Below are positions 1 through 64,000 of a DNA stretch of 64,000 nucleotides, in pieces. Within the stretch, counting starts at the first letter, position 1, and the number at the start of each line of letters is the position of its first letter. Source of the DNA: a virus (Duplodnaviria; Caudoviricetes). Below the pieces are notes generated by a model, which was given only the letters and a program-made list of their open reading frames with translations, had not been told where the DNA came from and ran no database searches. Position numbers and translations under genes: made by a program. The stretch is from IMG/VR virus record IMGVR_UViG_3300012665_000704, positions 1-64,000 of that record; one strand, given 5' to 3'.

Positions 1-1534
1 CAACAGAGGCGGCTAATGCCGCTGCCGTCAATGCTGTTGCGGCAATAGTTGTAGCGTTGAATCCATTCATCAATGGATTAACTGACGCTAACAAATTATC
101 TAAAGCAACTTTTGCCGCAATTTCAGCTTCAGTTAATTTGTTTCTTGCAATTTGTGCAGGATCTTGTTCTGTCTTTGCACCAGTTGTTCCATCTTTTGGT
201 GAACCTATATCAGCTGCCGCTTTTTTACCTGCCGCATCTATGTCTTTACCAACTTTACTCATAGCAAAGCCAACACCATTTCCAGCAAGACCAAAGGCTT
301 TAGCAGTAGTTTCACTATATGCACCTGCCTGGCTTAAACTCCTGACATTATTTTGTACACCATTAGTGTAATCTTTTTGATACTCTAACGTTACATCTTG
401 TCCTTCTTTTAATTTTTGTAAGAATTTTGCTTGGTCTATACCCAAACGTTCTTGTACAGCATTATCTTTAGTAACTGCTTCAGTTGCAATCAATGATTGA
501 ACTGCTAAAATTTGTTGTTGATCACCGGTTGCAATTGCAGCCTGTAGAAATTTATCATTAGCTTCTACTTGTCTTCGTAATTGTGCGGCTTTGACTGTAT
601 CACCGGCAGCTTCTGCATCAGCCGCTTCTAATGACAATGATGATTGTTTAATCCTAAACTGAAATTGAGTTTGTTCAACTGCAATCTTGTCTTTTAATTC
701 TTTGGTACTCTTACCAGTTAATGCACTTAATTGTAATAAATTTTCTGTGTACTCTAGTGATGCTCGTTTTAATGATCCATCACGTTTCATTTGTTCAGTA
801 ATTACAACACCGCTAGCTTGTAAATTTCTAACATACTCACCTTGATTTTCAGCTAATTGTTCTTGTGATACACCCAATCGTTGAAATGCTTGTCGTTGTT
901 CACTAGTTACAGAAGTAAGTTTAGCAAACTCTGCTACACCTTCACCTGCTGTATTTCCTAAACTTATTACACCTGATCCAGCAGTCTTAACTGCTTTGGT
1001 AAATACTGAAAGATTTTCAGAGTTAAGCCCCATGCTCGTACCCATTCTACGAACTTCTTCAGCACTGAATGCTCCTGCACTACCCATTTCAGATAATTCA
1101 TCAGTTGCCTTTAATACATTATCTGCTTGCTTTAATGCCGCTCCTGCAACTTTAGTTACACCAAGCATTAGTGCTCCAGCAGCCATTCCAAGAACACCAA
1201 AGTTTTTGCTTAGTGCCCAGGCTGCGGATCCTGCACTATCTAATCCTGCACTAAATTTACTAAAGCCTTGTTCTGCGCTTAAAAATGCTTTACCTAATGA
1301 AACAACTGATGCAGTTGCCTGTGTCTCTGCTTTAGCTTGATTTCCTGCTGCAATTTCTGCTTGCCTTCTTGCTAATATTTCTGCTTGTATAGCAGGATGC
1401 ATATCGTCAAATGCTTTTTTATTTTTAGCAAGTGTTGAATTCAGTATGGTTGTATTACCGGTAAGACTGGACATGACAGATGCAAGTTCAGTCATGGATT
1501 CAATCAGTTGTCGATTTATTTCGTCTTGTGTCAT
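1..1534 (-). CDS. Tape-measure-like protein, N-terminal part (runs off the left edge; not in the ORF track)
   Basis: Manual translation from ATG at 1534 (MTQDEINRQLIESMTELASVMSSLTG...) is open to the window edge. It is Ala/Gln/Glu-rich and helical with hydrophobic Gly/Ala segments (FGVLGMAAGALMLGV). It lies next to gp26/gp51-like genes and has a minus-strand TAAATA upstream. Confidence 0.75.
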   Translation of the reverse strand, partial: MTQDEINRQLIESMTELASVMSSLTGNTTILNSTLAKNKKAFDDMHPAIQAEILARRQAEIAAGNQAKAETQATASVVSLGKAFLSAEQGFSKFSAGLDSAGSAAWALSKNFGVLGMAAGALMLGVTKVAGAALKQADNVLKATDELSEMGSAGAFSAEEVRRMGTSMGLNSENLSVFTKAVKTAGSGVISLGNTAGEGVAEFAKLTSVTSEQRQAFQRLGVSQEQLAENQGEYVRNLQASGVVITEQMKRDGSLKRASLEYTENLLQLSALTGKSTKELKDKIAVEQTQFQFRIKQSSLSLEAADAEAAGDTVKAAQLRRQVEANDKFLQAAIATGDQQQILAVQSLIATEAVTKDNAVQERLGIDQAKFLQKLKEGQDVTLEYQKDYTNGVQNNVRSLSQAGAYSETTAKAFGLAGNGVGFAMSKVGKDIDAAGKKAAADIGSPKDGTTGAKTEQDPAQIARNKLTEAEIAAKVALDNLLASVNPLMNGFNATTIAATALTAAALAASV

Positions 1535-1572
1535 AGTCTATACCAATAATTTTAGGGTGCTTTTGTAGCCAA

Positions 1573-1593
1573 TAAATAGTTACTATATATTTA
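1573..1593. promoter_or_regulatory. Crossed pair of T4-type late promoter motifs (TAAATA-N9-TATTTA)
   Basis: TAAATA on + at 1573-1578 and on - at 1588-1593, between divergent structural genes; matches the core of the T4 late promoter TATAAATA. Confidence 0.65.
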
Positions 1594-1630
1594 GTATTGG
1601 GTGAAAACCCTTTTTTTATCAAGGAAAAAC

Positions 1631-2458
1631 ATGATCGCAACAAACAATCCATTAAAGCAGTATTTTCGTAGACCGGCAATTTATTTAAGATTACCCAGCG
1701 GTGGAACAGGATATCCCCCAGGCGTAGTTAATTTACCTGAATCAGGTGAATTGCCAATATACCCAATGACTGCAATTGATGAAATTACAAGTAAAACACC
1801 AGACGCATTGTTTAGTGGAACTGCTATTGTAGAATTAATTAAAAGTTGCATACCTGATATAAAAGACCCTTGGTCTATCAATAGCACAGATTTAGATGCT
1901 ATCTTAGTAGCTATTAAATCAGCAACACAAGGAAATGATTTTGAAATTGAATCATCTTGTACAGCTTGTGGTGAAGCTGCTACATATGGCGTTAACCTAA
2001 TAGGAATCTTAACAGGATTAAAACCAGGAGACTATTCCAAAGAATTAGAAATTGGTGATTTGAAAATTAAATTCAGACCTTTATTGTATAAAGAAATGAA
2101 TGATGCAGCCAAAACACAATTTGAAATTCAAAAGATATTTTCTAACTTAGAAGAATTACCTGAAGAAGAAAGAAATATAAAAACTCAAGAAGCTATAAAA
2201 AGCATAACTGAGATTACTATGCAATTGTTATCTAAAACGATTGAGTATATTGAAACCCCTGGCTCACAAGTAGCAGAAAAAGCATTCATTTTAGACTTTT
2301 TGCATAATTGCGATAAGAACTCATATACCACAATTCGTGATTATCATGCAAAACTAAAAGAACAAACTGATATTAAACCATTAAAAATTAAATGCATACA
2401 CTGTCAAGTAGAATATGAACAACCATTCATATTGAATGCATCTGATTTTTTCGGATGA
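1631..2458 (+). CDS. Baseplate hub assembly protein / tail assembly chaperone (T4 gp26-like)
   Basis: NPLKQYFRRPAIYLRLPSGG start, PMTAIDE, DLDAILVAIK, two CxxC pairs (CTAC, CIHC), C-terminal DFFG. ATG 1631 follows AAGGA and is preferred over GTG 1601. Confidence 0.7.
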   Translation: MIATNNPLKQYFRRPAIYLRLPSGGTGYPPGVVNLPESGELPIYPMTAIDEITSKTPDALFSGTAIVELIKSCIPDIKDPWSINSTDLDAILVAIKSATQGNDFEIESSCTACGEAATYGVNLIGILTGLKPGDYSKELEIGDLKIKFRPLLYKEMNDAAKTQFEIQKIFSNLEELPEEERNIKTQEAIKSITEITMQLLSKTIEYIETPGSQVAEKAFILDFLHNCDKNSYTTIRDYHAKLKEQTDIKPLKIKCIHCQVEYEQPFILNASDFFG

Positions 2459-2682
2459 GGCTTCTACACCTTGACCACGAGGGTGTAAGTAAGCTGATAG
2501 AGGGAATGGAAAAAGAATGTATTGAGTTAAAGAGAAGTGCGTTGTCTTTAACTTGGTACATGCGTGGTGGCGTTTCATATGAAGATGTACTAAACATGTC
2601 CATTGAGGAAAGAAAACTCATCAATGAACTAATAGAAGAAAATCTTGAAACAACTAAGAAGACGCAATTGCCATTCTTTTAA
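2455..2682 (+). CDS. Small baseplate hub assembly catalyst (gp51-like) or frameshifted extension of the upstream chaperone
   Basis: WYMRGGVSYEDVLNMSIEER resembles gp51 and tail-chaperone GT C-termini. It is in the -1 frame of the upstream ORF with an ATGA overlap. Confidence 0.6.
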   Translation: MRLLHLDHEGVSKLIEGMEKECIELKRSALSLTWYMRGGVSYEDVLNMSIEERKLINELIEENLETTKKTQLPFF

Positions 2683-2738
2683 TACGTGGAACAATAGACG
2701 CAACTATTCATTTATACTTCATTCGGGTTTATCTTTAA

Positions 2739-2780
2739 AGACAAACTTCGTTTGTCTAAGAACTCACTTCGTTCGTTCTT
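2739..2780. repeat. Two abutting hairpins with C-GAA-G loops on the minus strand (possible origin/ssDNA signal or bidirectional terminator)
   Basis: Minus strand reads AAGAAC-GA-A-CGAAG-T-GA-GTTCTT then AGACAAA-CGAAG-TTTGTCT; located between convergent transcription units. Confidence 0.6.
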
Positions 2781-2824
2781 AATTTTACGGTTATCTATTG
2801 TTTTTAGATTATAATATATAAGGG

Positions 2825-3186
2825 ATATATTGCCGCTTGGAGAGCCATGGTAGTGCTATTCAGCACTACCAGTGGTAAAGGGAATTTGCCATGCCCATCG
2901 TCCATTGTTATCTTTTCCCCGTTTAATTGCCTATTTCTGACACTAAACGCTACCGGTTGCTCTGTAAAGTTTACGGGACTGTAGTGAAGCTATTGTTTTT
3001 TTTAACAATTCTTCAGCAACGCACATTCTATAACTTAAAGATAAAGTTGTTATAGACTTGTTGAAGGTTCGCTTTGTCGATTGCCTTCTCGGTATACCCA
3101 TGAATATTACTATTCATGCTTGCTCCAGATCCGTCAGCACAGCACAATCTGTACAAACTCAAGGAGGACTGTCAAACACAGTCAAC
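2825..3186 (-). ncRNA. Putative structured non-coding RNA of unknown class (~360 nt, ends approximate)
   Basis: Intergenic tract, visibly richer in G+C than its flanks, with stems at 3167-3183, 3099-3118 (GUAA loop), 3063-3088, 3027-3056, 2985-3015, 2920-2949 (G-U pairs only on the minus strand) and 2845-2875. Confidence 0.55.
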
Positions 3187-3192
3187 AAATTT

Positions 3193-3759
3193 TTATGTAT
3201 TAATAGTTAAAATTGTATTTTCAATTGATTTTGACGTGGTGTCTATTGAGCCTGAATATGTTTTCAGAAGATTTGTATTGAAATTAAAGAAACTGTCAAA
3301 TTCCATTATGATCCAATCACCGTGTTTAGACGATGTGTAATACATGAAATTGTCAGTCACCCATGTTAGTTTGCTTTGTACTGCAACATAGCGACCCTTA
3401 CGATTAAACTTCATAAAAAGAACGTTTAAATCTTCGGGATCGGCTACATCCATGAGTTGTTCTAGCCAGCCATCAATTACTTTGCATTCACCTGAAAGTA
3501 ATAAATGAAACGGAAAATCAGCATAGAATTTACATTCAACATTTAATTTAGAAAAGGTTTCTCCGGGAACAATGTCCCCTTTAAAACTTCTAATCTGTCC
3601 TTCATGTAAGAATTGTGTTCTTGATTGATTTTTACCACCTACATAAGCACCTGATCCAGGAGCACGGATAAAACTTTCTCCGTACTTCTCTGATAGATAT
3701 TTTGCGATTTCTCGTTCGAAACCTGAACCTTTTGCTTTTTGTGGACTTGGCATACTCAT
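3193..3759 (-). CDS. Hjc-like PD-(D/E)xK nuclease, putative Holliday junction resolvase
   Basis: KAKGSGFEREIAKYL, GSGA, KGDIV and VECK motifs of the Hjc family. The true start may be ATG 3753, downstream of GATAAGTA. Confidence 0.75.
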   Translation of the reverse strand: MSMPSPQKAKGSGFEREIAKYLSEKYGESFIRAPGSGAYVGGKNQSRTQFLHEGQIRSFKGDIVPGETFSKLNVECKFYADFPFHLLLSGECKVIDGWLEQLMDVADPEDLNVLFMKFNRKGRYVAVQSKLTWVTDNFMYYTSSKHGDWIIMEFDSFFNFNTNLLKTYSGSIDTTSKSIENTILTINT

Positions 3760-3785
3760 ACTTATCTATTATTTCAGATATAAAA

Positions 3786-5861
3786 TTATTCTATATCTAC
3801 CGCTGTACTGTATGTTGTAAAGCCATTTTCTTTAATTACTTTTAGAACACTGGGTACACGACCTGCTAATTCTTCTCTATGGCTAACTAACCAAATAGAT
3901 TTATGTCTTCTACGTGACATGTCTTTAAGAATAGCAATAGCATTTTCAACACCCATAGTGTCTAATCCGCTATCAATTAATTCATCAATAAACAATGTAT
4001 TGATTGGGCTATATAAGTTTTCCCAAACATCACGGAAAGCAAAACTCAAGCCTAAGATTAAACGATTACGTTCACCTCGACTTAAATTATCAAAGTCAAG
4101 TTCACGACCCAATTCAGTAATTTCTACTTCTAGGTCATTTTTAAATACCACTTGATGCGGCAACCCAATACTATCTAAGTAATGTGTTAATCGTGCATTC
4201 AAGTATGACAAATTCTGGTCAATAATCTTTTTACGAACAAAACTATCTTTACTTGTTAGTACATCTAACAAGAATTTTTGATGTTCCATTGTTTTTGTTA
4301 GTTTGTTAATAGCATCAAAATCAGTAGATTGTAAAGCATTCTTTTCCATCTCAACGACTTGTTCATTGTATGGGTCAGATTCAGCAGCCTTTGTTTCAAT
4401 GTTATGTAACAAACCAGATACTTTACTACGATGTTCAATCGCTTGTGCTTCTGTATCATAATGTGTACTTGGCATAATACCCACTTCAACTTCAGTTAAT
4501 TCTATAAGTTGTTCTGCGTATGGGTCAACTTCTTGTTCTTTTTCAAGAATTTTTGTACGAATATTTTCTAATTCACTACCATGACGTATTGCTTCTGCTT
4601 CTGTACTGTAATGTGTCTTTGGTTTTTTATCTGCAACAATGATAACTTTATCGTTTTGTTCGTTCCATTGTTTAAGTAAAGACGTTACATGAACATTTGC
4701 TTCAATCAACATATGTTCTTTATCTTGCAATACTTTGGTATGTTGCTCATCGTGAAAATCTTGTCCACAGGCATAACAAGTATGGTCACGTAGTGTAGCG
4801 ACCTCTGTTTCAAGTTTTTTAATTAACTTGTTTTCTTTGTCAATATCTTTTTGTAAACGTGCAAGTTCCTTATCACGTTCAGCCAACTCAACAGTTTTAA
4901 TATTATATTCGGCTAGGGCTCTATGTGCTGATATTTCTTCAACAATGTCAATGTGTTGCATTTTAAATATAGCATGTTCTAAATCACCTATATCTTTTTC
5001 TTGTTTTTGTTTCCAAGCAACTTGTCTAGCCAATAGTGCATTGTATGTGTCTTGTTGTTTTTTCTTTTGATTCCAAATTACTAATTCTTTGTGTGCTACT
5101 AATTCACTATCAATGTCAATTTTTGAAAGGTCATCATACTGTGCTACCAATGCAGCCAAATCACTTTCGTGTTTTTTACTCCATAGTACTTGTCTACGTT
5201 TTAAACTTTCAATTTGTTCTTTCACTCTTTTATTGGCTTCTTCTACTGCCTTAACTTTAAATTCTTCTTGTTGAATACCATCTTTGGTATTCTTCAACAT
5301 TGTTTTAATAATTTCAGCTTTTTCAGATAATAGTGTAATACCCAATAACTGTTCAATAATTTCACGTTGTTCGTTTGCCTTTAGTGACAAGAATGGTTCA
5401 CTATACGTATTCAATGCTACGATATGCCTAAACATACTACTAGACATATTCAATACTCGGTCAATTGCTTGTTGAGTTTCTTTATTCTCACCCTGAGCAT
5501 CATCTAAAGTTTTTTGTAAATCATTATTCACATAGAACCGTAGGATATTTGGTTTACGACCTCGCTCAATTTTATATTCAATGCCATGCACACTAAACTC
5601 AAGTGTGACCATCATGCCCTTACCGTTTGTACGATTAACTAAATTATCTTTTCTAATTGAGTTAATGGGCACACCAAACAATGCATAACTAAGTCCTTGA
5701 ATAAGACTGGTCTTACCCGTACCGTTACGTGCGCCGTCGCTACCTAAATCTAAGTTCTCACCTAGAATAAGTGTTAATTCTTTTTTGTCAAAGTCAACTG
5801 CTTGTGTTACTTGTCCAATGGATAGGAAATTACGTAATGTAATATTTTTTAGTATAATCAT
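3786..5861 (-). CDS. gp46: Recombination ATPase, SbcC/Rad50/T4 gp46-like
   Basis: NFLSIG start, Walker A NGTGKT, long coiled coil with CYAC zinc hook, LSRGE signature, LFIDE Walker B, LVSH H-loop. Confidence 0.92.
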   Translation of the reverse strand: MIILKNITLRNFLSIGQVTQAVDFDKKELTLILGENLDLGSDGARNGTGKTSLIQGLSYALFGVPINSIRKDNLVNRTNGKGMMVTLEFSVHGIEYKIERGRKPNILRFYVNNDLQKTLDDAQGENKETQQAIDRVLNMSSSMFRHIVALNTYSEPFLSLKANEQREIIEQLLGITLLSEKAEIIKTMLKNTKDGIQQEEFKVKAVEEANKRVKEQIESLKRRQVLWSKKHESDLAALVAQYDDLSKIDIDSELVAHKELVIWNQKKKQQDTYNALLARQVAWKQKQEKDIGDLEHAIFKMQHIDIVEEISAHRALAEYNIKTVELAERDKELARLQKDIDKENKLIKKLETEVATLRDHTCYACGQDFHDEQHTKVLQDKEHMLIEANVHVTSLLKQWNEQNDKVIIVADKKPKTHYSTEAEAIRHGSELENIRTKILEKEQEVDPYAEQLIELTEVEVGIMPSTHYDTEAQAIEHRSKVSGLLHNIETKAAESDPYNEQVVEMEKNALQSTDFDAINKLTKTMEHQKFLLDVLTSKDSFVRKKIIDQNLSYLNARLTHYLDSIGLPHQVVFKNDLEVEITELGRELDFDNLSRGERNRLILGLSFAFRDVWENLYSPINTLFIDELIDSGLDTMGVENAIAILKDMSRRRHKSIWLVSHREELAGRVPSVLKVIKENGFTTYSTAVDIE

Positions 5862-5864
5862 ATT

Positions 5865-6482
5865 TTAAAATTTAGAGAACCATTCAACTACTTGGTCATA
5901 ATTTGTGAAAACATCACGTTTATAATCAGGTAGTTTTTCAGTACGATGTTCAATCGTTACATTATATAGGTTTAATGCAGGTATATCAAAAGGAAAGGAC
6001 ATGTCCTCATAATATAATGTGTAATTTTCGTAGGGTATAGAATATTCATTCCATAAGTAATCTTCATGTTCTTTCCTATGCATAAACTTAACAACACTTG
6101 TTAAATTTATTTTTATTCGCTTTTTGGTAAAATCATAAAATGATTCAATATCTTGAGTTGGTACGTCTTTTTCTATATTACGAAAACTATTACCAATATG
6201 ATATACAGCTACTTCACTTAAAAATTGTTCACATTTATTTTTTCTAGTACATCTAAACACAAAGGGATTATTATATCTATCTAGTTCTTTTAATTTTTCA
6301 AACATATGTGTGTTTAATAGTAACTTGTGATTAGGTACATTATTCCAAGTAAGTTGACCGTTTACGGTTTCTGTTGGTAAATTATCAACAAAACAAAAAT
6401 CCCGATTTAATATATCAGCTAGGTATTTTGTCACACTAGTGCTACCCGATCGGGGCTCTCTAAACATCCATATATCTCTCAT
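5865..6482 (-). CDS. PAPS-dependent sulfotransferase-like protein (Stf0-like)
   Basis: N-terminal PRSGST 5'-PSB loop, RKNKCEQFLS 3'-PB motif, LYYED. Confidence 0.65.
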   Translation of the reverse strand: MRDIWMFREPRSGSTSVTKYLADILNRDFCFVDNLPTETVNGQLTWNNVPNHKLLLNTHMFEKLKELDRYNNPFVFRCTRKNKCEQFLSEVAVYHIGNSFRNIEKDVPTQDIESFYDFTKKRIKINLTSVVKFMHRKEHEDYLWNEYSIPYENYTLYYEDMSFPFDIPALNLYNVTIEHRTEKLPDYKRDVFTNYDQVVEWFSKF

Positions 6483-6485
6483 AAA

Positions 6486-6707
6486 TTATTTTAATTTTCT
6501 AAAAAAACTGTCTTTGGCTAACGTTTCAGCCTTCAGTGTTCGTTCTAGTATACCTTCTAATTTGAGTTTAACACTGACTAAACTCTTTTGTTCTCTTAAG
6601 CTACCCAAATAAGAATGAGTATTAGTTAACTCAGATAAAGCAATGCCCAAATGTTTGTTTACTTTTATCAAAGATTCTAATTCTCTAACTTCTCTAGGTG
6701 ACTTCAT
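6486..6707 (-). CDS. Hypothetical protein (73 aa, helical)
   Basis: Packed in the minus-strand operon, overlapping its upstream neighbour. Confidence 0.55.
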   Translation of the reverse strand: MKSPREVRELESLIKVNKHLGIALSELTNTHSYLGSLREQKSLVSVKLKLEGILERTLKAETLAKDSFFRKLK

Positions 6708-6927
6708 AATATCCCAAGTTCTTTGCGAATTCTAAAATTGTTGGCGCTTCGTTTAATCCATCTTCATCTGTAAATATGGGATTTTCTAAGGTAGTGTATC
6801 CGTCATAGTATGAGATAAACCATGCAGGTTTGGCATAACTTTTACAAGGAGTCGCTTGTCCTACTCGTTTACCATTAACAAACGGTTGTCTATTGATACT
6901 CATTAAGTATTTGCTGACTTTGTTCAT
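6694..6927 (-). CDS. Hypothetical protein (77 aa)
   Basis: ATGA overlap with the gp47 stop codon; in operon. Confidence 0.55.
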   Translation of the reverse strand: MNKVSKYLMSINRQPFVNGKRVGQATPCKSYAKPAWFISYYDGYTTLENPIFTDEDGLNEAPTILEFAKNLGYYEVT

Positions 6928-7937
6928 AGGTTGTTATAAATCTCTAATAGAATCTTTTTGTCAAAGGTCGTACTTTCAATGCTATTGATTTGGTCAATAA
7001 CAATTTGATCTACAGATTCAAATTTAAGTCCGTCGTTCCCTTGTTGTTCTACTTGTTCTACTTTCATAGGTATCAATGTCATTTCACGTAATTTATGTTC
7101 TGGAATAAAAGTTTCACGTAAGAAGTTAGCCTCTTCATATGAAATATCAATATCAAGATGTACCCTAACATGACTGTCAATTAATAACAATCCTTCGGGA
7201 TTTTCTAAGATATCACTAAGTTTGTGTAGTCTAAAGATAGGTTGTCTTGGCCATGAATGAAATACAGGATCTTGACCCCATTCTAATATCATCATGCCAC
7301 GTGCATCATCACCTGCGTCAGCATAGTTATGTGGGAATGCATTTCCAATATACCAAATATTTTTACTTGCTTGACGTTTATGAAAGTGACCACTAAACAC
7401 TTGATCAAATTGTTTCATATGATTGGTAGATATCTCTCCGTGATCGGGCATCTCTACCATTGCATTCATATAGAAGTGTGGCAATTCAAAATGACCAAAC
7501 AAATACTTGCCTGACATTTTTTGAACTTTTTTGTAATCATCACCCACTAACCAAGGAGCAATACAAACATCACCTTCGTCAAAAAAATCATTTATGATTC
7601 TAACATTAGGTAAATGTTTAGCCCATTCAACACTATGAATATCTCGGCGATCACGATAATAAAGATCGTGATTACCTGGGATAAAATATACTTGATCAAA
7701 CGCCGCACTTAATTTTTCTAATGCTTGCAGTCCAAACTGTAATGTATGAATGTTAATACTTGCACGATGATGATTATAATCACCCAGAAAGAAACAGGTT
7801 TCGCAATTTTCTGATTTTGCTTTGGTAATAAACCAATCAACAAAGTTAGCACAATCTTGATTGTGAACTAAACTGTTTGATTTTAAACCAAAATGAATGT
7901 CTGTGAAAACTGCGGCTTTTTTAAATAGGTTACTCAT
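6924..7937 (-). CDS. gp47: Recombination nuclease, SbcD/Mre11/T4 gp47-like
   Basis: Metallophosphoesterase motifs TDIHFG, FLGD, GNHD, GHFE, SGHFH; upstream of gp46. Confidence 0.92.
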   Translation of the reverse strand: MSNLFKKAAVFTDIHFGLKSNSLVHNQDCANFVDWFITKAKSENCETCFFLGDYNHHRASINIHTLQFGLQALEKLSAAFDQVYFIPGNHDLYYRDRRDIHSVEWAKHLPNVRIINDFFDEGDVCIAPWLVGDDYKKVQKMSGKYLFGHFELPHFYMNAMVEMPDHGEISTNHMKQFDQVFSGHFHKRQASKNIWYIGNAFPHNYADAGDDARGMMILEWGQDPVFHSWPRQPIFRLHKLSDILENPEGLLLIDSHVRVHLDIDISYEEANFLRETFIPEHKLREMTLIPMKVEQVEQQGNDGLKFESVDQIVIDQINSIESTTFDKKILLEIYNNL

Positions 7938-7943
7938 GTGTTT

Positions 7944-7980
7944 ATTATATAGGAAGAGGGACTACTAAAGCAATCCCTCT
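7944..7980 (-). promoter_or_regulatory. Sigma70-like promoter for gp47 overlapped by a stem-loop
   Basis: TTGCTT (7973-7968), 18 nt spacer, TATAAT (7949-7944), ATG 6 nt later. Inverted repeat AGAGGGA...TCCCTCT at 7955-7980. Confidence 0.6.
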
Positions 7981-7993
7981 GGTTAAATTAAAA

Positions 7994-8905
7994 TTATTCT
8001 TCGTAAACCATTGCCCCACCAGAGCCAGCACCTTGACGTGACCAACTTGGATTAAGACCATTGATTTCCAAAATGTCATCACGAATGTTTTGATTACGCT
8101 TTTCAGTATTTAGGACACGACAGAAACTATTTGTAATAGCTGCGGTGTAGTAAGCGAATGGGTTAGCTGATTTTGCTTCATTGAAACGTAACCCAACATA
8201 GGTAAGTTGAAGAATGGCACTGTTACGCATTTCATCATTGTAAGTATACCCACGCCAATTAAACTTCATTGCATATTTTTCACACATCATAATATACATA
8301 CGGGCAAGTTTATTTGTAATTTGTCCGTGATCTTTACTAAATGAACCATTTTCTAAATCACCGTGCCAATGACTTTTCCCTACGCAATAGAATGTATTGT
8401 TACTATCAATTTTGTAATGTTGGAATGGCGGGAAATTAACTTTGACATGAACCATATCGTCAACTTCTGCTTTAGTAGTTACATCTTCTAAGTCAGCAAA
8501 AATCTCATCTGGGTCAACTTCTTCAAATTCAAAGATATCTTTTGCTGTTTTCTTTTTAACTGTTTTGCGTGGTTGTTTCGGCGCAACCGGAACATGATCC
8601 CAAGTCATTACACGAAATACTAAATCAGTAATTGGTATACCTAAAGGATCAGTTGTTCCTTTAGGTAACTCTAATTCTATGTCTAATCTTAACGCTCTGG
8701 TTTCTCTTGCTTGCTGTATAGTCTCAGGTTTAAAAGCATATTCCAAACTATGTTCCATAGTATCTTGTGGCATATCTACGATGAAATCATATCTATGATA
8801 TTCAGGCTTTGAAAAATAGCAGTAAGTTGTTTTGCTTTCGTGTATCTCTTTTAAGATATCTTTGTTGTTTAAGTAATTGACGGGTTTTCTTGATGGTAAA
8901 CTCAT
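7994..8905 (-). CDS. gp55: Late-transcription sigma factor, T4 gp55-like, with a large insertion
   Basis: NYLNNKDIL N-terminus; NWRGYTYNDEM, RFNEAKSANPFAYYT and NSFCRVLNTEKRNQ match the gp55 core; adjacent to gp47/gp46. Confidence 0.85.
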   Translation of the reverse strand: MSLPSRKPVNYLNNKDILKEIHESKTTYCYFSKPEYHRYDFIVDMPQDTMEHSLEYAFKPETIQQARETRALRLDIELELPKGTTDPLGIPITDLVFRVMTWDHVPVAPKQPRKTVKKKTAKDIFEFEEVDPDEIFADLEDVTTKAEVDDMVHVKVNFPPFQHYKIDSNNTFYCVGKSHWHGDLENGSFSKDHGQITNKLARMYIMMCEKYAMKFNWRGYTYNDEMRNSAILQLTYVGLRFNEAKSANPFAYYTAAITNSFCRVLNTEKRNQNIRDDILEINGLNPSWSRQGAGSGGAMVYEE

Positions 8906-8932
8906 GGGGTCCTTGTTGTTATCATACTGGTC

Positions 8933-8962
8933 ATTTTAACACTTTTGTGTTAGAAAATGCAA
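8933..8962 (-). promoter_or_regulatory. Sigma70-like promoter for gp55
   Basis: TTGCAT, 18 nt spacer, TAAAAT with a TG extended -10; AAGGA RBS before ATG 8905. Confidence 0.55.
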
Positions 8963-8982
8963 TAGATTTTGGATGAAGTGGG

Positions 8983-9013
8983 TAAATATAGCACTTTTAT
9001 TTAGCGATAAATA
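8983..9013. promoter_or_regulatory. Cluster of late promoter motifs (+8983, -8998, +9008)
   Basis: TAAATA 8983-8988, TATTTA 8998-9003 and TAAATA 9008-9013 in the divergent intergenic region. Confidence 0.6.
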
Positions 9014-9035
9014 TAAGTAAGGATAACAAGATATT

Positions 9036-10463
9036 ATGGCATCACAATCTCAATTACTTGCTGATATTACTCTCGCTGAATTGGAAGTTGCAAGAATTCA
9101 AGAGCAACTAGCATCAGCAAGGCAGGGCACACCCACATTAGGTGGAAGAATTTTACCTCCTGATCCTGCAGAAATTGCTAACTTAGAAGCTAGTTTGGCT
9201 TTTGCTCAAATTAGCCTAACTGAGTTACAAAATGAATTATCACAATTAACTGTTGCTAGTTCGGGAGCAACACCGGCTATCCCGTCTATTGAAAATACTT
9301 TACCAGCAACAACTACGCTAGCCACCGACACAGTAGAACAGACTATTGATTTTTCACCTCTACAAGAACCTCCTACTACTACTGACGGGGATGAGTTTGC
9401 TGGTATAGATGAACAAATTCAAAGACAGAGAGATTTAGAAAATGGATCATTAGAATTTGCTGGAATAGATCAACAAATAGCCGCAAATGAAAATACACTA
9501 CAAGAACCGCCTCAACTGTCTAATGAAGAAGTAGATGCGTATCTTCAAAATTTCCAAAATGATGCTGATCAGTATTCTATTGACAAGGTTGAAAGTGAAA
9601 ATCCCGGAGCAACAACACGTGCGTTATCGGGACCGTTAGCAAAGACCCGAGGTGAGGCTACAAATCAAGATGCAAGTAATTTTCAACAAAAACAAGATTG
9701 GCGAGTAAGACTAAGTTTAGCTCCTGGATCAACTTATCTATATAATAATAAAGGTAATGAGGGAATACTATTACCGTTAGCACAAACTAATGGAGTTATA
9801 TTCCCGTACACACCTGCAATTTCTGTTGCATACACTGCTTCATATGATCCAACTGAGTTAACACACTCTAACTATAAATTTTTCTCTTATAGAGCCAGCT
9901 CAGTAGACAGTATATCAATTACATGTGATTTTACTGCACAGGATACTTTTGAAGCTAACTATTTGTTAGCAGTTATTCATTTCTTTAGATCAGTTACAAA
10001 AATGTTTTATGGACAAGATCAAAATCCCAAACCAGGAACACCTCCTCCGTTGTGTTATTTAACCGGGCTGGGTGCTTTTCAGTTTGATGCTCATCCATTA
10101 GCAATTACAGGTTTTACTTATAGTTTACCAACAGATGTTGACTATATACGTGCAGGTGTGCCGACTACCCAACCAGGTGTTAACAAAGGAGCCGCCTTCC
10201 CTACCACCGGATTACTTGGAGCTATTAATAGTAGGTTGCAAAGTTCTGGATTGTTTCCAGGAGCATTAGCAGCTCCGGTATACTTTACAGAAAATGCAGG
10301 AACAAGAGAACCTACATATGTTCCAACTAAGATTCAAATGGCAATAACAGCAATACCGATTGTAACAAGAAATGATATTAGTAACCAGTTTAGTTTAAAA
10401 GAATATGGAACTGGTAAGTTATTAAGAGGAAGTAGAAATCGCAACGGTGGAGGAATTTGGTAA
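9036..10463 (+). CDS. Baseplate tail-tube initiator/cap (gp48/gp54-like) with acidic N-terminal extension
   Basis: GVIFPYTPAI, ITCDFTAQ, PGTPPPLCYL, ITGFTYSLP and YVPTKIQM tube-fold motifs; precedes the gp53-like gene. Confidence 0.6.
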   Translation: MASQSQLLADITLAELEVARIQEQLASARQGTPTLGGRILPPDPAEIANLEASLAFAQISLTELQNELSQLTVASSGATPAIPSIENTLPATTTLATDTVEQTIDFSPLQEPPTTTDGDEFAGIDEQIQRQRDLENGSLEFAGIDQQIAANENTLQEPPQLSNEEVDAYLQNFQNDADQYSIDKVESENPGATTRALSGPLAKTRGEATNQDASNFQQKQDWRVRLSLAPGSTYLYNNKGNEGILLPLAQTNGVIFPYTPAISVAYTASYDPTELTHSNYKFFSYRASSVDSISITCDFTAQDTFEANYLLAVIHFFRSVTKMFYGQDQNPKPGTPPPLCYLTGLGAFQFDAHPLAITGFTYSLPTDVDYIRAGVPTTQPGVNKGAAFPTTGLLGAINSRLQSSGLFPGALAAPVYFTENAGTREPTYVPTKIQMAITAIPIVTRNDISNQFSLKEYGTGKLLRGSRNRNGGGIW

Positions 10464-10774
10464 TGGCAAGTAATAGTTTTTATCCGGCAACAAGCCCATA
10501 TTATAACACGGATGTAGTTAATAATAAATTTTTAGATGTTATGATAAACAGGTCTATACCTATGCAACCCTCAGATATATATTGGGAAATAACTCCGGTT
10601 TATGAATATAGACCTGATTTACTAGCATTTGACTTATATGCAAATAGTAGTTTATGGTGGGTGTTTGCAAGTAGAAATCCTAATAGATTAAAAGATCCTT
10701 ATTTTGATTTTGTTACGGGTGTGGGTATATATTTGCCCAAAGCAGAATTACTTAATCAATTATTGGGACTATAA
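10463..10774 (+). CDS. gp53: Baseplate wedge subunit, gp53/LysM-like
   Basis: YEYRPDLLAFDLYANSSLWWVFASRN...IYLPK; GGAGG RBS and TAATG coupling. Confidence 0.8.
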   Translation: MASNSFYPATSPYYNTDVVNNKFLDVMINRSIPMQPSDIYWEITPVYEYRPDLLAFDLYANSSLWWVFASRNPNRLKDPYFDFVTGVGIYLPKAELLNQLLGL

Positions 10775-13501
10775 ATGGCAGAAGTTAATGAATATGGCGA
10801 AGTGATTGAGACTTCGGATCCTAACGCTACTGCACAACAAAACAGGGAGTATATAGCATCAGGTGGAATAGATGATGATTCCGGCACTGTGCAACGATTC
10901 GATGACGGATCTAGTATACAAACATTTGATGATGGTTCTACTATTGTTATTGATAATGAAGGTGCAATTAGTTCTACTCCTATACCACCTGAATATAGTA
11001 ATGCAGGCACTACTCAAGCAGGAAAATCAGGCACCCGATCAGCTAGCAACAAAAGACCTAAACCAGGAAAGAGACTTCAAAATCCTTTAGGTAATTTTAG
11101 TAGTTATACGTATCAGATATCATTGTACATGATAACTCCCGAAGCATATAACACTTTTGTTCAATCAGGTAGAAAAAATATATCAGCCTTTCAAGGAGTA
11201 GACAATACTAGTAAAGGTGCATTTTTAATTGCACAAAGCGGAGGTATTAATAACTCTACTACCAAACGTGCTCCTGAGTTTGATTTAGATTTTTACATTG
11301 ATGATTTAAAAATAAAATCAGCAATCACCGGTAAAGAAACTTTAACAGCAACTAATATTGAAGAAATAAATTTTAATATATATGAACCTTATGGATTTTC
11401 TTTTTTAACTAGATTAAGAAGGGCATTAGACGCATTAAATCAATCACCGCCTAGTAATGCAAACGCCGCTAATGGGGTAGATGAAGAAGGTAGAAATGTT
11501 GGTATTGAAATTCGTGCGGAAGATGGTACACTTTCTCAATCACGCCGAAATCCTGAATCAGGAGAACTTTATAATCCGTCAGTTGAATCAACTACTGGAA
11601 CTCCTAATTCATCATCAGGAGGAAAAACTAGTCCATTTTCAGCACAATCACAAAACCCCTCACGCCAATTTTTTATATTAGGAATACGTTTTCAAGGATA
11701 TGATAGAAATGGTAATTTAATTAACTCAAAAGATCAATCGGGATATAATGCTGACCCTACAGGAAATGCAAATGGTGTGTACGAAAGATTTTTTGATATT
11801 AGGATTCAAGAATTAAAATTTAAAATTGATGGTAGAATGGTTGTATATCAATGTACTGCGGTTGTTCCTAAAGTCAGTGAAGCAATGGGAACAAAACGAG
11901 GAATTATTGATAATGGCGTAACCATTATAGGTGGAACAGTAAACGATGCATTTTTGGGGGAGACAGAAGGTAACATTGGAATGTTTACTAAATTAAACAA
12001 TGATCAAAAGAAGTTAAAAACACAAGGATCAATTAGTATACCCAATGAATTTACGGTTACATACTTAGGAAATACTGACATAACCGTTGGTGGTGCAAGT
12101 ATTGTTAGCCCTGCCGACCTTGACAAGTTAAAATGGAAAATGACAAATGCAAAAACAACTACTGAAGTTAATGTAAAAACAGAAGAAAAAAGTACAGTTG
12201 ACAATACTAAAAGACAAATTACTATTAGACGCGGCGTTCCTATATTACAAGCAATACAACAAATAATTTCACAAAGTTCTTTTTTAGAAGATGCTTTAAA
12301 CAAAGTTTATAATGCTGCCGAACAACCTGATCCTCAAGGCGGAGATGATGAAACTGTAAATTCAGATGAAAATACTATTTCTTGGTATAATGTAAGTCCT
12401 GAGATAACAATTTTAGGGTGGGATGATTTAACAGGTGATTATGCATACAGAATTAATTATGTTATACAACCTTATTCTACGCCAATAGTAAATACCCCGT
12501 ATGTAAAAAAGACTCCTAAATATTATGGTCCACATAAAAGATATGATTATTGGTTTACTGGAAAAAATAGTGAAGTATTAAAGTATGAACAAGTGTTAGA
12601 TAATGCATATTTTACAGTTGCGATTGATCCGGGAAATAGCAAGCAAGCATCTGGCGGAGAACAACAAGTTCCTACTATAGCAAACAAACAACAAAATCAA
12701 CCCAAACAAGGAGCATTGAATTTAGGTAGAGAAGCACAAAATTCATATATGACTAGTTTATTTGAACCGGGCGCATATGCCGAAGCCAAAGTTTCAATAT
12801 TAGGAGATCCTGATTTTTTAATGACCACTTCATCAAGCAGTGTGCAAGCAGTGTATGATAGATTTTATGGACCTGATGGTTATACTATTAATCCAAATGG
12901 TGGACAAGTTTTTGTTGAAATAAATTTTAAAGAACCGCAGGACTATAATAATAAAGATGGTTTATTAAGCATTAATGAATCTATATTGTTTTATCCTTAT
13001 CCTGATGAAATTAGAAAAGATATTGATTCTCGTGGCGGAGGAGTAAGTTATTTGGTAAAAGTAGTTACTAGTAGTTTTAAGGGTGGTAAATTTGAGCAAG
13101 ACCTTGAATTAGTAATTAATACGTTTGCGTCACTAACCAATACTCCTACAAATCCAGGTGCTCGACCTGCAACTACTGCTACTGACCCTGCTAATCAAAC
13201 AGCTGCCGTAGCAGCCAGAACAGGTTTTGTGCCAAATGCTACTGCTGGTGGTGGCCGTGGCGCCCGAGGAGGCCCAACAGCCGCAGAACTTGCTGCATAT
13301 CAAGTAAGCCAGGGAAAAGGTTTCCAACAATCACCACCTATAACTGATGCAACAGGTAATGTAACAGGTGGAGGAGCCGCATTTGGAAATCCAAATTTAA
13401 TACGACAAGCTAATAGAGCTAGAAATAATCAAGCACAACAAGGTACTATAACAATACCTACAAAAACTGGACAGGTGCAAGATGATGATAGTGGAATGTA
13501 A
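10775..13501 (+). CDS. Baseplate hub protein (gp27/Mu gp44-like) with low-complexity termini
   Basis: Sits between gp53 and gp5; NPLGNFSSYTY, AKVSILGDP and YLVKVVTSSFKGGKFEQDLEL resemble hub proteins. Confidence 0.6.
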   Translation: MAEVNEYGEVIETSDPNATAQQNREYIASGGIDDDSGTVQRFDDGSSIQTFDDGSTIVIDNEGAISSTPIPPEYSNAGTTQAGKSGTRSASNKRPKPGKRLQNPLGNFSSYTYQISLYMITPEAYNTFVQSGRKNISAFQGVDNTSKGAFLIAQSGGINNSTTKRAPEFDLDFYIDDLKIKSAITGKETLTATNIEEINFNIYEPYGFSFLTRLRRALDALNQSPPSNANAANGVDEEGRNVGIEIRAEDGTLSQSRRNPESGELYNPSVESTTGTPNSSSGGKTSPFSAQSQNPSRQFFILGIRFQGYDRNGNLINSKDQSGYNADPTGNANGVYERFFDIRIQELKFKIDGRMVVYQCTAVVPKVSEAMGTKRGIIDNGVTIIGGTVNDAFLGETEGNIGMFTKLNNDQKKLKTQGSISIPNEFTVTYLGNTDITVGGASIVSPADLDKLKWKMTNAKTTTEVNVKTEEKSTVDNTKRQITIRRGVPILQAIQQIISQSSFLEDALNKVYNAAEQPDPQGGDDETVNSDENTISWYNVSPEITILGWDDLTGDYAYRINYVIQPYSTPIVNTPYVKKTPKYYGPHKRYDYWFTGKNSEVLKYEQVLDNAYFTVAIDPGNSKQASGGEQQVPTIANKQQNQPKQGALNLGREAQNSYMTSLFEPGAYAEAKVSILGDPDFLMTTSSSSVQAVYDRFYGPDGYTINPNGGQVFVEINFKEPQDYNNKDGLLSINESILFYPYPDEIRKDIDSRGGGVSYLVKVVTSSFKGGKFEQDLELVINTFASLTNTPTNPGARPATTATDPANQTAAVAARTGFVPNATAGGGRGARGGPTAAELAAYQVSQGKGFQQSPPITDATGNVTGGGAAFGNPNLIRQANRARNNQAQQGTITIPTKTGQVQDDDSGM

Positions 13502-13521
13502 ATTTTAATTATTTTTAATAT

Positions 13522-16500
13522 ATGGACAATTATTTTAAACCAATAGGCACAACTAAAGAAAGCGAACCTGATGCAGGTGGCGGAGCAGTACGATCTGAAC
13601 CAGTATTAGCAATCGTTAAAAATAACATTGATCCTACAAGAGGAGGGAGATTACAAGTTTATATTTCAGACTTTGGAGCCCCTGATCCCGATGATAGTTC
13701 AAGTTGGGTTACTGTTGGTATGATGGTGCCCTTCTTTGGTTCTACTCAAGGCAGCGGTGGTTCAGAAGGCTACGGTAGTTACACACAAAATCCAAGTTCA
13801 TATGGTATGTGGTACAGCCCACCTGACATAGGAAGTACAGTAGTTTGTATTTTCATTAACGGTGACATGAGTTATGGTTATTACATTGGTGCAATACCTA
13901 AACCAGAAATATTACAAATGGTTCCTGCTATTGGTGCAACAGACAATGTTACATTAAATGAAGGTGAAGCAGAGAGTTACGGTGGCGCCACTGTACTTCC
14001 AGTCACTAATTTAAATACAGATAATTCAGCAATAGCAGATGGTGCAGAATTTTTAACTGAAGCAAAACCTGTACATAGTTATCTTGCGTCAATATATTCA
14101 CAGCAAGGTTTAATTCGTGATACTATTCGTGGTCCAATTACAAGTAGCGCCCAACGTGAAAGCCCATCACGTGTTGGATGGGGCGTAAGTACTCCGGGTA
14201 GACCTATCTTTGAAGGTGGATTTACTGATGAAAACATTGTTGATCAGTTAGGTGGAGATACACAAAGAGATCCGTCTAGTTTAAAAGTAATTTCTCGCCG
14301 AGGTGGTCACAGTATTGTTATGGATGACGGAGACATTACTGGACAAGATCAATTAGTACGAATAAGAACTGCATTAGGTCATCAAATTTTAATGAGTGAC
14401 AACGGACAATGCTTACACATTATACATAGTAACGGTCAAAGTTGGATTGAGTTAGGTAAAGAAGGTACAATAGATATGTACTCAACTAATTCAGTTAATA
14501 TAAGAACACAAGGTGATTTAAACTTACACGCAGATAACAATATTAATATCAATGCAAAAAAAGATTTAAACATTGCCGCAGATAACATAAAAATAACGTC
14601 AGAGAAAAATTTTAGTTTTAAAGCTGGTGCTAATTTTAACGGTTATGCTATGGGAACATACACTGTAAAAGTTAATGGTTCAATGAGTATGAATTCAGAA
14701 GGTGAGGGTTCGTATGCAAGTAGCGGAACAATGTATGTAAATGGTGCTGTAGTTAACTTAAACACCGGTTCAAGTTCAACTGTAGCGGCTGAAGTTCCAC
14801 CTATTCCTGTAGTTGCACATACTGATACGTTATTTGATAGTGTAAAAGGTTATGCAGCCGCCCCAGGAAAACTTTTAAGTATTGTTAGTAGAGCACCAGC
14901 ACATGCACCTTGGGCTAGTGCAGGACAAGGAGTAGATGTTAAAGTTTCTACTAATGCAAGTAGTGAATTACCAAAACCACCTAGTAGCGAAGTAGCACAA
15001 GCAAACAAAACAACAGCAGGACCTCCTAATAATCCAACAAGTCCTGCAGTGGCAGCTACTGTTCCCCCTAGTGCTGAAGTAAGTCCGGCTATTGATAAAA
15101 ATGTAACAGCCGCTATGGTAAGTGGGGTGTCATCACAAGCCGCCGCAACAGTACCTAATTTAAATAGTTTAGGTGCAACTACTGTAACAAATGCAACAGG
15201 ACAATTAACTGCCGCAGTAGGTTCTTTAGCACAGACCCCTGCACAATTAGAAATTAGTAATGTATTGAAACCTGGATCTTCTACATTGATTAATGGATTG
15301 ATTCAAGGTGGTGCTAATGTACAGTCTGCAATGACAAGCAACTTGTTTAAAGGCGCTCCGGGAGCACCAAACTTAAATTCTTTAGTTCAAAATACCACAG
15401 CACAAGTAACAAGTCAAGTTACTAACTTTACACAGGCACAAGCAGGTCTTACTAAAACAGGATTAATGACTGGCAAGGAAGCACCTGGACAAATTGCAGG
15501 AATTATTACTGCAGGTTCACAAATTGGATTGGGTGCTACAACAGCTTTTGTTAAAAATGCCGGCGCCGCACTAACAGCCGGAACAGGATCACTTGCAAGT
15601 GCTGTCTCTGGAGCGGGCAGTGCAATATCAGGTGCTATGTCAGCCGGTGGCTTCGCCGCAAATATGGCAACATCTATTTCAGGTGGATTAGGTTCTATCG
15701 CTACATCATTAGATGGCATGTCAAAGACAGCAAGTGCAGGTGTAAGTGGATTACTTGATAGTGCAAAAGGAATTTCCGGATCTGCATTTTCTGCAATTAC
15801 TGCATCGTTCAAAGCATTTACACCTGGCATACCGCAAAATTTAACAGCAATTGCTGAAAAGAATGCAAAAGCTGCCGCAGCATCAGAAGCATCTTCGGGT
15901 GCAAATGCAGGACAACAACTTGCTAATGCGATATCTAACGCACCTGCAGGTTTAGCCGCGGCAGCAGGTGGATTAGCAGGTGGATTAACAAATTCAGTTG
16001 GTGCAGTTAGAAATGCATTAGGTGGGAGTACTGGAACAATAAGCGGTGGTATTTCTTCTATTGCAGGTACCGCAGCCTCACTAACTAACTCAATATCATC
16101 TATCACTAGAGCAGCCGGTGTGACTTCGGTTACTTCTGCGTTAGGAACTGCATCTGCTATTAGTGGTACAATTTCAAGATTAACAGCTAGTGTTCCATCA
16201 AGTGTACCCGGTCTTGCAAGTGGAGTAAATTCTTTACCCGGCGGAGTTAATGCAATTTCTTCTGTTGTCAATAATGCTACCGGAGCACTTAATAATGTTC
16301 CTGGATTGAGTGGAGTATCCGCACTAGTAAAAAATACGTCATCTTCAATATTAAATGGTATATCAGGATCATCTACTTCATTGAGTTCGTTGGCAGGACC
16401 TTCTGCAGGATCATTGGGAGGTACAATTAATCAGTTAACTTCAAGTTTAGATGTTGCAGGACTTGCACAAAAAGTAGCAGCCGGAACATCATCGTTAACT

Positions 16501-16947
16501 TCTTTAGCTTCTACAGGATTATCTTCTGGTGCGGCTGCATCATTGGCGGCGGCATTTAATTCATTAAATTCAGGTGGATCGTTGCCTATAAAATTACCTA
16601 CAGTGGCTGCAAATACAACAGACAGAAGTGAATTAACTTCTCAAATTGCATCAGTACTTGGAAGTTCAAAGATACCTGCCCCAAATTTTAGTGGAGGCAT
16701 TTCAAGTGGTGCAAAATCTGAAATATCACGTTTAGATGATTTACTTAAACAACAACAAAAATTAGTAGTTGAAAAAGAAGAACAAAATAAAGTTGTTCAA
16801 ACTGCACGACAAGCGTTTCTTGAGGCAAAAAATAATCTTCCAGAAGGTGATCCGCAACTTGAAGAAGCAAAAGTCGCTTATATTACAGAAGTAGATAAAT
16901 TTTCTGCAATAACTAAAAAGATAAGAGATATAGCTAACCAAGCATAA
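13522..16947 (+). CDS. gp5: Central spike protein (gp5/VgrG-like) with a ~670 aa C-terminal extension
   Basis: OB-fold IVKNNIDPTRGGRLQVYI...PPDIGSTVVCIF; beta-helix region GHSIVMDD, RIRTALGHQILMSD, SWIELGKEG; RAPAHAPW; followed by gp25. Confidence 0.8.
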   Translation: MDNYFKPIGTTKESEPDAGGGAVRSEPVLAIVKNNIDPTRGGRLQVYISDFGAPDPDDSSSWVTVGMMVPFFGSTQGSGGSEGYGSYTQNPSSYGMWYSPPDIGSTVVCIFINGDMSYGYYIGAIPKPEILQMVPAIGATDNVTLNEGEAESYGGATVLPVTNLNTDNSAIADGAEFLTEAKPVHSYLASIYSQQGLIRDTIRGPITSSAQRESPSRVGWGVSTPGRPIFEGGFTDENIVDQLGGDTQRDPSSLKVISRRGGHSIVMDDGDITGQDQLVRIRTALGHQILMSDNGQCLHIIHSNGQSWIELGKEGTIDMYSTNSVNIRTQGDLNLHADNNININAKKDLNIAADNIKITSEKNFSFKAGANFNGYAMGTYTVKVNGSMSMNSEGEGSYASSGTMYVNGAVVNLNTGSSSTVAAEVPPIPVVAHTDTLFDSVKGYAAAPGKLLSIVSRAPAHAPWASAGQGVDVKVSTNASSELPKPPSSEVAQANKTTAGPPNNPTSPAVAATVPPSAEVSPAIDKNVTAAMVSGVSSQAAATVPNLNSLGATTVTNATGQLTAAVGSLAQTPAQLEISNVLKPGSSTLINGLIQGGANVQSAMTSNLFKGAPGAPNLNSLVQNTTAQVTSQVTNFTQAQAGLTKTGLMTGKEAPGQIAGIITAGSQIGLGATTAFVKNAGAALTAGTGSLASAVSGAGSAISGAMSAGGFAANMATSISGGLGSIATSLDGMSKTASAGVSGLLDSAKGISGSAFSAITASFKAFTPGIPQNLTAIAEKNAKAAAASEASSGANAGQQLANAISNAPAGLAAAAGGLAGGLTNSVGAVRNALGGSTGTISGGISSIAGTAASLTNSISSITRAAGVTSVTSALGTASAISGTISRLTASVPSSVPGLASGVNSLPGGVNAISSVVNNATGALNNVPGLSGVSALVKNTSSSILNGISGSSTSLSSLAGPSAGSLGGTINQLTSSLDVAGLAQKVAAGTSSLTSLASTGLSSGAAASLAAAFNSLNSGGSLPIKLPTVAANTTDRSELTSQIASVLGSSKIPAPNFSGGISSGAKSEISRLDDLLKQQQKLVVEKEEQNKVVQTARQAFLEAKNNLPEGDPQLEEAKVAYITEVDKFSAITKKIRDIANQA

Positions 16948-16960
16948 GACTAAATATATC

Positions 16961-17410
16961 ATGCCTACATATATCGGATTTAGTACAATCAACGCAAACA
17001 AACCAAGATCCACTGACCTAAATGCAGGGGCAGACGGAGGGACAGGTTCTATAACACAACCTGTAGTTTTTGGTAAAAAATTTAAAATTGTTGACACACA
17101 GTTAGTAATTCAAGATTTCTTAAATGCTTTGAATATACAACAAGGCGAAAAAGTAGGAAATCCGGGATATGGAACAACACTATGGAGTTTTGTATTTGAA
17201 CCAAATACAGCAGATGTACAGTTTCAATTAGAAAATGAAATACGTAGGGTTGCAAGTCTAGATCCCAGAATGATATTAAATTCCGTAAAGGCTTATCCAC
17301 AGGATAACGGAATATTAATTGAAGTTGAAATGGCTATTGCCCCATTCAATGATGCATTTCAACTGTCAGTTTTCTTTAATAACGCAACAAATACCGCAGT
17401 ATTGCAGTAA
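16961..17410 (+). CDS. gp25: Baseplate wedge subunit gp25
   Basis: QQGEKVGNPGYGTTLWSFVFEP...DPR; TAAATA at 16951-16956 just before the ATG. Confidence 0.88.
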   Translation: MPTYIGFSTINANKPRSTDLNAGADGGTGSITQPVVFGKKFKIVDTQLVIQDFLNALNIQQGEKVGNPGYGTTLWSFVFEPNTADVQFQLENEIRRVASLDPRMILNSVKAYPQDNGILIEVEMAIAPFNDAFQLSVFFNNATNTAVLQ

Positions 17411-17465
17411 CCCTAAAAATCCAGTGTTTTCAGGTATGATAAATACATGAAAGAGAACACGATCC

Positions 17466-20400
17466 ATGGCTACAAGTTCAAGACAATCAGCAATATTCGG
17501 CGTAAATGACTGGAAAGCCATTTACCAAACTTTCCGTGAAGCCGACTTTAAGAGTTATGATTATGAAACCCTTCGTAAAAGTTTCATAGATTACTTACGT
17601 ATATACTACCCTGAAACATATAACGATTATATTGAGAGTGCAGAATTTATTGCATTACTTGATGTTATGGCATATATGGGACAAGGTCTTGCTTTCCGTA
17701 ATGATTTAAACGCACGTGAAAATTTTATCGATACTGCTGAACGTAGAGATAGTGTTATAAAATTAGCAAATCTAGTTAGCTATACACCAAAAAGAAATCT
17801 TGCTGGCCAAGGTTATCTTAAAATTAATAGTGTACAAACTACACAAAACATTACAGATTTAAATGGATTTAATTTAAGCAACGTTCCTATTTTATGGAAC
17901 GATCCTGCTAACCCAAATTGGTTAGAGCAGTTCAATACAGTAATAAATGCATCATTAGTTGATGTTCAACGAATAGGTCGCCCAGCAAATTCAGCACAAA
18001 TTTTAGGGGTAAAAACTGATGAATATACTATGCAGATTCCTGCTAATAGTATACCTGTAGTTCCTTTCAACTCTAGTGTTGATGGAATAAACATGAACTT
18101 TGAATTAGTTAGTGTGACTAGCGTTGGTGAAGATTATGTATATGAGATTCCTCCGCAACCAACAAATCAATTCAATATGCTATACCGTAATGATAAATTA
18201 GGTTATGGTAGCCCAAACACAGGATTTTTCTTCTACTTTAAACAAGGTTCATTACAAACTTTTGATTTTAATTTAGCACAACAAATTTCAAATCAAGTAG
18301 TTGATATTGATATTCAGGGTATTAATAATACTGATACATGGTTATCTCAATTGACTGCAAGTAACGGATTGATTGGTCTATGGAAACAAGTTGATAACAT
18401 TTATGCAAATGCATATCTACAAACTGAAACTAGTTTTAAAAAGATTTTCTCTGTTAATAGTAGATTTAATGACCAAGTTAGTTATGTATTTGGTGACGGT
18501 GTGTTCAGCGAAATTCCAGTTGGTTCATTTAGAGCATATGTTCGTGCAGGCAACGCACTAACTTATGTAATTCAACCTACTGAAATGCAAGGCATTTCAA
18601 TCTCATTTAGTTATATTAGTAGAGTTGGCCGTCAAGAAACATTGACTGTTGGCTTGTCATTAACAAATCCTGTTTCAAATGCCCAAGCACGTGAAACATT
18701 AGCTAATATTAAACAACGTGCTCCTACTCGTTACTACACACAAAATCGTATGGTTAACGGGGAAGATTATAATAACTTTCCGTACACACTTTACAGTTCT
18801 ATTATAAAGAGTAAAGCAATTAATAGAAGTAGTGTTGGTGTATCACGTAATTTAGATTTGTTAGACCCAACAGGAAAATATTCAAGTACAAATACTTTTG
18901 CAAGTGATGGCGCGGTATATTTAGATACAGATAATGGTTTTTCAATATTAACTATTAATAGTTCAGGTGATATCATTACCTTCTTATCTGACACACTAGC
19001 AGCCATACTTGCTGATAATCGTTCAATTCAATATTATATACAAAACTATACTAGATATGATGTTAATCAAGCATCAGGTGATGGTACAGTTTCTTGGCAA
19101 ACTAGTACAGTCAATGCAAGTAGTTTGACTGGATATTTTTATAACATTACAAATAATGTTGACACTCCTATTCCAACAGGAACATATTCTACATACAATG
19201 CAAAATATATAACAAAAGGTGCGTTGTTAAAATTTATTGCACCTCCTGGTTTTTATTTTGATAGTAATAATCGTTTAGTTAGTGGAGTAGCAACACCAAC
19301 AGATACTACTTTCATTTGGACAACCGTGTTAAATGTAGTAGGAGATGGCTATAATAACGGGTCTGGACAATTTGCAAATGGTACAGGACCAATTACATTA
19401 AATGGTTACGTTCCGACAGAAGCAGTACTATCAGAAATTATACCTGCATTTGACAACACGTTACCAAATTCAGTTATACAAGAATGTATTATAAAACTTG
19501 AATTGCAACAAAACTTTTCATTAGTGTTTAATAATTCACTAACGATTGCACAAGATCGTTGGAGTGTTGAAGCATATAATGCAACTGGATATTTTGTTAA
19601 TTTTGAAAGTACTGGGTACAACAGATATACAGTTACGTATCGTTCATTAGCCTATTATTTTGGTAGCGTAGCTGATACTAGATTTACATTTGAATCAGGT
19701 AAATTAGTTTATGATCCATTCAGTGGTAAAATTTTACAAGACTTTGTAAAAGTATTAGCAACCAATACTCAACCTAGTTCTAATTATCCACTGACCACAC
19801 CAATTTCTGCTAGTATCATAGGACAGACTGTGCAGTCCGATGGTTATATTGATGACTTTGAAGTTGAAGTAGCAAGCATTGATGTTAATGATAGAACAGT
19901 TGTTGAGAATCCAGATTTCTTTAATCAGATTACTGGGTATGTAACTGGTAATACCAATGTTGGAATTTATGCATTTTTTGAAGAAGTACAAGATGCTATT
20001 AATTTATCTCGTTTGCAATTAATACCTACATCAGATGTTGTATATCAATATGCAACTACTAGTCAAATTGAAGTTGTAAAATACGAATACCCTGTGGGTC
20101 AGTTGTTCTATGCATCTTCAGAAAATGTATTTTATATAACTGTGCAAGATGAAACTATTAATACTCCTTATTATGTATTAGTATTGCAACCACAGTATAG
20201 TATGAAGCCAGGACGTCAGGGTTTACAATTCCAATATCGTCATAATAGCAACAATACAACACGCATTGATCCTGCTACTACAAATATTATTGATTTGTAT
20301 GTAGTAACACAAGCATACTATACTGCATATCAAAATTGGATACAAGATAGTACAGATACTGTGCCGTTACCAAATAGACCTACTATTAATGAATTAAATC

Positions 20401-20837
20401 AAGAATACGGACAGATACAAGATTTTAAAATGTTAAGTGATAGCGTAGTCTTAAATAGCGTTGTGTTTAAACCATTGTTTGGCCCTAAAGCCGCAAGCGC
20501 ATTAAGAGCAACTATCAAAGTGATTCAAAACAGTAATACAAATGCTAGTGTAAGTGAGATTCGTAGTGCAATATTGGCTTCAATGGATACTTACTTTGAT
20601 ATTAATAATTGGAATTTTGGTGACACGTTTTATTTTAGTGAATTAGCCGCATACTTACACGCACAAAACGGATCACTAGTCAGTTCAGTTGTTTTAGTAC
20701 CCAATGATCCAACAATGCGTTTTGGAGATTTATATGAAATTAAATGCCAACCATATGAAATATTTGTTAATGCCGCAACTGCTAATGATGTAGTAGTTAT
20801 AGCTTCACTAACACCCGCCGAATTACAGATAGCATAA
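17466..20837 (+). CDS. gp6: Baseplate wedge subunit gp6 (baseplate J-like)
   Basis: DYETLRKSFIDYL, ENFIDTAERRDSVIKLA, FGDGVF, ETLANIKQRAP, QNRMVNGEDY; TAAATA at 17440-17445. Confidence 0.88.
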   Translation: MATSSRQSAIFGVNDWKAIYQTFREADFKSYDYETLRKSFIDYLRIYYPETYNDYIESAEFIALLDVMAYMGQGLAFRNDLNARENFIDTAERRDSVIKLANLVSYTPKRNLAGQGYLKINSVQTTQNITDLNGFNLSNVPILWNDPANPNWLEQFNTVINASLVDVQRIGRPANSAQILGVKTDEYTMQIPANSIPVVPFNSSVDGINMNFELVSVTSVGEDYVYEIPPQPTNQFNMLYRNDKLGYGSPNTGFFFYFKQGSLQTFDFNLAQQISNQVVDIDIQGINNTDTWLSQLTASNGLIGLWKQVDNIYANAYLQTETSFKKIFSVNSRFNDQVSYVFGDGVFSEIPVGSFRAYVRAGNALTYVIQPTEMQGISISFSYISRVGRQETLTVGLSLTNPVSNAQARETLANIKQRAPTRYYTQNRMVNGEDYNNFPYTLYSSIIKSKAINRSSVGVSRNLDLLDPTGKYSSTNTFASDGAVYLDTDNGFSILTINSSGDIITFLSDTLAAILADNRSIQYYIQNYTRYDVNQASGDGTVSWQTSTVNASSLTGYFYNITNNVDTPIPTGTYSTYNAKYITKGALLKFIAPPGFYFDSNNRLVSGVATPTDTTFIWTTVLNVVGDGYNNGSGQFANGTGPITLNGYVPTEAVLSEIIPAFDNTLPNSVIQECIIKLELQQNFSLVFNNSLTIAQDRWSVEAYNATGYFVNFESTGYNRYTVTYRSLAYYFGSVADTRFTFESGKLVYDPFSGKILQDFVKVLATNTQPSSNYPLTTPISASIIGQTVQSDGYIDDFEVEVASIDVNDRTVVENPDFFNQITGYVTGNTNVGIYAFFEEVQDAINLSRLQLIPTSDVVYQYATTSQIEVVKYEYPVGQLFYASSENVFYITVQDETINTPYYVLVLQPQYSMKPGRQGLQFQYRHNSNNTTRIDPATTNIIDLYVVTQAYYTAYQNWIQDSTDTVPLPNRPTINELNQEYGQIQDFKMLSDSVVLNSVVFKPLFGPKAASALRATIKVIQNSNTNASVSEIRSAILASMDTYFDINNWNFGDTFYFSELAAYLHAQNGSLVSSVVLVPNDPTMRFGDLYEIKCQPYEIFVNAATANDVVVIASLTPAELQIA

Positions 20838-20866
20838 GTAATATATAACAATAGAGATTTTAAAAG

Positions 20867-23800
20867 ATGGCAACAAGAATTAGAACGCTAAATTTTCTTC
20901 CAGAAATATTTAAAACACAAACCAATGCACAGTTCCTAGCGGCAACACTAGATCAACTTGTAGCACAACCTAATACAAAAAAGATACAAGGTTATGTGGG
21001 AAGTAAATTTGGTTATGGAGTAAACGCAACTGATTACTATGTTACTGAACCTACTAAAGTTAGAACAGATTATCAATTAGACCCTGGTGTTGTATTCTTA
21101 AAAGAAAATGATACTACTGCAAATGACTTTATTAGTTATCCTGGTATTGTCGATGGATTAAAACTTGAAGGTGGATTAACTCCTGATAACAATAGACTAT
21201 TCAACAGTCAATTTTATTCTTGGGATTCGTTCACTAATCTAGATAAAATAATTAACTTTAATGAATACTACTGGTTACCAGATGGACCTGATCGTGTAGT
21301 AATTTCTACAGACGTAGTGTTTAATTCTTCTAATTATCTAGTTCAAAGTTTATCAAATGAATATTTAATTTCTTCTGAATCTCAATCTGCAACAAGCAAT
21401 CCTACGCTTACTTTATTAAGGGGTGGGTCATATACTTTTAGTGTAAATCAAAATACACAATTTTGGATACAAGGTGAACCTGGCGTCACTGGATACAGTC
21501 CAACACAGCCTAATGTGCAAACACGTGACGTATTCGGAGTTACTAATAATGGTGCTGAAAATGGAGTGATTACGTTTGAAGTTCCTGCACAGAATGCATT
21601 AAACGAATATAATTTTCCTCCTGGCCCTGCCGTAGGAGTTGTATCTTCATTACCGTTTAGTCAAGTCAATGGTGCAAGAGTAACTGAAATAGGCGGAATT
21701 GACGGCGTTACAGCATTGGATGGTTTGACTGTGATGTTTTATAATACCGGCATAGCTGATGAAATAGGTTATATTCAAAAATTTTACGATCAAACTTTAT
21801 TTGATGAAGACGGTGGTGTCTCTTACGATGAAGCAACTGATTACCCTGGAACATCTGAATTTTATAATAATTATGAAGGTGGTTTTTACAGCCCAGTAAA
21901 TTCTAATTTTTACACAATTACTTTGTTAGGAGATCAATCTAATCCTATCATTCAACTTACTCCGGCAGGAACTATTCCTACTAATCAAACAATCACACCT
22001 ACATTTGGTTCTGAGTGGGTAAACAGAAATTTTTATAGAAGTGTAGATGGTGCAATTGCTTTAGTTCCATATAACAGTGCAATACTAGACACACTATATT
22101 ATCAAGACGGTACCAATCCAAATAAAGTTGGTATTATTAAATTAGCTAATAGCAATGTTTCTAATTCATTAGATGTTGTTACTGAGATTTTAGGAAAGCC
22201 ACAGTATACTGCACCTAATGGAGTGGTGTTTACAAATGGATTGAAAGTTTTATTTCAAGGTAATATTACTCCTGAAATTTATAATAACACTGAATTTTAT
22301 GTTGAAGGTGTGGGTACCGCAATTGAATTAATACCAGTTGCAGATTTAGTTAGCCCCGGTGCATTTGCTGAAGGTTCTTATATCCCATTCGACACTACAC
22401 CATATGATGTGGGTAACTTTGATTCAAGTTTATATCTTTTAATAGATCCAGATTATATTACTATTGCAAGAAATGCAATTAATAAAAATGCATGGTCACG
22501 CAGTAATAGATGGTTTCACATTGATGTGATAAACGCAACTGCAACTTATAATAATAATCCCGAGTTAGCCTCAGTTGCTACAATTTATAATAAAGCATCT
22601 CGTCCTATTATAGAATTTTATCCAAATCTTAGTTTATTTGATTCTGGTGTGATAGGTAAACAACCTATTGACTTTATAGATTTTAGAACTACTGATGCAT
22701 TTACATTGGTTGCAGGTCAACCTACATATTATCCTGATGTTGCAGGATACACAGATTACACTGCAACTATTGCACCTGTAACTTCAGCTATCACAAGCAA
22801 AACAGCAACACAAACTGTTGGTTTAGTTAATCAAGTTATACTAAGTCCAAACACAACTGGCATTCATGTTAATGACACTATTGTATTTGGTTTGGTAACT
22901 GCTGGTAGTTTTGTTTCGGGTACAACATATAAAATTGTCACGTCTGGTAATACTGACTTTACTGCAATAGGAGCTAGTTCTAATGCAGTGGGTACAGTGT
23001 TTGTTGCATCTGGCGCTGGATCAGGAACAGGCACTGCCGGTGATGTAGATTCAGAATTTGGTGGACTAACTTCTGGGGTAACTTACTATATTAATGAAAT
23101 CGTAGGTAGCAGAATAACAGTATCAACTGAAAAACAAGGTTCAAACATTGTATTAACCTCTGCTTCAGGTTCTATGGTTACTTCAATATATCCATATAGC
23201 ACAAACATTACAATAGCAACAAGTGAAGTGTTTGGTTTATTTGAAGTAGGTCAATATATTGCAGACTCAACAGGCATTCTTCCTGCAGTAACATTTATTA
23301 CCGCAATAACAGAAGTTGGGTCTAATACAATCTTAACAGTTTCTTGGTATAATCAAGAAGTTATCACAGGAACTTCAGTTGCATCTATTGTATCTGCTGA
23401 TACTACTTTATCGAACTATGCTTTATTTGATGGGGCTAGAGTAGTTTTTGCTGCCGACACTAATTTAAGTGTTAGAGATAAAATATATGTTTCTCGTTTT
23501 TCTTCTATTGATGGTACAGGAACTCCGGTAATCACACTAACTGAAGCCTTCGATGGTCAAGTATTAGCAGATGAACAGACTTCGGTTTATAGAGGATATA
23601 ATTACAAGGGTAAAGATTTTTACTTCAACGCTGAAAATTGGCAACAAGCACAACAAAAAATTACAATTAATCAGGCTCCTAAATTTGACATATATGATGA
23701 AAATGGTATAAGTTTTGGTGATAGCACAGTTTATATTGGTACGTCATTTACAGGTTGCTCACTATTTCAATATGGCTTAGGAACAGGTATAAGTGATCCT

Positions 23801-26800
23801 GTTTTGGGTTTCCCATTACGTTATAGTACAGTAAGTAATATAGGTGATATTAGCTTTGATGTTACATTAGATTCACAAACATTTAATTATGTTCAAGGAA
23901 CAAATCCAATTACACAAAAAGTGAATACAGGATACGTATACAACTATACATCACGTACTAGCTTTGTAAGACAATTAGGTTGGCAAACAGCAGTATCACC
24001 TAGTGTACAATATCAAATTTTTGAATTTAATTGGTCAATTGATAATCCAATAACTAACTTTACATGTGACATAGCTCCGGTATCTTCTAGTTCAACTAAT
24101 TGGCCAACCGTACAAGTCTATATAAATAATACCTATTTGCCAGAAACTGATTTTACAGTTTCAACAACAGGTGATACAACAACAGTTACTATACCTCAGA
24201 TTGACGCAGTTGATACTGTAGTTCAGGTATTAATATTAAGTGACCAAGTAAGTTCTACTGCATATTATCAAATACCAATTAACTTAAGCAATAATCCTTT
24301 CAATGAAGACATACTAACTGTTAACATTGGTGATATTCGCGGACAGTATCAAAGTATGTTCTTTAATAATCCAAATACTATGGGACCAGTATTTGGACGT
24401 AACAACTTCCGTGATTTAGGAAATCTTGTTCCTTGGGGAAATAGAATTATTCAAAACAGTGCTTCACTTGTGTTGCCTGGAACATTCTTGCGTAAACAAA
24501 ATCATAATTTGTTTAATTCTATTTTATACAATAGTAGACAATACATTACGTTTAAAAATTTATTAATTGATACTGTAAACAATACAGATTATAATCGTAT
24601 GTTGTCTCCGGCAGAAATGTTAGATGATGCAATGGATCAAATAACATCTACAAAAACAGATAGTCAACCATTCTTCTGGAGTGATATGTTGCCTTCTAAG
24701 GCACCTTATATTTCTAATACATATTCTTTTGCAAACACACTGGATGTTAGTATATATCCTTTAAGTAGAATTTATGATTTTGACAAAGCAAATTATTATG
24801 GTGTATTGGTGTATCTAATTAGAGATGGTGTCACCTCACAACTAATTTTTGGAGTTGATTATACTGTAAGCACTAGTGCTCCCTCATTAACAGTTACATT
24901 AGATTTATTAGCTAACGACCAAATCGTTATCAATGAATATAATCAAACATACGGTAGCTATGTACCTAACACGCCTACTAAATTAGGTCTTTACCCTTCA
25001 ACTATTCCAGCAGTCGTTGTAGATACTGCATATTTTGAACCTACATATTTTATAGTAGGACATGATGGGTCATACAATAAATTGTTTGGACCGTATGATA
25101 GTACTACAGGACAATTAGAAGATTTCAGAGATCAGGTATTACTTGAGTATGAAACACGTATATACAATAACTTAAAACTAAGCAACGTTATTCCAATTCA
25201 AACATATGAAGTAATCCCGGGTTTCTTTAGAGACCTTCAATATTCATATGATGAATTCTTAGAAGTTTATTCTGAATCTTTCTTAGATTGGGTTGGACAA
25301 AACAGAGTTGACTACAAAAGACAATTTTATAATTCAACAAATGAATTTTCATACAATTACCGTAACAGTGGAAACAAAGTAAATAGAGAACCAATCCAGC
25401 AGGGATATTTTAGGGGATTGTATTTGTATTACTACGATACACCTACTCCTGATGTAACACCTTGGCAAATGATAGGTTATACAGATCAACCAACATGGTG
25501 GACTGAGCGTTATGGTCCTGCTCCATATACAAGTGATAACTTAATTTTATGGAACGACTTAGCAGAAGGTATAGATTGGAATAATGGTAATCCTGTAGTA
25601 ATAACAGAATACATTCGTCCTGAGTTATTGCAAGTATTACCAGTAGATAGTAACGGTGATTTAGTGTCACCTCTTGCTTCTATTGTTGGAAACTATAACA
25701 ACAACATTTTCAATCGTGATTGGAAAGTTGGCGATGTTGGGCCTACAGAATTCAGCTATCGTAGAAGTAGTACATGGCCATTTGATTTGATGCGTCTTTA
25801 TGCATTAGCAAAGCCAGCTAATTTCTTTAACTTAGCAGTGGATGTTGACAATTACAAGTACAGTGCTGAGTTTGATCAATATTTGGTTAACAATAGAAGT
25901 CATTTACAATTAGGTGATATACCTATATATGGTCTGGGAACTCCTGCAACTAGCTACATTAACTGGATAGTTGATTTTGAAAAACAAGTTGGCATTGATG
26001 CAACAACTGATATCACTACTTTATTGAAGAATTTAGATGTACGTTTGGTATATCGTGTAGCAGGGTTTTCAGATAAGAATTTGTTAAAGTTTTACGTTGA
26101 AAAAAGTTCAGCAAACACAACTAACAGTTCATTATTAATACCTGATGAAAGTTATTCTGTATTATTATACGATAATCAACCATTTGATAGAATTGTATAT
26201 TCTGGTGTGGTTATTCAAATAACAGAAAATGGTTATCAAGTATACGGAAATTCTCAGACTAACGCATACTTTAAAATTTTATTGCCAAAAAATTCAGGAT
26301 ACAGTGAAACTATTGAAGTTGAAAATTTATCAGTTAGGATAGCTGATCAATACTCAGATAAAGTTGGTATCATTCCTTATGGTACTGAATTTTATAGTGT
26401 TCAGGAAGTTGCACAGTTTTTAAGTTCTTATGGAAAATACCTTGAAAGTCAGGGTATGAAATTTGACCAGATAGAAAATGGCATCCCTGTTAATTGGGCG
26501 CAAATGATTGCTGAGTTTTTATATTGGTCACAAATAGGTTGGGAAGTTGGTAGTATAACTACAATAAATCCTTCTGCCTCTACATTAGTAATTGACAAAG
26601 ACAGTAGTGTTGTGCAACCATTAACAGTAAGACAACGTAACTTTGTACTAAATCAAAACTTATTTCCAATACAATCAATTGATTTAAATGTTGTTCGCCA
26701 AGATACTGCATTTACGGCACAACCATTGAATCAAGGTGATGCGATCAGTTATGGTCAATTTAATATTAGCAACTTTGAACACGGTATCGTGTTTGACAAC

Positions 26801-29800
26801 GTTACACTATTTAATGACATAATTTATAATTTAATTACTGGCCTACGTCAATATCGTGTATCAGTCCGCGGAACTAAAACAGCAGACTGGAATGGTACAG
26901 TTGATGCAGCAGGCTTTATTTTAAATCAAGATAACATCCAAGAATGGAATAGAGAAATCAAATATACCAAGGGTGAAATTGTTCTTTATAAAAATAGATA
27001 TTGGACATCTTTAACTATTGTACAACCTAAAGTATTATTTGACGAACGTGATTGGAAAGAAACAAACTATAACGAAATTCAAAAAGGATTGTTGCCTAAC
27101 AGTCAAACTCGTTCTTTTGAAAGTACATTATACTATAACACTGATTCTGCAAACTTAGAAAATGATGCAGATTTATTAAGTTTTAGTTTGATTGGATATC
27201 GTCCAAGAGATTACTTAGCACTTGCTGATTTAACAGATATCACACAAGTAAACGTTTACAAAAACATGATTAAAGAAAAAGGTACATTGAATGCAGCCAG
27301 TGCGTTCAAGGGTGCTAATTTACCACAAGGTGGAATTAATTATGACATTTATGAAAACTGGGCTATTAAATCAGGTGAATTTGGTGGCGTATTAAACAAC
27401 AACTTTGTTGAATTTAACTTAAATCAAGCGTCATTGACAGGTAATCCAAGCATTGTTGGTTTAACTGATGGAATATTTACTGATGGAGTACAGCAAGAAG
27501 TACCACTATATTCTATATTCAATTATGGTAGACCAATAACCAGTCCTAACATATTACCTACTATTTCAGCCACTGAGCCTTCTGCATTATTCCCTACAGC
27601 AGGCTATGTCAATTACAATGACGTTAAAATGTCAAGTTACTATTATTCTGGTTTAGCTACTGCAACTAATGCTAGTGGAACAATAGTACCTATCAATGAA
27701 TTTTATGTACGTGATTATGTTTGGTTAGCAAATTATCTATCTGATTGGAGAGTGTACACACCAGTCAGTTTAGGTTCAATCATTAATGCCAAGAATAATT
27801 TGAATGGTACTGTAACTATTACATTTAGCCAGGCTCATAATTTAACAAGATTTGAGTTATTTGGTATAACAAACTTTGATGTAGCAATTAATAACTATTA
27901 TCTAGTGGCAGCAGTTGTTGACCCGTTCAGAGTCATCATTAATCTTTCATTGAATCCTAGTACACTTAATATCGTAGGTGAAGGTATTGGTTTAAGAATG
28001 CAAAGTCAACGTGTAGCAACTGCACCTGAAATTGTTGACTTGCCATTATTAAATAATGAATTTACTAAATCAAAAGTTTGGGTTGACGAAAACAACGATG
28101 GCAGTTGGGCAGTATATCGCAAGAGTTTGAACTATCAGTATGATGCAGAAATCATTAGATCATCAAGTCAAACATTTGGTAGCGCAGTTGCATACACAAC
28201 TCCTATGGGATATTTGATTGGTGATGCAGATGTTGGAGCAGTATACCGCTATACTTTCAATGCAGAAGCAAATACCTATACATTAGACCAAGCTATTACA
28301 AATAGTGCTTCATTTGGTTCGTACATATCTTACGCTGATGATTTATTTGTAATCTCAGAACCAACAAGCGGTTCACCTAAAGTATATGTATATCAATTAA
28401 TAACTACTACTCTAATAGATAATCTAGACCCTTATCAAACTATTTCTGCACCAGGCGGAGTAACTGACTGGGGTAGCACAACTGCTATTTCAGGTGATCA
28501 AAATTGGTTATATATTTCAGACACAGGCAACGCAAGAGTGTATGCATATCGTAAATCAACAATTACTAATTTATATGAGAGTGTAGGATATATTTCAGTA
28601 GCAGGTTTAACTTCCGCTGACAATTTTGGATTTTCGATTGCAACAGATTACTATGGTGATACTGTAGTAATTGGCGCACCTGATCAAGATTATGATGTAA
28701 ACACAGATAATTACGGATATACATATGTGTTTGCAAGAACAGTGCAGAATTTTATAGCACCTTCTACTAGTCAACCATATACCCCGCAGACATTTGCATT
28801 GTCTTGGTCACCTGTCACAGTTACACAAACTGCAACTGCCACAGATAGTACCAACGATAGAATCACTATAACAAGTTCTGCTGGATTTAGTGTTAATGAT
28901 CCTGTAGTGTTCTCTGGTGATATTTTATCTTCTGGTGCAATCGCTCAAAATACTGTGTATTATGTTTATGATAAACCAACATCAACTACATTTAGAATTG
29001 CATCAACACGTAATGCAGCCGCACCAATCGAATTAGCTACAGCTTCAGGCCCACCTAACATGACTGTTACTGTACAAACAACACCATTGTTTGTTAATAT
29101 TAACGGAACATTACTTGAGGATGATACCTATGCAGTTATAGGGTCTACATTATATGTTTACAGTGGCTTAACCCCAACATTAAATGCAGGTGATATTCTT
29201 TCTGTTAGTGGATCAAATTTTGTATTGACACAAACATTAGACAACGGACAAACACCGCGTGTAGGAGTACAGTTTGGACAAAGCGTAGATACAAATACAT
29301 ACGCTAATGAAATTTTAGTAGGTGCTCCGTTTGAATTAAGTGCCGACAATTATGAAGGTGCTATACATAGATTTACTAATGGTGGTGAAAAATATGGTTT
29401 TATTATTGGTACTACCGATTGTAATATCACAACACCAAGAACAATTTTAATAAATGGATATCAAGTTATTTTACCAATAGGTAATGCAACAAATGCTTCA
29501 AACTTTATTAATGCAGCTAACATTCCCAATGTAAGTGCTACTTCAATTGATGGTAAATTAGTCATTCAATTAGTTGACATTGCTATAGGATTTGCAGGTT
29601 CAAAACTTTCATTGACTGTGTTGGATTCTGCAACTCCTGCTGAAATGGGAATTAATATCTATACAGCAACACAAACTATTGCTTGCCCACACTTAACTGG
29701 ACCTACACAATTTGGAAGTGTAATTAAATTTAATGAGTTTGATTCATTTATAGCCAGCGCCCCTACAGGAACTCGCTACTCAGCTACAACATTTGATTTT

Positions 29801-32800
29801 ACAGATGATGAATTAGATAATGATACTGTATTTGATAACAATGCTACACAATGGATTGATACATTTGCTAATGCCGGTGCAGTATACATGTTTGATTATA
29901 TTTCTGCATATAATGAAAGTTTAAATAATCCAGGTAAATTCGTATATGCTCAAAGTACAAATGCAGAAAATATTGATTATGGTTCACAACCTTATTATGG
30001 TCAGGCATTAGACTTTAATGATAATAGAGTCACAGTAGGAACTCCTAATTTTAGACCAGGTTATGATAACGGTCAAGTGGTAGCATATACTAGTACTAGT
30101 ACCGAACAAGACTGGGCAGTCTATAGAAGTTCTGCTCCTATCGTTGATATAAATGGTATTGCAAACATTCAGTTATTCAGCGCATCATCTAATACAACAT
30201 TAGACAACTTAGATTACTTTGATCCGTTACAAGGAAAATTATTAGGGGCAATTAGAGAAAATATTGATGTTGTTTCTAATTCAGATCCTGCGGCATATAA
30301 CTCTCCTAATAGCACACAGCGTGGTTTAGTATGGGGAGCAGACAAAGTAGGTCAACTATGGTTCGATACATCAAACACGAGATTTGTTAACTACCATCAA
30401 AATGACATTGTTTATAACAGTCAGTATTGGGGTAGAATTTTCTCAGGTAGTGACGTTGCAGTATATTCATGGATAGTAAGTAATGTTAGTCCATTAGACT
30501 ATATTGGCCCAGGCATTCCGTATAACATCGATACTTATACAGTTAACGGCGTAATCAATGCAGAAGGCACTATTGTTCCATTATATTATTTCTGGGTAAG
30601 AAATACAAATATTGTATTTGAAAAGACTGGAAAAACATTAGCTGATTCTACATTAGAGGCATACATATCTCAACCTCAAAATACAGGTATAAGTTATTTC
30701 GCACCACTACAACCTGACATTTTTGCTTTATATAATTCAGGTGATTATTTAAATGGTAATGATACTGTATTACATATTGGTTATGCAACAGGAACTAATG
30801 ATGACCCTATACATAATCAATATGAATTGATTCGTGCTGATTATGCAGATGATTTCTTGCCAGGTGTTCCGGGATCAGGTGCTGGATATCAAGCACGTTC
30901 ATCAGTGGGTATAACAGAACCAATTTCATTATATAATAGAATGTTAGATAGTATGTGCGGCGTAGATAATGCCGGTGCAGTAGTACCTAACCCATTCTTA
31001 CCAAAAGCAGTTCAAACCGGTGTTCTTGCAAGACCAAGACAAAGTTTCTTCTATGATAGATATGATGCATTAAAGAATTATTTACAGTATGCCAATGAAG
31101 TATTAGCACAATTTCCTATAACAGAAATAAGAAACCCTTCATTCTTAAATACTACCGGTGCTACAAATCCATCGACAGTAGACAATCCTGATTGGACAGG
31201 AAGTGTATTGCCATTCTATGATACAACTAATTATTGGAGTTATATAAACTGGTGGGCACCTGGTTATGATAATAATACAAAGTCTGCCTTACAAGTTTCG
31301 ATTTATGCTGATTTATCAACATTAACTGTTACACCCGGAACAATTGTTACTGTAGCTACAAACGGTAATGGAAATTCAGAAACATATATCTATAACATAG
31401 ATGGTTCATGGACCCGTATTGGATTAACAAACGGTACAATCGAATTTAGTAGTGCATTATGGGATTACTCTACTTATAGACTAGGATTTGGTGACAATTT
31501 CTTTGACACTACTCCGTATGATGAGTACCCATCAGAAGAAACTAGATATATTATTCGTTCTTTAAATGAAGAAATTTACAACAATGAATTGTTAATTTTC
31601 AGAAATAAAAGTTTAATTTTATTATTTGAATACATTCAGAGTGAAACATCTGAAAATCAAAATTATTTGCCTTGGTTAAATAAAACATCATTCTTAGATG
31701 TAGCACACACTATCCGTGAACTACGTCCGATTGAAGTATTCCAATCAGATAACGAGTTATTCTTGGAAGGTTACATGAATGAAGTTAAACCATATCATGT
31801 AGTTATTAAAGAATTCTTATTCAAGTATACTGGCACTGATGTGTACGAAGGTGATATCACTGATTTTGATTTACCTGCACAGTATAACAGTTCAGTGCAA
31901 CAGTTTATAACACCGGAATTAGTTTATTCTAATCCAAACGGTGATAATCAGTATTTACCAAATGATCCTATATGGCAAACTGCCCCTTATAGTCAATGGT
32001 TTAATAATCACGGTGTAAGTATTGTTGGTGAAAATGATTATCCTATATCAGTATTAACATCATATGTTGCAACAAATTCAAACTCATGCTATGTTGATAA
32101 CGTAACTGGATTCCCTGTTACTGGAACAATTTTAATTGGCACTGAGTTGATTGGATATTCTAGTGTAAATCTATTAACTAACCAATTATTAGGATTAGCA
32201 AGAGGATTAGAAAATACTGTAATACAACAACATATTCCAGGAGAAACAATCTTTATTGATTTGCCTGCTGTACTAGTGTTGAATGCAGGTAGATTGTATG
32301 ACAATCCTCCTAAAATTACTGCAATAATTGATACTACTATATATCCTGAACCAACAGTTCCTGCACAGTTTGAAGCTGTAATGGGATTAGGTACTGTTAT
32401 TGGTGTAAACGTTATAAATCCTGGACAAGGATATGCAGTACTTCCTAAAATTGAAATTGATCCTGCTATTGTTGTTGAAGTTAATAGCACTCAAGTAAAT
32501 ATTTCAAATAATACAATAGAACTTACTATACCTATATTACAGACAGGAGATTTGATTGTATATCAGCCTGGCACAACCAGTACTGTAATAGGTGGATTAA
32601 CTTCAGGACAAAAATATTATGTTAACTTGTTGGAAGTTTCTCCGGCACCAATTATAGCACTTTACGCTAGTTACATTGATGCTGAAAGAGATCATAACCG
32701 TGTAGTTTTAACTAGCACTGGTTCAGGAGTTCAAAAATTAAACTTGGGTGCAGTTGCGTCTTGTATAACTAGCTCTGCACCAGTAAGAGAAAATAGTATT

Positions 32801-35800
32801 AATCTACGATTTGATAGAACTTCATATACTTCACAGGTAACTGAGTGGGCATCAGGTGATTTTTACGGTTCATTTTATGCAGGAACTTATTCAAACAGTG
32901 ACCAAGTTTCATCTTCTTCAATAGCTTTGCAAAGCACTCAACCACCAATTGATACTATTTTGGCAAGTGCTCAGGGAGCAACATTTGAAATTTTAGATGC
33001 TACTAATGATCAAACATTAACATGGTCTTCACGCACAAGAGAAACGGTACAAACATATGGACCGGCTACCCTATATCCAAATGCTATAAGAATCAATCCA
33101 TCAACAGGTGGCTCACCTGTTGCAGGAGAATTAGGTTCTACTATAGGTTTCTATATAGGAATGCCAGTAAAATTTGTAGGTGCAACTGTAGGAAATCTAG
33201 TTAATGAAACTACTTACTATGTAAAATCTTTAATAGATTTACCTAATCTAGTTACATCAAATCTAGAAGCCACTGGTTTTACTGTATCAGCGACTGTAGA
33301 TGAAGACGGTGTGCCAGGATCAACATTTGTTCTTTCAACAGCAACTGTTACGGCTGCTGGCTTACCAATGTTTGTTGGTGAAGTCACTAATACTGCTGTG
33401 CTAACTATTAATTATAGCGGCATTAGAAACGCAACAGTCACTACAGCAGGTACCAACACAATTACAGTATTGCTTACTGCTACTGGACAAAATGGCACTA
33501 ATGGATTGTATACAGGTATACCTGTATACTTTACCGGAGATGTGTTTGGCGGAATTTCTGAGAACGAGATTTACTATGTAACTACTGTTACTGGTCCACA
33601 GACATTCACTATGTCTACTCAAACAAATCCAACAACATTAACTATTACAGAAACAGACTCTGGAACTGATGCAATTACTTGCGAAAGCACATTATCACTT
33701 TCTGTTAATGAACCCGTAGTATTCACCGGAGATGTATTTGGTAATATTGTTGCAGGAACACAATATTATATCAGAGAGTTATTCTCAGGAAATATAACAT
33801 TCTCAATTTCTGAAACTATTAACGGACCTGTATTTGCACTTGCATCTGATACCGGTTCTTGCACAATGACAAGTCAAAAGGACACCGTAACATTACAAGA
33901 TGATACCGGTTCTATGACAATGAATGTCAGCTTACCAGTAAGTCCAGGACAAGTTAACGGACAACTGTTTACATTATATCCTACTTCTCAACAATATATC
34001 AACCAAACAGGTGTAGTTACAAACTTGATAGAAAGAGAAATTAGTGCAACCCTATCAACTGTAAACAGATTGTGCTTATCAACCTTTAGTGGTGGCATTT
34101 TAAATCTATACAATAACTTTGATTTTGATGTTGCAAGCAATATAGGTGGTCTAACAACATCCGGTGGACCATACACTGTAACCAATACAGGAACAACTAT
34201 AGTTAACGTGTCTAGTACTAGCAGTTCAGGTAATTGGTTAACTGTACCATTAGATACTAACCCGTATACAACTGATGTGTTGTATTCTGGAATGCCAATA
34301 ATATTCAGCGGTGTATCATTGGGCGGTGTATTATTAAATGTAGTTTATTATGTAGATACTATTGATGGAAGCCCCCCAGTTGGCTCAGGAAGATTTACCA
34401 TATCAGAAACTTCTGATTTTTCAAGCGGTATATTTGTGGTTACCAATGATAACGGGGACATGATTGGTACAGGTGAGCCATTCATTCAGGTAGCAGATAC
34501 GTTAAGTGATGCAACAGGTCCGGTAATGTTAACACAGGTTGTTGGCACTACCCCAACATTTGATGTGAGTTATATTTTAGGCGGGTACCGAGTAACAATC
34601 CAAAATTCAGGTAGTGGATATGCAATTGACAACACTATAACTATTTTAGGAACTAATTTAGGTGGCACTACACCAGATAATGATTTAGTGATGACTGTTT
34701 CTTCAGTTAATGCTACTGGTGGAATAGTATCTACAATATGTAACGGAACACCTGCAGGCACAATTGATCAATACTATTTTAAAGTTGTGTCAGAAAATCA
34801 AGTAGAAGTTTACGAAAATGAAGCCTTGAGTGTTCCGGTAAGTGGACAAAACTTCCCTTATGGTGGAATTACTTCAACTACCGCTACAGTAGCAACTGCT
34901 TCAAATGATAGATTTACAGTAACTAGTTCAGCCGACTTTAGTATAAATGATCCGGTCGTATTTACTGGAACAGTATTTGGTGGAATTACATTAGGTCAAA
35001 CATATTATATTAAATCTAAACCAACAGGCACTACTGTTACTATTACAGAAACTGTAGATGGTACTGTATTCAATATCACGACAGATGCTACAGGTTCGAT
35101 GACAATGGCAAAATCAGGTGATTATGCACTATTACCGGAGCCATTCTTCTTTAGTCCTAGTATCGTGAAATATAACAATCGTGTTTATCAATGTATTATA
35201 AGTAACAATGACCCTGAATTTATTTTAGGTAAATGGGAACTACTAGATCCGGGTAGTAGAAAACTTAATGGGTTAGACAGAGTTATTGCATATTACAGAC
35301 CTACTGTAAATATGCCAGGTGTTGATTTAACTCAATTAGTTACCGGAATAACATATCCAAATAGTACATATTTGGGTAATGCATTTGCTCCGGATGACGA
35401 ATTTACAGTAGATGTTAATTTAACAGATCAACCATTTTACCCAACCGGAATTGATTTAAGTACTATTATTTGGAATGGGATAACATATCTTGCAGGATCA
35501 AATGCAGAAACGTATTCATCTATTAATTTAAGTGAGACTGGTTCATCTTGGATCATTAATAAAATTGCCAATCAATCAATTGGTGTTACTGATTTGCTTT
35601 TTGCAGGAGGCAGATATGTTCTAACTTCTACTAATCCAGCTACTCCTATATTAATAAGTGATAATGGACTTACTTGGATTACTAACGGAACATTTACTCC
35701 GTTCGATTCAACACCATACGATTTAACAACTTTTGATATATCTTCTGTGAGTGTTCCTTCTCTATTATTGAATGGGGTAGCGTACCATAACGGAATATAT

Positions 35801-38800
35801 ATTGCAGTAGGTAATAATATTATTTCATCTACTGATTTGTATTCATGGGTTGAGCGTTATGCATTCACAAGCACTACATTATCAAATGTATTAAAAGATG
35901 TTGCTTATGTTAGCACTCCTGGATATACTGGATTTGTTGCAGTTGGATTAGGTCAGCGTTTAGTTAGTGGAACAGCAGTAAATGTCGCATTAATATTCAC
36001 TAGTACGGACGGTTATAACTGGAATCAAGTATCGTTTACTGACACAGTATTCTCATTAAATGCAATTGCATCAAACAGCGGTAGCATTGTTGCAGTTGGT
36101 GATGATGGTATTATTTATACTAGTTTCAATACTATTAACTGGTTCGCACAAACATCACCAGTGTCAGAAAACTTAAACAATATAATTTGGGATAGTTATA
36201 ATAATCAATTTGTTGCAGTAGGTGACAATGGAACTATATTGACAGGTGATGCTAATGGCAATACATGGACAGCACAAACATCTGGTACAACAGAAAATAT
36301 TGAAAGTGTTGTTTGGAACAATGACGATGAAATTTATATTGCTGTTGGATTAAACAATACAATTTTACAAAGTGTCGATGCTATAACATGGGTCTCAATC
36401 GCTACATTTGAAGTATTACCTTCAGTCTATGATATACAAGGTGATGCATTTACTGCAGGCTATGGTCCGGAAGAAATGGTTCCTGGGGTAGTATCTGATA
36501 CTATTACTATGACTGTTGCGACCCGTCCAGGAACTAACTGGGACGAAACTGTTTATCAACATGTTGGCTATAATGTAGTATCTATTGAATTATCACCAAT
36601 TAACGCACTGCAAACAGAGTACAGTTTTGTAAATGTAACCTCAACTCCTGCACAAGCAAGCGTGTTTATTATTGACTATACAACAGAGTTAAGCACAACA
36701 ATTTATGAAGGTATCGACTATACAATAGATTGGGTCAACAAAGTTGTGACTTTAACAACTCCATTAAGTTTCGTTACAGTAGGTACCTCAGATAGATTGC
36801 GTATTGATGTATATGAAGTTGGTAACGGTGATCAGTTAGTAAAAGCAAATACAGAGACTGATCCTATTAGATTAAACACCACTACTGGATTTCAAGAAAT
36901 ATATGTAAATGCTAATTATAGTGCAGACATTTATCAAGGTTCAGGTATTATTAGACCTGATACTAATCCACTAGAAGCGATAGCGATTGCGACCGATGAA
37001 ATAACGGACGCAATTACTTGTGAAAGTGTTGAGAATTTCGTATTGAACGGCACAATTACTTTTAGTGGAGCAGTGTTTGGTGGAATTGTAGAAGACCAAG
37101 TTTATTATGTAAAATCTATTAGTTATGTATCAAATAGAATTACTATTTCTGAAATATTTAATACAGGTTCAGGCACTGCAGGAGCAACGTTCCCGTTGAC
37201 TACTGCAACCGGATTAATGACTGCAATTATTCAAGTTGGTACCGGTACAGTATGGACAACACCTAGCGTGTTCCACAATGGTACTAAGTTGGTATTGGGT
37301 CATACTGCAAATATAACTAGAACTAAATCAGGAACCAATACTATAACTACAAATACTACCGGTGACTTAGTTCCTAATCTATCTATTAAGTTTAGTTCAA
37401 CTATGTTTGGTGGAGTAATCGTACCGTTACAAACATATTACATTAAAACAATTTATGATGGAAATGAATTTACAATTTCAGAAACACCAGGTGGCGCAGA
37501 ATTAGAATTGACTAACGCTACAGGTGGTGCAATCTTCATATCAGGTGATTATGCAATTGGTATTGCAGATAATGGAATTTCTGCTGCGGTGTTGTTGGCA
37601 AATGAATATGATGCATTAACAGACTATATCACTTATACTTTCTTTGGACAAACATTACCTGTACAGTATGGTTATACAATCCCAGAAGTGCAACTATTTG
37701 AGGGTGATGGATCAACCGCATCATTCACATTAACTAATTATGTGGGTGATAGTAATGTTACAAGTGCAATTGTTGAAATTGATGGTGTAAGACAAACTAT
37801 TTCTGCCTATACTATAAGTGCAATCTCTAACACTATATTGTTCAACACACCTCCGTCAAACGGATCAACTATAGCAGTTACCTCATATAATTTGACAGAC
37901 CGTCAATATTTTAATACACAGTATGGCATTACAGGTTCTTCTGGTGCAACTACGACTACTATCGTAGTCAGTGACACAACTCATAGCGTGGGCACGTTTG
38001 ACCAAGATACTCCAACTGCTCAGACATTTGACCAAGATACTCCTAGTGTAGTTTTATATGATCAAGAATTAGATTGGCTAACATTGGGTTCAGGCTCAAC
38101 AAGTAGTCTATCAATTAATTTCCCAATCGTATTCCAAGCACCAACTTTAGGTGGATTAATTGCTGGACAAATTTATTATGTGGTAGAAATATTAAATTCA
38201 ACTGATTTTGTTGTGTCTACTCAGGTAGATGGAACACCTACAACAGTTACTACTGATAGTGGTTCAATGAATGGTGTGGTTAATGGATTAACAGTCGCTA
38301 ATATAATTAATATTAATAATGCTATTTCTAGTCCTTTGGCAACTGTGTTAGTAACTGGAACTACTGGTGGTGCATCAGATTATGTAGTGTGTGGTTCTAC
38401 AACTGGATTAATTGTAAATCAACCAATTATATTTAAAGCCGCAATAACTACTGCTGGATCATTCACAGTAGGTGACACTTATAAAATTACTACACTAACC
38501 GGTACTTCACAAGTGCAGTGGAACACTACTGCTGGAACTTCGGGAGTAACATATGTAGTGGGTGATATATTCACAGCCGCAACAGTGGGTGCTGGTACTG
38601 GTCAAGCATTGTTAACTAACTTAGGTGGAATCGACACATTAGGTGAAGTTTACTTTATTCGTTCTGTTGCAAGTGGAACTGAATTTACAATTAAAGATCA
38701 GTATGGTGCATTAGTTAATCTAACTACTGCTAGCGGTAGCTTAGTTGGGTTTATGGGTGGTCTATCTGCAATTAGTGTAACAACTGGTATAGATCATAAT

Positions 38801-40258
38801 TTATCAGAAAATGAGATAGTTCGTATTGATGGAACATTAGGTTCAGTACAACTTAATAATAATACTTATTATGCTAAGATAGTAACAGATACTATATTCA
38901 TGTTGTATGATCAACCCTATAATCCGGCACTGAATGCAGTTAACTATCCAGTAACATTCTCATCTACTTATATATCAGGTGGTTATGCTTGGTTGGATGG
39001 ATTATTTACTATATCATGCACGAATACAATTAGTACTTCTTCTACTGGAAATAGAATTACAGTAGATAGCACTGAGTCATTAATTCCTAATACTCCTATA
39101 TACTTTACTTCAATAGGTGAAAGTCAAGGTACTGACATATTAGGAAATATCCTAGCAAAAACTGAATATTATGTTTTAGCGGTAAGACCTGAAGTAATTG
39201 CTGACGATTTCATCGTTGGTAATGAATATCAGATTGTAGACCTTGGTGATACTGATTGGAATACTTGTGCTGGAACAAGTAGTGTTACGTATGCAATTGG
39301 AGACACTTTTGTTGCAGCCGCAACTGATCCAGGAACTACCGGCATCGCAATCGGTTTACAAGAGTTTACTATTACTGAAACTAGATTCCCTAATGACGCT
39401 GAAGTTGTATTAACTGATGCTACTGGTTCAGTTGATGTTTCACAATTCCAGCAAGTTAATGTTGATAGATTGTGGGTAACAATAAATGGATACAGAGTTC
39501 CTTCTTCATTGTTAAGAATTAATGAATATAATAATTTAAGTATTCTGTCAACTGTTAGTACCGGCGATGAAATTGTTATTACAAGCATGATGCCAACAGC
39601 AACACCGAATGAAAATGTATATTTGTTAAATGTAACGACTACTAATCAACCTACAGTTTATAGAGCAAATACTCAAACTAGAACTTGGTTAACTCAACCA
39701 TTGAGTTTCACGGATGAAGTTATTTACTTAAATGATGCTACTAGGGTTACTGATTCTATCGTACAAGAAGTAATTGCGCCCGCGCCAGTTGACAGTAAAT
39801 ATAATATTGGATTAGAAGCTAATAAAAATGTAATATGTCACGTGACCGTTTACAACAATACAACTTCAACTCTAGTAGATCCTGCTAATTTTGAAATTAT
39901 TATTGTTGATTTAGCTCCAATATTACAGATTTCCGATGAAGTAAGCACTGGAGATTCGTTGACAGTGACTACACTTGAAGGAAGATTGTTGTTTGTTAAT
40001 GGAGAACAGATTGCGTTTGCTGAATGTGATATTGTAAATAATACAGTCAGTGGATTAACTAGAGGGGCAAATGGTACAGGGGAACAAACGTTTATCCCGT
40101 TATATTCTGAAGTATTTGGTATTATTCCTAATAACAGAATGACTAATGTAACCTACGGGGATGTGTGGAATTCTTACATTTATAATCCAATAGACGGGGA
40201 TCCATTGCAAATTAGTCAGACTACAGGTGCAAATTTCTTAAAAGTGGATAGAAGTTAA
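20867..40258 (+). CDS. Giant (6463 aa) baseplate wedge (gp7-like position) / receptor-binding fibre protein
   Basis: Follows gp6; LNFLPEIF start and EVKPYHV motif; about 13 Gly/Tyr beta repeats, FG-GAP-like and BNR-like propeller blades, a CBM5/12-like W/Y motif; Thr/Ser/Asn-rich. Confidence 0.75.
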   Translation: MATRIRTLNFLPEIFKTQTNAQFLAATLDQLVAQPNTKKIQGYVGSKFGYGVNATDYYVTEPTKVRTDYQLDPGVVFLKENDTTANDFISYPGIVDGLKLEGGLTPDNNRLFNSQFYSWDSFTNLDKIINFNEYYWLPDGPDRVVISTDVVFNSSNYLVQSLSNEYLISSESQSATSNPTLTLLRGGSYTFSVNQNTQFWIQGEPGVTGYSPTQPNVQTRDVFGVTNNGAENGVITFEVPAQNALNEYNFPPGPAVGVVSSLPFSQVNGARVTEIGGIDGVTALDGLTVMFYNTGIADEIGYIQKFYDQTLFDEDGGVSYDEATDYPGTSEFYNNYEGGFYSPVNSNFYTITLLGDQSNPIIQLTPAGTIPTNQTITPTFGSEWVNRNFYRSVDGAIALVPYNSAILDTLYYQDGTNPNKVGIIKLANSNVSNSLDVVTEILGKPQYTAPNGVVFTNGLKVLFQGNITPEIYNNTEFYVEGVGTAIELIPVADLVSPGAFAEGSYIPFDTTPYDVGNFDSSLYLLIDPDYITIARNAINKNAWSRSNRWFHIDVINATATYNNNPELASVATIYNKASRPIIEFYPNLSLFDSGVIGKQPIDFIDFRTTDAFTLVAGQPTYYPDVAGYTDYTATIAPVTSAITSKTATQTVGLVNQVILSPNTTGIHVNDTIVFGLVTAGSFVSGTTYKIVTSGNTDFTAIGASSNAVGTVFVASGAGSGTGTAGDVDSEFGGLTSGVTYYINEIVGSRITVSTEKQGSNIVLTSASGSMVTSIYPYSTNITIATSEVFGLFEVGQYIADSTGILPAVTFITAITEVGSNTILTVSWYNQEVITGTSVASIVSADTTLSNYALFDGARVVFAADTNLSVRDKIYVSRFSSIDGTGTPVITLTEAFDGQVLADEQTSVYRGYNYKGKDFYFNAENWQQAQQKITINQAPKFDIYDENGISFGDSTVYIGTSFTGCSLFQYGLGTGISDPVLGFPLRYSTVSNIGDISFDVTLDSQTFNYVQGTNPITQKVNTGYVYNYTSRTSFVRQLGWQTAVSPSVQYQIFEFNWSIDNPITNFTCDIAPVSSSSTNWPTVQVYINNTYLPETDFTVSTTGDTTTVTIPQIDAVDTVVQVLILSDQVSSTAYYQIPINLSNNPFNEDILTVNIGDIRGQYQSMFFNNPNTMGPVFGRNNFRDLGNLVPWGNRIIQNSASLVLPGTFLRKQNHNLFNSILYNSRQYITFKNLLIDTVNNTDYNRMLSPAEMLDDAMDQITSTKTDSQPFFWSDMLPSKAPYISNTYSFANTLDVSIYPLSRIYDFDKANYYGVLVYLIRDGVTSQLIFGVDYTVSTSAPSLTVTLDLLANDQIVINEYNQTYGSYVPNTPTKLGLYPSTIPAVVVDTAYFEPTYFIVGHDGSYNKLFGPYDSTTGQLEDFRDQVLLEYETRIYNNLKLSNVIPIQTYEVIPGFFRDLQYSYDEFLEVYSESFLDWVGQNRVDYKRQFYNSTNEFSYNYRNSGNKVNREPIQQGYFRGLYLYYYDTPTPDVTPWQMIGYTDQPTWWTERYGPAPYTSDNLILWNDLAEGIDWNNGNPVVITEYIRPELLQVLPVDSNGDLVSPLASIVGNYNNNIFNRDWKVGDVGPTEFSYRRSSTWPFDLMRLYALAKPANFFNLAVDVDNYKYSAEFDQYLVNNRSHLQLGDIPIYGLGTPATSYINWIVDFEKQVGIDATTDITTLLKNLDVRLVYRVAGFSDKNLLKFYVEKSSANTTNSSLLIPDESYSVLLYDNQPFDRIVYSGVVIQITENGYQVYGNSQTNAYFKILLPKNSGYSETIEVENLSVRIADQYSDKVGIIPYGTEFYSVQEVAQFLSSYGKYLESQGMKFDQIENGIPVNWAQMIAEFLYWSQIGWEVGSITTINPSASTLVIDKDSSVVQPLTVRQRNFVLNQNLFPIQSIDLNVVRQDTAFTAQPLNQGDAISYGQFNISNFEHGIVFDNVTLFNDIIYNLITGLRQYRVSVRGTKTADWNGTVDAAGFILNQDNIQEWNREIKYTKGEIVLYKNRYWTSLTIVQPKVLFDERDWKETNYNEIQKGLLPNSQTRSFESTLYYNTDSANLENDADLLSFSLIGYRPRDYLALADLTDITQVNVYKNMIKEKGTLNAASAFKGANLPQGGINYDIYENWAIKSGEFGGVLNNNFVEFNLNQASLTGNPSIVGLTDGIFTDGVQQEVPLYSIFNYGRPITSPNILPTISATEPSALFPTAGYVNYNDVKMSSYYYSGLATATNASGTIVPINEFYVRDYVWLANYLSDWRVYTPVSLGSIINAKNNLNGTVTITFSQAHNLTRFELFGITNFDVAINNYYLVAAVVDPFRVIINLSLNPSTLNIVGEGIGLRMQSQRVATAPEIVDLPLLNNEFTKSKVWVDENNDGSWAVYRKSLNYQYDAEIIRSSSQTFGSAVAYTTPMGYLIGDADVGAVYRYTFNAEANTYTLDQAITNSASFGSYISYADDLFVISEPTSGSPKVYVYQLITTTLIDNLDPYQTISAPGGVTDWGSTTAISGDQNWLYISDTGNARVYAYRKSTITNLYESVGYISVAGLTSADNFGFSIATDYYGDTVVIGAPDQDYDVNTDNYGYTYVFARTVQNFIAPSTSQPYTPQTFALSWSPVTVTQTATATDSTNDRITITSSAGFSVNDPVVFSGDILSSGAIAQNTVYYVYDKPTSTTFRIASTRNAAAPIELATASGPPNMTVTVQTTPLFVNINGTLLEDDTYAVIGSTLYVYSGLTPTLNAGDILSVSGSNFVLTQTLDNGQTPRVGVQFGQSVDTNTYANEILVGAPFELSADNYEGAIHRFTNGGEKYGFIIGTTDCNITTPRTILINGYQVILPIGNATNASNFINAANIPNVSATSIDGKLVIQLVDIAIGFAGSKLSLTVLDSATPAEMGINIYTATQTIACPHLTGPTQFGSVIKFNEFDSFIASAPTGTRYSATTFDFTDDELDNDTVFDNNATQWIDTFANAGAVYMFDYISAYNESLNNPGKFVYAQSTNAENIDYGSQPYYGQALDFNDNRVTVGTPNFRPGYDNGQVVAYTSTSTEQDWAVYRSSAPIVDINGIANIQLFSASSNTTLDNLDYFDPLQGKLLGAIRENIDVVSNSDPAAYNSPNSTQRGLVWGADKVGQLWFDTSNTRFVNYHQNDIVYNSQYWGRIFSGSDVAVYSWIVSNVSPLDYIGPGIPYNIDTYTVNGVINAEGTIVPLYYFWVRNTNIVFEKTGKTLADSTLEAYISQPQNTGISYFAPLQPDIFALYNSGDYLNGNDTVLHIGYATGTNDDPIHNQYELIRADYADDFLPGVPGSGAGYQARSSVGITEPISLYNRMLDSMCGVDNAGAVVPNPFLPKAVQTGVLARPRQSFFYDRYDALKNYLQYANEVLAQFPITEIRNPSFLNTTGATNPSTVDNPDWTGSVLPFYDTTNYWSYINWWAPGYDNNTKSALQVSIYADLSTLTVTPGTIVTVATNGNGNSETYIYNIDGSWTRIGLTNGTIEFSSALWDYSTYRLGFGDNFFDTTPYDEYPSEETRYIIRSLNEEIYNNELLIFRNKSLILLFEYIQSETSENQNYLPWLNKTSFLDVAHTIRELRPIEVFQSDNELFLEGYMNEVKPYHVVIKEFLFKYTGTDVYEGDITDFDLPAQYNSSVQQFITPELVYSNPNGDNQYLPNDPIWQTAPYSQWFNNHGVSIVGENDYPISVLTSYVATNSNSCYVDNVTGFPVTGTILIGTELIGYSSVNLLTNQLLGLARGLENTVIQQHIPGETIFIDLPAVLVLNAGRLYDNPPKITAIIDTTIYPEPTVPAQFEAVMGLGTVIGVNVINPGQGYAVLPKIEIDPAIVVEVNSTQVNISNNTIELTIPILQTGDLIVYQPGTTSTVIGGLTSGQKYYVNLLEVSPAPIIALYASYIDAERDHNRVVLTSTGSGVQKLNLGAVASCITSSAPVRENSINLRFDRTSYTSQVTEWASGDFYGSFYAGTYSNSDQVSSSSIALQSTQPPIDTILASAQGATFEILDATNDQTLTWSSRTRETVQTYGPATLYPNAIRINPSTGGSPVAGELGSTIGFYIGMPVKFVGATVGNLVNETTYYVKSLIDLPNLVTSNLEATGFTVSATVDEDGVPGSTFVLSTATVTAAGLPMFVGEVTNTAVLTINYSGIRNATVTTAGTNTITVLLTATGQNGTNGLYTGIPVYFTGDVFGGISENEIYYVTTVTGPQTFTMSTQTNPTTLTITETDSGTDAITCESTLSLSVNEPVVFTGDVFGNIVAGTQYYIRELFSGNITFSISETINGPVFALASDTGSCTMTSQKDTVTLQDDTGSMTMNVSLPVSPGQVNGQLFTLYPTSQQYINQTGVVTNLIEREISATLSTVNRLCLSTFSGGILNLYNNFDFDVASNIGGLTTSGGPYTVTNTGTTIVNVSSTSSSGNWLTVPLDTNPYTTDVLYSGMPIIFSGVSLGGVLLNVVYYVDTIDGSPPVGSGRFTISETSDFSSGIFVVTNDNGDMIGTGEPFIQVADTLSDATGPVMLTQVVGTTPTFDVSYILGGYRVTIQNSGSGYAIDNTITILGTNLGGTTPDNDLVMTVSSVNATGGIVSTICNGTPAGTIDQYYFKVVSENQVEVYENEALSVPVSGQNFPYGGITSTTATVATASNDRFTVTSSADFSINDPVVFTGTVFGGITLGQTYYIKSKPTGTTVTITETVDGTVFNITTDATGSMTMAKSGDYALLPEPFFFSPSIVKYNNRVYQCIISNNDPEFILGKWELLDPGSRKLNGLDRVIAYYRPTVNMPGVDLTQLVTGITYPNSTYLGNAFAPDDEFTVDVNLTDQPFYPTGIDLSTIIWNGITYLAGSNAETYSSINLSETGSSWIINKIANQSIGVTDLLFAGGRYVLTSTNPATPILISDNGLTWITNGTFTPFDSTPYDLTTFDISSVSVPSLLLNGVAYHNGIYIAVGNNIISSTDLYSWVERYAFTSTTLSNVLKDVAYVSTPGYTGFVAVGLGQRLVSGTAVNVALIFTSTDGYNWNQVSFTDTVFSLNAIASNSGSIVAVGDDGIIYTSFNTINWFAQTSPVSENLNNIIWDSYNNQFVAVGDNGTILTGDANGNTWTAQTSGTTENIESVVWNNDDEIYIAVGLNNTILQSVDAITWVSIATFEVLPSVYDIQGDAFTAGYGPEEMVPGVVSDTITMTVATRPGTNWDETVYQHVGYNVVSIELSPINALQTEYSFVNVTSTPAQASVFIIDYTTELSTTIYEGIDYTIDWVNKVVTLTTPLSFVTVGTSDRLRIDVYEVGNGDQLVKANTETDPIRLNTTTGFQEIYVNANYSADIYQGSGIIRPDTNPLEAIAIATDEITDAITCESVENFVLNGTITFSGAVFGGIVEDQVYYVKSISYVSNRITISEIFNTGSGTAGATFPLTTATGLMTAIIQVGTGTVWTTPSVFHNGTKLVLGHTANITRTKSGTNTITTNTTGDLVPNLSIKFSSTMFGGVIVPLQTYYIKTIYDGNEFTISETPGGAELELTNATGGAIFISGDYAIGIADNGISAAVLLANEYDALTDYITYTFFGQTLPVQYGYTIPEVQLFEGDGSTASFTLTNYVGDSNVTSAIVEIDGVRQTISAYTISAISNTILFNTPPSNGSTIAVTSYNLTDRQYFNTQYGITGSSGATTTTIVVSDTTHSVGTFDQDTPTAQTFDQDTPSVVLYDQELDWLTLGSGSTSSLSINFPIVFQAPTLGGLIAGQIYYVVEILNSTDFVVSTQVDGTPTTVTTDSGSMNGVVNGLTVANIININNAISSPLATVLVTGTTGGASDYVVCGSTTGLIVNQPIIFKAAITTAGSFTVGDTYKITTLTGTSQVQWNTTAGTSGVTYVVGDIFTAATVGAGTGQALLTNLGGIDTLGEVYFIRSVASGTEFTIKDQYGALVNLTTASGSLVGFMGGLSAISVTTGIDHNLSENEIVRIDGTLGSVQLNNNTYYAKIVTDTIFMLYDQPYNPALNAVNYPVTFSSTYISGGYAWLDGLFTISCTNTISTSSTGNRITVDSTESLIPNTPIYFTSIGESQGTDILGNILAKTEYYVLAVRPEVIADDFIVGNEYQIVDLGDTDWNTCAGTSSVTYAIGDTFVAAATDPGTTGIAIGLQEFTITETRFPNDAEVVLTDATGSVDVSQFQQVNVDRLWVTINGYRVPSSLLRINEYNNLSILSTVSTGDEIVITSMMPTATPNENVYLLNVTTTNQPTVYRANTQTRTWLTQPLSFTDEVIYLNDATRVTDSIVQEVIAPAPVDSKYNIGLEANKNVICHVTVYNNTTSTLVDPANFEIIIVDLAPILQISDEVSTGDSLTVTTLEGRLLFVNGEQIAFAECDIVNNTVSGLTRGANGTGEQTFIPLYSEVFGIIPNNRMTNVTYGDVWNSYIYNPIDGDPLQISQTTGANFLKVDRS

Positions 40259-40273
40259 AAGATAAATAAATAT

Positions 40274-40426
40274 ATGAACGAAAACTTGGAAAATTCAAAG
40301 CAAGAGCAACCCGAAAAATCTGGGCCAAAACCTAACGAACATGGTGGGTTTTATTTTTCTTCTAGTATTAAAATAACAGATCCTAATAGCAAAGAAATAT
40401 TAGTCCACATGCGAGGCGATAACTAA
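40274..40426 (+). CDS. Small 50-aa protein, probably virion-associated (below the ORF-track cut-off)
   Basis: MNENLENSKQEQPEKSGPKPNEHGGFYFSSSIKITDPNSKEILVHMRGDN; TAAATA just upstream; TAATG coupling to the next gene. Confidence 0.7.
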   Translation: MNENLENSKQEQPEKSGPKPNEHGGFYFSSSIKITDPNSKEILVHMRGDN

Positions 40427-41046
40427 TGTCAGTAATTACACTATCATATAAAATAGAAGGATTTTTAAAAATCTATGACCCTAACAACGGGGAAATATTT
40501 GTAGATAAGAAAAATGCCATCAATTATGAAAATATGTCAGAAGCAATTGCTGACACTCTAAGTAGCCGTGGATACGGTGAAATATACGAGATGGCGTTTG
40601 GTAACGGCGGGGCAAGCGTTTCTGATACCGGTGTCATCACATATTTGCCACCTAATACTACAGGACAAAATGCAGCCTTGTATAACCAAACTTACGCTAA
40701 AATAGTAGATGATACTAGCGTTTTTAACTTAGACCCAACTAGAAACAAAATGACAGTTTCTCATACGACAGGTAAAGTTTATACGGATATTCTAGTGCAA
40801 TGTTTATTAGATTACGGCGAGCCTGCAGGTCAGGCAGCTTTTGACAATAGTACGTCAACCGATTCAGCATATATTTTTGATGAATTGGGTTTACTTGCAA
40901 ATTACGGTACAGATAATGATGGAAACGTCATTACTAGACTATTAACTCATGTGATTTTTCACCCCGTACAAAAGAGTTTAAATAGACAGATTCAAATAGA
41001 CTACACAGTTAGAATTCAAAGTCTGACTAATTTAGTGACAATATAA
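40426..41046 (+). CDS. Putative baseplate / tail fibre attachment protein
   Basis: MAFGNGG, LDYGEP, FDELGL, LLTHVIFHPVQKS and IDYTVRI resemble phage tail collar/baseplate folds; in the tail module. Confidence 0.55.
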   Translation: MSVITLSYKIEGFLKIYDPNNGEIFVDKKNAINYENMSEAIADTLSSRGYGEIYEMAFGNGGASVSDTGVITYLPPNTTGQNAALYNQTYAKIVDDTSVFNLDPTRNKMTVSHTTGKVYTDILVQCLLDYGEPAGQAAFDNSTSTDSAYIFDELGLLANYGTDNDGNVITRLLTHVIFHPVQKSLNRQIQIDYTVRIQSLTNLVTI

Positions 41047-41077
41047 GATAAATAACAGATATCGGAGAAATTTTAAA

Positions 41078-42322
41078 ATGGCATATACAATTATAAAATC
41101 AAATGGACAGGTTTTAACCACCATTCCTGACGGTACTATCAATACTAGCAGTACATCACTGGGCTTACCCGGAAGAAATTTTGCTGGTTACGGACAGTAC
41201 GTTGACACAAACTTTGTCCATATGATGGAAAATTTTGCCGACACTACCCCACCTGCTAACCCATTACAAGGTCAATTATGGTACAATACCAATGCTAATA
41301 CATTGTATGTTTGTCCTGCTGACGGAACAGCAAACGCTAATGCATGGTTAGCACTGACTTCAACCTCAAGTGGCGGTACAACAACATTTGGTGCTGTTAC
41401 AATCACAGGAAATTTAACAGCTAATAATGCAACTATTACAAACGGAATCACTGCTGATACAATCACAGTTAGATTAGCTACAGTAACAGATTTAGCTACA
41501 ATTGCTAATGCAAACGTTACAACTGCTAACGTAGGAACAACAAATACAACAACAATTTCAGCTGGTTCACAATCAACTAATGGCACGTTGACTGGTGTAT
41601 GGACTGCTAATGGTTCAGGTACTGCAAACAGTGTTGCCGGAACAAGTATGTGGGTTACCGGTGGTAACTTAGTTATCACAGGCGGTGCAAGTTTAGGTAT
41701 CAGAACAGATAATTATTATTATGCTAACGGAACACCAATCAGTTTTGCTGGTACATATAATAACGGCAATGTGTTTGATTATTTGACAGGGTCGAATTCA
41801 GTTTCAAGATTTGGTGGCGCAATCGCGGTATCTAGTATTACTACAGCTAATATAACAACAGGAGCTTCAGGCACATCTGGTCAATTAACTGGTAACTGGA
41901 CATTAAGTAGCGGTTCACGATTGAATGCAACATACGCTGACTTGGCAGAACGTTTTGAAGCAGATGCTTCATATGAGGCCGGTACAGTAGTTGAATTAGG
42001 CGGAGACAAAGAAATTACTGCTGTTCAGTATGAATTAAGCGAAGATGTGTTCGGTGTTATATCTGACACAGCGGCTTATTTAATGAATTCAGCAGCCGGT
42101 TCAAATGATACTCACCCTCCAGTAGCAATGACTGGTCGAGTACAAGTTAAAGTAATGGGCGTAGTTAAAAAGGGTGATAGATTAGTTAGTGCAGGCAAAG
42201 GAATCGCTAGGGCAGCTAAAAAGGGCGAAGCTAATGCATTCAATACTATTGGTCGCTCATTGGCAAACAAAACTGATGAACAACTCGGCACCGTATTAGC
42301 AACCGTAGTTATTGCAAGATAA
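41078..42322 (+). CDS. Tail fibre protein with a C-terminal intramolecular-chaperone-like domain
   Basis: ENFA...PLQGQLWYN attachment domain, Thr/Asn-rich shaft, YADLAERF...GVIS...PVAMTGRVQVKV; TAAATA at 41049 and GGAG RBS. Confidence 0.75.
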   Translation: MAYTIIKSNGQVLTTIPDGTINTSSTSLGLPGRNFAGYGQYVDTNFVHMMENFADTTPPANPLQGQLWYNTNANTLYVCPADGTANANAWLALTSTSSGGTTTFGAVTITGNLTANNATITNGITADTITVRLATVTDLATIANANVTTANVGTTNTTTISAGSQSTNGTLTGVWTANGSGTANSVAGTSMWVTGGNLVITGGASLGIRTDNYYYANGTPISFAGTYNNGNVFDYLTGSNSVSRFGGAIAVSSITTANITTGASGTSGQLTGNWTLSSGSRLNATYADLAERFEADASYEAGTVVELGGDKEITAVQYELSEDVFGVISDTAAYLMNSAAGSNDTHPPVAMTGRVQVKVMGVVKKGDRLVSAGKGIARAAKKGEANAFNTIGRSLANKTDEQLGTVLATVVIAR

Positions 42323-42331
42323 GGAATAAAA

Positions 42332-43288
42332 ATGGCATACGCACAATTTGGTACAATTCAAGCCGCAGACTTCAACACATTAGTCGGTGGTGACCCAGTA
42401 ACTTCATCGGGTACATTAAATGCTGTTTGGGCAACAGGTGGAACTAATGCTGGGTATGGTCAAACAGCAGTAGCTAACGTAGCAGTTGGTGCTGTAGTCT
42501 CAGCAAATCAGCAATGGGCAAATTTGGTAACATATACTGCTAACTCAGCAACACACCAAGGCACTTCAATAACTGCGGTCACTGCACCAGTCACCGGCGG
42601 AACTATTACATATCTATCTGCAATTCCTTCAAACTTAACTTCAATTTATAATAGTAGATTAAACGCAGCTACACAGGGTGCAACTACTTCTAATTCAGTG
42701 GCATATGGTAGTACTTGGACAGCCGGTATCACGTTTACACATACTGTTACTTTTGCAAATGGAAATGCCGCAAGATATTTCTTTAACTCAGGTGGTCAAT
42801 TAAAAGTAACATGTTCACATGCAAACTCAACTGCTGGTATTAACTTATTATTAAATAATTTAGCAAGTAATGTGGGAACAGTTGTTATGAGTTCTCCTAC
42901 ATCAGGTGCAATTACAGTATCAGGTACATCTTATAACGGAATCACTAAGATTGGTGGAGGTGGCAATGCACCTACTATTAGTACTAACACAGGGTACTTT
43001 GCGTTGACTACGTCCAATGCAACAATATTTACGCAAACAGCAAGCACAGGTCCTTCTGGATATTTGGGAACATTTATTCGTATGATTGCAAAATCAAATG
43101 GAACCCAAGGTGCAAACGGAGATGCAGGTAGTGTTATAACCATATACACTATTTGGGATGAAGTTCCGGACGGTCTTACTGCTGGCACAGGTTCAACTAC
43201 AACTGTTACTGCACAGGCACCAGAAACAACTAATATAGCTAATACTTGGGGTGCAATTACTATCTCGGGTACAGTTTCCGGTTCATGA
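42332..43288 (+). CDS. Virion structural protein (tail/fibre-associated)
   Basis: Thr/Gly/Ser/Ala-rich, GYGQT and ARYFFNSGG motifs; AAGGA RBS. Confidence 0.6.
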   Translation: MAYAQFGTIQAADFNTLVGGDPVTSSGTLNAVWATGGTNAGYGQTAVANVAVGAVVSANQQWANLVTYTANSATHQGTSITAVTAPVTGGTITYLSAIPSNLTSIYNSRLNAATQGATTSNSVAYGSTWTAGITFTHTVTFANGNAARYFFNSGGQLKVTCSHANSTAGINLLLNNLASNVGTVVMSSPTSGAITVSGTSYNGITKIGGGGNAPTISTNTGYFALTTSNATIFTQTASTGPSGYLGTFIRMIAKSNGTQGANGDAGSVITIYTIWDEVPDGLTAGTGSTTTVTAQAPETTNIANTWGAITISGTVSGS

Positions 43289-43314
43289 TTTTTATTAACG
43301 TCTTTGTATCTATC

Positions 43315-43330
43315 TAAATACTCTTAGGAG
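43315..43330 (+). promoter_or_regulatory. Late promoter motif and RBS heading the modification operon
   Basis: CTAAATA ending at 43320, then AGGAG and ATG 43336. Confidence 0.6.
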
Positions 43331-43335
43331 TACAC

Positions 43336-43641
43336 ATGGATACAAAGACATTGATTTCCGAAGCCAAAGCCCGCTTCAATCACAACTCAGCCAAAGCATA
43401 TTTAAAAGACAAGTACGATAGCAAATTTATCGTAGCAGACCAATCAGGTCTTTGGAGAGCTGACTTAGAAACTATTAATTTTTTAACTGCCTATACGGAT
43501 GACTGGGTTATTTTAATTGACACCTTTAAAAATCCAGTCAGAGTTAACAGAGTTACTCTACTTGAAAAACTTTCTGAAACATACAAATCTGTTATGGATG
43601 AATGGTATACAGAATGGACTGCATTAGAGAAAAAAAGATGA
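43336..43641 (+). CDS. Hypothetical protein (101 aa), first gene of the operon
   Basis: Strong RBS and ATGA coupling to the next gene. Confidence 0.7.
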   Translation: MDTKTLISEAKARFNHNSAKAYLKDKYDSKFIVADQSGLWRADLETINFLTAYTDDWVILIDTFKNPVRVNRVTLLEKLSETYKSVMDEWYTEWTALEKKR

Positions 43642-44441
43642 GTAGAGGGGCTTTACTATTTGCATTTAATAGTCCTAAATTTAACTACTATGATATGGCA
43701 GTAGCAACTGCTAAACGCATTAATCACTTTTTGGACATCCCGGTTACTATAGTAACGGATAAAGAATCATTGCCTAAAAAACAAAGTTACACGTTTGACA
43801 ATGTTATATTAGCAGAGGCTGATAAAAACAATAAGCGTGACTGGGGTATGTGGATAAATAAAGGTCGATATCGTGCTTTTAATTTAAGTCCGTATGATGA
43901 AACTTTATTATTAGATACGGATTACATGGTAAATTCAAATAAGTTGTTAAAAACTTTTGATTTACCTACTGATTTTTGTTGCCATGATACCACTAGTTTT
44001 CTAATGTATCCTGATGCCTCACAAGAAGTACTCAGTGCATATAGTTTTAAAACATTATGGGCAACTGCAATTACTTTTAAGAAAACAAAAAGATCAAAAT
44101 TAATATTTGATTGTTTAGAAATGGTTCAGAAAAATTTTGAGCATTATGCAAACCTCCATGGTTTTATTTCTGTAACTTTTCGTAATGACTATGGATTGAC
44201 CTTAGCTACTAGAATAGTTAACGGACATACTACTCCCATAGAAGACATAATTCCCTGGAATCTATTACATGCAGGTAAAAACACCACCATATATAAAAAC
44301 AGTGATGATGAATTTAATACTGACTATACTATAATGTTTGATAATTGGAATAGAGGTAAGATTCGTAAAGAATATATAACCATTAAAGATACTGACTTCC
44401 ACGTTATGAACAAAGAAAACTTTTTGGAGTTAATCAAATGA
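43638..44441 (+). CDS. GT-A fold glycosyltransferase (GT8/GT71-like)
   Basis: LSPYDETLLLDTD (DxD), FRND, late HxxNK; start placed at the ATGA overlap at 43638. Confidence 0.7.
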   Translation: MSRGALLFAFNSPKFNYYDMAVATAKRINHFLDIPVTIVTDKESLPKKQSYTFDNVILAEADKNNKRDWGMWINKGRYRAFNLSPYDETLLLDTDYMVNSNKLLKTFDLPTDFCCHDTTSFLMYPDASQEVLSAYSFKTLWATAITFKKTKRSKLIFDCLEMVQKNFEHYANLHGFISVTFRNDYGLTLATRIVNGHTTPIEDIIPWNLLHAGKNTTIYKNSDDEFNTDYTIMFDNWNRGKIRKEYITIKDTDFHVMNKENFLELIK

Positions 44442-45202
44442 CCAAAGGTTTTGTAATAATGGCACAAGATACAGCAAATGTGAAATATACTCATTGTGCC
44501 AAAGCATTAGAAAAAAGTATAAAGCGTGTTATGCCAAACGCTAATGTTACTATTGTTACTACTAAAATGCTGCCTCACGGAGATTTGGCTCCTGCGAGTG
44601 ATTGGAAACTAATAAACGATTGGCAAGTCTATGAAGCAAGTCCATATGATGAGACTATTAAATTAGAAGCAGATATGTATATTCCTAGAAGTATTGAACA
44701 TTGGTGGGATGTATTATCTCAAAAAGATGTTGTGGTGTGTAATACTATTAGGAATTTTAAACAAGAAATTTCAGATGTGCGAGTCTATCGCAGATTTATT
44801 GATGATAATAATTTACCAGATGTATATAACGCAATTACGTATTTTAAAAAATCAGATACCGCTAAACAATTTTTTGATATCGTAAAAAATGTATTTGATA
44901 ATTGGAAAGAATATAAAGCTATACTAAAATGCAATCCAGAAGAACCGGCAACAACTGACTGGGCGTATGCAATTGCATGTCATATTGTTGGTATTGAAAA
45001 AACAATGTTACCTAACTTTACCGAAATGAGTATGGTGCATATGAAACAATTTATTAACAATACCCCCACAGAAAATTGGACAGACACATTTGTTTATGAA
45101 TGTTTGCCCAATCAAATTAGAATTCAAACCGTACCACAATTTTATCCTTTTCACTATCATATAAAAAACTTTAGTGATAAAATATTAGAAAGTATGAAAT
45201 GA
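44438..45202 (+). CDS. GT-A fold glycosyltransferase paralog (DxD changed to EAD)
   Basis: ASPYDETIKLEAD, TTDWAYAIA, FHYHIK; similar to the upstream gene. Confidence 0.65.
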   Translation: MTKGFVIMAQDTANVKYTHCAKALEKSIKRVMPNANVTIVTTKMLPHGDLAPASDWKLINDWQVYEASPYDETIKLEADMYIPRSIEHWWDVLSQKDVVVCNTIRNFKQEISDVRVYRRFIDDNNLPDVYNAITYFKKSDTAKQFFDIVKNVFDNWKEYKAILKCNPEEPATTDWAYAIACHIVGIEKTMLPNFTEMSMVHMKQFINNTPTENWTDTFVYECLPNQIRIQTVPQFYPFHYHIKNFSDKILESMK

Positions 45203-45555
45203 ATACTGAAGACACCTCATCAGATTTTGTAATAATATGGGAACCTCCTAAACTAGAAACACCTGAGTTTAGGTTATATTATGATAGCACCGGCGCAGTA
45301 ATATGTTATACCGGTGACAAATCTGTGCAGGGTAATTATATTGTAATTGATGCACATACATTCGCTGCCGCAAGACCTGACGTAAGAGTTATTGATGGTA
45401 GGATATCTAGTGTTGCACCTAATGCAGTAGTTTATAAATTAATGCCAGACAATATTGAAGGTAAAGACTGTCACATTGAAGATATAAGTATATTGGTTGA
45501 CGAATTATATACTGGCAAAAAGAAAAAATGGAAATTAAACATATATGAACTCTGA
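45199..45555 (+). CDS. Hypothetical protein (118 aa)
   Basis: Overlaps both neighbours in the operon. Confidence 0.65.
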   Translation: MNTEDTSSDFVIIWEPPKLETPEFRLYYDSTGAVICYTGDKSVQGNYIVIDAHTFAAARPDVRVIDGRISSVAPNAVVYKLMPDNIEGKDCHIEDISILVDELYTGKKKKWKLNIYEL

Positions 45556-46498
45556 TGATATTATTGATGTTGCAGATTTAGATTGTGTTTATCTAAGCTA
45601 TGATGAACCACAAAAAGAAGAATTTTGGATTAAAATAAAAAATATGGTGCCTTGGGCAAAACGTGTTGATGGCGTTAAAGGAAGTGATGCCGCACACAAA
45701 GCCGCAGGAGAAGCAAGTGATACTGAACGTTTTATTCTAATTGACGGCGACAATATGCCAAACGAAGATTTCTTCAATATTCAATTAGATTTTACAAACA
45801 AAGATCCTTCATTTAAGAAAGCACAGTTTCGTTGGAAAGCAGTAAACAGTGTTAATGGCTTGCGTTATGGCAATGGTGGCATGAGTAGCTGGACAAAAGA
45901 ATATGTTGCTAACATGAAAACACATGAACATCAAACAGAAGGTGATGTTTCTCGAATTGCTGATTTCTGTATGGGCGGTAATGATAACTTATATTGGGCT
46001 ATGTATAATTGCTACAGTACAACATATCCTAACCACACACCGTTCCAAGCATGGCGTGCAGGATTTCGTGAAGGTGTTAAAATGAGTTTAGACAGAGGTG
46101 CAAGGCCTTCTGTTGAAGCATTTAAAGAAACCGTAGCAAGTAGAAATTTAAATAACCTAACTATCTGGCACAATGTGGGCATGGATGTAGAAAACGGCGA
46201 ATGGGCTATAATGGGAGCCCGTATGGGTACACATATGACTATGCTCACTGATTGGGACCATGCTAACGTGCAGTGGTTTGATAACTACGTTGAAATGTGG
46301 GATAAAATAAAAGATGAAGATCCATTAACACTATCAGAAGCCTATGGAATTGAGTTAAAGACTAAATTAGATTTGCCTATGTGCGTATTAGATAGTGACC
46401 AAAGTAAATTCTTTAAGCGTCACTATAAAGCAGACTTTCATAACTTAGACCCGTTAGTAACTGAGATGGATGTTATTCGTAAAATTGAAGGATGGTAA
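45545..46498 (+). CDS. GT2-like glycosyltransferase
   Basis: YLSYDEP, GVKGSDAAHKAA, FILIDGDN (DxD), YGNGG, AWRAGFREG. Confidence 0.65.
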   Translation: MNSDDIIDVADLDCVYLSYDEPQKEEFWIKIKNMVPWAKRVDGVKGSDAAHKAAGEASDTERFILIDGDNMPNEDFFNIQLDFTNKDPSFKKAQFRWKAVNSVNGLRYGNGGMSSWTKEYVANMKTHEHQTEGDVSRIADFCMGGNDNLYWAMYNCYSTTYPNHTPFQAWRAGFREGVKMSLDRGARPSVEAFKETVASRNLNNLTIWHNVGMDVENGEWAIMGARMGTHMTMLTDWDHANVQWFDNYVEMWDKIKDEDPLTLSEAYGIELKTKLDLPMCVLDSDQSKFFKRHYKADFHNLDPLVTEMDVIRKIEGW

Positions 46499-47892
46499 TG
46501 AGTAGTGAACAACAACGTATAAAAGACATTAAGATTAAAATTGAGAATGAAGTAGGTCCAACCTTCTGTCTTGCTAAATGGCATCATGTTACTATGTATC
46601 TACAAACAGGAGAAACACATAGTTGTTATCATCCGCAACCTCACAAAATTCCAATGAGTGAGTTAATTGACAATCCGTCAGCATTACATAATACGCAACA
46701 GAAAAAAGAAGAACGTAAACTAATGTTAGATGGAGGTAAACCATCAGGTTGTCAGTATTGCTGGAACATTGAAGCAATGGGACCAGACTATATTAGTGAT
46801 AGACATATACGCAACGCTAGTATATTCACAGAAGAACGATACGAACAGACTGTAAAAGGTCCTTGGAATCAAAATATAAATCCAGAATACTTAGAAATTA
46901 ACTTTGGTAACGAATGTAATTTTAAGTGCGGCTATTGTCATCCTAAGTACTCTACTAGTTTCTATAACGAAATTAAAAAGAATGGCCCTGTCACCGCAGT
47001 AAAAAATCATAGATGTGATATTGACTGGATGACACTTTATCAACGTGAAGAAGAAAATCCATATGTTGATGCGTTTTGGAAATGGTGGCCTGAACTACGC
47101 AAAACATTGAACATCATGCGTGTAACGGGAGGCGAACCCACGATGCATACTAGTACATGGAAATTGTTGAAAGAGATTGAGCAAGATCCTATGCCTTGGT
47201 TAGAACTAAATATCAATAGTAATTTAGGAACTAAAACTGCACTAGTAGAAAAATTAGCTGATAGTGTTAAAAAATTAGTAGACGATAAAAAAATACGTGC
47301 ATTTAAATTGTTTACTAGTATGGATACATGGGGCGAACGTGCAGAGTATATTAGAACCGGATTAGATTTAGAACTGTGGGAAAAGAATTTCCACACATAT
47401 TTGGCCCGTACAGACAGTCCAATCACATTTATGATAACCTTTAATATATTTTCAGTCACTACATTTAAGTCATTGCTTGAAAAAATGTTAGAATGGCGTG
47501 AACAATATGGTTGGTATGAAGATATAAAAAGCCATCGTGTTAGATTTGACACCCCGTATTTGCGAGACCCAATCCAATACGATATGAATATATTGCCTAA
47601 AGAAGAATTCATGCCTTATATGAATGACACACTGGCATTTATGAAAGCTAATGTAGATGATGAAGCCAGTAATAAATTTACAACAGTTGAATATGAAAAA
47701 TTTAAACGTGTTGTTGATTATATGGCTGAGACAGTATATCCAGAAAGTAAATTGATTGAAGGTCGCAGAGACTTTTATAATTGGTTTAATGAACTAGATG
47801 AACGCCGCGAAAATGATATGTTATCTGTGTTTCCTGAAATGCTAGGATTTTATAGATTATGTCAAGAGGTTAACCAAACACATCCAAAATGA
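46498..47892 (+). CDS. Radical SAM enzyme with an N-terminal twitch/SPASM-like Cys domain
   Basis: FCLAKW...SCYH...CQYCW; CNFKCGYC (CX3CX2C); TGGEP; AEYIRTG. Alternative start at 46492. Confidence 0.88.
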   Translation: MSSEQQRIKDIKIKIENEVGPTFCLAKWHHVTMYLQTGETHSCYHPQPHKIPMSELIDNPSALHNTQQKKEERKLMLDGGKPSGCQYCWNIEAMGPDYISDRHIRNASIFTEERYEQTVKGPWNQNINPEYLEINFGNECNFKCGYCHPKYSTSFYNEIKKNGPVTAVKNHRCDIDWMTLYQREEENPYVDAFWKWWPELRKTLNIMRVTGGEPTMHTSTWKLLKEIEQDPMPWLELNINSNLGTKTALVEKLADSVKKLVDDKKIRAFKLFTSMDTWGERAEYIRTGLDLELWEKNFHTYLARTDSPITFMITFNIFSVTTFKSLLEKMLEWREQYGWYEDIKSHRVRFDTPYLRDPIQYDMNILPKEEFMPYMNDTLAFMKANVDDEASNKFTTVEYEKFKRVVDYMAETVYPESKLIEGRRDFYNWFNELDERRENDMLSVFPEMLGFYRLCQEVNQTHPK

Positions 47893-49166
47893 CAGAAAAA
47901 ATATCAAACAATAAAGAATTCGATCTTACGCAAAGTAAAACTTTTTGCATGTCTCCTTGGATACACTTGTATTCAAGTCCAAGCGGAATAGCCGCGCCAT
48001 GTTGTATTGCTGAATCAGGTGCTCACGGTGGCGTAGGCAACACTAGAACACAATCATTAATGGAAGTAGTCAATTCACCTAAAATGAATCAACTACGAAA
48101 TGATATGCTATCTGGGGTAAAAAATAACGAATGCAATAAATGTTACATGCATGAAGACCAAAACTTATTAAGTTCACGTAATATGCTTAATACTAGATTT
48201 GGTCCTAATTTCTATGATGAAGTCATTGAAAATACAAACACCGACGGATCATTGTCTGAATTCAAAATGAGATATTTTGATATTCGTTTTAGTAACATAT
48301 GTAATTTTAAATGTAGAACATGCGGTTCTGGCTTTAGTACACAGTGGGAACAAGAAGACTTAAAAAATAATCTTTACCATGCAAAAATAATTCCAAAAAA
48401 TGATAATCCAGATTTTTTAAAAGAAATATTTGATCAAATAGATTTTATGGAAACTGCTTATTTTGCAGGAGGGGAACCTTTAATCACAGAAGAACATTAT
48501 ATCTTGTTAGAAGAAATGATACGAAGAGGTCGTACTGATATTCAACTAAGGTATAACACAAACTTAAGCAATTTAAAATTTAAAAACAAAGATTTATTAT
48601 CCCTGTGGAAACATTTTGGTAAAGGGGTCGATATATATGCAAGCATTGACCATTACGGAGAACGTGCAGAGTATATAAGACACGGAACAGATTGGGGAGT
48701 AGTAGAAAGTAATTTTTTACAAGCCAAAAAAACTCCGTATTTAAGAGTGAATATGAACACTGTATTAAGTGTTTTTAATTTTTTAACAATACATGAATTT
48801 TATCAATATCTAATAGATAAAAAATTATATACTCCTAGTAGTAGTGTTTATACACTATATAATATGTCAACTCCTGATTATTTGGCTTGTCATATTTTGC
48901 CCTTAGATTATAAAGATGTTGGAAAAAATAGTATTGAAAAAACTATGCAATTATTAAAAGATAAGAGATTTAAAAAACACCATATAACGCAACTATCAGA
49001 TACTATTCCTTGGATTTATTCAAAAGATTCATGGGATGAAAACAAATATCAATTTAGAAAAGAAGTAAAAAGATTAGATTCAATTAGAGGGGAAGATTTT
49101 TCAAAAACTTTTCCTGAATTAGCTCCGTTGTTACTTCCAGATCGTAATAAATTTTTCCCTATATGA
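47889..49166 (+). CDS. Radical SAM enzyme with an N-terminal twitch/SPASM-like domain
   Basis: FCMSPW...PCC...CNKCY; CNFKCRTC; AGGEP; YNTN. Confidence 0.9.
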   Translation: MTEKISNNKEFDLTQSKTFCMSPWIHLYSSPSGIAAPCCIAESGAHGGVGNTRTQSLMEVVNSPKMNQLRNDMLSGVKNNECNKCYMHEDQNLLSSRNMLNTRFGPNFYDEVIENTNTDGSLSEFKMRYFDIRFSNICNFKCRTCGSGFSTQWEQEDLKNNLYHAKIIPKNDNPDFLKEIFDQIDFMETAYFAGGEPLITEEHYILLEEMIRRGRTDIQLRYNTNLSNLKFKNKDLLSLWKHFGKGVDIYASIDHYGERAEYIRHGTDWGVVESNFLQAKKTPYLRVNMNTVLSVFNFLTIHEFYQYLIDKKLYTPSSSVYTLYNMSTPDYLACHILPLDYKDVGKNSIEKTMQLLKDKRFKKHHITQLSDTIPWIYSKDSWDENKYQFRKEVKRLDSIRGEDFSKTFPELAPLLLPDRNKFFPI

Positions 49167-50389
49167 ACAAAAATTATCTATTAAATGATAGCAAAACGTT
49201 TTGTATGTTTCCTTGGGTACATCTAAATGTAACACCTAAGGGTGATATATACCCTTGCTGTAGCAATGACTACACACAACCTTTCGGAAACACAAAAGAA
49301 ATAACATTAAAACAGGCATTTAACAGTGAACCAATGAAGCAATTGCGATTGGACATGTTAAATGACAAACCTAATAAAATATGCAATTTTTGTTACAAGC
49401 ACGAAGAAGCAGGTCCTCATTCGTTTAGAAATTACAGTAAAGAACATTTTGGTAAACACTTTGATGAAGTTGTGCCTACTACATTAGAAGATGGAACTGT
49501 TCCTGAATTTAAAATGCACTACTTTGACATTCGTTTTAGTAACATATGTAATTTCAAATGCAGAACATGCGGTAGTGAGTTTAGTAGTCAGTGGGGAGCA
49601 GAGATGCGAGCCAATCATGATCCTAAGCATCCTATTATTATTCATGCTGATGAAAAGGGTAATTTATTACGTGAAGTGTTAGAACAAGTAGAACACATTG
49701 ATTTGGCATATTTTGCAGGTGGAGAACCCACACTTACCGAAGAGCATTATATAATGCTTGAAGAAATGATTCGTAAAGGCCGTACTGACATTACACTACG
49801 CTATAACACAAACGCTAGTAATATCAAGTTTAAAGACTATGATTTACTAGACATGTGGAAGCACTTTAAGAAAATTGAATTGAGTTGCAGTGTTGACCAT
49901 TATGGTGAACGTGCAGAATGGCTACGTCATGGCACTGATTGGGGGTTAGTTGAAAGTAATCTGTTAAAGTTCCGTGAATTAGATTATGTTAGTTTCCAAA
50001 TGAACACTGTATTCAGTATCTTTAACTATAGTACAATTGGTGAATTTTATCAGTACTTAAAAGACAAGAATATTATTAGAGCAGAAGATTGGTATCATAG
50101 TTTGTACTTGGCAGTACATCCTAGTTATTATAGTGCTAAGAGTCTACCCAAAGAATTAAAAATTGAAGCCGCAAAGAAAGCACTTGAATGGGCAGATAAG
50201 AATACAGGTGATCATACCTCATTATCACGCTTAGTTACTGATGCAGTAAACTTTGCTACAGATGATGATACATGGACTGAAAATAAAGAAACTTTCATGT
50301 TGCACACAGGTTCAGGAGATAGAATTCGTAATGAAAGTTTCTGGAAAACATTCCCTGAATTAAATAAATTGATGGATTTAACGGAGTAA
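49163..50389 (+). CDS. Radical SAM enzyme, close paralog of 47889-49166
   Basis: FCMFPW...PCC...CNFCY; CNFKCRTC; AGGEP. Confidence 0.9.
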   Translation: MNKNYLLNDSKTFCMFPWVHLNVTPKGDIYPCCSNDYTQPFGNTKEITLKQAFNSEPMKQLRLDMLNDKPNKICNFCYKHEEAGPHSFRNYSKEHFGKHFDEVVPTTLEDGTVPEFKMHYFDIRFSNICNFKCRTCGSEFSSQWGAEMRANHDPKHPIIIHADEKGNLLREVLEQVEHIDLAYFAGGEPTLTEEHYIMLEEMIRKGRTDITLRYNTNASNIKFKDYDLLDMWKHFKKIELSCSVDHYGERAEWLRHGTDWGLVESNLLKFRELDYVSFQMNTVFSIFNYSTIGEFYQYLKDKNIIRAEDWYHSLYLAVHPSYYSAKSLPKELKIEAAKKALEWADKNTGDHTSLSRLVTDAVNFATDDDTWTENKETFMLHTGSGDRIRNESFWKTFPELNKLMDLTE

Positions 50390-50391
50390 AA

Positions 50392-51663
50392 ATGCAAGAC
50401 CCAATAGTTGTAGAGAATTTAGTAAAACATGGTAAACACTTTTGTGTATTACCCTGGGTCCACTTTCATTCATGGCCTGATGGCAGAGTTATGCCTTGCT
50501 GTGTTGCTGACAGTAATATGCCAGTGGCTGAGATTAAAAAAGATGAATCTATCATACAAATGGTTAATAGTGAAGATTTCAAAAAAATGCGTACTGCTAT
50601 GTTAGCTGATGAACCAGTTGAAGCATGTAAGCGTTGCTATGACCTAGAGTTAATGGGTACTTGGACAATGCGTTTAAGCCACAATAAACGCCGAGGATTA
50701 GAGTATGTTAATCATATAAGTGAAATTACAGAAGATGATGGTAGTTTGACTGAATTCAAAATGAAATACATGGATTTACGTTTTAGTAATATGTGTAACA
50801 TGAAGTGCCGTAGTTGCGGTCCTGGCTGTAGTAGTTTATGGGCACAGGAGTTTATTGATGAACGCGGAGTTGATGTATACGAAGAATATTTTCACACAAA
50901 AAAAATTGTAATTAACAAAGCAGAAGAAATGGGCTTTATGAATAAATTAAAGCCATATCTAAAAGACGTTACTGAGGTTTACTTTGCTGGTGGTGAAATT
51001 ATTATCACTCCTGAACATTATGAATGTTTAGATTATTGGATTGAGAATGGTTTAAACGAACAAGTTGAACTAACATATACAACTAACTTTAGTTCGTTGA
51101 AATACAAAGACAAAGATTTAATTGGCTATTGGAAGAAATTCCCCCAACTTAAAATATGGGCTAGTTTAGATGCAGAAGGATCAGTTGCAGAAACTATTCG
51201 TAAAGGAACAGATTGGGACAGAATTGTTAAAAATATTAAAACATTAAAAGAGCAAGTACCACATGCACAGTTTCAAATTACTCCTACTATTAGTATTTGG
51301 AATGTATTTCATTTCCCTGATTTCTTTGACTATATGATCGAACAAGGATTTATTGATACAACATCAAGTCCTAGATTTAATCTAGCAACTAATCCATGGT
51401 ATGCAAATATTATGATATTACCTGTTCACGTTAAACGTAGATTAGCAGAGTTATATCGGGTGTATCAAAACAAATATAAAGACAACGTTGATATCTACAA
51501 TGGTTTTAAGATGATTATATACAACTTAACTGTAGGTGAAGAAAACAAAGGTGGAATCTTAGAATTCAAACAGTTTAATGATGAGTTAGATGAATTCAGA
51601 GATGAAAAATTAATAGACATTATTCCAGAATTAAAAGAGGTATATGAATGGGCAAAAAGCTAA
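50392..51663 (+). CDS. Radical SAM enzyme with an N-terminal twitch/SPASM-like domain
   Basis: FCVLPW...PCC...CKRCY; CNMKCRSC; AGGE; YTTN. Confidence 0.9.
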   Translation: MQDPIVVENLVKHGKHFCVLPWVHFHSWPDGRVMPCCVADSNMPVAEIKKDESIIQMVNSEDFKKMRTAMLADEPVEACKRCYDLELMGTWTMRLSHNKRRGLEYVNHISEITEDDGSLTEFKMKYMDLRFSNMCNMKCRSCGPGCSSLWAQEFIDERGVDVYEEYFHTKKIVINKAEEMGFMNKLKPYLKDVTEVYFAGGEIIITPEHYECLDYWIENGLNEQVELTYTTNFSSLKYKDKDLIGYWKKFPQLKIWASLDAEGSVAETIRKGTDWDRIVKNIKTLKEQVPHAQFQITPTISIWNVFHFPDFFDYMIEQGFIDTTSSPRFNLATNPWYANIMILPVHVKRRLAELYRVYQNKYKDNVDIYNGFKMIIYNLTVGEENKGGILEFKQFNDELDEFRDEKLIDIIPELKEVYEWAKS

Positions 51664-52622
51664 TCGCAATTGAGGCGCCACAGCCCTATCTTGCAATCAC
51701 ATGGCAAGTTAACAACTATTGCAACTTTAAATGTAGCTACTGCAATCCTGGTAATTGGGGAGGCACAGATATTAATGACGGTAATTTAGATTTGTATATT
51801 AGCAATTTAGCTACCATGATTAATAAGTATAAAGCTGCCGGATATAAGAATTTTAAGTTCTTCTTTAGCGGTGGTGAACCTACAGCATGGAAAAACTTTA
51901 TTCCAATATGTGAATGGATTTATAAAGAACTACCACGTGCTACACTGGCAGTAAACACTAACCTATCCCGCCCGTTAGCATGGTGGGAAAAGCATTATCA
52001 TTTGTTTGATGATGTTGTTGCTAGTTACCATGTTGAGTTTAGTGATAAAAGAAGATATGAAGAAAACAGTATTTTCTTATGTGATAAAGTAAACTATCTT
52101 AGCACCAAGATGCTAATGCATGAAGAAAGATTCTGGGAAGTAGTTGAGTATGGTAATTATTTAAAAACAGTAATGCCAAATTATTTCTTAGAATGGACTC
52201 CGTTGTTTGATGAGATGAGTGTTAATGCAGGGCCTTGGCAGTATAAAGATCCAGCAAAAGAACAATGGCTACGTGAACACACTACTGAGATTCAACAAAC
52301 TAAACGTAAACCTATGAAGCGAACAACACTTACGGTTAGTTATAATAAATATGATGACGGAAGTAATGAAGTTTGTAATAGTAATGAAGTGATTGTAGCA
52401 GGTAATAATTTCTTTAGTGGTTGGAATTGTAATGTAGGTGATGCTATTTTTATTAATCCAGTGGGTGAAATGAGTTTAGCAAGTTGCGGCATGGGCGGTT
52501 ATGTTGGACATATATTAACTGACATTAATCGTGTAGGACCAAAACAAATTGTATGTGAAAAAGAACATTGTCATTGTGGTACTGATATTATCATTCCTAA
52601 ATTTATAGAAGAAACAATATGA
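51648..52622 (+). CDS. Radical SAM enzyme with a C-terminal twitch/SPASM-like domain
   Basis: CNFKCSYC; SGGEP; C-terminal CNVG...INPVG...SC...CEKEHCHC. Confidence 0.88.
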   Translation: MGKKLIAIEAPQPYLAITWQVNNYCNFKCSYCNPGNWGGTDINDGNLDLYISNLATMINKYKAAGYKNFKFFFSGGEPTAWKNFIPICEWIYKELPRATLAVNTNLSRPLAWWEKHYHLFDDVVASYHVEFSDKRRYEENSIFLCDKVNYLSTKMLMHEERFWEVVEYGNYLKTVMPNYFLEWTPLFDEMSVNAGPWQYKDPAKEQWLREHTTEIQQTKRKPMKRTTLTVSYNKYDDGSNEVCNSNEVIVAGNNFFSGWNCNVGDAIFINPVGEMSLASCGMGGYVGHILTDINRVGPKQIVCEKEHCHCGTDIIIPKFIEETI

Positions 52623-53938
52623 GTGGCCCAATACGCATAGCATATAGTTGGATAGGGCCCAGAGGCCCTATGATTAACACAGAGCTACCTAACATATTAT
52701 CTTTTGCTGCCGTAGCAGAAGGAGCACAAACAACTTCTCGTAACTTTTGGGCAGATGATATATGGTGGAGAATATTCCATGAAAACGGAGATTATGAATT
52801 ATCTAGCATATTTGGGCTAGATCAAAGACATACTTTTATATACCCTTTCACGTTAACTTGGCGTATTCCCTTTGCTAATTACTTTTATGGAAACTCAGGA
52901 ATACTTGAATTTTCACATACCCCTAATCATATTATACATCATGTGCGTAGAAGTAATGGTTATATTTTAATTGATTGTACTGCGGAAGCGTGGGTAGAAG
53001 ATTCTCATTTGCAAGCAATGCATACTTATTTTGGTCACTTTAATCACATTCCAATGGGAAAAATTATATATCTTACTGGTTGTATGAATGCAACAGATGT
53101 ATATGAAAAATTCTGTAAGGAAAATAACGTACCAAATAATAGTAGGGATAGAATGAAATTATTTTCTTTTCCTATATCTCAAAGTGGAATTGCAACTAAT
53201 TTATTTCATCAGCCCAATGAACCTGTGTATGATGTTGATACTGTCCCTGAGAAATTATTTTTGTGTTGGAACAGAAGATTTCGCAGTCATAGAACATCTC
53301 TAGCCCTGGCTCTTAATAAACATGGATTAGTTGACAGGAGTTATTATAGTATGGGATTAGTAGACCCGGAAGCAACTACCGTAACCTTTCAAAGTACAGT
53401 CGATTTATATAACGGCAACACAAATGGAATAACAACAGATGATGTAACTAATTTTGTAAATAAATTACCATTGATAATTGATGGTGAAAATGATATCCAT
53501 CAAATGTGCCAAGACTTTGATGCCGCCGCCCGCAATTTTTATATCAATAGTTTAGTTAGTATAGTGACAGAAACTAATTTTGCATCCACAGCATTAACTT
53601 TAACTGAAAAATCATTTAAACCATCTAAAGAAAAACATCCATTTATTATTGTAGGAGTAAAGGGTGCATTAAAATCAATGCGTGAGTTTGGATTTCAGAC
53701 ATTTGGTGAGTTTTGGGATGAATCGTATGACGAAGAAGAAAATCCAACAACAAGATTACATAAAATAATAGAAGTTTGTAAAGACATAGGAAATTGGGAT
53801 AGAGAAAAAATACTCGATTTTAAAAGAAAAGTAAAACCAATATTAGAGAATAACTATATGATGGTGCAAAGTAACACTGCTAAAGTTATAGCAGGAAAAA
53901 TAGAAAATACAATAAGGCAAGGGAAAAACTTACTATGA
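52619..53938 (+). CDS. GT-B-like glycosyltransferase (TEK-motif family)
   Basis: FLCWNRRFRSHR, SIVTET, LTEKSFKP, HPFIIVG, GFQTF, DESYD. Confidence 0.55.
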   Translation: MSGPIRIAYSWIGPRGPMINTELPNILSFAAVAEGAQTTSRNFWADDIWWRIFHENGDYELSSIFGLDQRHTFIYPFTLTWRIPFANYFYGNSGILEFSHTPNHIIHHVRRSNGYILIDCTAEAWVEDSHLQAMHTYFGHFNHIPMGKIIYLTGCMNATDVYEKFCKENNVPNNSRDRMKLFSFPISQSGIATNLFHQPNEPVYDVDTVPEKLFLCWNRRFRSHRTSLALALNKHGLVDRSYYSMGLVDPEATTVTFQSTVDLYNGNTNGITTDDVTNFVNKLPLIIDGENDIHQMCQDFDAAARNFYINSLVSIVTETNFASTALTLTEKSFKPSKEKHPFIIVGVKGALKSMREFGFQTFGEFWDESYDEEENPTTRLHKIIEVCKDIGNWDREKILDFKRKVKPILENNYMMVQSNTAKVIAGKIENTIRQGKNLL

Positions 53939-54912
53939 AAAAAATATTAGTATGTGGTGCAGGTGGATTCATTGGCTCTCACCTAGTAGAAAAATTAAAA
54001 GAACAAGGCAACTATGTTATAGGTGTTGATTTACATTACCCATTGTATAGTTCAACTAAAGCTGATGTATTTTATCTAATGGATTTGCGTGAACAAGAAA
54101 ATGTTCGTAAATTAATTACACGTGATATTGATGAAATTTATCAACTAGCCGCAGACATGGGCGGCGCAGGATATATTTTTACAGGTGAGCATGATGCTGA
54201 CATTATGCATAACAGTTGTCAAATTAATTTGAATGTATTAGATGCAATGGTTAAAGCTAACGTAAAGAAAGTGTTTTATAGTTCAAGCGCATGTATGTAT
54301 CCGAGTCATAATCAGGAAGATCCTGATAATCCATTGATGGCAGAAGATAGTGCATACCCGGCTAATCCAGACAGTGAGTACGGCTGGGAAAAACTATTTA
54401 GCGAACGTTTGTATATGACATACGCTAAGAATTATGGATTTGATGTACGTATTGCAAGATTTCATAATATTTTCGGACCACATGGTTCATGGGATAACGG
54501 TAAAGAAAAAGCTCCGGCAGCGTTATGTCGTAAAGTAGCACTATGCAAAGATGGCGGAGTTGTTGATGTTTGGGGTCCTGGAAATCAAACTCGTAGTTTC
54601 TTGTACATTGACGAATGTGTTGAAGGTATTCAACGCATTATGAATAGCAATTATACTAAACCAGTAAACTTGGGTAGTACACGAATGATTAGTATCAATC
54701 AACTTGTATTTCTAATCGCAAAGTTGAACCGAAAGAATGTTAGTATTCGTAATATAGACGGCCCGCGCGGCGTAATGGGTCGCAACAGTGACAATAAGTT
54801 GATTAAAGAAGTTATCGATTGGGCACCAGACGAAGATTTAGAATCTGGTTTGATTAAAACTTATAAATGGATTGATGAACAGATTCAATTAGGTTTGAAG
54901 GATGTAGCATGA
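53935..54912 (+). CDS. GDP-mannose 3,5-epimerase-like extended SDR
   Basis: GAGGFIG, LAADMGGAGYI, SSSACMYP, YGWEK, RFHNIFGP, EKAPAALCRK, QTRSF and GRNSDN match GME signature blocks. Confidence 0.85.
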   Translation: MKKILVCGAGGFIGSHLVEKLKEQGNYVIGVDLHYPLYSSTKADVFYLMDLREQENVRKLITRDIDEIYQLAADMGGAGYIFTGEHDADIMHNSCQINLNVLDAMVKANVKKVFYSSSACMYPSHNQEDPDNPLMAEDSAYPANPDSEYGWEKLFSERLYMTYAKNYGFDVRIARFHNIFGPHGSWDNGKEKAPAALCRKVALCKDGGVVDVWGPGNQTRSFLYIDECVEGIQRIMNSNYTKPVNLGSTRMISINQLVFLIAKLNRKNVSIRNIDGPRGVMGRNSDNKLIKEVIDWAPDEDLESGLIKTYKWIDEQIQLGLKDVA

Positions 54913-55793
54913 AGAAATATATAATAGGATTAGGTTGTAGCTGGACACAAGGTGAGGGTGGATACCCGGAAGAAATATGGAAACAGTACAATGGTAGTCC
55001 ACAAAGAGCATTGCGTTGCAAAGATGATTATCATATTAGGCACTATGAACATGAAAACAGTTGGGTTAACGTTTTGTGCCGCGACTATTTCAATGATTAC
55101 ACTCCGGTCAACTTAGGTGTTAAGGGTATTGGTAATAGGGCGGCAGTTCATCAGTTACATTTTTGTGATATAATTGATTGGGAGAACAGTGAAGGCATTA
55201 TTGTTTTAATGTTGAGTGGGTTTGAAAGATTTGATTTCTTTCAACAACATCCTAAACGTAACGAAGGTAATGATAACACATACAGCACTCCGGGTGAGTT
55301 TGCACATCATAAGTGGCGCACAGCATGGCCTATACCCAATCAAGGTGGAGAAGAAGCACCTATATATACTGTGTACAGTGATATGTTATGGAGTGAACAA
55401 TTTGTTGCTTGTGAACAAATGATGGCTCTTTTAGATGTACAAACATTTGCAAAAGCACACGGGTTTAAACTAGTGGTTGCAAATGGTTTTAATCAACGAC
55501 AAGAAGGTATAAAAACTTATTTGCGAAACAATGCGGGAAGTTTAACTGACAAATTCAATTGGGATTCTTACGTACATCACACTACCGATTATTCCGCATT
55601 TGTTGAAAAGTTAGTTCAACTAGATGGACTCATTCCTGCTCGTAATTGGGATAGATTCCATTCATTCTATAGTCAGCGTGATTGGCCTGCTAAATATCTT
55701 ACAAACTGTGAAGGTGCACATCCTACCCTTGAGGGTTATAAAGTAATAGGAAGTGAACTTGCACAATTTATAAGATTGCGTGGTTATGTCTAA
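54909..55793 (+). CDS. SGNH-like esterase/acyltransferase
   Basis: GLGCSWT block I, NLGVKGIGN block II, C-terminal AHP. Confidence 0.6.
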   Translation: MKKYIIGLGCSWTQGEGGYPEEIWKQYNGSPQRALRCKDDYHIRHYEHENSWVNVLCRDYFNDYTPVNLGVKGIGNRAAVHQLHFCDIIDWENSEGIIVLMLSGFERFDFFQQHPKRNEGNDNTYSTPGEFAHHKWRTAWPIPNQGGEEAPIYTVYSDMLWSEQFVACEQMMALLDVQTFAKAHGFKLVVANGFNQRQEGIKTYLRNNAGSLTDKFNWDSYVHHTTDYSAFVEKLVQLDGLIPARNWDRFHSFYSQRDWPAKYLTNCEGAHPTLEGYKVIGSELAQFIRLRGYV

Positions 55794-57711
55794 AAAAATA
55801 ATTAGTTTTGTAAATCCAAATTTTCAGCAAGGCCCTAAAGAATTTAATGCATATTATCTTCCGTACAGCCCTGCTGTCCTATGGTCATACGTAGCACAAT
55901 TTGAAAACATTACTAAAGAATATGAATTAGGCGAATTTATCTGGCGTAGAGATTTAATTGAAGAAGCAGTAGCTAGACTGAAAGACCATGCAATTGTTGG
56001 ATTCAGTACATACATTTGGAATCGTAGTTATAATACTGTATTAGCACGTGAATTAAAAAAAGCTAACCCAAACATTCTTATTCTTGCAGGTGGACCAGAG
56101 TACCCTATTGAGAAACCACACTTCTTTAAAACATACCCGTTCATTGATATTTGTGCTAAGTTAGAAGGAGAGAAATCATTCAAAAAGATTCTTGAACATT
56201 TTTTAACAGATAAAGACTATACATCTATTCCTGGCTTGTTAATTAACAATAACGGAGAGACAATCGATACAGGCGATGCTATACGTATTGATGATTTGGA
56301 TACAATACCTAGTCCATACTTAACTGATGTATTCAAAAGTCTCATGGAAAAACATCCAGAGATACGTTGGAATGCCACATTAGAAACAAACAGAGGTTGT
56401 CCATATGCTTGTACTTTTTGCGACTGGGGTTCACTAACATATAACAAAGTTAAGAAGTTTAACCTTGAACGTGTATATGAAGAACTAGAGTGGATAGGTA
56501 AAAATCAATGTGACTTTGTTTCACTAACTGATGCTAACTTTGGTATATTCCCTGAACGTGATAGTTTGATTGCTGATAAACTAATTGCTGTTCAAAAAGA
56601 ATATAACAATCCCAAAGCATATACAATTGCATGGGCAAAGAATCAAAAACGTGAAGTCGTAGAGATTGTACGCAAGTTGATTTATGAAGGTGGCAGTAAG
56701 ATGGGTCTTAACTTATCTGTTCAATCTATGGATGATAATGTATTAGAGATTATCAAACGTAAAAACTTAGAGATGCATAAGATTACAGAAGTATTTGAGA
56801 TGTGTGAAGAATACAACATCCCATTGTATACTGAATTGATTTTAGGATTACCCGGCGAGACATTAGAAACTTGGAAAGATAATTTCTACAAGTTGTATAA
56901 AGCAGGCAATCATACAGGCATCACTGTTTATCAAGCACAACTGTTAGAAAACGCTGAGATGAATTTGTTACAGCGTAAGTTGTATAAACTAGAAGGTCAG
57001 ATTGTTTATGATTATCTAGTTGGTACATATAATGAACACGAATTAAAAGAGGGTATTGAAGTTATTGTTTCAACAAAAGATTTACCATTTGACAAAATGG
57101 TTGATGCACAAGTCTTTAGTTGGTTTATGAACACGTTTCACATTAACGGTATTACTAACTATATCAGTCGATTTTTGTTCAAATATTCAAATATAGAATA
57201 CGAAACATTCTATGGTAAACTATTAGAACACATTGAAAAAGATGATTGGTTTCTAAATGAAACAAAACGTATCAGAGAGCATTATAGTAATTGGAGTAAG
57301 TACGGCAGAATAGACCATGAACCTATTCAGGGTATGGAAATTCATGGCTGGAACTTAATTCATAGTACATTGATTAACTTGCATGGTCAAGGTAAACACG
57401 AACATGTATTCAATATTATACGTGACTTTACAAAACAATTTAATCTACCAGAAGATATTTTTGAAGAACTAATGAAGTTCCAAAGTACTTTCTTAGTTGA
57501 CCACAATAAGATACAGCAATATCCTCAAGTATTAGAGTTTAACCATGACATTATGGGTTATATTCAAACTGGCATGGAACTAAACAACACTGTTAAGTAT
57601 GAATTTGATTTTCCAGAAGATAAAGATATGAGTTTACAACGATTCTGTGAACAGATATTTTTTGCTAGAAGAAGAAATTTTGGTAAGTCATGGGTAACTA
57701 AGCATGTCTAA
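55786..57711 (+). CDS. Cobalamin-binding (class B-like) radical SAM enzyme
   Basis: GFSTYIWN and GGPE in the B12 domain; EGE, IPSPY, ETNRGCPYACTFCDWG, DANFG, ELILGLPGET. Confidence 0.9.
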   Translation: MSKKIISFVNPNFQQGPKEFNAYYLPYSPAVLWSYVAQFENITKEYELGEFIWRRDLIEEAVARLKDHAIVGFSTYIWNRSYNTVLARELKKANPNILILAGGPEYPIEKPHFFKTYPFIDICAKLEGEKSFKKILEHFLTDKDYTSIPGLLINNNGETIDTGDAIRIDDLDTIPSPYLTDVFKSLMEKHPEIRWNATLETNRGCPYACTFCDWGSLTYNKVKKFNLERVYEELEWIGKNQCDFVSLTDANFGIFPERDSLIADKLIAVQKEYNNPKAYTIAWAKNQKREVVEIVRKLIYEGGSKMGLNLSVQSMDDNVLEIIKRKNLEMHKITEVFEMCEEYNIPLYTELILGLPGETLETWKDNFYKLYKAGNHTGITVYQAQLLENAEMNLLQRKLYKLEGQIVYDYLVGTYNEHELKEGIEVIVSTKDLPFDKMVDAQVFSWFMNTFHINGITNYISRFLFKYSNIEYETFYGKLLEHIEKDDWFLNETKRIREHYSNWSKYGRIDHEPIQGMEIHGWNLIHSTLINLHGQGKHEHVFNIIRDFTKQFNLPEDIFEELMKFQSTFLVDHNKIQQYPQVLEFNHDIMGYIQTGMELNNTVKYEFDFPEDKDMSLQRFCEQIFFARRRNFGKSWVTKHV

Positions 57712-58651
57712 AAGATTCTACACTTCAGTTAATGGTTTTAATTATAACGAAATACTAAAAACTGAAGCTAGTGAGATTGTTCTATTAAGTGAAACTGAAT
57801 GGGAAATTAATATCCCTGAATATTTTCTAAACGAATTAAAAGTTCCACTAAGAATTGTATTGGGTTCGTTTGAATCTGAATACTATACTGAAAGATACAA
57901 AAACATTAATGTAGAATATTGGAATACGCATTGGCTGGGTTGGTCACAACTGCAACTCAAACATGAACAGTGGTTTAAAACATATAAACCTAATATTGAA
58001 TTTAAATATCCGTTCATTTCATTAAACAATAGAAGTCATATTCATAGATGTGTATTCATTGATGAATTAGCAAAACAAAACCTAGTTGACAGAGGAATTG
58101 TTACCTGGATAAAACATCTAAATGAAAATAAAAATTATCCTTATCAATATTTTGACAATCAAATTAGAAAACTTGATGATGATTTTCAAACACAATTAAA
58201 CAGTTTTATTATACCTCAAGAATTCCATGATTCGTTTTTTCATATAGTTACTGAAGCAACATGCGTAACACCTTTCTTAACTGAGAAAACAGCGATACCT
58301 TTGTTACTAAAGAAACCATTTATGATTATAGGTTCGCAGTACTATAATCAAAAACTTGTTGAATTGGGTTTTAAGTTATATGATGAAATAATTGATTATG
58401 CATATGACAATATAGTAGACCTACACGAACGAACACGATTGTTTGTAACTAATATACATAAAATTGTAAATTGCAATTCTACAGAAATGTATGAACTATT
58501 AAAGCCTAAAATTGAGTTCAATTATAATCGTGCTTTAGAGATTATCAATGATACTAATTTTATTCCTGATATCATAAAAGAACGATGTGTTTCTGGTGCA
58601 AATGATTTGATAGTAGATAGTAGATATGAAGTATTGATGAGGGGTATATGA
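57704..58651 (+). CDS. GT-B-like glycosyltransferase (TEK-motif family)
   Basis: FISLNNRSHIHR, HIVTE, FLTEKT, KPFMIIG, GFKLYDE, DYAYD. Confidence 0.55.
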   Translation: MSKRFYTSVNGFNYNEILKTEASEIVLLSETEWEINIPEYFLNELKVPLRIVLGSFESEYYTERYKNINVEYWNTHWLGWSQLQLKHEQWFKTYKPNIEFKYPFISLNNRSHIHRCVFIDELAKQNLVDRGIVTWIKHLNENKNYPYQYFDNQIRKLDDDFQTQLNSFIIPQEFHDSFFHIVTEATCVTPFLTEKTAIPLLLKKPFMIIGSQYYNQKLVELGFKLYDEIIDYAYDNIVDLHERTRLFVTNIHKIVNCNSTEMYELLKPKIEFNYNRALEIINDTNFIPDIIKERCVSGANDLIVDSRYEVLMRGI

Positions 58652-59736
58652 TAATTATAGGACAAATTTGGAATTATAATTTCAAATTGCTTCTAACACA
58701 ATTAGAAGAAAATTTACCACGTGTAAAACATATTATATTTGATTTCTTATTAGAGAGTAGTTATATACCTTCTATAAATCAACAAGAAGCATACTATAAG
58801 ATGGTTGATTTGGCATATGAAAATAATATACCAGTCACTATACTTACACCATTTGACAGAACAGCAGAACCATTATTAGATTTTTCTCAACCTAAATTTT
58901 CACGTATTAAAATGATTCATTGGGAAACATTTTGGTTTAAACGCACCCACGTTGCATGGACATCACCTTATAAAATTAGAGATAACTTAAAAAAGAATCT
59001 TGATATTGAAAGATTTGATAGCAGTAGAGAATTAAATGACTTTAAATATCCCTACATTACATTAAACAATATTTCAAAACTACACAGATCACTAGTAATG
59101 GATTTACTTGCAAAACACAACTTAATTGACGTTGGTGCAATTGCATGGAGAGATATCAATCATGCATGTGATGAAGTTAGACATACATTCCCTGAGGGTA
59201 TGACAGATAGTATGTATTTAGGATATCCGTATAAATATTGGAAACCAAAAAGAATGATATTGGATATGGGTATCGATGAGATTTTTAACCAAGAAACGAT
59301 GCCGACTGAATTTAATCAATCATTTATGCAATTGGTTACTGAATCTGATCCAGATATTACTTTCTTTAGTGAAAAAACTGCTACACCCATACTGTTGAAT
59401 AAACCATTTTTAGTTGCGTCAAATCAAAATTTTCACAGTAGATTGCGTAGTTTTGGATTTGTTGACTATGATGAGTTATTTGACTATTCATTTGACAGTG
59501 AACCAGATATTGCATTAAGGTATGAGGGATTGATTGAAAACATAAAAAGATATGCATCCTTTGATAAACAACAATTGAAAAAGTTACATGATAGTATATT
59601 TGACAAGTTATTGTACAACAAACAACAAGCAATGAATATTGTTAATAATATTCCACCTGAAATTGCAGAAATGGTTACTTACTTAAAACATGAAAACGTT
59701 CAAGGGTATGATGGCCCACTAAATATATTTCTATGA
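58648..59736 (+). CDS. GT-B-like glycosyltransferase (TEK-motif family)
   Basis: YITLNNISKLHR, QLVTES, FFSEKT, KPFLV, GFVDYDE, DYSFD. Confidence 0.55.
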   Translation: MIIIGQIWNYNFKLLLTQLEENLPRVKHIIFDFLLESSYIPSINQQEAYYKMVDLAYENNIPVTILTPFDRTAEPLLDFSQPKFSRIKMIHWETFWFKRTHVAWTSPYKIRDNLKKNLDIERFDSSRELNDFKYPYITLNNISKLHRSLVMDLLAKHNLIDVGAIAWRDINHACDEVRHTFPEGMTDSMYLGYPYKYWKPKRMILDMGIDEIFNQETMPTEFNQSFMQLVTESDPDITFFSEKTATPILLNKPFLVASNQNFHSRLRSFGFVDYDELFDYSFDSEPDIALRYEGLIENIKRYASFDKQQLKKLHDSIFDKLLYNKQQAMNIVNNIPPEIAEMVTYLKHENVQGYDGPLNIFL

Positions 59737-60509
59737 ATATTGATTGGTCAAAATATAAAAGATTTTTTGCATTTGGGTGCAGTTTTACTAGCTATATGTG
59801 GCCTACGTGGGCTGATGTTGTTTCTAAAGAAATGCCCAATGCTGAATTCTTTAATTTAGGTGTTAGTGGTTCCGGTAATCTTTTAATTTCATTACGTATT
59901 GCAGAAGCAAATACTAGATTTAAATTTACTGATACAGATTTAATTATGGTTATGTTTACAACATATACTAGGGAAGATCGCTACATAGATAATAAATGGG
60001 TTACAGCAGGTAATATATTTAACAATGACATTTATCCCAAAGATTGGGTAAAAGAATTTTGTGATGAACGCGGATATTTAATACGTGATGCGGCTTTATT
60101 AGAAAACACGACTCGATATTTAGAATCATTACCCGCTGATAGTTATTGTATGCTAAGTGTACCGTTCAGAGAAGGGTCAAATGATTGTGATTCTCCGTAT
60201 GAAGATGTAATCAGTGACGTATACACTTTGTACTCAGATACTTTTAGTAAATTCCCACTGTCAATGTATGAACTTGAACTTAAAAATATGTGGGAACCTG
60301 ACTATAATGGGTTCGCTGACGGACATCCTACTACAATGCGTTATTATAACTATTTAGAAAAATTAGGATTATCACTATCTGAAAGTACAAAACAGTTTGC
60401 ATTAGATGCAACACAAATATTAGTAGAATCAAAAAGCAGAGCCATACTGCCTATAATGTTTCCGGAACAAAATAATAATATTTCAAAAGCATGTAGATTA
60501 ATGTTTTAA
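59733..60509 (+). CDS. SGNH-like esterase/acyltransferase
   Basis: AFGCSFT, NLGVSGSGN, DGHP. Confidence 0.6.
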   Translation: MNIDWSKYKRFFAFGCSFTSYMWPTWADVVSKEMPNAEFFNLGVSGSGNLLISLRIAEANTRFKFTDTDLIMVMFTTYTREDRYIDNKWVTAGNIFNNDIYPKDWVKEFCDERGYLIRDAALLENTTRYLESLPADSYCMLSVPFREGSNDCDSPYEDVISDVYTLYSDTFSKFPLSMYELELKNMWEPDYNGFADGHPTTMRYYNYLEKLGLSLSESTKQFALDATQILVESKSRAILPIMFPEQNNNISKACRLMF

Positions 60510-60518
60510 AGGATTGTG

Positions 60519-61712
60519 ATGAAAAAAGTAGCAATGATTGGTGTTGGTAAATTGGGGCAAGATTGTGCAGAAGTAATGTATGATGCTGGCAATGATGTAG
60601 TTGGGTATGATGTAGAATATAGAACTCCTACATTTCCTATGAAAGAGACTATAGAAGAAGCAGTAAAAGATAGAGATATTATCTTTATCGCGGCACCAAC
60701 ACCGCACGATCCTATCTATGGTGGCGAAACCCCAACAAGTCATTTACCTAATAAGGATTTTGATTATACAATAGTTAAAAATATTTTAGAAGAAGTTAAT
60801 AAACACGTTAATAAAAGTCAATTGGTTGTCCTCATCAGTACCGTATTACCCGGAACAGTTCGCTCTTTACTTGAACCTTGTATCACTAACGCAAGATTCA
60901 TTTATAACCCTTACCTAATTGCCATGGGAACAGTAAAATGGGATATGGTTAATCCCGAAATGGTCATTATTGGTACAGAAGATGGTAGTATTACTGGTGA
61001 TGCTAGTGAACTAATTGACTTTTATAAAATGTTTATGCAGAATGATCCACGCTATGAAGTTGGAACATGGGATGAAGCAGAGGCTATTAAAATATTTTAT
61101 AATACATTCATAAGTACTAAACTTGCATTAGTTAATATGATACAGGATGTAGCAGAAACTAATGGTAATATGAATGTTGATATAGTCACACAAGCATTGG
61201 CAAAAAGTACAACTCGTATCATGGGACCTGCATACATGAAAGCTGGATTAGGTGATGCAGGTGCATGTCATCCTAGAGATAATATAGCATTAAGATATCT
61301 TGCTGAACGATTAGATTTAGGTTATGATTTGTTTGATAGCATTATGACTGCTAGAGAAAAACAAGCCGAACGTATGGCACAAAAGTGTTTACAATATGGT
61401 AAAAACATTACAATATTTGGCAAAGCATATAAGCCGGGTGTCCCGTATATAAACGGTAGTGCTAGTATGCTTGTGGGTCACTATATTCAAAAACACGGAG
61501 GTACAGTTCATTACTATGATGTAAATACCGGTGATATTGACTTACGTGAAGATTGGACTCATGTTTATTTGATTGGTTATTGGGAAGAATGGGTAGAAAA
61601 AATGTCCATACGTAACTCGGGCTGTGTGTTGATTGACCCCTGGAGGAAAGCAACGTACCAACATCATGCTGGTGAAATTGTTTACTACGGAAATACTAGA
61701 AAGAAAAAATGA
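60519..61712 (+). CDS. UDP-glucose/GDP-mannose 6-dehydrogenase family protein
   Basis: GVGKLG, APTP, ISTVLPGT, YNP, AEAIKIFYN, catalytic GACHPRD, GKAYKP. Confidence 0.9.
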   Translation: MKKVAMIGVGKLGQDCAEVMYDAGNDVVGYDVEYRTPTFPMKETIEEAVKDRDIIFIAAPTPHDPIYGGETPTSHLPNKDFDYTIVKNILEEVNKHVNKSQLVVLISTVLPGTVRSLLEPCITNARFIYNPYLIAMGTVKWDMVNPEMVIIGTEDGSITGDASELIDFYKMFMQNDPRYEVGTWDEAEAIKIFYNTFISTKLALVNMIQDVAETNGNMNVDIVTQALAKSTTRIMGPAYMKAGLGDAGACHPRDNIALRYLAERLDLGYDLFDSIMTAREKQAERMAQKCLQYGKNITIFGKAYKPGVPYINGSASMLVGHYIQKHGGTVHYYDVNTGDIDLREDWTHVYLIGYWEEWVEKMSIRNSGCVLIDPWRKATYQHHAGEIVYYGNTRKKK

Positions 61713-63595
61713 GAATACCACAAGAAATAATGGCACGGCAAATGTTTATTGCTTTTCCAGAACTTGAAAAACATGCTGATCAAATGCATTTTATTGATGC
61801 AACTATTAATCAAAGAGAAGTATTTTTAACTAGAGATACGATTAGTATTGTTGAAGAAATAACAGAAGCATATAAACAAGGTCGTTCTAAGTTTGTTTTT
61901 TTTATGTTTACTGAAGCAGTATTGGCACATATAATTTTCAAAATACATAGAATAGCTGAAATATTTAGAGGAGCTATTCCTTCTGAAAACTTCATATATC
62001 TTTCAGGTGCAATAAATGGAGAAGAAGCATACAAAAACTTAGCACAGGAATATAATTTTCCGTGTAGGATAACAATATTATCTGCATCAATGTTTCATTT
62101 TTATCTAAAAGAAACAATAACAAATTACAATATTGATTATTCAGTTGATGTTAATCCAAAACTTAAAAAATTTCTGTGTTTCAATAAAATGGAAAGAGAA
62201 CAGCGACTACGGTTAATTGAACGCATGTTAGAAAATAAATTTGTAGAATTAGGATACTATTCATTTGAATCAGGGGATAGTGAGAACTTTCCTAAGTTTA
62301 TAGATTCCTTAGTACAAGAAAAGTTTCCTAATATAAAAAAACATAAGGATATGTTTCCGTTACGCTTAAATATTAATCCAAATAGAACTAACCCTGTTAA
62401 TGTTATTCCAGATGATATGGAATATTTTAAAAACAGTTATTTTAGCATTGTAAATGAGACAATATTTTATGGAGTATATAGTACTGACGTTAATCCACTA
62501 TTTCATCAACTTAATGCAGAGTATTCAAGTATATTCATTTCAGAAAAAACATACAAATGTTTGGCAGTAAAGCATCCTTTTGTTATTTTTGGAAGACCAG
62601 GCACCATTAAAGGACTACATAAATTAGGTTTCAAAACATTTAGTCCTTACTTTAATGAATCGTATGATGATGTAATAGACGATGATGAAAGATTTGATGC
62701 TATCTTTAATGAAATAACCAGATTAATTAATTTAAGTGATGACGAATGGGTAGAGATATTAAAAAATATACAGCCAATTCTTGAACATAATCATTCACTA
62801 TTTTTTAATAGCACTAGGTTCGGAGTAACTAAAGATGCAGAAAGATTTTTTAAAGACAATAACAAAGAACAATCTTTATTATTTGATAAAGTCATACAAA
62901 ATTGTGACACATTAGAATTAATGCCCTTAGCTGAAAATCCAGATTGGACATTGCAGAATAAAACATTAAAGAGCGGAATCGAAATACAATTTCCTACTCA
63001 TTTAGATGGCGGTGGCATTGAAATGGTTGATGATTTAATTAGTGCAATTAAAAAAACAGGAAAACCATTTTATAACAGAGCATGTGAATGGTGTGCTGGA
63101 TTTGGGGTATTGGGGTTTGAAGTATTAGGATTGGGTTTAGCAAAACATATCGTATTCACTGATTACTATCATGTAGCAATTGATACCTGTTTAGAAAATG
63201 CTAGAAAAAATCATCTAATTAATCATGTTTCAGGACATGTATCAGGAACTATTAACGGCATACCTAATATAGAAAAATGGGATTTAGTCGTAAGCAATCC
63301 TCCGCATGTACATGATAAAGCATATTTTTTAGAAAATATACCGGGTGGTAAAGAGCAACATGCTAATTTAGATAATACCTGTCGATTAATAGTAGATCAA
63401 AATTTTGGAATACATAAAGAATTTTTTAAAAATATAAAAGAAAAGTTAACCACTGACGCAGATGTATATCTAATTGAAGCTGTAGTTCTAGACTGTTTCA
63501 TAGAATGGGCAGAGCAGGGAGGGTTATACCTACATAGTAGACATCCTGTAAGTTTTTTACCACACGGCGAGATATTGCATTTTAAAGTAAAGTAA
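61709..63595 (+). CDS. Fusion of a TEK-motif glycosyltransferase-like domain and a class I SAM methyltransferase
   Basis: FLCFNK, SIVNET, ISEKTYK, HPFVIFG, NESYD; then EWCAGFGVLG (motif I) and DLVVSNPPH (motif IV). Confidence 0.7.
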   Translation: MRIPQEIMARQMFIAFPELEKHADQMHFIDATINQREVFLTRDTISIVEEITEAYKQGRSKFVFFMFTEAVLAHIIFKIHRIAEIFRGAIPSENFIYLSGAINGEEAYKNLAQEYNFPCRITILSASMFHFYLKETITNYNIDYSVDVNPKLKKFLCFNKMEREQRLRLIERMLENKFVELGYYSFESGDSENFPKFIDSLVQEKFPNIKKHKDMFPLRLNINPNRTNPVNVIPDDMEYFKNSYFSIVNETIFYGVYSTDVNPLFHQLNAEYSSIFISEKTYKCLAVKHPFVIFGRPGTIKGLHKLGFKTFSPYFNESYDDVIDDDERFDAIFNEITRLINLSDDEWVEILKNIQPILEHNHSLFFNSTRFGVTKDAERFFKDNNKEQSLLFDKVIQNCDTLELMPLAENPDWTLQNKTLKSGIEIQFPTHLDGGGIEMVDDLISAIKKTGKPFYNRACEWCAGFGVLGFEVLGLGLAKHIVFTDYYHVAIDTCLENARKNHLINHVSGHVSGTINGIPNIEKWDLVVSNPPHVHDKAYFLENIPGGKEQHANLDNTCRLIVDQNFGIHKEFFKNIKEKLTTDADVYLIEAVVLDCFIEWAEQGGLYLHSRHPVSFLPHGEILHFKVK

Positions 63596-63635
63596 AGTAA
63601 ATTATTGGGTAATATCTTATATTATTAAATACAGT

Positions 63636-64000
63636 ATGGACTTTACACTAAGACACCTAGCTGTTGATAAGCTAGAAGCAAAAGAAAAACCAACTGAGGA
63701 TATCGCTGACGCTCGCCATCGTAGTATGATGGAAGCTATTGCGCCATATGCAAAAACAACAGTTCAAAAGAATTTAACTCCCATATATGTAGATTACAAA
63801 ACACGTAATACCAAATTAGTTCTAGTACTATGTCCTGAATGGAGTCCCTACATGCCACCCTTTAGTCTAGCAAGATTAAGTGGTGTTGCTAAGAGTGCAG
63901 GGTATGAAACGCACATCATGGATTTAAATGTACGTGCTTATAATGAATACAAAAATGATTGGAGACCTAATCAAAAATTACCATTTAGATTATGGGATCC
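63636..64000 (+). CDS. Partial CDS, probably the N-terminus of a second B12-binding radical SAM enzyme
   Basis: Manual translation MDFTLRHL...LVLVLCPEWSPYMPPFSLARLSGVAKSAGYETHIMDLNV matches the PPLGLAYLA...DLN pattern; TAAATA at 63626-63631; open to the edge. Confidence 0.65.
   Translation, partial: MDFTLRHLAVDKLEAKEKPTEDIADARHRSMMEAIAPYAKTTVQKNLTPIYVDYKTRNTKLVLVLCPEWSPYMPPFSLARLSGVAKSAGYETHIMDLNVRAYNEYKNDWRPNQKLPFRLWD

What the first reader, a model, noticed from the sequence alone, without database searches (positions are those of the whole stretch)
2825..3186. Unclassified ~360 nt structured RNA candidate immediately 3' of an Hjc-like nuclease
Seen: in a gene-dense genome this interval has no credible ORF but at least 7 stems. 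The minus strand is favoured by a GNRA loop (CAUGAAUA-GUAA-UAUUCAUG) and by G-U pairs at 2920-2949 that would be A-C mismatches on the plus strand. A longer-range GUUGCU/AGCAAC helix (3020-3015 with 2961-2956) encloses a subdomain. It starts about 10 nt after the nuclease stop and ends just before two DNA-type hairpins. I see no tRNA, tmRNA, RNase P or group I/II intron hallmarks. Inference: a new phage ncRNA class, for example a replication primer/R-loop RNA (by analogy to ColE1 RNA II or T4 origins), an RNA partner of the nuclease, or a ribozyme.
Basis: partly seen in the sequence, partly recalled or inferred. Interest (0 to 1): 0.8.

Follow-up and report, generated by a model that had tools for sequence, protein, structure and literature searches.

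The report
New knotted RNA of jumbo phages
The gene-free gap behind a small nuclease gene of this uncultured giant lake phage holds a real gene for an intricately folded, doubly knotted RNA of about 365 bases that hundreds of related phages keep, that matches no catalogued RNA family, and whose job is still unknown.

Summary
Window 3194-2829 (minus strand) encodes a ~366-nt structured RNA. On 100 distinct homologues, 97.2% of cells in 97 proposed pairs are standard pairs (shuffled 85.2%, slid 30-45%). 59 pairs show compensatory changes, including two pseudoknots. G-U cells outnumber A-C cells 587 to 77, which fixes the strand. There is no coding signal. Rfam 15 gives nothing at gathering score and only sub-threshold noise in three members. 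The RNA sits directly behind a PDDEXK_15 nuclease gene in every locus with enough flank (174 of 174; 80 of 80 in a second walk). It is single-copy in five large relatives. I did not find it in four cultured jumbo phages or in 185,579 species genomes. Added here: a covarying mini-hairpin inside the nuclease 3' end, a base triple, a G:G/U:U covariation, and RNA-library contigs that bridge gene and RNA. Function is not shown. I rank a trans-acting folded RNA particle above nuclease partner, ribozyme or replication primer. This scan already found the same family on other genomes. My paper searches found it nowhere in print.

The parts
2829..3194 (-). Core of the structured RNA (366 nt; RNA position p = 3195 - window coordinate).
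   Evidence: Covariance model R1 matches here at 401.3 bits, E 3e-120, over the full model, and this is the only real hit in the window and in the 73-kb record. Homologous stretches lie directly behind the nuclease stop in 80 of 80 loci.
2830..3188 (-). P0, a closing helix UUGUU (3188-3184) with GGCAA (2834-2830). This helix is tentative.
   Evidence: 84.2% of cells are paired. Changes are one-sided only (U-G to C-G), with no double compensation (helix 1).
3167..3183 (-). P1 hairpin, GACUGU (3183-3178) with ACAGUC (3172-3167).
   Evidence: 6 of 6 pairs show changes on both sides and 99.8% of cells are paired (helix 2).
3123..3166 (-). P2, CUCC (3166-3163) with GGAG (3126-3123), enclosing the variable hairpin P2a (3154-3149 / 3142-3137).
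   Evidence: P2 is 100% paired, and 2 of 100 sequences carry CUCU/AGAG. In P2a, 3 of 6 pairs are compensated (helices 3-5). Some relatives have a different hairpin here.
3099..3118 (-). P3 hairpin, CAUGAAUA (3118-3111) with UAUUCAUG (3106-3099), capped by the GNRA tetraloop GUAA (3110-3107).
   Evidence: 8 of 8 pairs are compensated (helices 6-7). The loop reads GUAA, GCGA, GCAA or GUGA in relatives.
2951..3094 (-). P4, UACCG (3094-3090) with CGGUA (2955-2951). It closes a four-way junction with P5, P6 and P7.
   Evidence: 100% paired. The outer pair switches UA/CG/AU (66/18/15) (helix 8).
3063..3088 (-). P5, GAAGG/CCUUC (3088-3084 / 3067-3063), and P5a, UCG/CGA (3080-3078 / 3071-3069), with an invariant ACAAAG loop.
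   Evidence: In P5, 3 of 5 pairs are compensated and 100% of cells are paired. P5a never varies (helices 9-10). This is the motif used for the collection scans.
3023..3061 (-). P6, ACA/UGU (3061-3059 / 3025-3023) plus UCUAUAAC/GUUAUAGA (3056-3049 / 3034-3027). Its 14-nt loop carries the 5' strand of PK2.
   Evidence: 10 of 11 pairs are compensated and 98.9% of cells are paired (helix 11).
2956..3020 (-). It encloses the variable hairpin P7a and the internal loop that holds the 5' strand of PK1.
   Evidence: 3 of 6 pairs are compensated and 96.5% of cells are paired. The base of P7a is 80.8% paired in a poorly aligned insert region (helices 13-14).
2920..2949 (-). P8 hairpin, CGUUUAG/UUAAACG (2949-2943 / 2926-2920) plus UGUC/GGCA (2942-2939 / 2931-2928).
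   Evidence: 8 of 11 pairs are compensated and 99.2% of cells are paired (helix 16). It carries 180 G-U cells against 3 A-C cells.
2916..2978 (-). Pseudoknot PK1, UCCC (2978-2975, inside P7) with GGGA (2919-2916, just after P8).
   Evidence: It was found de novo by a helix scan. 4 of 4 pairs are compensated and 98.2% of cells are paired (helix 15). It is not part of the model used for alignment.
2908..3044 (-). Pseudoknot PK2, the P6 loop UUAUCU (3044-3039) with AGAUAA (2913-2908).
   Evidence: It was found de novo. 5 of 6 pairs are compensated and 96.0% of cells are paired (helix 12). It is not part of the alignment model. Covariation cannot tell whether the pairing is within one molecule or between two.
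2845..2875 (-). P9 hairpin, CCA + UGGUAGUGCU (2875-2873, 2871-2862) with AGCACUACCA + UGG (2857-2848, 2847-2845).
   Evidence: 98.8% of cells are paired and 3 of 13 pairs are compensated. The sequence is largely invariant (helix 17).
2836..2894 (-). Non-Watson-Crick covariation between RNA position 301 (window 2894) and position 359 (window 2836), which switch together from G:G to U:U.
   Evidence: GG in 33 and UU in 30 of 63 sequences, with no exception, and the highest non-helical mutual information. The neighbouring variable positions assort independently (alignment). Unexplained.
2951..3094 (-). Candidate base triple. RNA position 227 (window 2968) always has the same base as position 101 (3094) and is complementary to position 244 (2951).
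   Evidence: U/A/U in 46, A/U/A in 11 and C/G/C in 6 of 63 sequences. The reading as U.A-U / C+.G-C type triples is inference.
3232..3243 (-). Upstream mini-hairpin GAC-ACCAC-GUC(A), lying inside the 3' end of the nuclease ORF, 19-64 nt before the core in relatives.
   Evidence: Third codon positions here are invariant while neighbouring ones vary. The exact motif GACACNANGTCA is in 131 of 143 distinct loci. Of the 12 others, 3 have GGC...GCC and 4 have GAG...CUC (both compensated), 4 keep GAC...GUC with another loop or flank, and 1 is broken. It has one exact match in the window. It shows no covariation with the core.
2781..2828 (-). A+U-rich linker of variable sequence between the core and the twin hairpins.
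   Evidence: It is the least conserved part of the gap, with 78-80% A+T in 40-nt windows.
2739..2780 (-). Twin hairpins of the tail: hairpin A (2780-2758, apex GA-ACGAAGU-GA) and hairpin B (2757-2739, apex C-GAA-G). They are probable transcript ends for both converging units.
   Evidence: 6 of 7 pairs (A) and 5 of 8 pairs (B) have changes on both sides. The apex word AACGAAGT occurs only at these two places in 64 kb. The simple terminator scan found no intrinsic terminator.
2706..2715 (-). Conserved word AUAAAUGAAU between the tail and the stop of the convergent gene.
   Evidence: It is nearly invariant in the alignment. ATAAATGA is present in 100 of 153 tails. It resembles the ATAAATA word found before several plus-strand genes. 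Its role is unknown.
3193..3759 (-). Upstream gene for a 188-aa PD-(D/E)XK nuclease, last gene of a minus-strand block that also holds a Rad50/SbcC-like gene (3786-5861).
   Evidence: Pfam PDDEXK_15 at E 1.2e-25. Relatives in GenBank are annotated as resolvase or D14-like. It lies immediately upstream on the same strand in 174 of 174 loci.
2455..2682 (+). Convergent downstream 75-aa gene, following a T4_baseplate (PF12322) gene at 1601-2458.
   Evidence: It is convergent downstream in 176 of 176 loci with room.

Best explanation
SHOWN: window 3194-2829, minus strand, is the gene for a ~366-nt structured non-coding RNA.

- A tentative closing helix (P0) is followed by three 5' hairpins. One of them carries a conserved GNRA tetraloop.
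- A four-way junction (P4-P7) follows, then hairpins P8 and P9.
- Two short pseudoknot helices tie the strand after P8 to the interior of P7 (PK1) and to the loop of P6 (PK2).
- The locus also has a small conserved hairpin 19-64 nt upstream, inside the end of the nuclease ORF, an A+U-rich linker, and a pair of conserved GAA-loop hairpins downstream.
- It is single-copy and confined, as far as I searched, to one clade of uncultured jumbo phages (260-525 kb).

INFERRED:
- It is made as the last part of the minus-strand recombination-gene transcript, or from a start within the nuclease gene's 3' end, and ends at the twin hairpins.
- It works through its three-dimensional fold as a trans-acting particle, either with protein partner(s) or as an RNA-only assembly of the GOLLD/ROOL type. 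In that case PK2 could be an intermolecular contact.
- It probably does not work by antisense pairing, by coding, or as a mere primer.

Its biochemical job is not known.
For: **Structure**
- RNAalifold on 63 MAFFT-aligned sequences gives 92 pairs, 54 of them compensated.
- My curated structure on 100 distinct sequences has 97 pairs, with 97.2% standard pairs against 85.2% in shuffles and 30-45% when slid.
- 59 pairs have changes on both sides, and 0 of 500 shuffles reach any of the five measures.
- PK1 (4 of 4 pairs) and PK2 (5 of 6 pairs) were found de novo and were not in the alignment model.
- Tertiary signals are the GNRA loop, a triple-like covariation and a G:G/U:U covariation.

**Strand**
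- G-U 587 against A-C 77 cells.
- Consensus energy is -66.96 on this strand and -51.85 kcal/mol on the other.

**Not coding**.

**Not a known family**: Rfam 15 gives 0 hits at gathering score in 64 kb. There are only 3 sub-threshold unrelated hits in each of three divergent members. No tRNA or tmRNA was found.

**Conservation**
- 80 of 80 loci by blastn.
- 110 of 119 new loci from a motif scan; the other 9 are chance hits in G+C-rich coding DNA.
- 80 of 80 loci in a second walk, with scores down to 176 bits.
- One copy in each of five large relatives, three of them complete by CheckV.

**Transcript unit**
- No ATAAATA-type word of the kind seen before plus-strand genes stands before the RNA.
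- RNA-library contigs of relatives bridge the nuclease 3' end and the RNA 5' part: X18 record 5 covers 3142-3292, and X17 record 1 covers 3123-3181 and runs on upstream.

**A precedent**: covarying 'tertiary' pairs of ROOL turned out to be intermolecular (PMC12286853, passages read).
Against: **Expression**
- The only expression data are Logan contigs from four metatranscriptome runs. They cover fragments of relatives at low depth.
- DNA carry-over is not excluded, and contigs show neither strand nor ends.

**Structure statistics**
- Single-sequence folding z-scores are alike on both strands.
- P0 has no double compensation.
- The alignment was fitted to a model holding 63 of the pairs, and the sequences are related. 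Both inflate the shuffle statistics. The slid controls and the MAFFT-only result counter this only in part.

**Mode of action**
- Nothing tested here distinguishes a trans-acting particle from a cis-acting 3' UTR element or a ribozyme.
- No partner protein was identified. No reverse transcriptase and no Ro60 gene were found in five relatives.
- Unlike GOLLD and ROOL, it is not near tRNA genes. There are none in the 64-kb window, and it lies about 53 kb from the 45-tRNA cluster in a complete relative.
- I saw no palindromic loop covariation of the kind that marks symmetric kissing dimers.
Confidence: 0.55

Rival explanations
1. Nuclease-linked RNA. The RNA is functionally tied to the PD-(D/E)XK nuclease gene that it follows. 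It could be a structured 3' UTR that controls the stability or translation of the recombination-operon mRNA, or a cofactor or scaffold of the nuclease.
For: - The RNA begins at the nuclease stop codon in every locus with room (174 of 174; 80 of 80).
- RNA-library contigs bridge gene and RNA.
- A conserved hairpin lies inside the gene's 3' end, where nucleic-acid constraint overrides the protein sequence.
- The RNA-linked nucleases carry a roughly 20-aa variable tail beyond the Pfam domain, which ends at residue 165 of 188. The cultured relatives' genes are shorter, at 498-525 nt.
Against: - The downstream convergent gene is just as invariably linked (176 of 176), so synteny of the whole region explains the linkage.
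- Homologous nucleases (28-44% identity) work in cultured phages without this RNA.
- The nuclease is small and has no recognisable RNA-binding domain.
- The RNA has no hypervariable single-stranded 'guide' segment. Its variable parts are compensated hairpins.
- A 366-nt double pseudoknot is far more than mRNA 3' protection needs (inference).
Confidence: 0.15
2. Ribozyme. The conserved junctions and pseudoknots form an active site, for example for self-processing out of the operon transcript or for acting on another RNA.
For: - Size, two pseudoknots, a GNRA loop and many invariant unpaired nucleotides (for example ACCGAG, CAAAGCGAAC, UGCGUU, ACUACAG, AACCGGU) are typical of large ribozymes.
- Its position at the end of a polycistronic unit, with a conserved upstream hairpin at variable distance, would suit a processing event.
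Against: - No match to any ribozyme family of Rfam even at E up to 10.
- The order of helices fits neither RNase P, nor group I or II introns, nor tmRNA (one search compared with recalled textbook topologies).
- No cleavage site is visible. No reads show ends (table 6: none).
Confidence: 0.12
3. Replication-origin transcript. The RNA primes or opens an origin by forming an R-loop in the adjacent A+T-rich linker, as ColE1 RNA II or the T4 oriF/oriG transcripts do. The GAA-loop hairpins would act on single-stranded DNA.
For: - The 3' flank is the most A+T-rich part of the gap (78-80%) and is followed by two unusually conserved C-GAA-G hairpins that are unique in the window.
- The locus lies between recombination genes and gp26/gp51-like baseplate genes. 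I recall that T4 oriF, in uvsY, also borders genes 25/26/51; this was not tested.
Against: - A primer transcript does not need two covarying pseudoknots, a base triple and invariant loops.
- The tail is not unusually purine-rich (0.58; 10.8% of genome windows are as rich).
- Cumulative GC skew of a complete 364-kb relative follows gene orientation. Its extremum is at 192 kb, not at the RNA at 293.5 kb. This is weak evidence, because skew in such phages is transcription-driven.
- There is one copy per genome.
- The exact hairpin apex is missing from 37 of 153 tails.
Confidence: 0.1
4. A DNA-level element (protein-binding array, packaging site or single-stranded DNA structure) or an overlooked small protein gene, and not an RNA.
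For: The region is as conserved as the neighbouring genes (71-96% identity).
Against: - Compensatory changes keep pairing in 59 of 97 pairs, which double-stranded DNA sites do not need.
- G-U against A-C asymmetry of 587 to 77 shows that one strand folds, with wobble pairs.
- No frame is open across relatives and there is no codon periodicity.
- There are no direct repeats or iterons in the core (alignment).
Confidence: 0.04

Closest known systems
GOLLD (RF01998) and ROOL (RF03087) RNAs, the large 'ornate' RNAs of phages and prophages
   Same: These are large, phage-borne, multi-pseudoknotted RNAs of unknown function, found by comparative genomics, with variable hairpins between invariant junctions. 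In ROOL, a covarying 'tertiary' pairing proved to be a contact between molecules of a cage (PMC12286853, passages read). PK2 here could be of that kind.
   Different: - No sequence or structure match to either family in three members at E up to 10.
- The size is 366 nt, against more than 800 nt for many GOLLD members, while ROOL residue numbering runs past 460. My recollection of about 580 nt for ROOL is from memory only.
- It is not near tRNA genes.
- It has a fixed place behind a nuclease gene in one phage clade.
- Oligomerisation was not tested.
OLE RNA (RF01071) and raiA motif RNA
   Same: These are large, highly conserved structured RNAs whose biochemical function is unresolved. OLE works as a ribonucleoprotein (search listing and abstracts).
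   Different: They are cellular (Bacillota) rather than phage RNAs. There is no Rfam match. No OLE-type partner genes were looked for here.
ColE1 RNA II and the T4 oriF/oriG origin transcripts
   Same: A non-coding transcript next to an A+T-rich stretch and next to recombination and replication genes. In ColE1, folding of the RNA decides function (recalled).
   Different: - Those transcripts are not known for conserved double pseudoknots (recalled).
- I found no origin signal in GC skew.
- I saw no promoter directly upstream.
- No RNase H gene or replication data were examined for this clade.
Nuclease-associated scaffold RNAs (omega RNA/HEARO of IscB and TnpB, bridge RNA of IS110)
   Same: A structured, pseudoknotted RNA encoded right beside a nuclease gene on the same strand.
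   Different: - The nuclease is a 188-aa PD-(D/E)XK enzyme of a family that works without RNA in other phages.
- There is no guide-like variable single strand.
- There are no transposon ends.
- HEARO is in Rfam and did not match.
Other undescribed large jumbo-phage RNAs noted by this scan (the multi-copy RNA of RaK2-like phages; a marine RNA that travels with a GIY-YIG nuclease gene)
   Same: Per the scan's notes (unchecked AI notes), these are also 450-530-nt multi-pseudoknot RNAs of jumbo or T4-like phages. One has tandem ACGAAGT words like the tail here, and one sits behind a nuclease gene.
   Different: My model finds nothing in phage RaK2 (best E 2.1, 8.5 bits). A tandem ACGAAGT pattern occurs once in RaK2; I did not look at what lies there. 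Those RNAs are multi-copy, while this one is single-copy. Homology is not shown.

Membership tests
GOLLD (RF01998) / ROOL (RF03087) | Match to the Rfam covariance model at or near the gathering score. | tested here: not met
   No hit to either family at gathering score in the window, nor at E up to 10 in the window copy and two divergent members.
GOLLD (RF01998) / ROOL (RF03087) | Location in phages or prophages, often beside tRNA islands. | tested here: not met
   The phage location is met. There is no tRNA in the 64-kb window. In a complete relative, the 45-tRNA cluster is about 53 kb from the RNA.
GOLLD (RF01998) / ROOL (RF03087) | Assembly into RNA-only homo-oligomeric cages. | not testable with these tools
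   This needs cryo-EM or mass photometry of the transcript. The only hint is that PK2 could be intermolecular. No palindromic loop covariation was seen.
Bacterial RNase P RNA | Match to the Rfam RNase P models, the conserved regions CR-I to CR-V, and the P4 pseudoknot topology. | tested here: not met
   No RNase P hit at E up to 10. The pseudoknot strands lie in the P6 loop and inside P7, unlike the recalled P4/P6 topology.
tmRNA | A tRNA-like domain formed by the two ends, plus a tag reading frame. | tested here: not met
   ARAGORN finds none in the window. There is no Rfam hit. A relative already has a separate permuted tmRNA call elsewhere in its genome.
Group I / group II introns | Match to the intron models and interruption of a host gene with flanking exons. 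| tested here: not met
   There is no Rfam hit. The element lies between a stop codon and a convergent gene, so there is no second exon.
Origin primer RNA (ColE1 RNA II type, T4 oriF/oriG type) | A promoter directly upstream, an R-loop in an adjacent unwinding element, and replication starting there. | tested here: inconclusive
   An A+T-rich flank is present. No convincing promoter was found. GC skew is uninformative and not centred on the locus.
Guide or scaffold RNA of an RNA-guided nuclease (omega RNA / HEARO type) | A conserved scaffold plus a variable guide segment, and a partner nuclease that always co-occurs and depends on the RNA. | tested here: not met
   Co-occurrence is met in this clade. 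However, there is no guide-like variable single strand, homologous nucleases occur without the RNA, and HEARO does not match.
Retron / DGR / telomerase-type template RNA | A reverse transcriptase gene in the same genome. | tested here: not met
   PF00078 is found in 0 of 5 large relatives, including 3 complete ones. The control genomes gave hits.

The most novel reading that the evidence does not exclude
The RNA is a self-sufficient molecular machine peculiar to a clade of giant phages. It could be a new ribozyme class. Alternatively it could be an RNA-only multimer in which the covarying P6-loop pairing (PK2) and the odd G:G/U:U contact join neighbouring molecules. In either case it would be released from the recombination-gene transcript at the conserved upstream hairpin and needed for the phage's DNA recombination and replication phase.
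Probability: 0.2. Interest if true: 0.9.

Novelty: categorically new. Interest (0 to 1): 0.74.

Why it matters
Only a handful of large, elaborately folded RNA classes are known, among them rRNA, RNase P, introns, tmRNA, OLE, GOLLD, ROOL and raiA. Each has either taught new biochemistry or remains an open puzzle.

This class is compact at 366 nt. It has two pseudoknots, a GNRA loop and two clear tertiary covariations, and hundreds of natural variants are at hand. That makes it well suited to structure determination and to tests for catalysis or self-assembly.

Genomes of 260-525 kb keep it in exactly one copy at one place. This argues for a function important enough to survive in a fast-evolving clade, so it may point to an unknown step in jumbo-phage biology.

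No paper in my three searches describes it. It is, however, not new to this scan: earlier follow-ups reached the same core verdict on other genomes.

Tried and rejected
**Leads that went nowhere**

1. Known families. Rfam gave nothing at gathering score for the window. At E up to 10 for three members it gave only sn668, mir-4854, TD-2, GibS, PK-SPCSV, Histone3, SpR18, CRISPR-DR63 and H19_3. All are far below their cut-offs and none recurs.
2. GenBank phages. Sensitive blastn of the gap found no match. The model searched over whole records of Salicola SCTP-2, PA5oct, Phosso and RaK2 gave only a 17.8-bit partial hit in SCTP-2 and an 8.5-bit hit in RaK2.
3. Cellular genomes. A 22-base motif had 0 matches in genome contigs. 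A divergent copy lacking the motif would be missed.
4. Promoters and terminators. The sigma-70 scan was at chance level (5 found, 5.8 expected) and found no intrinsic terminator. TATAAATA is depleted (3 found, 13.5 expected). ATAAAAATT is at chance.
5. Coding. Rejected.
6. Purine-tract (PPT-like) tail. Not significant.
7. Origin by GC skew. Not supported and weakly informative.
8. Partner hunting. No reverse transcriptase and no TROVE/Ro60 gene in five relatives. Other partners were not searched.
9. Symmetric kissing-loop signature. The adjacent-column covariation at the 3' end of the P6 loop is not a consistent palindrome when the loops are listed.
10. Covariation between the upstream hairpin's two variable loop bases and the core. 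None found.
11. Nuclease fold. phmmer against PDB sequences found nothing, so 'Hjc-like' rests on Pfam PDDEXK_15 only.
12. Metatranscriptome cover. Large parts of the RNA had no contig laid in any of the four runs. This says nothing about absence.
13. Habitat. DNA runs holding 27-59% of the sampled words are labelled metagenome, freshwater or lake water and come from 9 studies.
14. Bookkeeping error. My first structure string had P3 one base out of register (helix 6 at 46% paired). I corrected it, and the figures should be ignored.

Supplementary files of papers were not opened. Those of PMC12286853 might bear on the comparison with ROOL and GOLLD.
Full report
**Setting.** The window is the first 64 kb of a 73.5-kb virus record that CheckV rates 13% complete. 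The flagged interval lies in the only long gene-free gap of this part of the window, 2683-3192. On one side is a 75-aa plus-strand gene that follows a T4_baseplate (PF12322) gene. On the other is a 188-aa minus-strand PD-(D/E)XK nuclease gene (Pfam PDDEXK_15, E 1.2e-25). That nuclease gene ends a minus-strand block that also holds a Rad50/SbcC-like gene. The nuclease's closest cultured relatives (28-44% identity) are in jumbo phages such as Salicola SCTP-2, Sinorhizobium Phosso and Pseudomonas PA5oct, where they are annotated as resolvases. Large relatives of the window's phage measure 264-525 kb.

- The nuclease protein retrieved 316 relatives in IMG/VR, of which 80 were kept.
- The gap's sequence is found directly behind the nuclease stop in 80 of 80 loci, at 71-96% identity over nearly its whole length. 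That is about as conserved as the protein genes.
- A MAFFT alignment of 63 distinct copies shows invariant single-stranded blocks separated by hairpins whose two sides change together. RNAalifold predicts 92 pairs on it, 54 with compensatory changes.
- An independent helix scan and a mutual-information scan recovered the same helices. They added two pseudoknots: UCCC/GGGA (PK1), and the P6 loop UUAUCU with AGAUAA (PK2).

**Structure statistics.** I built a covariance model from 56 sequences that were less than 95% identical to each other. With it I aligned 100 distinct copies and counted my curated structure of 97 pairs.
- 97.2% of cells are standard pairs, against 85.2% after shuffling and 30-45% when partners are slid by 1-3 columns.
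- 59 pairs carry changes on both sides, and 1232 cells show a change on both sides against 355 expected.
- 0 of 500 shuffles reach any of the five measures.

The two pseudoknots, P3 and P2a's inner part were not in the alignment model, so their support is independent of it. My first count had P3 one base out of register and should be disregarded.

**Strand and coding.** On the defined helices there are 587 G-U cells against 77 A-C cells. The consensus energy is -66.96 kcal/mol on the window's minus strand against -51.85 on the plus strand. No frame is conserved: there are a median of 4-7 stops per frame, lengths are spread over all residues modulo 3, and there is no 3-nt periodicity of variable columns.

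**Anatomy** (RNA position p = 3195 - window coordinate).
- A tentative closing helix P0.
- Hairpin P1.
- P2 (CUCC/GGAG) around a swappable hairpin.
- P3, capped by a conserved GNRA tetraloop.
- A tight four-way junction of P4, P5/P5a (invariant ACAAAG loop), P6 and P7.
- P8.
- The strand GGGA..AGAUAA, which forms PK1 with the interior of P7 and PK2 with the loop of P6.
- A conserved, mostly unpaired stretch.
- The nearly invariant hairpin P9.

Two further covariations point to tertiary contacts. Position 227 always copies position 101 and complements position 244, in the pattern of U.A-U / C.G-C triples. Positions 301 and 359 switch together between G:G (33) and U:U (30) without exception, while their neighbours assort freely. 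I cannot explain the latter.

**What surrounds the core.**
- Downstream come about 50 nt of A+U-rich, poorly conserved linker and then two conserved hairpins with C-GAA-G apices (2780-2739). These show compensatory changes in 6 of 7 and 5 of 8 pairs. Their apex word occurs nowhere else in the window. They are therefore not a generic terminator of this phage, although they are the obvious end point for both converging transcripts.
- Upstream, inside the last codons of the nuclease gene, I found a 12-nt word, GACACNANGTCA (3243-3232). It is invariant even at synonymous sites. The exact word is present in 131 of 143 distinct loci. In the rest it changes by compensation (GGC..GCC in 3, GAG..CUC in 4), at the expense of the encoded amino acids, and only one copy is broken.
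- This is a 3-bp, 5-nt-loop hairpin at a variable distance (19-64 nt) from the core. I read it, by inference only, as a processing or protein-binding signal of the RNA unit.
- The nuclease's variable low-complexity tail then looks like translation running on through that leader.

**Distribution.**
110 of the 119 new loci carry the full RNA. The other 9 are chance hits in G+C-rich coding DNA.
- In all loci with enough flank, the nuclease gene is immediately upstream on the same strand: 174 of 174, with 167 within 60 nt by my measure and 7 within 65-75 nt. The 75-aa gene converges downstream in 176 of 176.
- A second walk started from a 65%-identical nuclease. It counted 568 relatives and kept 80, all of which carry the RNA (77 complete, 3 cut by contig ends), with scores down to 176 bits.
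- Five large relatives have exactly one copy each.
- The RNA was not found in 50,697 GenBank phage records by blastn, in four cultured jumbo phages by the model, or in one genome from each of 185,579 prokaryote species by motif.

**Expression.** No raw-read RNA run holds the locus. Four metatranscriptome runs, kept as contigs, hold small shares of its words. When laid, they give fragments of relatives over parts of the RNA. Two contigs run from the nuclease 3' end into the RNA's 5' part: X18 record 5 (3142-3292) and X17 record 1. This fits co-transcription with the nuclease gene. It is weak, because contigs show no strand and no ends, and DNA carry-over is possible.
- I saw no promoter in front of the RNA.
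- The ATAAATA-type word that precedes several plus-strand genes (at 1572, 9007, 17439, 41048) is absent there.

**What it is not.** Rfam 15 gives no hit at gathering score in the window. At E up to 10 it gives only unrelated, non-recurring noise in three divergent members. ARAGORN finds no tRNA or tmRNA. The helix order does not fit RNase P, tmRNA or group I/II introns. No reverse transcriptase or Ro60 gene is present in five relatives.

**How it probably works.** The depth of constraint is that of RNAs which act through a precise three-dimensional fold: two pseudoknots, a GNRA loop, a triple, and invariant junctions. I therefore rank first a trans-acting particle, released from or ending the recombination-gene transcript, that works with protein(s) or as an RNA-only assembly. 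The cryo-EM work on ROOL, GOLLD and OLE shows that pairings first read as tertiary can be contacts between molecules (PMC12286853, passages read), and PK2 is a candidate for that. I found no palindromic-loop signature of symmetric dimers.

The rivals are:
- an RNA tied to the nuclease (cis 3' UTR or cofactor), confidence 0.15;
- a ribozyme, 0.12;
- a DNA element or a missed gene, 0.04.

For the origin idea I tested two predictions. The tail is not unusually purine-rich. The cumulative GC skew of a complete 364-kb relative follows gene orientation and peaks at 192 kb, not at the RNA at 293.5 kb. Neither result is decisive.

**Novelty.** Three full-text searches found no description of this RNA: jumbo phage/structured RNA/covariation; GOLLD/ROOL/phage; huge or jumbo phages/large noncoding RNA. 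I also read passages of one 2026 preprint on prokaryotic non-coding space, which does not mention phages. The family is not new to this scan. Several earlier follow-ups on other genomes reached the same core verdict: a real, doubly knotted RNA, with no Rfam match and unknown function. I confirm that verdict independently on this window. I add:
- the upstream compensated hairpin;
- the triple and the G:G/U:U covariations;
- the uniqueness of the tail apex word;
- the negative scan of cellular genomes;
- the negative reverse-transcriptase and Ro60 searches;
- the bridging RNA-library contigs.

A lead from those notes, that RaK2-like phages carry a related multi-copy RNA with tandem ACGAAGT words, did not yield a detectable match in RaK2 with my model.

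Noticed in passing
window 1572, 9007, 17439, 41048 (plus strand); also 40262/40266: The word ATAAATA (GATAAATA / CAATAAATA) stands 22-30 nt before the starts of plus-strand genes at 1601, 9036, 17466 and 41078. It looks like a T4-late-type promoter word of this phage. The exact T4 consensus TATAAATA is depleted (3 found, 13.5 expected).
   Followed up: partly
window 2706-2715 (minus strand): A conserved AUAAAUGAAU lies between the twin hairpins and the stop of the convergent 75-aa gene. It is one base off the promoter-like word and points antisense into that gene. ATAAATGA is present in 100 of 153 tails of relatives. Its role is unknown.
   Followed up: partly
L135:4992-8261 and L085 (relatives); also L086 and L125, which show longer gaps: In some relatives the Rad50/SbcC-like gene is split at its P-loop (..NGTGK | C......SHN | T..) by a 1.2-1.5-kb insertion with its own ORF. 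This is an intein-like or homing-endonuclease-like insertion that the window's copy lacks.
   Followed up: partly
G002 (complete 364-kb relative): 225.7-240.9 kb, 361,980-362,523 and 363,408-363,482: ARAGORN tRNA genes in one 15-kb cluster, a permuted tmRNA with tag ANDSVFALAA, and a tRNA with anticodon CUA (amber-reading) near the genome end. The knotted RNA lies about 53 kb from the tRNA cluster.
   Followed up: no
window 2441-2458 (overlap of the genes at 1601-2458 and 2455-2682): The baseplate-hub-like gene and the 75-aa gene overlap by 4 nt. I did not examine it.
   Followed up: no
window 20867-40258: A single 6463-codon open reading frame (19.4 kb) on the plus strand. It is also the subject of other first-reader notes.
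   Followed up: no
L202 (PA5oct) 2478-3142 and L203 (Phosso) 2989-4004: In these cultured jumbo phages the same neighbourhood (baseplate hub gene, resolvase, SbcCD) holds unannotated gaps of about 0.66 and 1.0 kb. In Phosso the gap lies next to an RNase HI gene. My model and nhmmer find no homologue of the RNA there, but the gaps themselves were not analysed.
   Followed up: partly
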